Shown: positions 1-14,678 of the stretch, in pieces
Numbering within the stretch: position 1 is the first letter of the stretch
Layout: each line of letters begins with the position of its first letter
From: a virus
Taxonomy: Duplodnaviria; Heunggongvirae; Uroviricota; Caudoviricetes
Length of the DNA: 14,678 nt
Reading direction: 5' to 3' (one strand)
Virus record (IMG/VR): IMGVR_UViG_3300020059_000001
Location: 1-14,678 of that record
Notes under the pieces: generated by a model
The model's database searches: none
Seen by the model: the letters and a program-made list of their open reading frames with translations, nothing else
Told to the model about the DNA's origin: nothing
Position numbers and translations under genes: made by a program

Positions 1-30
1 GTCCCTGGCCCGTTTCTGATCTTACGTGTC

Positions 31-40
31 GGGGTACCCC
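31..40. repeat. Perfect 10-bp palindrome GGGGTACCCC next to a C/G run; possible genome-end/packaging-associated sequence
   Basis: Palindrome read directly, followed by CCTCCCCCCTGGGG. The packaging link is inference from resemblance to G/C-run palindromes near cos regions. Confidence 0.4.
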
Positions 41-285
41 CCTCCCCCCTGGGGTGGTCACCCTCCGCTATATCGACCAGCTCACATGTGTCCTATGTGG
101 AGTGTCCACATAGCTGTGTGCATTGTGGAGGGTTGTGCATTTCCCTGTGGCGCATGCCTTCCACGCTGTTCGTGTGATGTGTGCACAGTGGACAGTGCTA
201 TGTGGTGTGTGCACTGTGGTGTGTGGTGTGTGGACACACACGCTGTGTTGCCTCGGTACACACCAGGCAGGCTACCCACCGTAGC

Positions 286-305
286 GGGTACGTGACCACG
301 TACCC
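286..305. promoter_or_regulatory. Perfect inverted repeat GGGTACGTG-AC-CACGTACCC, operator-like
   Basis: 9-bp perfect arms with a 2-nt spacer in non-coding DNA; too tight for a good RNA hairpin and typical of a dimeric protein site. Confidence 0.45.
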
Positions 306-325
306 ACGTGCATGATCACCCATCA

Positions 326-515
326 CCCTGGCCTGCACCCTGGTCACCCTCACCCGCCGGTAGACCAGGGTGACCGCCTCACCACCCTGTCAGCCATGCC
401 CTGTGTCCCCTGCCCTGGCCATGGGGGGGTGTGGCCTACCCGTTGCCCTGGTACTGGCCTGTACGGGGGTGCCAGGGGGGTAGCTGGGTGTGCCCTGGTC
501 ACCCTGGTCTACCGG
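326..515. repeat. CCCTGG iteron-like cluster with a 19-bp perfect inverted repeat (357-375 / 497-515)
   Basis: CCCTGG at 326, 338, 413, 446, 493, 502 and CCAGGG at 365, 472. CCGGTAGACCAGGGTGACC (357-375) is the exact reverse complement of 497-515. Confidence 0.75.
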
Positions 516-943
516 TGCTGGTAGTGGATCACAGGTAGCTGTGGATGTCATGTCGTGGTGTGCACATGGTGCCACTTGGGACATGGGTGTGTCCTGGTAT
601 GTCCGGGTATCTACCCCTACCACTGTGTACCTCCGACGGGTACGCTTAGGGCAGTTCCACCGCACGACAGCACATGATCCACACAACTCCAGAGGGGACA
701 CGGACTCCATCGATGGGGCACCTACCCGCAGCACCTGAGGCAACCGCCCCTCGTGCACAGGGTAGGTAACCGGAGAGAGCAGCCGAGGGAAGCACCCGCC
801 ATGATCCACGGGTGGCACCCAAAGCACTACGCTTGACCGCCGTATCGATCATGAGAACCAGCCTAGAGCGCAACCACCCGCGCCGTCCCCACGATCACCA
901 AAAGTAGGTGATCACCCAAGCCACACGGGATGTGTGGCAGACA

Positions 944-1084
944 CCTAGCAAGCGTACCCCCGAGTGTTGAACCGTTGACTTGTCCGGCTCACGACCTGTC
1001 CACCCGAGGGAAGCGCTGCTAGGAGACGACCACCGCAGCTAGAGCAGTACGCCTAACGGGTGTAGTGCTGTGGCCACGGTGGTC
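944..1084 (+). promoter_or_regulatory. Two consecutive leader hairpins (944-1023, 1028-1084) before the first gene
   Basis: Closing stems CCTAGCA/TGCTAGG and GACCACCG/CGGTGGTC, with inner arms AGCAGTACGCC/GGTGTAGTGCT; followed by RBS AGAAAGG and ATG at 1100. Confidence 0.55.
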
Positions 1085-1099
1085 ACGAGAAAGGCAACC

Positions 1100-1231
1100 A
1101 TGACCGAACACATTGACACCACGAGCACCTGTCAGCGTTGCTCCGAAACGATCGAGCACGTTGCCGGCGTCAAAGATCCGTACTGGCGCCACTCCGGTGC
1201 CACGTCGCATCCCGCGCAGCCTACCCGGTAG
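1100..1231 (+). CDS. Small hypothetical protein (43 aa, CxxC and WRH motifs); not in the ORF track
   Basis: Manual translation MTEHIDTTSTCQRCSETIEHVAGVKDPYWRHSGATSHPAQPTR; RBS GAAAGG with accATG; the stop lies in the left arm of the next hairpin. Confidence 0.7.
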   Translation: MTEHIDTTSTCQRCSETIEHVAGVKDPYWRHSGATSHPAQPTR

Positions 1232-1292
1232 CACCCCTGGTCACATGATCGGCCCTTACGGGGGTCGGTCATGTAGCCACGGTGGCTACCGG
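1225..1292 (+). promoter_or_regulatory. Long intergenic hairpin (~30 bp stem, TACG loop)
   Basis: CCGGTAGC..ACATGATCGGCCCT-TACG-GGGGTCGGTCATGT..GCTACCGG with three G-U pairs in the upper stem; RBS follows immediately. Confidence 0.75.
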
Positions 1293-1303
1293 AGAGGACA
1301 ACC

Positions 1304-1522
1304 ATGATCCGCCAGCGTGTCCGGCACATGCTCATGACCGCGCTCATCCTGATCGGTGCTGTCAGCGTGGTGTACGTGGTAACGCACACCACGATCGACA
1401 CCTACTCCGGTGCCAACGGGCAACGGGGAGTTGTCATCGGATGGCAGGGACCGGGGCCGGTTCAGTGTTTCGGCGCTGAGTACGGCAGTCACCCCGGACC
1501 ATTCATGAACGTTGACTGCTGA
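1304..1522 (+). CDS. Small membrane/secreted protein (72 aa)
   Basis: RBS GAGAGGA; basic N-terminus then hydrophobic LMTALILIGAVSVVYVV. Confidence 0.75.
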   Translation: MIRQRVRHMLMTALILIGAVSVVYVVTHTTIDTYSGANGQRGVVIGWQGPGPVQCFGAEYGSHPGPFMNVDC

Positions 1523-1527
1523 CCCAC

Positions 1528-1579
1528 CCGTTGCGTTATCGAGCACCCGTCTCGCACGGGTGTTCGGCTACCCCAACGG
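1528..1579 (+). promoter_or_regulatory. Intergenic hairpin, CCGTTG...CAACGG family
   Basis: Basal stem CCGTTG/CAACGG, internal loop, upper stem TCGAGCACCCGT/ACGGGTGTTCGG with 2 G-U. Confidence 0.75.
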
Positions 1580-1590
1580 AGAGGCAAGCA

Positions 1591-1794
1591 ATGGACCCGA
1601 ACGAAACCCTACGCACCATGCGCGAAGCAATCGCACGGTACGACAACGCAATCAAGCTAGTCGACGCGGACGACGCAGCGAGTGATGTACTTGACGCAGC
1701 ACGAGCGCTTGACGAGTGGTTGTCACACGGAGGTTTCCTACCGAAAGCCTGGAAAGACAGTCTGTCTCGACCGGGCGAAAGTTTCCGACCCTAA
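1591..1794 (+). CDS. Conserved actinophage-type small helical protein (MDPN...LDEWLSxGGFLPxAW)
   Basis: Start trimmed from 1531 to ATG 1591 after RBS GAGAGG; the motif is recalled from actinophage hypothetical proteins (not searched). Confidence 0.8.
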   Translation: MDPNETLRTMREAIARYDNAIKLVDADDAASDVLDAARALDEWLSHGGFLPKAWKDSLSRPGESFRP

Positions 1795-1852
1795 CCGTTG
1801 CGTCAACCCGAGCGATCACCCCGTGGGGTGGTCGCTCGTATTGTCCCAACGG
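1795..1852 (+). promoter_or_regulatory. Intergenic hairpin, CCGTTG...CAACGG family
   Basis: Basal CCGTTG/CAACGG; upper stem CGAGCGATCACCC/GGGTGGTCGCTCG with 1 G-U; followed by RBS AAGGA. Confidence 0.75.
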
Positions 1853-1865
1853 AAGGACTCAACCC

Positions 1866-2168
1866 ATGCACGGTGCAACCGACCACATCACACGTTTCGA
1901 TGTGATCGAAACACTCACCGATCGTGTGATGAACTGGTACGGATTCACGTACGCATCGGACTACCGGATGCGACCGTACGCCATGCTCGCCGCTATCCAA
2001 CTACACGAGATGGGCGTGTCCCCGGACACGTTGACCACCGAACAAATCAAGACAGCAGACAAGGAAACCGGCGGCACCATGCTCGCCATGTGGAACACGC
2101 TGGCAGGCACCAACACCGACGTTCCGGGTCCGGAAATCAAGCCCGACGGTACCGACCATGAGAGCTAG
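1866..2168 (+). CDS. Hypothetical protein (100 aa)
   Basis: In frame with track ORF 1716..2168; ATG 1866 follows the hairpin and RBS AAGGA. Confidence 0.7.
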   Translation: MHGATDHITRFDVIETLTDRVMNWYGFTYASDYRMRPYAMLAAIQLHEMGVSPDTLTTEQIKTADKETGGTMLAMWNTLAGTNTDVPGPEIKPDGTDHES

Positions 2169-2340
2169 CCGACGGATCCGACGCGCTCTCGCGATAGCTG
2201 AGGCATTCGAGAGCGGCGCATCGGACTACCGGACCGATGCGCGTGCCGCGTACCGGCATCATCGGCGGTACCGGAAGTGGTATCACCTAGGCCAGCACTA
2301 CCAGCGTGCGCAACTCAGCCCACACACCCGCATCGGCTGA
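2158..2340 (+). CDS. Small basic hypothetical protein (60 aa)
   Basis: Overlaps the upstream stop by 11 nt; ends exactly at the next hairpin. Confidence 0.6.
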   Translation: MRASRRIRRALAIAEAFESGASDYRTDARAAYRHHRRYRKWYHLGQHYQRAQLSPHTRIG

Positions 2341-2459
2341 ACCGTTCGCATGGCTACCCGCATCACGTGATCTCGCTCCTCTTACCCTTGTCGTCCGCCG
2401 ATGGGCGGTCAACCCGTAAGAGCGAGGCACCGGGGTACGGGTAGCTGTGCAAGTGGTTC
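2339..2459 (+). ncRNA. ~120-nt long-stem structured element (processing site or small RNA candidate)
   Basis: Basal stem GAACCGTTCGCATGGCTACCCG / CGGGTAGCTGTGCAAGTGGTTC with 4 G-U pairs; inner stems CTCTTAC/GTAAGAG and TTG/CAA. Confidence 0.5.
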
Positions 2460-2534
2460 GGACCCTTTCGACGTATCCCATGGGTGCACGGGATCATCCC
2501 GCGCACCGATGCCTACGCACGAAAGGAAACGACC

Positions 2535-2675
2535 ATGGTTTTTCAGGCCATCCTCAGCAGTACCGGGCGGACCGTGGAAGTTCGCGCGGACTCTGCTCAC
2601 GCGTTCCGCTACCAGCTAGAACAGCGCGGTATCAAGGTTGCCGATGTTCGGCATTGCGTACAGAAGAAAGGGTGA
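2535..2675 (+). CDS. Small hypothetical protein (46 aa)
   Basis: Strong RBS GAAAGGAA before ATG 2535, in frame with track ORF 2484..2675; small hairpin at 2483-2507 upstream. Confidence 0.7.
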   Translation: MVFQAILSSTGRTVEVRADSAHAFRYQLEQRGIKVADVRHCVQKKG

Positions 2676-2681
2676 CATCAA

Positions 2682-2768
2682 GTGTTGCTCACCATTGCAG
2701 GGTTGCTGCTCATGCTTCCCCTGGCCGTCAAGATCACAAAGGCTGCGGTGTCCAAGATTCACCGCTGA
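2682..2768 (+). CDS. Single-pass membrane peptide (28 aa); not in the ORF track
   Basis: GTG start after AGAAAGGG; MLLTIAGLLLMLPLAVKITKAAVSKIHR, hydrophobic then basic. Confidence 0.55.
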   Translation: MLLTIAGLLLMLPLAVKITKAAVSKIHR

Positions 2769-2774
2769 CGCTTG

Positions 2775-2826
2775 CCTACACCACACGGCTAGCCCGTGTG
2801 GTCAGGGGAGGTATCAGCCACCCTCC
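2775..2826 (+). promoter_or_regulatory. Hairpin ACCACACGG/CCGTGTGGT followed by a UCAGCC-loop hairpin
   Basis: Second hairpin GGAGG-TATCAGCCAC-CCTCC at 2807-2826. Confidence 0.65.
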
Positions 2827-2843
2827 GGAAAGCGGAACACATC

Positions 2844-3053
2844 ATGCCGTTTCAAGAGCAAGTGTGGAACCTGTACCGGGAGTACATCGATGATGAGTGG
2901 TATTCCGGCTATGCCGGAACACTGGTCGATGTCACCGGGCACACGCCAACCGAATCGGAACGCATCGTTGCGTTTCTCACGTGGGCTGCAATAGTCCACC
3001 GGGTTGGGATCACGTTCGATGACATCGACGCGGTTCTGTACGGCCCTGAATAA
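2844..3053 (+). CDS. Small acidic hypothetical protein (69 aa)
   Basis: ATG 2844 after GGAAAGCGGA, in frame with track ORF 2796..3053. Confidence 0.7.
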   Translation: MPFQEQVWNLYREYIDDEWYSGYAGTLVDVTGHTPTESERIVAFLTWAAIVHRVGITFDDIDAVLYGPE

Positions 3054-3056
3054 GCG

Positions 3057-3140
3057 GAGTGATCATCGATCATAAGGGTCGATGATCGCTCGGCCTATTC
3101 AGCCTAAGGCCAGGAAGCGTGAGGCATTTCAGCCATGCCT
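3057..3140 (+). promoter_or_regulatory. Hairpin plus two UCAGCC-loop hairpins, the second sequestering the start codon
   Basis: GAGTGATCATCGA/TCGATGATCGCTC (3057-3091); GGCCT-ATTCAGCCTA-AGGCC (3092-3111); AGGCAT-TTCAGCC-ATGCCT (3122-3140). Confidence 0.75.
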
Positions 3141-4238
3141 AACAACGACATCGGCAGTCCAACGTCACTCGCAATGGTCACATGTGACCGATGCGGAAAC
3201 ACAGCGGACTACCCCGGCACCTACCCCGATTACATCACCCACCAGCCCGACCGGTCCGGCGCATTCTGCGCCAACTGTTGCATCGCGTGCGAAGAGTGCG
3301 GTGTAACCGCAACTAGTCACAACTCGTACCCGCACTACATCGAATACCGCGTCGGCCCCGGTGGGGACTATTGCGACGAGTGCGTCACCTACTGCGAAAA
3401 TTGCAGTGAGTACTACACGGGTGACGAGTGCCCCGACGTGTCCGACCACAGCTACGACGATGACGACGGTTCGTACCGCGACGGTAACGGACTCATCAAC
3501 AGCTACTCGTACAAGCCGTATCCCGAATTCCACGGGGTCGGTCCCGCGTTTCTCGGCGCGGAAATCGAAATCTCCGCACCGGGGCACGGATTCAATCAGG
3601 CTGCGCGGATCGCTGCGGACGGCCTTGGGTCCCTCGGGTACCTGAAAGAGGACTCGTCTATATCGCTCGGGTTCGAAATGGTCACGCACCCAATGACCTA
3701 CGCCTACGCGATGGACAACTTCCCGTGGCCGATGCTGCGAGAGCTACACGACCTAGGGTGCCGGGCAACGGAAGAGACCGGTATCCACGTGCACGTGTCG
3801 CGGGCCGGGTTCGCTAGCCCCTGTCACGTGTACCGGTGGATGAAATTTGTCTACCGCAACGCGCGGGAAGTGCAGGCTATCGCGCGGCGCCGGTCAAGAG
3901 ACTGGGCACCGTTCGATGCAAGTACCCGGCAACAGCAAAAGCACTACGCGAAAAACGATCGTGACCCGTACGGGGGCAGTGTCTACTGCCCGCGTTACTC
4001 AGCGATCAATTCGCAAAACGCGGAAACATTCGAGGTACGCGTCTTTGCGTCGTCGCTGAACGAACATGAAATCAAGGCAGCGCTAGCGCTTGTTGCTGCC
4101 ACCGTCGAGTACACGGCGCATCTGTCCGCCCATGACATCCTCCGCAACGACGGGTGGACATGGTCCGCGTTCATGCAATGGCTACCCAACAAGTACGCCC
4201 CGCTTCGCAGTGAGGCGGCCCGGCTATGTGTCTCCTAA
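3135..4238 (+). CDS. Putative amidoligase (COOH-NH2 ligase, Amidoligase_2-like) with N-terminal CxxC zinc-finger repeats
   Basis: Motifs GAEIE, KEDSSI..GFEMVTHP, TGIHVHVS, RYSAIN, TFEVRVF; several CxxC pairs in the first ~100 aa. Confidence 0.9.
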   Translation: MPNNDIGSPTSLAMVTCDRCGNTADYPGTYPDYITHQPDRSGAFCANCCIACEECGVTATSHNSYPHYIEYRVGPGGDYCDECVTYCENCSEYYTGDECPDVSDHSYDDDDGSYRDGNGLINSYSYKPYPEFHGVGPAFLGAEIEISAPGHGFNQAARIAADGLGSLGYLKEDSSISLGFEMVTHPMTYAYAMDNFPWPMLRELHDLGCRATEETGIHVHVSRAGFASPCHVYRWMKFVYRNAREVQAIARRRSRDWAPFDASTRQQQKHYAKNDRDPYGGSVYCPRYSAINSQNAETFEVRVFASSLNEHEIKAALALVAATVEYTAHLSAHDILRNDGWTWSAFMQWLPNKYAPLRSEAARLCVS

Positions 4239-5059
4239 CTTACCTACCGGCTGGAGTCCAGCCGGACACGGAAGCACTACGCAACGGGACACTGGTCAAT
4301 GAGGACGGCTTCGGATACGCCATCGTTGCCGACGGTCGGATCATCATCGGTAAGAGTCTCGACCCCGACAAAACTATCGACCGGTTCGCCGAGCTACGGA
4401 AAGCGAACCCCGACGGGCCGGCACTATTCCACTCCCGGATGTCAACACACGGGATCGTCGACAAAGACAACTGCCACCCGTTCATCGTGGGCGGCGACCG
4501 GCGGACCGTCTTCGGTCACAACGGAATCTTCCCGGCGAAAGCGCAACCGGCTAAGAACGACATTCGGTCCGATACCCGCATCGTGGCGGAAGACCTGATT
4601 CCGCGCGGTATGTGGGGTGGGATGCAACAATCCAAGAGCCGACGTCGGCTAGAACGATGGATGGGACCGTTCAACAAAGCGGTTATCCTGACCGTCAACC
4701 GCCGGTACCGGGAGCAAGCGTACATCCTAAATGAGGATGCCGGTATTTGGGATAAGGGCTCATGGTATAGCAACAGTGGTTTCAAGCCACCGTGGAAGCC
4801 ATCCAAGGATGATGGCTACTGGACTAAGGACCCGGAAACCGGGACGTGGGGCTTTACAAGTAGAAATTGGAATTACGGTGGCCATGACTGTCCGGTCTGT
4901 TTTACCGACGACGCGGTCGACCCGGTAACCAATATCTGCGGATTCTGTCACTGTTGCATTGACTGCTGTGAAACGGACGTCGACTGCCAGTGCTACATAC
5001 CCGCAGCACTTGACCGACTACCCGACCACATCCTGTCACAACTCGACCGCGACCGTTGA
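4226..5059 (+). CDS. Class II (Ntn) glutamine amidotransferase with a C-terminal Cys cluster
   Basis: N-terminal Met-Cys nucleophile, NEDGFG, FHSRMSTHG, NCHPF, HNG, RSDT; overlaps the amidoligase by 13 nt. Confidence 0.92.
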   Translation: MCLLTYLPAGVQPDTEALRNGTLVNEDGFGYAIVADGRIIIGKSLDPDKTIDRFAELRKANPDGPALFHSRMSTHGIVDKDNCHPFIVGGDRRTVFGHNGIFPAKAQPAKNDIRSDTRIVAEDLIPRGMWGGMQQSKSRRRLERWMGPFNKAVILTVNRRYREQAYILNEDAGIWDKGSWYSNSGFKPPWKPSKDDGYWTKDPETGTWGFTSRNWNYGGHDCPVCFTDDAVDPVTNICGFCHCCIDCCETDVDCQCYIPAALDRLPDHILSQLDRDR

Positions 5060-5106
5060 CCTAAGGAGGGTGCCCGTCACGCACGGGCACCCGATTAGCC
5101 CAACGG
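5053..5106 (+). promoter_or_regulatory. Intergenic hairpin, CCGTTG...CAACGG family
   Basis: Basal CCGTTG/CAACGG; upper stem GGGTGCCCGT-CACGC-ACGGGCACCC, sharing CCCGT-CWCGC-ACGGG with 1528-1579; TTAGCC at 5095. Confidence 0.75.
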
Positions 5107-5123
5107 GAAAGGGGAAACAAACC

Positions 5124-5324
5124 GTGAGCAGTAACACCGATCGCCAGGATCAATTGCGAATGGCTGCACTACGGGAAAGGGTCGCCATTGTCGCTGAGAT
5201 TCGGGCAATGGCTGATGAGGTACGGAACACATGGGACCCGAACCTAGGCCGCGCAATAGGCACGATTATTGACGACGTCGCCGACAAGATCAACACCTAC
5301 CGGTACCTCCATGAGGCCCGGTAA
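5124..5324 (+). CDS. Small helical hypothetical protein (66 aa)
   Basis: GTG 5124 after RBS GAAAGGGGA, in frame with track ORF 4959..5324. Confidence 0.7.
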   Translation: MSSNTDRQDQLRMAALRERVAIVAEIRAMADEVRNTWDPNLGRAIGTIIDDVADKINTYRYLHEAR

Positions 5325-5365
5325 CTACTCAGCCTAGGAAAGCATGAGGGCACTCAGCCATGCCT
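5298..5365 (+). promoter_or_regulatory. Hairpin plus two UCAGCC-loop hairpins (homologous to 3092-3140)
   Basis: TACCGG..CCTC-CAT-GAGG.CCGGTA (5298-5323); CTA-CTCAGCC-TAG; GGCA-CTCAGCCA-TGCC. Confidence 0.65.
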
Positions 5366-5608
5366 AACAACGCCAACAACACTCGTCCGCTACACGTCGT
5401 GGCGGCCGACGTCCGCCGACACTGGCCGAAAGTCAACTACGCGGCCGTCCCGTACCTCAACGCAATGGCGAAACTCAACAAGCTCACCGACATGTACGGC
5501 GCCGACCATGCCGACGACATCGTGCGGTACTTCCTAAGTAACGCAACCTCATGGCGCGGCGACGACGCACGGAGGGTCAAGGCCGAACTTAAGGCCATGC
5601 TCCGATGA
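5360..5608 (+). CDS. Conserved phage hypothetical protein (82 aa; AVPYLxAM...YFLxNAxxWRG..ARRVKAELK)
   Basis: Motif pattern recalled from a widespread phage family of unknown function; ATGA overlap with the next gene. Confidence 0.85.
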   Translation: MPNNANNTRPLHVVAADVRRHWPKVNYAAVPYLNAMAKLNKLTDMYGADHADDIVRYFLSNATSWRGDDARRVKAELKAMLR

Positions 5609-6205
5609 CCATCCGCCTACCGCAGGTAGCCAACATCAAACGCGTGTTCCGTAGCGCCACGTCCAACCAGCTAACCACTGGTCGGGCGTGGTATGCCGAC
5701 GCGCACGCGGGCCGCCGCGAATCTCGACCCCGACCACCCTAACCGGGCCGCCGGAATCATCGCTGCCCTAAGCCCCCAAACGTCGTGGCCACGCAACCTT
5801 GGGCTAGCAGCCCGGATGTACGCCGACGGGCGTCTGAACGGCGGTGCCCTCAGCCGGTCCGTCACACGGGCAACCGCCATCTACCACGGCGCCGAACCCC
5901 TCAACGTCCTACAAGGGCCGAAAACACGGGCGTTCTACCGACTCATTGCCGACCCCGACGACCCCGACACCGTGTGCATCGACCGACACGCCATAGACGT
6001 AGCTGTCGGGGAACGGCTATCCGTACTCGACCGGGAATCCCGCTACCCGCTCAACCGGCATAACTGGTATGAGCGGTTCGCCACCGTCTACCGGGCCGCC
6101 GCTCGCCAACTAGCCGTGACCCCGTCCGTCGTGCAGGCAACCACATGGACCGTACAAACCGACCGGTGGCGGGACATCCGCATCGGCGGACTAACCCACA
6201 TCTGA
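5605..6205 (+). pseudogene. DUF7178-like phage protein split by a +1 frameshift near 5709-5711 (real lesion or sequencing error)
   Basis: Frame from 5605 gives NIKRVFRSAT...GRAWYADAH then stops at 5742; the +1 frame continues with AAGIIAALSPQ, GPKTRAFY, IDRHA, VQATTW. The family assignment is from recall. Confidence 0.7.
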
Positions 6206-6218
6206 CCCGACGACTGAA

Positions 6219-6277
6219 CGCGCGGCGTGGCCAACAGCTACCAGCTGTTGACCGCGCGGTCTATTCAGCCACAGACC
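6219..6277 (+). promoter_or_regulatory. Hairpin plus UCAGCC-loop hairpin
   Basis: CGCGCGG..CAACAGCT-ACC-AGCTGTTG..CCGCGCG (6219-6258); GGTCT-ATTCAGCCAC-AGACC (6258-6277). Confidence 0.7.
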
Positions 6278-6295
6278 AGAGAGAAGGAAAGAACC

Positions 6296-7282
6296 ATGCC
6301 CGCAAATGTGGAATCAATGTTTTCCGTCCGGGCGATGCCCTGGCACCGGGAAGGTGTTGTGTTGGGTGAGTACCCGGGTAGTTGGGCCGAAGCGCGGAAG
6401 CTCGCCGGCCTGGAATGGGATCCGATCAGCGAACCCGTGTACGAGCTGCAAGGGATCACTGAGGACGGGCAGCCTACGTACGCCCCTAGTGAGGGGTGGA
6501 AGCGGATTGTCAGGTCGGATACCGGCGCGACGTTGTGGATCACCCAAGACACATACAAGATCATCGACCATCAGGCGATGGGCGAAATCGTGGAAGCGGT
6601 ACTCGCGCAGCCCAACGTCAAATGGGAAACCGCCGGCGTGCTGAACGGTGGCCGGGACGTGTGGGCGCTGTCCCGCCTCGACGAACCCGTCGAACTGCCC
6701 GGCGACGCCGGCACCCTCACCGTGCCGTACCTCGCGTTCACCACCCGGCACGGCCAGCCCGGCGCAGCCGTGCTCAGGGCAACCGCCGTCCGGATCGTAT
6801 GCGCCAACACGTTCCGGGCAGCCGAACTTGAAGGAGAACGGACCGGGAACACATTCGCGTTCAAGCACCGGGGTAACTGGCGGGACCGGCTCAGTGAGGC
6901 CCGTGAGGCCGTCACCGGCGCCCGCCGGGAAATGGCCGACTACGTAGGTTTGATGACCAACCTACTCGACATCAAGATCACGCCCAGGCAGCGGGAACTG
7001 TTCATCACCGCATTCATCCCGTCGCCGCCCGACGGCCTGGTCACCGACCGGGTAGTCCGCAACGTCGAAACCGCGCGGACCGCGCTGCGGGCAATCCTAG
7101 CCAGCGACACCACCGCCAACGTCGCCGACACCGGCTACGGGTTGGTACAAGGCGCCGGGGAATACCTCGACCACGTCCGCCGGTCGCGTAGCTGGGAAAC
7201 GAAATTGGGTCGCACGCTCATTAGACCCGAACCGTTGAAAGCAAAGGCTTTGAGTCTCGTCCGCGAGGTTGCGAACGCCTGA
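6296..7282 (+). CDS. DUF932 family phage/plasmid-like protein (TIGR03299 type)
   Basis: Characteristic MPANVESMFSVRxMPWHREG start, GLEWD, WETAGVLNGGRxVW, VRIVCANT, KHRGNW; RBS GAAGGAAAG before ATG 6296. Confidence 0.92.
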   Translation: MPANVESMFSVRAMPWHREGVVLGEYPGSWAEARKLAGLEWDPISEPVYELQGITEDGQPTYAPSEGWKRIVRSDTGATLWITQDTYKIIDHQAMGEIVEAVLAQPNVKWETAGVLNGGRDVWALSRLDEPVELPGDAGTLTVPYLAFTTRHGQPGAAVLRATAVRIVCANTFRAAELEGERTGNTFAFKHRGNWRDRLSEAREAVTGARREMADYVGLMTNLLDIKITPRQRELFITAFIPSPPDGLVTDRVVRNVETARTALRAILASDTTANVADTGYGLVQGAGEYLDHVRRSRSWETKLGRTLIRPEPLKAKALSLVREVANA

Positions 7283-7289
7283 GTAGACG

Positions 7290-7345
7290 GGATGGTCGGC
7301 AACCCCCGCAGGTTGCCGGCCGTCCGGCTTACTCAGCCGTAAGTC
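7290..7345 (+). promoter_or_regulatory. Hairpin plus UCAGCC-loop hairpin
   Basis: GGATGGTCGGCAACC-CCCGCA-GGTTGCCGGCCGTCC with 2 G-U; GGCTTAC-TCAGCC-GTAAGTC. Confidence 0.75.
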
Positions 7346-7363
7346 AGGAACTGGAGATTGATG

Positions 7364-7684
7364 ATGACCGGGCCACCGACACGGAACAACGTCAAGCTCC
7401 CGTTGACGCTGAAACGCCGGAAACGAGAGATCGAGGGTAGTGAGTACGGGGCGTTCGTACGGCGCGTACTGAGGGCTTACAGCCGCCGCGTCGCGGCCGG
7501 GGACGTCGAAACCCTCCGGGACCTCATAGCGCTGTCCAGTGAGATCGACCAGGCCGTGACCGACGCTGTCGCCGGCCTACGCACCCGAGGCTACTCGTGG
7601 AGTGAGATCGGCGACCGGCTCGGCGTGTCTAAGCAGGCAGCCCAGCAACGCTGGGGTAACCCGACCACCATCCGCAGGGCGTGA
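7364..7684 (+). CDS. HTH DNA-binding protein (sigma70 region 4-like; common in actinomycete mobile elements)
   Basis: C-terminal GYSWSEIGDRLGVSKQAAQQRWG; RRVAAGDVETL motif. The start could be 7358, 7361 or 7364; 7364 has the best spacing to GGAG. Confidence 0.88.
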   Translation: MTGPPTRNNVKLPLTLKRRKREIEGSEYGAFVRRVLRAYSRRVAAGDVETLRDLIALSSEIDQAVTDAVAGLRTRGYSWSEIGDRLGVSKQAAQQRWGNPTTIRRA

Positions 7685-7690
7685 CCGCGT

Positions 7691-7735
7691 GCCGGGCCGT
7701 GCCTTGCCCTGGCATGCCGAACCGTCCCATGCCGC
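7691..7735 (+). repeat. Degenerate 5-bp tandem array (NCCNN x9)
   Basis: gccgg gccgt gcctt gccct ggcat gccga accgt cccat gccgc. Confidence 0.8.
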
Positions 7736-7821
7736 TGCCCTGCACCTCCGGGGAGGCGCATTGACAACAACCGTACCCCCGACCCACCCGGACCACCTAC
7801 TATGTACCCACAGGAGGAACA

Positions 7822-8025
7822 GTGACCGTCATCCATCTCAAGTACAAACCCAACATATCCGCGTTCGTGGGCTGGACCGCGCCCGCCGGCGCGGCGATCC
7901 CGATCGCAGGCGACTGGGTCGAAGAGGCCGGGAGAACCTACAACGTCATGGGTCGGATCATCCGCGACCAGGGCCGCGAGGTCACCCTCATCGTCCGACC
8001 ATCCGACGTCAACGTGAGTTATTAG
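7822..8025 (+). CDS. Small beta-rich hypothetical protein (67 aa)
   Basis: GTG start after a perfect AGGAGG; high GC3. Confidence 0.8.
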   Translation: MTVIHLKYKPNISAFVGWTAPAGAAIPIAGDWVEEAGRTYNVMGRIIRDQGREVTLIVRPSDVNVSY

Positions 8026-8027
8026 CC

Positions 8028-8099
8028 ATGACCACCGTCTGCGTCATTGCAGCGCTCGTCGCTGCGGTAGCCGCCCTCAACATCATCACAATCCGGTAG
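8028..8099 (+). CDS. Hydrophobic micropeptide (23 aa)
   Basis: MTTVCVIAALVAAVAALNIITIR; starts 2 nt after the upstream stop, preceded by TTAGCC. Confidence 0.5.
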   Translation: MTTVCVIAALVAAVAALNIITIR

Positions 8100-8134
8100 G
8101 AAAACCGGCCCCAACAAATCGAACGAGGAAACAA

Positions 8135-8395
8135 ATGAGCAGCAACGAAATCCTGGAGTTTTACCTCGCCCCGGACTACGACGCACGTATCCACCGGGTC
8201 TACGTCAACGTCCCAGACGACTGGGACGACATGACCAAAGACCAACGCGAAAAGTTCGCCGACGAACAGGCGATCCAGTACCGCGACGAACACGTCGAAG
8301 CTGGCGGCATCATCCACACCTCGCTCGAAACGGCCCAGAGCGCTAACCGTGACTCGTGGGGCGACCAGCCCGACGAAGCCGAAGACTGGTTCTAA
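8135..8395 (+). CDS. Acidic hypothetical protein (86 aa)
   Basis: RBS GAGGAA; strong GC3 bias; D/E-rich. Confidence 0.85.
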   Translation: MSSNEILEFYLAPDYDARIHRVYVNVPDDWDDMTKDQREKFADEQAIQYRDEHVEAGGIIHTSLETAQSANRDSWGDQPDEAEDWF

Positions 8396-8466
8396 AACCA
8401 GGGGAACACGTCCCTCACGACACTTCACCTTCCCTTCCACGGAAAACGAAAGGAGGCGAAACGCTA

Positions 8467-9207
8467 ATGACTGAACAGGCCCGCTACGTCAGCCTGCACT
8501 ACTTCGCTGAGGCGTTGGGGCTACCCGTCGAGACGATGCGTAGCTACAACAAGCGGGCTAACCGGAACCGGCGCCGAGGCCGACCCTTGACCACGGACCT
8601 GCCGGTAGCTGACGCGCCGCCCGATGCTCAAACAGCAGGCCGGCCGCGGTGGCTACGGGAAACCGCCGACGCCTACATCACCCTCCGACTGGCAACGAAA
8701 CGAGGTAGGCACGTGGCAGCCGAACCGCGTCAACGCGACGAACACGGCCGCTTTCAACCCACCGCCCCCGACGAGCCGCTTCGTACGTCCGGTGGCGTCG
8801 AATTGACCAACGAGCTAGTCGAACAGCTCGCCGACGAGGCCGAAGCCGGCTACGACCCGGACAAGCTCGTGCCCCGCCCGACGGCTCAACGGGGGTCATC
8901 GGACGGACCGGTCATGGTCCGGCTATCCGCAGCCGAACGGGACCAGGCCGCCGAAGCACTGAGCAGCGTCATACCGACCGGCCTCGGGCTCCGACATCTG
9001 ATTACCGATGGGCCGCGCGGCTGGTCAGCGGCGATGGCACCCGACAGGGCCGACGAGATCGCCGAAGCGCTGACCGAGGCGTGGTCGAAGGAAGGCCACC
9101 GAACCTTCGAGCTGGCGCAACGGTTCGCCGAAGATCAGGAACCGGCCCGGCGCACGAAACGCGGCGGGTGGGCAGCCGGCGTCCGACCGGGAGACAGAAC
9201 GGAGTAA
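8467..9207 (+). CDS. Multi-domain putative DNA-binding protein (N-terminal excisionase/MerR-like HTH plus central CopG/RHH-associated segment)
   Basis: RBS AAAGGAGG before ATG 8467; FAEALGLPVETMRSY...DLP..D...GRPRW; LTNELVEQLADEAEAGYD...VMVRLS. Confidence 0.7.
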   Translation: MTEQARYVSLHYFAEALGLPVETMRSYNKRANRNRRRGRPLTTDLPVADAPPDAQTAGRPRWLRETADAYITLRLATKRGRHVAAEPRQRDEHGRFQPTAPDEPLRTSGGVELTNELVEQLADEAEAGYDPDKLVPRPTAQRGSSDGPVMVRLSAAERDQAAEALSSVIPTGLGLRHLITDGPRGWSAAMAPDRADEIAEALTEAWSKEGHRTFELAQRFAEDQEPARRTKRGGWAAGVRPGDRTE

Positions 9208-9262
9208 ACCCGAATGACCGAATCCACGCCGAGGACGACCCATTACCCGATTACGCGTAGGG

Positions 9263-9484
9263 TTAGGTAGACCGACCCCTCGCGACAGAAGAGGCCGCCG
9301 TCTCGGATCCCTCCGGGACGGCGGCCTTTTTGTCGTTGTTGGCTAGTTTCGCGGCGTGGCGGTGGCGTAGACCTGCTGCGCGGCGTTGCTGACGGTCGAT
9401 GCGGTCGGCGCGTAGGCGTTCGCGGCGGGCTTTCCAGGCGTTGTGCTGGTCAACCCAATGATCGGTGACCTCCGGCATGTCCAT
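9263..9484 (-). CDS. Possible small basic protein (73 aa), perhaps leaderless
   Basis: High GC3 from ATG 9484; TACCAT 6 nt upstream of the ATG on the minus strand; no RBS; the 3' part runs through the terminator hairpin. Confidence 0.4.
   Translation of the reverse strand: MDMPEVTDHWVDQHNAWKARRERLRADRIDRQQRRAAGLRHRHAAKLANNDKKAAVPEGSETAASSVARGRST
9292..9331 (+). terminator. Intrinsic terminator
   Basis: Stem AGGCCGCCGTCTCGGA/TCCGGGACGGCGGCCT followed by a T tract. Confidence 0.85.
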
Positions 9485-9539
9485 GCATCTATGGTAGCCG
9501 GCTTCGACTCCCGGCATCTGAAATTTTATGGACCTGTGG

Positions 9540-9568
9540 ATGACACAGCATCCCGTGAGATGTATGGT
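9540..9568 (+). promoter_or_regulatory. SigA/HrdB-type promoter candidate
   Basis: ATGACA - 17 nt - TATGGT, downstream of the terminator and ~36 nt upstream of ATG 9605. Confidence 0.55.
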
Positions 9569-9604
9569 TTGCCATGTATCCCATCCCATCCCAGGGGGTT
9601 TCCC

Positions 9605-9808
9605 ATGGCCATCCTTGTCGTGCTCACACTCGTCGTCCTGTTCACCGGATCACTACTCGGCAACCTGCTCCAACACTGGGCCATCCGCGACGCCAACGGC
9701 CACAACCGATGCCTACGCCGCTGGATCAACGACAACAGGAGCGTCCCCGACAACCTCATCGACGTCATCGAACGCGGCGGATCGATCCGGCTCACCCGCA
9801 ACCGGTAA
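9605..9808 (+). CDS. Small membrane protein (67 aa)
   Basis: RBS AGGGGG; N-terminal hydrophobic AILVVLTLVVLFTGSLLG. Confidence 0.75.
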   Translation: MAILVVLTLVVLFTGSLLGNLLQHWAIRDANGHNRCLRRWINDNRSVPDNLIDVIERGGSIRLTRNR

Positions 9809-9822
9809 AGGGGAAAGCAGCC

Positions 9823-10050
9823 ATGACCAACATGCTCATCGGCAGCCCGGACGCCCTCGCCGAGATCACCAAAATTATCGACCTCACCGCCGCCGACCTC
9901 GCCCAGGACTACCTCAGCCCCGAACAACGCCGCCAGCAGTTCGCCTACCTCACCATCGCCATCCAGATCCGGCGTAGCTACCCGCCGACCTACACCCCCG
10001 AACAGGAAGCCCATGCACTCGTCGCCGCCGCCCAAGGCCAAATCTCATGA
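9823..10050 (+). CDS. Hypothetical protein (75 aa)
   Basis: RBS AAGGGGA; in frame with track ORF 9574..10050; ATGA overlap with the next gene. Confidence 0.8.
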   Translation: MTNMLIGSPDALAEITKIIDLTAADLAQDYLSPEQRRQQFAYLTIAIQIRRSYPPTYTPEQEAHALVAAAQGQIS

Positions 10051-10445
10051 CCGGCGACGACTACACCCGACCCGCCGTCACCGTGCAACTAACAACCAGG
10101 GAACGGATGTTCGCGCTACGGGTACTCCGCGCAGCCGGTGTGCCATGGCGAACCCGGCGACTCATCGCCGCCGACACTCTATGGGCATTCGAAGCCAGCC
10201 ACCTCGCCGACGCCCTCGACCAGGCCAGCACCAAAACCCGGCCACTGTCACACACCCGCCGGCAAACCCGCCGACTCGCCGCCCACTACCGGGCCGCCGC
10301 CGGCACCGCGAAACGGGCACCTATCAACCCCGCCGAATGGCCCGAAGCCCCCCGCACCCGTTCGGTGCCAATCGAAACGCTCATCGAACAAACAGCTACC
10401 GCCCACTGGGCGGCCATCCCACCTAGCCCGGAGGTAACACCATGA
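10047..10445 (+). CDS. Hypothetical protein (132 aa)
   Basis: ATGA overlaps at both ends. Confidence 0.75.
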   Translation: MTGDDYTRPAVTVQLTTRERMFALRVLRAAGVPWRTRRLIAADTLWAFEASHLADALDQASTKTRPLSHTRRQTRRLAAHYRAAAGTAKRAPINPAEWPEAPRTRSVPIETLIEQTATAHWAAIPPSPEVTP

Positions 10446-11623
10446 GGCAGCTGAAGATCGCCGTCATCGGCGGCTCACTGGTCGGCCCGACCGCGGAACT
10501 GACCTTCCGCCGGCACGGCTTCACCGACGTCACCACGTACGAAGCGTCCCGCACCCCGCACCCGCAGTCCGGTGGTGTGATGGGCCTCCGTCAGCAAGGC
10601 ATCGAAATCCTCAAGGACGCCGGTGTCGACGTCGCCTCGACCGTCGCGCTCGACTCGCGGGACACCATCTCCTGGGACATGGACGGTGGTGTCGAACCCA
10701 GGCAGCGGGGACGATCTACCCTGCCGGGGCAGGTTACATCCTGGGACAAACTTCACCACGCGCTCGGGCAGCTCGTCGATATCCAACTCGGTCATCGGCT
10801 CGTCGCCCTCGACCACGACGGCGAACGGGCACAGCTCGCCTTCACGAAAGGCCACACCGACGAAGCCGACCTGGTCGTCTTCGCCGACGGTCGCAAATCC
10901 ACCGGCCGGGCTTTACTCGACCCGACCCGCCACCTGCATTACAGCGGATACTGCATGTGGCGAGGCCTGATCGAACTACCCACGAACTCGGCGATCGAAG
11001 GGTTCAGCCGGTTCTACGACACGCCACGCGGGATACTGTTCTCCATCACCGCGCCAATCAAAAACGATGGCCGGTCATACTGGGAACTGTCCACCAACAT
11101 GTCGGAAGCGGCGTTCACCCGGATCGTCGGGAAGCCACCCACCGAACACGCATTCCTGCTTTCCGGACAGATCACACCATTGATCAGGCGAACCATCGAC
11201 GCGCTCGCCACCGCATACCTACCGGCACAGTTCCGCGACGTGGTCCACGACACCGACCAGATCATGGGGATTCCCATCATCGACTTACCACTGGCCAAGC
11301 AGACCGCTTGGCCACTGGGCAACGCTCACGCGGCTCTCGTCGGCGACGCCGCCCAAACCGTTCGGCTACAAACCGGCTGGGGACTCAACGCCGGCATCGG
11401 CCAAGTCCACTGCCTCGCCGGCCGACTCGCCAACGGAATGAACCTCGACGCAGCCGTCGCAGACTGGTCAACCGCCTCGATGGCCGCCATCGGCCCCTGG
11501 GTCGAACTAGGCCGGCGAAGGGCCGCCGCGACCAACCTCGGTGTCTACGAGCCCGTCAGACCCGGATACACCGCCGTCCCGTCCAATGATATTTGGTCAC
11601 CACCCCAATGGATCTTGAGCTAA
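10442..11623 (+). CDS. FAD-dependent monooxygenase (class A aromatic hydroxylase, 2,6-dihydroxypyridine hydroxylase-like)
   Basis: Rossmann motif KIAVIGGSLVG, DLVVFADG, YSGYxxWRG, LVGDAA; RBS GGAGG. Confidence 0.88.
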   Translation: MRQLKIAVIGGSLVGPTAELTFRRHGFTDVTTYEASRTPHPQSGGVMGLRQQGIEILKDAGVDVASTVALDSRDTISWDMDGGVEPRQRGRSTLPGQVTSWDKLHHALGQLVDIQLGHRLVALDHDGERAQLAFTKGHTDEADLVVFADGRKSTGRALLDPTRHLHYSGYCMWRGLIELPTNSAIEGFSRFYDTPRGILFSITAPIKNDGRSYWELSTNMSEAAFTRIVGKPPTEHAFLLSGQITPLIRRTIDALATAYLPAQFRDVVHDTDQIMGIPIIDLPLAKQTAWPLGNAHAALVGDAAQTVRLQTGWGLNAGIGQVHCLAGRLANGMNLDAAVADWSTASMAAIGPWVELGRRRAAATNLGVYEPVRPGYTAVPSNDIWSPPQWILS

Positions 11624-11629
11624 AGCAAG

Positions 11630-11694
11630 GAAAGGTCAGGTCGAGAAAAGGGCAACCTTCTCTGAAAACGCCCTCCCCCTCGACCTGACCTTTC
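11630..11694. terminator. 16-bp perfect inverted repeat after the monooxygenase; terminator or processing hairpin
   Basis: GAAAGGTCAGGTCGAG (11630-11645) / CTCGACCTGACCTTTC (11679-11694), with inner AGGGC/GCCCT. Confidence 0.65.
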
Positions 11695-11710
11695 GTGCCC
11701 TGCCGCTGCT

Positions 11711-11770
11711 GCCACGCCGCGCCCAGCCGGACCGGGCCGGGCCGAGCCCAGCCACGCCTCGCCTCACCGC
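11711..11770 (+). repeat. Degenerate 5-bp tandem array (RCCNN x12)
   Basis: gccac gccgc gccca gccgg accgg gccgg gccga gccca gccac gcctc gcctc accgc; CCGCTGCTGCC at both ends (11703, 11767). Confidence 0.85.
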
Positions 11771-11853
11771 TGCTGCCGCACCACTCACCGCATCCGAAGA
11801 TCCGGCTCCATCGACAATTATAGCTTGCCGAAATTCACGAACAGGAGATCATC

Positions 11854-12390
11854 ATGCACGATGCTGTCAACTACCAGACTGCCCGCGTCAGCGAAACTGC
11901 CCCAGTCAAGCCCACACCTACGCGGTGGCCGGTAACCACCGGGGAGCTACGAGGGCGACTCCAACCCGTTACTTTTATGCGTCTTCTGGAACCGGTCGAA
12001 AACCCGGACGGGCCTACCCTCACCGCCGACAACATCGTCAGCGTGCAGCATTGGGGACCGGGTGTCGTCGTCATCAACGCAATGCAGTCAGGCTACCAAC
12101 CGCTCATGATCGACGATAGAACCCTTCACGCCAAATGGATACACCTGAACGCCGAAGTAACAACAGCCGAGCTGCGGGCCAAACTGCAACCAATCGTCTT
12201 CGGCCGGCTCGTCGAGGACGTCGCCGACAACAGCGACCCCACCATCACCCTGCCTGCACGTACCCCGGTAGCGCTCGTGTTCTGGGGCGGTGGCATGACC
12301 GCCGTCACCGACGTACTCACCGGCCAACACGTCGTCGCCCGAACCAACACGGTTCACGTCGACTGGCACCACGGCCTAGTCATCGACTGA
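11854..12390 (+). CDS. Hypothetical protein with an internal tandem domain duplication (178 aa)
   Basis: RBS AGGAG; VTTGELRGRLQP..F.RL.E.V repeated as VTTAELRAKLQP..F.RL.E.V. Confidence 0.85.
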   Translation: MHDAVNYQTARVSETAPVKPTPTRWPVTTGELRGRLQPVTFMRLLEPVENPDGPTLTADNIVSVQHWGPGVVVINAMQSGYQPLMIDDRTLHAKWIHLNAEVTTAELRAKLQPIVFGRLVEDVADNSDPTITLPARTPVALVFWGGGMTAVTDVLTGQHVVARTNTVHVDWHHGLVID

Positions 12391-12397
12391 GCCGGCG

Positions 12398-12466
12398 GGG
12401 TGGTCGGCAGTGTTCCACTTCCCCGGAACACTGCTGGCCGCCCGGTCCGCTCAGGACCACTTAGCC
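12398..12466 (+). promoter_or_regulatory. Intergenic hairpin homologous to 7290-7325, then a small hairpin and TTAGCC
   Basis: GGTCGGCAGTGTTCC/GGAACACTGCTGGCC with 2 G-U; shares TGGTCGGCA with 7290-7325. Confidence 0.65.
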
Positions 12467-12489
12467 ATCCCCGAGGAGATAACCGACTC

Positions 12490-12855
12490 ATGAACGACAA
12501 TCGTCCGCTTCCAACCAACGTAATCGAAGCACTACAAGCGACGAAGGAAGTCCTGCAACGGCAGGGCCGCATACGGCGCACCCGCTTCCACTACGGCAAG
12601 GTGTGCCTCGTCGGCGCCATAGACGTTGCTGTCGGCATGCACAGCCCAACCGGCACGTACCTGGCCCCCCCGACCAGCCAGCTCGAACTCAGCATACGGA
12701 CGTTACACATCCTCAACAGGGGTGCACGGTTCACAACCCGCCACGACAACGCCATCGAGTTCAACGACAATCCCGACACCACCGACGGGCAGGTGTTTGC
12801 GTTGATCGACCAGGCCATCGCAGCTGAAGGCGCCCCACCGGAAAGGAACCCTTAA
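12490..12855 (+). CDS. DUF6197-like protein (121 aa)
   Basis: CLVGAI and FND...T..QV.ALID.AI pattern recalled for DUF6197; RBS GAGGAG before ATG 12490. Confidence 0.7.
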   Translation: MNDNRPLPTNVIEALQATKEVLQRQGRIRRTRFHYGKVCLVGAIDVAVGMHSPTGTYLAPPTSQLELSIRTLHILNRGARFTTRHDNAIEFNDNPDTTDGQVFALIDQAIAAEGAPPERNP

Positions 12856-12860
12856 AGATC

Positions 12861-13238
12861 ATGATCTGGTTGTTGGCTGCCTCGGGCTATCTGATCGTCG
12901 GCGGGATCGTAGCCCGCCGGACGTTCGTCAAATTCATCGACGAAAATGGTCGCAACGCCATCCAGGACATCGGCACCAACGGCGTCCGGATCGGCCCCCC
13001 TCGCGACCCGTTCGCCGGCCCATTCTGGACCGGTGCCTTCTGGCCCGTTACCATCCCCGGCGTTGTAGCGATGTGGCTGTGGCAACACATCATCACCCGG
13101 CCCACACCAGCTGAACGGCGAGCCGCCGCAGACCAACGCATAGCCCACATGAGGGAACTGCTATCCGCGGAGTACGAGCCGGTCGTCGACCAGATGCGCG
13201 CCGAAGGGCTCCCCGTCGACATAGCCGACACACCATGA
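12861..13238 (+). CDS. Membrane protein (125 aa, 2 TM segments)
   Basis: Hydrophobic MIWLLAASGYLIVGGIVA and FWTGAFWPVTIPGVVAMWLW; ATGA overlap with the next gene. Confidence 0.8.
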   Translation: MIWLLAASGYLIVGGIVARRTFVKFIDENGRNAIQDIGTNGVRIGPPRDPFAGPFWTGAFWPVTIPGVVAMWLWQHIITRPTPAERRAAADQRIAHMRELLSAEYEPVVDQMRAEGLPVDIADTP

Positions 13239-13531
13239 CCGTCACCATCAGCCGGCCAGGCACCCGCGGCAACCCACCAGGCCGGCACGGGCAACGACGG
13301 TGGCCCCAGTACGAAACCATGCCATGGCCATTCACCGCAGCCCTGAGAGAACTGTCAGGTGACCGGCTCAACGTTGCTCTGCTGTGGGCCACCGAAGCCG
13401 GCTGGACCCCGTCAGCGCTCGCCCTGGCCCTCAACGTCACCCGGCAACAGGTCTCCCGACGTGCCGCCACCGCCCGCTACCGGCCCAGCGCCACCACAAT
13501 AGCCATCCCCGAAGTGGAGGACTCTAGATGA
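13235..13531 (+). CDS. HTH DNA-binding protein (98 aa)
   Basis: GWTPSALALALNVTRQQVSRR; ATGA overlaps at both ends. Confidence 0.75.
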   Translation: MTVTISRPGTRGNPPGRHGQRRWPQYETMPWPFTAALRELSGDRLNVALLWATEAGWTPSALALALNVTRQQVSRRAATARYRPSATTIAIPEVEDSR

Positions 13532-13719
13532 ACAACATACCGAGGTGGAACCTCATACCGAGATGGATCGGCATCATCGTCTCGGTAGTCGCAATCGCGA
13601 TCACAGTGAACATGGCAACCGAACGGATCGAGAACCCCGACGGCATGGCCGCGGTCGCGATAACCGGCATCATCGCCACCATCATCATCACCGTAATCGC
13701 CATTATCACCGACGACTAA
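13528..13719 (+). CDS. Small 2-TM membrane protein (63 aa)
   Basis: RBS GGAGGA; two hydrophobic stretches. Confidence 0.8.
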   Translation: MNNIPRWNLIPRWIGIIVSVVAIAITVNMATERIENPDGMAAVAITGIIATIIITVIAIITDD

Positions 13720-13730
13720 CCTCGGGGTAG

Positions 13731-13979
13731 GTGGCTTACGTGCTCCGCGCGCTAGCCACCAACGCCGACGCCTGCGGAATACTCAACCAGTGGAAACACG
13801 GATACGGCGCGGCCACACCGAAACTCCGCTGCAACCGATCAATCCGCTTACCGCACTGCGGACACATCGGCTTACTAGTCGCCATCACGACCAGGCTGCG
13901 TCGGCGGATCCGGCTGCGGCGGAGGCGGCGGATGAGTCAAAAACATGGTCACACCCCTTCAACGAGGAAAACGAATTGA
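13731..13979 (+). CDS. Hypothetical basic protein (82 aa)
   Basis: GTG after GGGGTAG; TTGA overlap with the next ORF. An alternative frame (13790..14074) competes. Confidence 0.45.
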   Translation: MAYVLRALATNADACGILNQWKHGYGAATPKLRCNRSIRLPHCGHIGLLVAITTRLRRRIRLRRRRRMSQKHGHTPSTRKTN

Positions 13980-14074
13980 CTCAGGAAAAACTCAACCGAG
14001 CGGCAGATCAACTCGAAGAACTAACAATCCTCCAGAAAGAGGTGGTCAAAAACCTACGCCTCGGCGCGATCTAA
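13976..14074 (+). CDS. Small coiled-coil peptide (32 aa)
   Basis: TTG start after GAGGAAAA, overlapping the upstream TGA; LTQEKLNRAADQLEELTILQKEVVKNLRLGAI. Confidence 0.45.
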   Translation: MTQEKLNRAADQLEELTILQKEVVKNLRLGAI

Positions 14075-14124
14075 AGATACCCGATCATGCTTTCGGTCCG
14101 CCCATCGGAGACACCCTGAATTTG

Positions 14125-14199
14125 TAGCGGGAATGGGACTTGAACCCATGCATGACCCGGATTATGAGCCCGGCGACCTACCAACTGGTCTATCCCGCA
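14125..14199 (-). tRNA. tRNA-Met(CAT), divergent initiator (fMet) type; CCA not encoded
   Basis: Cloverleaf read by hand: acceptor TGCGGGA/TCCCGCT (1:72 mismatch), D stem GACC/GGTC, anticodon stem CCGGG/TCCGG with loop CTCATAA, T arm ATGGG-TTCAAGT-CCCAT. Confidence 0.92.
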
Positions 14200-14203
14200 T
14201 CGA

Positions 14204-14253
14204 GTTGCCGGCGCTATACAAGCGGTGCGCTTAGACTTGGTCGCGCCGGCAAC
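14204..14253. repeat. 11-bp perfect inverted repeat immediately 5' of the tRNA
   Basis: GTTGCCGGCGC (14204-14214) / GCGCCGGCAAC (14243-14253). Confidence 0.6.
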
Positions 14254-14294
14254 CGTTGTCGATCGTAACAAGATCACGTACGTAGTGCTAGGCC

Positions 14295-14678
14295 CTACGC
14301 CTCATCCACAATCTCCTGACGCAAGTCTTCCATGGTCGTCAGGGGGTTACGGATCATGCCGACGAGGTTCGCCAGCCGGTCGGCGCAGTCGTTGAGTTGA
14401 CGTTCGATCCGGGCCGCCTCGTTATTGATCGCCATCAATGCTCGGCGGGTTTCGGACGCCTCCCGCCGAACCTCGGCGCACTCCCGCCGGGCCTCGGTCG
14501 CCTCAGCACGGGCGTCGGCAGCATCATCCTTGACCGCAGCGATCAAGGTCAAAGCGGTGTCGGTATAGGTACGGGTAGCGTCAGCCTTAGTGGTGCGCCG
14601 CGACGACATGGCGGACACGAGTGTCCCGAGACCGGTGCCACCCAGTAGGGCAGCCAGCACGGTGACCAGGACCGTAAC
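14295..14678 (-). CDS. Membrane-anchored coiled-coil protein, 5'-truncated by the window; resembles actinophage lysis-cassette membrane proteins
   Basis: The frame stays open to the window end (VTVLVTVLAALLGGTGLG...); TM helix then a long A/E/R heptad region. Confidence 0.8.
   Translation of the reverse strand, partial: VTVLVTVLAALLGGTGLGTLVSAMSSRRTTKADATRTYTDTALTLIAAVKDDAADARAEATEARRECAEVRREASETRRALMAINNEAARIERQLNDCADRLANLVGMIRNPLTTMEDLRQEIVDEA

Follow-up and report, generated by a model that had tools for sequence, protein, structure and literature searches.

Strong plus-strand hairpins between the early-arm genes of an uncultured actinobacterial phage from soil

Background

RNase III sites lie between the early genes of phage T7, and stems of 20-28 bp, about two helix turns, match RNase III substrates in size. 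The hairpins described here may be of a like kind. Early terminators that lack poly-U tails have been reported for the Streptomyces phage phiC31. Purified recombinant mycobacterial RNA polymerase requires a U tract for termination, even with NusA or NusG (PMC3993855), and in GC-rich Streptomyces the 3′ ends mapped by Term-seq lie at long hairpins of high stability, where the following 10 nt contain just 3-4 U (PMC12207403).

Our window covers positions 1-14,678 of an IMG/VR virus record that is 108,404 nt long. The source is an uncultured soil actinobacterial phage and the hairpin array lies in its early-gene arm, where nearly every intergenic gap holds a strong hairpin. The set of relatives comprised 80 from soil metagenomes, L018 being the nearest.

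Hairpins of the early-gene arm

An initial annotation of the sequence had placed a hairpin in front of almost every gene between 944 and 7345. Folding and shuffling bear this core observation out: 12 of the 13 listed stem-loops between 944 and 7340 are strong, as is another at 12388, and only the one at 5298 is weak. For these 13 strong hairpins the + strand folding energies range from −29.5 to −63.9 kcal/mol and the z-scores from −3.3 to −7.9, and in each case at most one of 200 dinucleotide-shuffled sequences folds equally well. The best single hairpin in coding 75-nt windows of the same block, in contrast, reached −17.4 ± 5.8 kcal/mol (5% tail: −27.4). Except for one of 48 bp, the strong stems are interrupted by internal loops and contain 20-28 bp, equivalent to roughly two A-form helix turns.

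All hairpins are given for the + strand, with energies in kcal/mol. An imperfect long hairpin occupies the leader before the first gene (1100-1231) at 944-1023 (ΔG −31.3, z −3.28, 25 bp); here the − strand folds better than the + strand. The hairpin at 1028-1085 (−41.0, z −7.85, 23 bp, 3 G-U) leaves 14 nt to the ATG at 1100. The sequence on its 3′ side (GCCACGGTGG...AACCATG) recurs at 1269-1306, and GCCACGGTGG is found in the genome at positions 1073 and 1276 only. From the stop TAG at 1229 to 15 nt before the ATG at 1304 runs the hairpin at 1229-1288 (−36.2, z −4.93, 24 bp, 4 G-U; − strand −29.0). The hairpin at 1520-1586 (−30.5, z −3.69, 23 bp) begins at the stop TGA 1520, has an outer clamp of CCGTTG (1528) and CAACGG (1574-1579), and adjoins with its 3′ arm the Shine-Dalgarno of the gene at 1591. 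The same clamp closes the hairpin at 1795-1852 (−36.7, z −6.63, 23 bp), whose inner stem (starting GAGCGATCA) is common to 3057, and the one at 5053-5106 (−33.1, z −6.62, 20 bp), where the stop TGA 5057 falls within the clamp. Two hairpins share a 194-nt spacer without genes: a very long one that begins at the stop TGA 2338 (2338-2460, −63.9, z −6.19, 48 bp, 6 G-U), and one that ends 8 nt before the ATG at 2535 (2464-2526, −33.8, z −6.28, 24 bp), for which the − strand folds slightly better.

At 2764-2818 (−32.5, z −4.98, 21 bp, 3 G-U) the clamp consists of GCTGA, containing the stop, and TCAGC, with TATCAGCC at 2812-2819. At 3042-3111 (−42.8, z −7.07, 28 bp; − strand −36.6) it is CTGAATA and TATTCAG, then GCC, and TATTCAGCC lies at 3096-3104. 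The leader and first codons that follow (3115-3150, ..TCAGCCATGCCTAACAAC, MPNN) have a copy at 5340-5375 with 83% identity according to sequence search and alignment. The weak hairpin at 5298-5323 (−12.1, 10 bp) coincides with the last codons of the gene at 5124-5324; the element extends to 5334 with a copy of TACTCAGCC (5326-5334), a TAYTCAGCC box retained without a pairing partner. At 6214-6268 (−29.5, z −5.20, 21 bp) the clamp is CTGAA and TTCAG, and TATTCAGCC at 6262-6270 lies 34 nt ahead of the DUF932 ATG. L018 has two TTCAGC copies ahead of DUF932, one of them at −36, a comparable distance. The hairpin at 7275-7340 (−45.6, z −7.20, 27 bp, 3 G-U; − strand −41.2) is clamped by CTGAGTAG, containing the stop, and CTTACTCAG, with TACTCAGCC at 7330-7338. 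A hairpin of like type in the next operon begins at the stop TGA 12388 (12388-12453, −52.4, z −7.51, 27 bp, 4 G-U; − strand −37.6, z −3.39), and its inner stem TGGTCGGCA is common to 7293.

According to the annotation most hairpins begin at the upstream stop codon, and nine indeed start within 0-3 nt of one. They were also said to end just before the next ribosome binding site. This applies to six hairpins, which end 4-17 nt before the start codon and adjoin the Shine-Dalgarno, but not to the TAYTCAGCC group, whose hairpins end 20-32 nt ahead of the start codon. The reported absence of a U tract holds throughout, with 0-3 T (mostly 0-1) in the 10 nt after each hairpin. The one canonical U-tract terminator found by the terminator scan, a 20-bp stem followed by TTTTTGTCGTTGTTG at 9288-9331 (+ strand), stands at the end of the hairpin block and provides an internal contrast.

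Sequence families and conservation

The three families proposed from the sequence were all recovered: CCGTTG..CAACGG at 1528, 1795 and 5053, GAGYGATCA..TGRTCGCTCG at 1810 and 3057, and TGGTCGGCA at 7293 and 12401. Outer clamps are conserved in dispersed-repeat families (CCGTTG..CAACGG and CTGARTA..TAYTCAG-CC). We considered attC sites but found no support for them, as the clamps CCGTTG..CAACGG and CTGARTA..TAYTCAG are unlike RYYYAAC...GTTRRRY. The TAYTCAGCC box is located 31-39 nt ahead of four start codons. TCAGCC occurs seven times in 423 nt of spacers (2766-7360) compared to 63 times on the whole + strand (Poisson p = 9e-9), and CAGCC follows 30 of 118 strong hairpins versus a background of 7.5%. 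Behind the hairpins TAYTCAGCC, or (C/T)CAGCC, is conserved in a sequence-specific way, which a role in stability alone does not explain.

Among the relatives, hairpins at least as strong as −30 kcal/mol were found in 88 of 198 unique spacers versus 25 of 198 length-matched coding controls, with a median of 39 nt from hairpin end to start codon. Behind the DUF932 stop a hairpin of −25 kcal/mol or stronger is present in 61 of 66 unique relatives, and these hairpins belong to at least six unrelated sequence families. Within hairpin families we observed compensatory double changes, and one-sided changes lead nearly always to G-U. In the window the clamp TGAATA/TATTCA changes to TGAGTA/TACTCA, and alignment of the 7275 hairpin with 3047/3101 reveals A-T to G-C covariation.

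Strand asymmetry

The annotation had counted over a dozen G-U pairs and very few C-A mismatches, and had proposed selection on a single-stranded + molecule. The + strand minimum free energy (MFE) structures of the window contain 31 G-U pairs, and a strand-neutral stem finder returned 14 G:T versus 4 A:C. For the window and the 80 relatives together, strand-neutral stems hold 58 G:T versus 23 A:C, compared to 55 versus 106 in the coding controls (Fisher p = 3.6e-8, binomial p = 2e-12); composition alone predicts a ratio of only ~0.5:1 on the A/C-rich + strand. The proposed selection is supported by this excess, by the compensatory changes and by the hairpins of the relatives, which keep their position while their sequence turns over. 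An asymmetry in folding energy is also present, but it is modest and weaker than implied: the MFE favours the + strand in 9 of 13 hairpins and the z-score does so in 11 of 13, with summed MFEs of −509 and −481 kcal/mol for the + and − strands. Among the relatives the average is reversed: their − strand is G-rich and therefore folds better. It is the G:T versus A:C count, not the MFE, that carries the strand argument. For comparing the bias with the transcribed strand, the minus-strand gene blocks hold only three hairpins. The G:T excess would fit folded + strand DNA as well; the molecule under selection is probably RNA rather than ssDNA.

Promoters and gene order

We searched the spacers from 900 to 7400 and found neither SigA-type −35/−10 boxes nor TANNNT. 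We also found no phage RNA polymerase, sigma region 2 or RNase III encoded in the phage, and therefore host enzymes must act. At the six hairpins that end 4-17 nt before the start codon there is no room for a promoter. Owing to this spacing and to the spacers without a SigA-type promoter, efficient termination at the hairpins is unlikely. Given a Streptomyces-type host they may terminate partially, since Term-seq 3′ ends there map to U-poor stable hairpins (PMC12207403); on the favoured reading they would be leaky terminators at most.

The idea of shufflable cassettes gained support from the gene order in the relatives, which share single-copy gene families in permuted order, with DUF932 before or after families 4 and 1. 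Hairpins were found at 96 of 254 variable junctions versus 2 of 35 stable ones (p = 8e-5), and the members of one hairpin family are spread over many different junctions, among them those on either side of DUF932. Tightly overlapping gene pairs, for example amidoligase/GATase (3135-5059), have no hairpin between the two genes. However, at many re-ordered junctions in the relatives the genes overlap by 4 nt and no hairpin is present, and hence hairpins are not needed for shuffling.

Discussion

We consider the hairpins, with a probability of roughly one half, to be elements of the sense RNA: on a polycistronic early transcript they would define 3′ ends or protect them. One long transcript would begin upstream of 1100 and end at the U-tract terminator (9288-9331), punctuated by the hairpins, with similar ones in the next operon. 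Each hairpin would fold directly behind a stop codon and form the 3′-end element of the upstream gene-sized RNA segment. It may act as a barrier to 3′-to-5′ exonucleases after an endonuclease has cut in the single-stranded spacer, or a double-strand-specific enzyme of the RNase III type may process the hairpin itself, as between the T7 early genes. Both the protection or processing of 3′ ends and the type of nuclease are inferred.

An unlikely alternative, though the most probable of those considered, is that the hairpins terminate or attenuate transcription intrinsically despite few U, as reported for GC-rich actinomycetes and the phiC31 early region. Each would then stop some of the RNA polymerases, and expression would fall stepwise along the array; unrecognised phage-specific promoters may then re-start transcription. 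The hairpins are GC-rich, very stable and directly behind stop codons, the Streptomyces 3′ ends and the reported phiC31 terminators fit this explanation, and the TAYTCAGCC box before four starts could belong to an unrecognised promoter type. However, the tails have fewer U than even the Streptomyces range, the block itself closes with a canonical U-tract terminator at 9288, and the mycobacterial polymerase depends on such a tract for termination. The SigA-like boxes missing from every spacer, the short distance to six start codons and the failure to find a phage polymerase or sigma factor also argue against it.

It is improbable that the hairpins are operators through which a sequence-specific RNA-binding regulator or an antisense RNA controls the next gene. 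A ribosome at the stop would open the basal clamp and expose UCAGCC in a small alternative loop, where a phage or host factor could bind. The enrichment of TCAGCC in the spacers, its retention at 5326, the two copies in L018 and the CAGCC behind strong hairpins favour this, and flanking small stems of differing sequence are possible (GGCC/GGCC, GGTC/GACC, CTTAC/GTAAG, GGAGG/CCTCC). Stems of 4-5 bp easily arise by chance, however, and the MFE and centroid structures strongly favour the long hairpin, in which TAYTCAG pairs with CTGARTA; the TGA stop in this partner accounts for part of the conservation. Family A hairpins lack the motif, we identified no candidate binding protein or antisense promoter, and the sole nearby minus-strand promoter-like site (5293-5265) is within chance expectation.

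We also give little credence to translational devices, in which the stop at the 5′ base and the Shine-Dalgarno and start at the 3′ base would place termination close to re-initiation (coupling across the hairpin or shunting past it), or each ribosome binding site would be insulated from adjacent ones. The nine hairpins at stop codons and the six with the Shine-Dalgarno directly after the stem have this geometry, and the basal pairs of 1520-1586 even take in part of the Shine-Dalgarno. The 20-32 nt in the TAYTCAGCC group show that it is not general, the median of 39 nt in the relatives is larger still, and compact spacers partly force it.

Least likely is a function at the DNA level (integron-like folded single-strand recombination sites, cruciforms or Frpo-type ssDNA promoters), which would suit the gene-sized, hairpin-bounded units in one orientation with conserved ends and variable centres, the permuted gene order and the G:T bias. 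However, the clamps after the stop codon differ from attC boxes, the sole tyrosine recombinase is encoded at 52.7 kb, some 45 kb from the array, the stems lack −35/−10 boxes, a 108-kb dsDNA phage has no obvious single-stranded stage, a cruciform gives no preference for G:T over A:C, and hairpin placement follows translation signals.

Of the original interpretation, + strand selection is supported and the shuffling idea has gained support; its likeness to PeSL elements fails in the promoter half, as no −35/−10 occurs in the spacers, and the Frpo likeness is not supported, as the stems contain no promoter boxes. As a second role, the dispersed-repeat hairpins could supply homology for single-gene exchange and re-ordering between related phages and integrated elements. 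If the hairpins do shape the 3′ ends of the sense RNA as proposed, individual genes and tightly coupled pairs would each have their own RNA stability and dosage.

Genomic context of the hairpin block

The window makes up the first 14,678 nt of an IMG/VR virus record of 108,404 nt, which is estimated to be 94% complete; the GC content is ∼62%. About 30 small genes lie on the + strand over 1100-14074. Those with a recognisable family are Amidoligase_2 (3135-4238), which overlaps a GATase_4-like gene (4226-5059), DUF7178 (5605/5693-6205), DUF932 (6296-7282), a small HTH protein (7361-7684), an FAD monooxygenase (10442-11623) and DUF6197 (12490-12855), all on the + strand. Genes were called with a simple codon model, which may misplace a start by a few codons. 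The DUF7178 gene is spread over two reading frames: 5605-5742 corresponds to profile positions 14-43 and 5693-6205, in the next frame, to positions 53-191. Possible reasons for the split are a frameshift, an error in sequencing and a programmed shift near 5700-5740. A tRNA-Met (CAT) is located on the minus strand at 14124-14199, where the + strand block switches to minus-strand genes.

A near-identity search of GenBank phages gave no match and IMG/VR contained no close relative, the relatives found there being at most 38% identical. The closest cultured phages infect Microbacterium, Streptomyces, Mycobacterium and Arthrobacter and their DUF932 proteins are only 35-37% identical; this is therefore an uncultured actinobacteriophage-like virus. 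Its left end (1-1100) consists of 1.1 kb without genes, packed with repeats: GTGGTGTGTGCAC-type 17-mers occur six times, TGGTCACCCT(C/G) three times, and there is a perfect 19-bp inverted repeat (357-375/497-515). This stretch could be an origin, have a regulatory role or belong to a genome end, and the promoter of the hairpin block is expected within it.

Intergenic hairpins

The initial annotation had described a long + strand hairpin in front of almost every gene of this block. These intergenic hairpins are real: 13 of them, at 944-1023, 1028-1085, 1229-1288, 1520-1586, 1795-1852, 2338-2460, 2464-2526, 2764-2818, 3042-3111, 5053-5106, 6214-6268, 7275-7340 and 12388-12453, fold on the + strand at -29.5 to -63.9 kcal/mol with RNA parameters (z -3.3 to -7.9), and for each of them at most 1 in 200 dinucleotide shuffles folded as well as the native sequence. 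Coding windows from the same block reached a mean of only -17.4 ± 5.8 kcal/mol. A further hairpin listed at 5298 turned out to be weak (-12.1 kcal/mol) and lies inside the end of a coding sequence. Each hairpin contains 20-28 base pairs broken by bulges or internal loops, with 48 in the case of the 2338 hairpin. A perfect-stem scan missed most of the hairpins because they contain G-U pairs and bulges, and a genome-wide MFE window scan was uninformative given the high background at 62% GC. No Rfam family was matched in 900-7400, even at E ≤ 1.

Most hairpins start 0-3 nt from a stop codon, which is often part of the basal stem (TAGC..GCTA, GCTGA..TCAGC, CTGAGTAG..CTTACTCAG, TGAGC..GCTCA). Six of them stop 4-17 nt short of the next start codon and thus leave no room for a promoter. 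There are 0-3 Ts in the 10 nt past each hairpin, so that the reported absence of a U tract is borne out. All hairpins belong to the + strand gene block, where they enclose either one gene or a pair with tight overlap, for instance amidoligase and GATase, and DUF932 is flanked by two elements of the same family (family B, see below). The spacers beyond 7360 (7682, 8097, 8393) showed weak structures or none, and elsewhere in the genome short spacers with stop-proximal hairpins are uncommon.

The spacer 2338-2534 (194 nt) has no gene and two hairpins, one of which is 123 nt long with 48 bp. Rather than serving as punctuation only, this spacer could code for a small structured RNA. After the monooxygenase operon we observed a hairpin at 11628-11696 with a 16-bp stem and a 37-nt loop (-38 kcal/mol), followed by ∼100 nt of C-rich direct repeats (GCCGCTGCTGCC.., CCGGGCCGGGCCGAGCC) and then the gene at 11854. 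As a whole the spacer 11622-11853 folds at -118.7 kcal/mol on the minus strand compared to -80.2 kcal/mol on the + strand.

Strand asymmetry

An asymmetry in folding energy had been expected if one strand is under selection. The direction was as expected, with the + strand folding better for 9 of the 13 hairpins by MFE and for 11 of 13 by z-score (sign test on the latter: p = 0.02), but the size of the effect was modest: the summed MFE was -509 kcal/mol for the + strand and -481 kcal/mol for the minus strand. Among the relatives the minus strand folds better on average because it is G-rich, which makes MFE a poor strand test. We therefore dropped the raw MFE comparison and replaced it by a count of G:T versus A:C pairs, both of which the stem finder had scored alike.

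In 84 intergenic hairpins from the window and its relatives we counted 58 G:T and 23 A:C pairs, whereas the coding controls gave 55 and 106, respectively (Fisher p = 3.6e-8); the G:T to A:C ratio predicted from an A/C-rich + strand is ∼0.5:1. The window alone contributed 14 G:T against 4 A:C, so the + strand excess of G-U pairs described initially holds up. A C-to-T mutation bias on the coding strand does not account for it, as that strand is C-rich and T-poor. Hence the structures are selected in a single-stranded + molecule. The minus-strand gene blocks yielded only 3 hairpins for asking whether the G:T bias follows transcription. Overall we consider a function of the hairpins at the RNA level to be highly probable.

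Conservation among relatives

A scan of JGI metagenomes with DUF932 returned 310 relatives. The best 80 of these, with 66-75% amino-acid identity and nearly all from soil and peat, were analysed. Hairpins of -30 kcal/mol or stronger were found in 88 of 198 unique + strand spacers compared to 25 of 198 length-matched coding controls. Of 66 unique sequences, 61 have a hairpin directly 3' of the DUF932 stop codon with a folding energy of -25 kcal/mol or lower (mean -36), and these post-DUF932 hairpins fall into at least six unrelated sequence families. For two families RNAalifold detected compensatory double changes, GC versus AU, at three pairs (A1) and two pairs (A2), and almost all one-sided changes within them are to G-U. 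Position and structure that are kept while the sequence turns over are the signature of a structural function. Clustering of the hairpins by shared 8-mers lumps GC-rich families and was used qualitatively only.

One family of the relatives, GCCGGGCCTGGGGGA-loop-TCCCCCGGCCCGGC, is usually followed by CAGCCA, a CCCTACCTCGCG box and the Shine-Dalgarno sequence AGGAGA. It was encountered at many different gene junctions and to either side of DUF932, and also within Mb-scale chromosomal contigs of uncultured Actinomycetes MAGs (loci L101-L108); the lineage is therefore hosted by actinomycetes, and integrated elements belong to it. Often an A-rich run (e.g. ACAAAAAT) lies 5' of this hairpin on the + strand (metagenomic loci L026, L043, L046, L057, L059 and others). 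Read on the minus strand this gives a hairpin plus U tract, possibly a terminator for an antisense transcript.

Termination and the proposed mechanism

The block ends in a textbook terminator (9288-9331; 20-bp stem, then TTTTTGTCGTTGTTG), the only one found in the terminator scan of the + strand. It looks bidirectional, and a possible minus-strand ORF of 73-108 aa overlaps it. Just past it lies the promoter of the next operon (ATGACA-17-TATGGT, 9540-9568), the only good SigA-like promoter on the + strand. From ∼1100 to 9288 we found no internal promoters or terminators. In particular, the spacers in 900-7400 contain no sigma70/SigA-like promoter and only two TANNNT hexamers, both of them within stems and neither with a -35 box. 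Compared with a canonical terminator, the hairpins have the GC-rich stem (dG -29 to -64 kcal/mol, 20-48 bp) but lack the U tract of ∼7-9 nt. Genes for RNA polymerase, sigma region 2 and RNase III were not found in the whole genome. With neither RNA polymerase nor sigma region 2 in the phage, and neither promoters nor U tracts at the hairpins, we read them as not being efficient terminators.

The best-supported mechanism, to which we assign a probability of roughly one half, is the definition or protection of 3' ends on a polycistronic early RNA, combined with a role as recombination joints. The stem-loops would punctuate the early transcript as sense RNA, setting or shielding the 3' end of each gene-sized segment. 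They could do so as sites of the RNase III type, like those of T7, or by blocking exonucleases once the spacer has been cleaved. Being dispersed repeats, they would also act as joints for recombination.

Leaky termination without a U tract is unlikely but stays a live rival, since Term-seq in Streptomyces places 3' ends at very stable hairpins near the stem base with only 3-4 Us (PMC12207403). Those ends may reflect termination or exonuclease trimming. Purified mycobacterial RNA polymerase, however, requires a U tract, and the authors of that study emphasise that a hairpin at the end of a gene is not necessarily a terminator (PMC3993855); the tails observed here have 0-3 Ts.

Sequence families and duplicated leaders

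All three sequence families named in the initial annotation were recovered. In family A (1528, 1795, 5053) the alignment shows an outer clamp CCGTTG..(C)CCAACGG, with the 3' arm running into the Shine-Dalgarno sequence. Family B (3046, 6213, 7279) has the outer clamp CTGARTA..TAYTCAG followed by CC, and a GCTGA..TCAGC variant of this clamp occurs at 2765. One IMG/VR relative (L006) carries neither motif. The family B clamp shows a compensatory change from TGAATA/TATTCA (3047/3101) to TGAGTA/TACTCA (7280/7335). Inner stems have been swapped between the clamp families, as GAGYGATCA is found in one family A and one family B hairpin.

The exact 9-mer TAYTCAGCC has four copies on the + strand of the whole genome, all in the window, and all four are intergenic and 31-39 nt upstream of a start codon. 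Its core UCAGCC is ∼28-fold enriched in the spacers of 2766-7360 (p = 9e-9), is retained at 5326 without a pairing partner and is present in the nearest relative (L018) as TTCAGC at a similar distance. The main model does not explain this element. These three observations would fit an operator with UCAGCC at its centre, to be bound by an RNA-binding factor or an antisense RNA; we nevertheless consider this improbable, as the element is predicted to pair with the stop-codon arm in the ground state. By reading, neither TAYTCA as a -10 box nor TTCAGC as a -35 box has its counterpart at a suitable distance. Just two of five TAYTCAGCC copies match RN|CNU, the motif of RNase E (by reading). Speculatively, (C/U)CAGCC might pair with GGCUGG, which we take to lie near the 3' end of actinobacterial 16S rRNA. 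A role of the hairpins in translational coupling or insulation is likewise improbable.

Leader sequences are duplicated at 1066-1102 and 1269-1306, and at 3115-3150 and 5340-5375, where the duplication takes in the first four codons (MPNN). Two genes that are unrelated to each other, the amidoligase gene and an 82-aa ORF, have the latter leader in common (3096-3150, 5326-5375), including two copies of TCAGCC, and begin with identical codons, ATGCCTAACAAC (MPNN). This arrangement looks like a recombination scar at a cassette border.

Gene order

In order to compare gene order we clustered the proteins of all loci into families (single-linkage BLAST clusters). As anticipated from the idea of shufflable cassettes, the same single-copy families occur in different orders, for example 6-10-DUF932-3-17-4-1-12-2, 6-9-14-4-13-DUF932-5-1-3-2-7-8 and 6-9-4-5-1-11-12-DUF932-2-7-8. 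Hairpins were present at 96 of 254 variable junctions compared to 2 of 35 stable junctions such as 2-7 and 7-8 (p = 8e-5). Re-ordering does not require hairpins, since a simple 4-nt overlap is found at many of the variable junctions.

A more far-reaching reading, to which we give little credence, is that the hairpins are the joints of a dedicated gene-cassette system in soil actinomycete phages and integrative elements. A recombinase or RNA-guided factor would recognise the folded + strand with its conserved clamp and TAYTCAGCC or (C)CAGCC, and early genes would move singly as cassettes, by excision and re-insertion. In the transcript the element would also be a translation-sensitive RNA switch, given the position of the stop codon within the clamp. 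Sites acting at the DNA level are very improbable, and the proposed analogy to Frpo-type ssDNA promoters failed, there being no -35/-10 pair in the stems.

Comparison with known systems

The RNase III sites between the early genes of T7 (R0.3, R0.5, R1, R1.1, R1.3) are 50-65 nt long with ∼20 bp or more and internal loops. Successive early genes of one polycistronic transcript are separated by these sites, which form related sequence families without a U tract and leave a 3' hairpin on the upstream RNA. The hairpins of the window resemble them in size, arrangement and sequence families and in the lack of a U tract, and would likewise leave a 3' hairpin. They differ in their GC-rich actinomycete host, in the stop codon built into the stem base, in conserved outer clamps with exchangeable inner stems and in the association with gene re-ordering in relatives. 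In enterobacterial operons, REP/BIME hairpins shield the mRNA upstream of them against 3' exonucleases and determine how strongly genes are expressed relative to each other. Like the hairpins described here they are dispersed repeated palindromes between co-transcribed genes. REPs, however, are short chromosomal elements of very uniform sequence to which known host proteins bind, whereas here there are several sequence families in a lineage of phages and integrative elements.

Ingham et al. (1995) reportedly described poly-U-less terminators in the early region of phiC31. Our hairpins are similar in being very stable, GC-rich and located behind genes without a real U tract, and the likeness to phiC31 extends to the actinophage early region. 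The same features link them to the U-poor 3' ends of actinomycetes (PMC12207403). Unlike both, they stand behind nearly every gene of an apparent single operon, with no room or signal for transcription to re-initiate and with a canonical terminator at the end of the block.

PeSLs of T4-like myoviruses combine a sigma70-type early promoter (-35, N17, -10) with a stem-loop (PMC2839356; PMC4122927). The analogy to PeSLs held in part. Both are repeated stem-loops bordering small accessory early genes, enriched where relatives differ in gene content or order, as in our variable junctions, and plausible homologous-recombination substrates for shuffling single genes; the sigma70-type promoter is missing from the spacers in 900-7400. 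The ESAS/SAS elements of Cluster K mycobacteriophages, whose function is still unknown (PMC3203893), are likewise an actinobacteriophage feature of the non-structural arm. Both are imperfect inverted repeats with a short spacer, in one orientation, that directly precede the translation start signal in a subset of genes, and are conserved across genes of different families. ESAS have 17-bp arms, whereas the hairpins have 20-28 bp, begin at the upstream stop codon and are much more variable in their inner sequence. The 13-bp SAS GGGATAGGAGCCC, located 3-8 bp before start codons, had no match with at most one mismatch. At 2-3 mismatches we found 11 matches against 4.6 expected, a marginal excess over chance (2 of 200 shuffles reach 11), and none of them is at a start codon.

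We also considered attC sites. The clamps CCGTTG..CAACGG and CTGARTA..TAYTCAG do not agree with the R''/R' boxes RYYYAAC...GTTRRRY, as GTT and AAC come in the opposite order, and the RYYYAAC box is matched by a single copy (GCCCAAC at 5100). No IntI-type recombinase is adjacent, and the single Phage_integrase match (52,762-53,094) is ∼45 kb off.

By analogy the array would be closest to T7 RNase III sites and REP-type stabilisers in its working. In evolutionary behaviour it is closest to T4-type PeSLs and by taxon to Cluster K ESAS. It is not a member of any of these classes.

Biological significance

The early accessory genes of actinobacteriophages are a large pool of unknown functions, including anti-defence and host takeover, and their expression is little understood. 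Besides being abundant in soil metagenomes, the lineage described here is found integrated in genomes of Actinomycetes, and it offers more than 100 natural hairpin variants with covariation. These variants are a test bed for the long-standing question of whether U-less GC-rich hairpins in high-GC bacteria act in termination or in RNA processing and protection. The hairpins could also serve as portable insulators in the engineering of actinomycete operons. If they do confer RNA stability gene by gene and provide points of exchange, this would explain how single genes move within such arrays without loss of expression.

Follow-up and report, generated by a model that had tools for sequence, protein, structure and literature searches.

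Why a single hexamer, TCAGCC, should recur in the gene leaders of an uncultured actinobacterial phage is the question raised by the 14,678-nt stretch of DNA analyzed here (the window). A sequence-only reading had described seven leader copies, each in the loop of a short stem, and had taken a fixed loop on variable stems as a signature of protein recognition. The analysis described below suggests that the primary role of TCAGCC would not be that of a protein-recognition loop. The hairpin spacers in which it is found belong to a known type of phage gene-junction signal, within which they form a new family.

Occurrence of TCAGCC

TCAGCC is present 17 times in the window compared to 7.1 ± 2.5 times in dinucleotide shuffles, with none of 200 shuffles reaching 17. 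It is also the commonest hexamer in the non-coding DNA between positions 900 and 8200, with 8 copies in approximately 1.5 kb against 0.53 in shuffles, and 8 copies of any hexamer occur in only 7 of 1000 shuffles. All seven leader copies (2814, 3099, 3129, 5329, 5354, 6265 and 7333) are found on the plus strand as described, and hairpin-associated leader copies are restricted to 2814-7333 across the genome. The longer form of the motif is TAYTCAGCC, and the start codon lies at a nearly constant distance of 28-36 nt from TCAGCC. However, these are not seven independent copies, as 3099/3129 and 5329/5354 belong to a single duplicated leader. When this leader is counted once, 6 copies remain, a number matched by some hexamer in 177 of 1000 shuffles (18%), and the count alone is then not family-wise significant. 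To that extent the recurrence of a hexamer in GC-rich spacers could be due to chance, but this is contradicted by the structural context of the copies (p = 1e-4 to 6e-7), by covariance-model homology and by covariation, which render it extremely improbable. The TTAGCC variants that had been grouped with the loop motif have other contexts: the one at 5095 forms a helix strand of a sister element, the one at 8022 is a stop/start overlap and the one at 12461 lies outside any loop.

Long hairpins between early genes

At 2814, 3099, 6265 and 7333, TCAGCC provides the 3' strand of a basal helix closing an intercistronic hairpin of 55-75 nt, and its partner is a CTGA box at or adjoining the upstream stop codon. 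The full element, a single long interrupted hairpin of approximately 21-28 bp, takes up the space between two early genes of the plus strand. Conserved are the basal helix, CUGA(R..) paired with (..Y)UCAG on or beside the stop codon of the upstream gene, and the mid-stem, which carries an invariant U.G pair, while the apex differs from copy to copy. The 3' end of the element lies some 20-30 nt before the next start codon, immediately 5' of a purine-rich ribosome-binding region. Elements D and E below align with an element of a distant metagenomic phage (locus L025, 11558), and covariance model R1, trained on these three only, finds elements B and C as well, completing a homologous set of five.

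2764-2826, plus strand: element A, a diverged member; long interrupted hairpin 2764-2818 with basal helix GCTGA 2764-2768 / TCAGC 2814-2818 (P 0.44-0.99, depending on context)
3039-3114, plus strand: element B; R1 match of 41.7 bits (E = 4e-7), outside the training set; basal helix CTGAATA 3046-3052 / TATTCAG 3096-3102, overlapping the stop codon TAA 3051-3053 (P = 0.99)
6207-6279, plus strand: element C; R1 match of 45.7 bits (E = 5e-8), outside the training set; basal helix CTGAA 6214-6218 / TTCAG 6264-6268 (P = 0.71-0.9)
7272-7348, plus strand: element D, homologous to 12380-12460 and L025:11558-11640; basal helix CTGAGTAG 7279-7286 / TTACTCAG 7329-7336, including the stop codon TGA 7280-7282 (P = 0.93-1.0)
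12380-12460, plus strand: element E, beyond the range covered by the sequence-only reading; alignments A1 and A2, R1 match of 69.4 bits; basal helix CTGAGC 12387-12392 / GCTCAG 12449-12454, including the stop codon TGA 12388-12390

Upstream of element C the gene stop is at 6203-6205, and a second in-frame TGA (6215-6217) falls within the basal helix. Element A is not recovered by R1; its hairpin folds at -33.6 kcal/mol (z = -4.5). A possible 28-codon ORF ends at TGA 2766-2768, in the base of this element.

Across the five plus-strand members, 112 of 120 cells are paired and 11 of 24 pairs have changed on both sides, in a family whose known members number five or six from two phage lineages, with paralogues sharing ancestry. 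Folding z-scores of the homologous elements range from -3.8 to -7.9 (-7.1, -3.8, -6.5 and -7.9 for B, C, D and E, respectively). At every locus the covariance model scores the plus strand far above the minus strand, on which the invariant U.G pair reads C.A. The four TCAGCC copies can pair with the stop region, coaxially with the large hairpin, over 5, 7, 5 and 8 bp, with per-site p-values of 0.11, 0.008, 0.07 and 0.012; Fisher combination over five tested sites, including the non-pairing copy at 5329 (p = 0.49), yields about 1e-3. Since the genes around the homologous elements are unrelated to each other and a leader module has been duplicated, the element appears to be portable. No close relatives were found, and the motif is missing from 159 related loci; an Rfam covariance-model search, which included the hammerhead and other small ribozymes, gave no match at the gathering score apart from tRNA. 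By reading of the sequence, the elements also differ from the hammerhead in having CUGA followed by GUA or AUA instead of NGA and in lacking GAAA after the upper stem.

Taken together, these data make it probable that TCAGCC is a helix strand of a homologous RNA hairpin family. Because TCAG pairs with CTGA at the base of the homologous long hairpin, conservation of the loop does not call for a protein, and the step from a fixed loop to protein recognition is not supported. Pairing does not account for the CC, which is kept in most copies yet is unpaired in the long-hairpin state.

Small hairpins, leader duplicate and alternative states

The flanking arms of the seven leader copies can form stems of 5, 5, 6, 3, 5, 5 and 7 bp, such that six of the seven have a stem of at least 5 bp able to hold TCAGCC in the loop. 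Locally, 6.8% of intergenic positions have such a stem around a hexamer, giving p = 6e-7 (p = 1e-4 for a conservative 4 of 5). The enrichment over background proposed earlier is thereby borne out: TCAGCC is non-random, strand-specific and linked to RNA structure. Looping in every copy is borne out only in part, as the stem at 5329 (CTA/TAG) has only 3 bp and, at 2814, none of the states tested is predicted to contain the GGAGG/CCTCC stem. In the list below, P refers to the free RNA and then to RNA whose 5' side is kept unpaired as far as 14 nt beyond the first stop-codon base.

2807-2811 / 2822-2826, plus strand: proposed small stem of element A, GGAGG/CCTCC; probability approximately 0
3092-3096 / 3107-3111, plus strand: alternative small hairpin of element B, GGCCT/AGGCC; loop holds TCAGCC 3099-3104; P 0.00, then 0.98
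6258-6262 / 6273-6277, plus strand: small hairpin of element C, GGTCT/AGACC; loop holds TCAGCC 6265-6270; P 0.1, then 0.96
7326-7332 / 7339-7345, plus strand: small hairpin of element D, GGCTTAC/GTAAGTC; TCAGCC 7333-7338 is the entire loop; P 0.00, then 0.65
12444-12448 / 12454-12458, plus strand: small hairpin of element E, GGTCC/GGACC; loop GCTCA, the TCAG of this element not being followed by CC

The arms agree with the variable stems described before, and the paralogous small hairpins (GGCCT/AGGCC, GGTCT/AGACC, GGTCC/GGACC and GGCTTAC/GTAAGTC) covary at three positions with zero broken pairs, as read from the alignment. The loop itself is not fixed, with homologues showing GCTCA (12449) or TACTCAAC (L025) instead, and the displayed loops range from 5 to 10 nt.

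The long and small hairpins are unequal alternatives: at 2814, 3099, 6265 and 7333 the basal helix has an ensemble probability of 0.44-0.99 (pairing of TCAG with CTGA being at 0.44 for 2814 and at 0.7-1.0 for the other three) compared to 0-0.13 for the small hairpin. Holding the 5' side open brings the small hairpin to P = 0.65-0.99 in five of six elements. The exceptions to this behavior are element A, which is predicted not to form its small hairpin, and element E, which is predicted to be mostly in the small-hairpin state even when free. The Shine-Dalgarno/start region is predicted to be nearly equally accessible in both states, and a translational effect of the switch is therefore not evident. 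That the two-state behavior is functional is a tentative proposal to which we give somewhat less than an even chance.

The remaining leader copies belong to two related modules:

3122-3140, plus strand: start-codon hairpin of the amidoligase gene (AGGCAT, loop TTCAGCC, ATGCCT)
5316-5365, plus strand: shortened leader duplicate, a copy of 3086-3140 without the large hairpin

In the first, TCAGCC (3129-3134) directly precedes the ATG at 3135 and a GAGG Shine-Dalgarno overlaps the 5' arm; the hairpin (-7.9 kcal/mol, z = -2.6) has a pair probability of about 0.5-0.56 in context and is predicted to occlude both the Shine-Dalgarno and the start codon. The duplicate has 83% identity to 3086-3155, codons 1-5 (MPNN) included, with TCAGCC at 5329-5334 and 5354-5359 and the ATG at 5360. 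As had been noted, two TCAGCC hairpins (3122-3140 and 5348-5365) bury the start codon of the next gene. The copies at 3129 and 5354 have no basal partner and display TCAGCC in a loop. Between the 5329 and 5354 copies, GCATGAG is able to pair with either TCAGCC; in context folding, 5328-5333 pairs with 5342-5348 (P about 0.8) and 5354-5362 with 5206-5215 within the upstream gene (P about 0.67), and the local hairpin of the duplicate is of ordinary stability (z = -0.4).

These modules bear on the proposal that a phage or host RNA-binding protein reads UCAGCC in the loops of small hairpins, thereby regulating translation or read-through in the amidoligase/glutamine amidotransferase/DUF932 block. 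Stems that covary around a loop fixed at six of seven sites, the CC conserved without a pairing role, the 7-nt loop of a hairpin that sequesters a Shine-Dalgarno and AUG, and a small-hairpin module at 5316-5365 without a large hairpin are all consistent with such a protein. Nevertheless, the loop conformer is rare in full context at the four distal sites, loop length varies and homologues display other loops. Moreover, a candidate protein, like any other trans factor for UCAGCC, was not found, and the motif is missing from the related loci. Since the sites are 3' of the large hairpins, they cannot prevent formation of those hairpins; this position and the presence of one site per gene do not fit the antitermination once suggested, whether of the processive boxB type or of the RAT type. 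Overall, this proposal is decidedly unlikely, although a loop-reading factor is conceivable, above all for the start-codon hairpin 3122-3140.

Known junction signals and a proposed explanation

Phage λ boxB has a GNRA-like pentaloop and is accompanied by boxA, the MS2 operator has an ANYA loop with a bulged A, and CsrA recognizes GGA. The TCAGCC hairpins resemble these in being short and displaying a seemingly fixed loop, and those at 3122-3140 and 5348-5365 include the start codon as the MS2 operator does. However, the features just listed for boxB, the MS2 operator and CsrA are all absent from them, homologues display other loops and no partner protein was identified. A λ-type nut site, in which a single promoter-proximal site per operon has boxA upstream of a 5-bp stem with the pentaloop, was rejected: the sites here number at least five, with one at each gene, and their loops of 5-10 nt are not GNRA-like and lie 3' of the hairpins that antitermination would need to overcome.

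The early region of T7 contains RNase III signals (R0.3 to R1.3), which are irregular hairpins of about two turns with internal loops, located between genes of a single transcript; after cleavage, the upstream mRNA keeps a 3' hairpin and the downstream mRNA starts with a new 5' end. The elements resemble them in having an interrupted helix of 21-28 bp with internal loops between early genes (at least approximately 20 bp defining the T7 type), but differ in that their cleavage is hypothetical, the stop codon lies inside the basal helix, the host is actinobacterial, and the CUGA/UCAG boxes and mid-stem U.G pair are conserved beyond the needs of RNase III. The strand-specific, interrupted helices agree with a static processing or stability signal, in which the long hairpins are host RNase III substrates or exonuclease barriers and the small ones lack a function of their own. 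The enzyme would have to come from the host, as the phage has neither an RNase III gene nor one for a dsRBD protein. This view leaves the covariation and enrichment of the small hairpins unexplained, as well as the conservation of the basal and mid-stem boxes, and we consider it unlikely, though still worth some weight.

In T4-type phages, promoter-early stem-loops (PeSLs) are mobile regulatory cassettes whose defining feature is a sigma-70 consensus promoter preceded by an AT-rich region, their stem-loops being terminators (Arbiol et al. 2010, PMC2839356; Comeau et al. 2014, PMC4122927). Like PeSLs, the elements are repeated composites running from an upstream stop codon through a stable stem-loop to a downstream Shine-Dalgarno and start, are clustered in a variable early region 5' of small genes of unknown function, and occur at non-homologous junctions with duplicated or shuffled modules. 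In contrast to PeSLs, the conserved parts are helix strands and a U.G pair, complemented by an alternative small hairpin. A consensus scan of the plus strand between 900 and 8200 found no sigma-70-like promoter, no -35 box lies 16-18 nt from TAYTCA by sequence reading, and the elements were not classed as PeSLs proper for want of the -35/-10 boxes. Intrinsic (Rho-independent) terminators, GC-rich hairpins with a U-tract directly behind them, were likewise rejected, as the plus strand of this region has no terminator-like site and the hairpins are followed by GGYCY-TAYTCAGCC. A DNA-level, PeSL-like cassette combining a terminator with a phage-specific promoter (TAYTCA as a -10-like box), whose repeats serve mainly recombination and gene shuffling, would fit the stop-to-start layout with its conserved box, the nearly constant distance from TCAGCC to the start codon, and homologous elements at non-homologous junctions with a duplicated leader. 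It is at odds with the lack of a workable -35 spacing and a U-tract, with the absence from TAYTCA of the final T conserved in actinobacterial -10 boxes, and with the RNA-level signs, namely the invariant U.G pair and plus-strand bias, and is accordingly very unlikely.

The start-associated sequence (SAS) of Cluster K phages is a 13-mer, GGGATAGGAGCCC, located 3-8 bp from the start codon, while its extended form (ESAS) has 17-bp inverted-repeat arms with 4-13 bp spacers, for which Pope et al. found little support as an RNA hairpin (2011, PMC3203893; PMC12699233). Both systems involve a short phage-specific motif in one orientation in many actinobacteriophage gene leaders, and ESAS is likewise an inverted repeat with a variable spacer. 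However, the inverted boxes of the elements measure 5-8 nt, flank a covarying hairpin at a separation of 40-55 nt and show compensatory change. The window leaders contain no SAS, GGGATAGGAGCCC at up to 2 mismatches matching twice, both times within genes, and SAS/ESAS was rejected for these reasons.

The explanation that we favor, with confidence evenly balanced, is that TCAGCC forms the 3' terminus of an intercistronic RNA element that is portable, acts in cis, has two states and punctuates and protects early mRNA. At rest the long hairpin would be formed with UCAG paired. Once the 5' strand is removed, whether because a ribosome terminates at the stop codon within it or because an endonuclease cuts the long helix, as happens at the RNase III sites of T7, the freed UCAGCC would be caught in the loop of the small hairpin, whose conserved GGYCY and complement lie directly 5' of the ribosome-binding region. 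We infer transcription through the elements, RNA processing and the switch. The likely purpose would be twofold: a long polycistronic early mRNA would be punctuated and protected, with hardly any bare spacer exposed to nucleases or Rho, and the downstream cistron would receive a defined, structured leader. The copies at 3129, 5329 and 5354 would stem from duplication of the small-hairpin/leader module. A bolder version, which seems improbable, is a ribosome-operated switch: termination at the buried stop would flip the long hairpin to the UCAGCC-displaying one, which a dedicated phage or host factor or the departing ribosome would read, licensing the next cistron in a termination-coupled relay on a portable cassette.

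Unexplained junction signals are abundant in phage early operons, and this case is compact and testable, joining three conserved signatures, namely a stop-codon-containing helix, a wobble pair that does not vary and a small hairpin that is mutually exclusive with the helix. Two-state behavior, if real, would couple the leader structure of a gene to translation termination in, or RNA processing of, the gene before it, and would explain how unrelated small genes are swapped with their expression signals retained; should the element be a stability hairpin and nothing more, it would be an unremarkable example of a class that is common. The lesson for annotation is that a fixed loop on variable stems may be a by-product of a conserved helix strand.

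The window also contains a sister family, here called class II:

1528-1579, plus strand: class II element, with CCGTTG, a variable hairpin, CAACGG and then a purine-rich ribosome-binding site
starting at 972, 1795 and 5053: other copies of the same family

In the 5053 copy, the TTAGCC at 5095 is the helix strand, with CTAA as its partner. The class II architecture is also found in L025, at 3935, 4383 and 11562; the presence of CCGTTGAGTA / TACTCAACGG in the last of these connects the class II and CTGA/TCAG families.

TCAGCC in gene leaders and its probable pairing partner

The hexamer TCAGCC occurs 17 times in the window against 7.1 +/- 2.5 times in shuffled sequence, and in the spacers of positions 900-8200 it is the most frequent hexamer, with 8 copies where 0.5 are expected (a count of 8 was reached by any hexamer in 7 of 1000 shuffles). 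The sequence-only reading had located seven copies in gene leaders, at 2814, 3099, 3129, 5329, 5354, 6265 and 7333, each in the loop of a short stem of variable sequence, and had taken them as candidate sites for an RNA-binding protein. All seven are found at these positions on the plus strand and the enrichment over shuffled spacers is borne out, with the caveat that the pairs 3099/3129 and 5329/5354 represent one duplicated leader of ~50 nt (83% identity, first five codons included) and that the count by itself is not significant family-wise once this leader is collapsed to one. The stems hold for most copies: arms of at least 5 bp flank TCAGCC at six of the seven, compared to 6.8% of the intergenic positions in this region (p = 6e-7; p = 1e-4 with the duplicated leader discounted). 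The motif has a longer form, TAYTCAGCC, situated 28-36 nt ahead of the start codon, or 6 nt for two start-proximal copies. No comparable TCAGCC leader hairpin was found in the rest of the 108-kb genome.

When the whole spacers are folded instead of 20-nt pieces, TCAG is paired with a CTGA box across a large hairpin. The resulting basal helix is found in four intercistronic elements, here called A to D.

Basal helices of elements A to D, with per-site p values
2764-2826, plus strand: element A, GCTGA at 2764 with TCAGC at 2814 (p = 0.11)
3039-3114, plus strand: element B, CTGAATA at 3046 with TATTCAG at 3096 (p = 0.008)
6207-6279, plus strand: element C, CTGAA at 6214 with TTCAG at 6264 (p = 0.07)
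7272-7348, plus strand: element D, CTGAGTAG at 7279 with TTACTCAG at 7329 (p = 0.012)

The upstream stop codon lies inside or touches the CTGA box at 2766, 3051 and 7280, while the box at 6215 holds a second in-frame TGA. The partition function assigns the basal helix a P of 0.71-0.99 at 3099, 6265 and 7333 and a context-dependent 0.44-0.99 at 2814, and the loop-displaying hairpin a P of 0-0.13 at these four sites. Furthermore, the stability of the long hairpins far exceeds that of shuffled sequences (folding z = -3.8 to -7.9). An uncalled 28-codon reading frame with a GTG start (2682-2768), for a hydrophobic mini-protein, has its end precisely within element A's basal helix.

The copies at 3129 and 5354 are part of the duplicated module of small hairpin and leader. 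In its predicted fold, hairpin 3122-3140 (-7.9 kcal/mol, z = -2.6) encloses both the Shine-Dalgarno sequence and the amidoligase start codon AUG; the local hairpin at 5354 is nothing special. The 5329 copy pairs with GCATGAG just downstream (P ~0.8). TCAGCC plus AT at 5354-5362 (TCAGCCAT, with the start codon of gene 5360) is complementary to ATGGCTGA at 5206-5215 in the upstream gene (P ~0.67), and this predicted helix could possibly provide long-range translational coupling.

Homologous elements and two predicted states

Element D can be aligned with a further plus-strand intercistronic hairpin, element E (12380-12460), and with positions 11558-11640 of L025, a locus from a metagenomic phage that is only distantly related (50% identity between its amidoligase and that of the window). 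R1, a covariance model trained on these three, recovers elements C (E = 5e-8) and B (E = 4e-7), and a scan of the genome returned no members beyond these two. In the alignment of the five members on the plus strand, 112 of 120 cells are paired and both sides have changed in 11 of 24 pairs, two of which belong to the basal helix. A single U.G pair never varies in these members; it reads C.A on the opposite strand in every copy, and R1 scores the plus strand far above the minus strand at every locus. As far as sequence comparison goes, the invariant U.G pair and the plus-strand bias are the mark of a structured RNA or, at the least, of sense-strand structure. Homologous copies sit between unrelated genes, which makes the element a portable junction module.

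In 2.1 Mb of sequence surrounding amidoligase genes (80 viral contigs, 79 actinobacterial genomes), R1 detected no member, and the hairpin family therefore seems confined to this phage lineage. The sole borderline match, at locus L183, was rejected as a different hairpin. With its 50-55% identity, the nearest amidoligase is too distant for orthologous leaders to be aligned. In IMG/VR, the 17-mer TCAGCCATGCCTAACAA was found only in unrelated low-GC contigs and the element-core patterns gave nothing; two metagenome matches to these patterns were attributed to chance.

Judged from the same kind of comparison, the small hairpins are real as well. They use the conserved GGYCY of the element as 5' arm and, as 3' arm, a stretch directly ahead of the purine-rich ribosome-binding region. 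The arms (GGCCT/AGGCC, GGTCT/AGACC, GGTCC/GGACC, GGCTTAC/GTAAGTC, and GGCC/GGCC in L025) covary at three positions among homologues, with no broken pair. Small hairpin and basal helix are mutually exclusive. If the 5' side is kept single-stranded as far as 14 nt beyond the stop codon's first base, mimicking a terminating ribosome, the small hairpin is dominant in five of six elements (P = 0.65-0.99). From covariation and thermodynamics we infer a two-state behaviour, in which the change of state would be triggered by a terminating ribosome or by endonucleolytic processing and might serve to protect or punctuate early mRNA, or to hand over to the next cistron. The idea that the switch unmasks the Shine-Dalgarno sequence was dropped, as the predicted accessibility of Shine-Dalgarno and start is the same in both states (0.4-0.6).

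The evidence best supports a family of cis-acting RNA cassettes between cistrons, with TCAGCC as a helix strand. The conservation can be explained without a dedicated factor that reads a TCAGCC loop, since TCAG pairs with CTGA, and the displayed loop is not fixed, being GCTCA at 12449 and TACTCAAC in L025. However, protein recognition retains some ground in the CC, whose conservation no pairing accounts for, and in two TCAGCC copies that are genuine loops.

Relation to described elements

The closest described systems are the promoter-early stem-loop (PeSL) cassettes of T4-type phages (PMC2839356, PMC4122927), the start-associated sequences (SAS/ESAS) of Cluster K mycobacteriophages (PMC3203893) and the T7 RNase III sites. 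The window elements have layout and portability in common with PeSLs, but lack the promoter boxes that PeSLs carry. With T7 RNase III sites they have their predicted form in common. No RNase III or dsRBD gene was found in the phage. The literature searched yielded no report of a stop-codon-bearing basal helix with a conserved alternative hairpin; any novelty would lie in this combination, the kind of element itself not being new.

Rfam gave no family match to the elements. A promoter or terminator reading was dropped as the defining boxes are missing. Also rejected were mimicry of a tRNA anticodon loop or T-loop (the sequence departs from the position 37/58 rules), an integron attC site (GTT...AAC in reversed order) and a hammerhead substrate (core lacking, no Rfam match). 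In the usual actinobacterial 16S rRNA 3' end, going by the universal primer, GGCUGG stands just 5' of the anti-Shine-Dalgarno. All UCAGCC copies would be complementary to this segment with one G.U, but it lies in helix 45 and the idea of such a pairing was dropped. GGAGGTATCAGCC (2807-2819) resembles the reverse complement of this presumed 3' end.

Gene array and other leader motifs

The window, 14.7 kb long, opens a 108-kb IMG/VR phage record with 62% G+C, and identical copies are present in one assembly each from ENA and Logan. By its proteins it falls distantly among phages of Mycobacteriales-type actinobacteria: the best amidoligase match has 50-55% identity, and the capsid protease has matches in Rhodococcus, Mycobacterium and Gordonia phages, all below 50%. 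INPHARED contained no near-identical phage. According to our own gene calls, 1100-14074 holds small genes, nearly all on the plus strand, with the remaining genome mostly in opposite orientation.

Pfam assignments in the array
3135-4238, plus strand: amidoligase
4226-5059: GATase_4, weak match
5605-5742 and 5693-6205: DUF7178, split over overlapping frames
6296-7282: DUF932
7361-7684: small helix-turn-helix protein

The DUF7178 gene consists of two overlapping frames in all three assemblies of the phage and is a single 193-aa gene in L025; a frameshift, a programmed shift or decay of the gene could account for the split. At the contig end, ~1 kb of DNA ahead of the first gene (positions 1-900) is non-coding and has many GTGTG and CCCTGG; another assembly extends it by 705 nt (L032:1-705). 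This region may represent a terminus or an origin.

A second intercistronic family consists of CCGTTG, a variable GC-rich hairpin, CAACGG and then a purine-rich ribosome-binding site.

Members of the second family
Window: 972-1059, 1528-1579, 1795-1852, 5053-5106
Elsewhere: L025:3935, 4383 and 11562; L127:13913

The window shares this family with a phage whose proteins have only ~50% identity and with one Amycolatopsis MAG locus (L127). The basal helix of L025 is CCGTTGAGTA/TACTCAACGG, and therefore the two families are linked. An apparently orthologous junction, after the gene ending ...LY, is of the CCGTTG/CAACGG type in L025 whereas it is of the TCAGCC type in the window.

Paralogous leaders (GCCACGGTGG...AACCATG) precede the genes that start at 1100 and 1304 (1060-1099 and 1265-1303), forming a third duplicated leader type within the array. 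In L029, a 110.5-kb relative, a leader motif of its own recurs, CCGCCACA(G/A)AC, at 721-753, 1498-1586 and 2275-2391. It is located 28-52 nt upstream of start codons, and after it comes GTAGGAGCC, similar to the start-associated sequence of Cluster K. GCCACAGAC is common to L029 and window positions 6267-6275.
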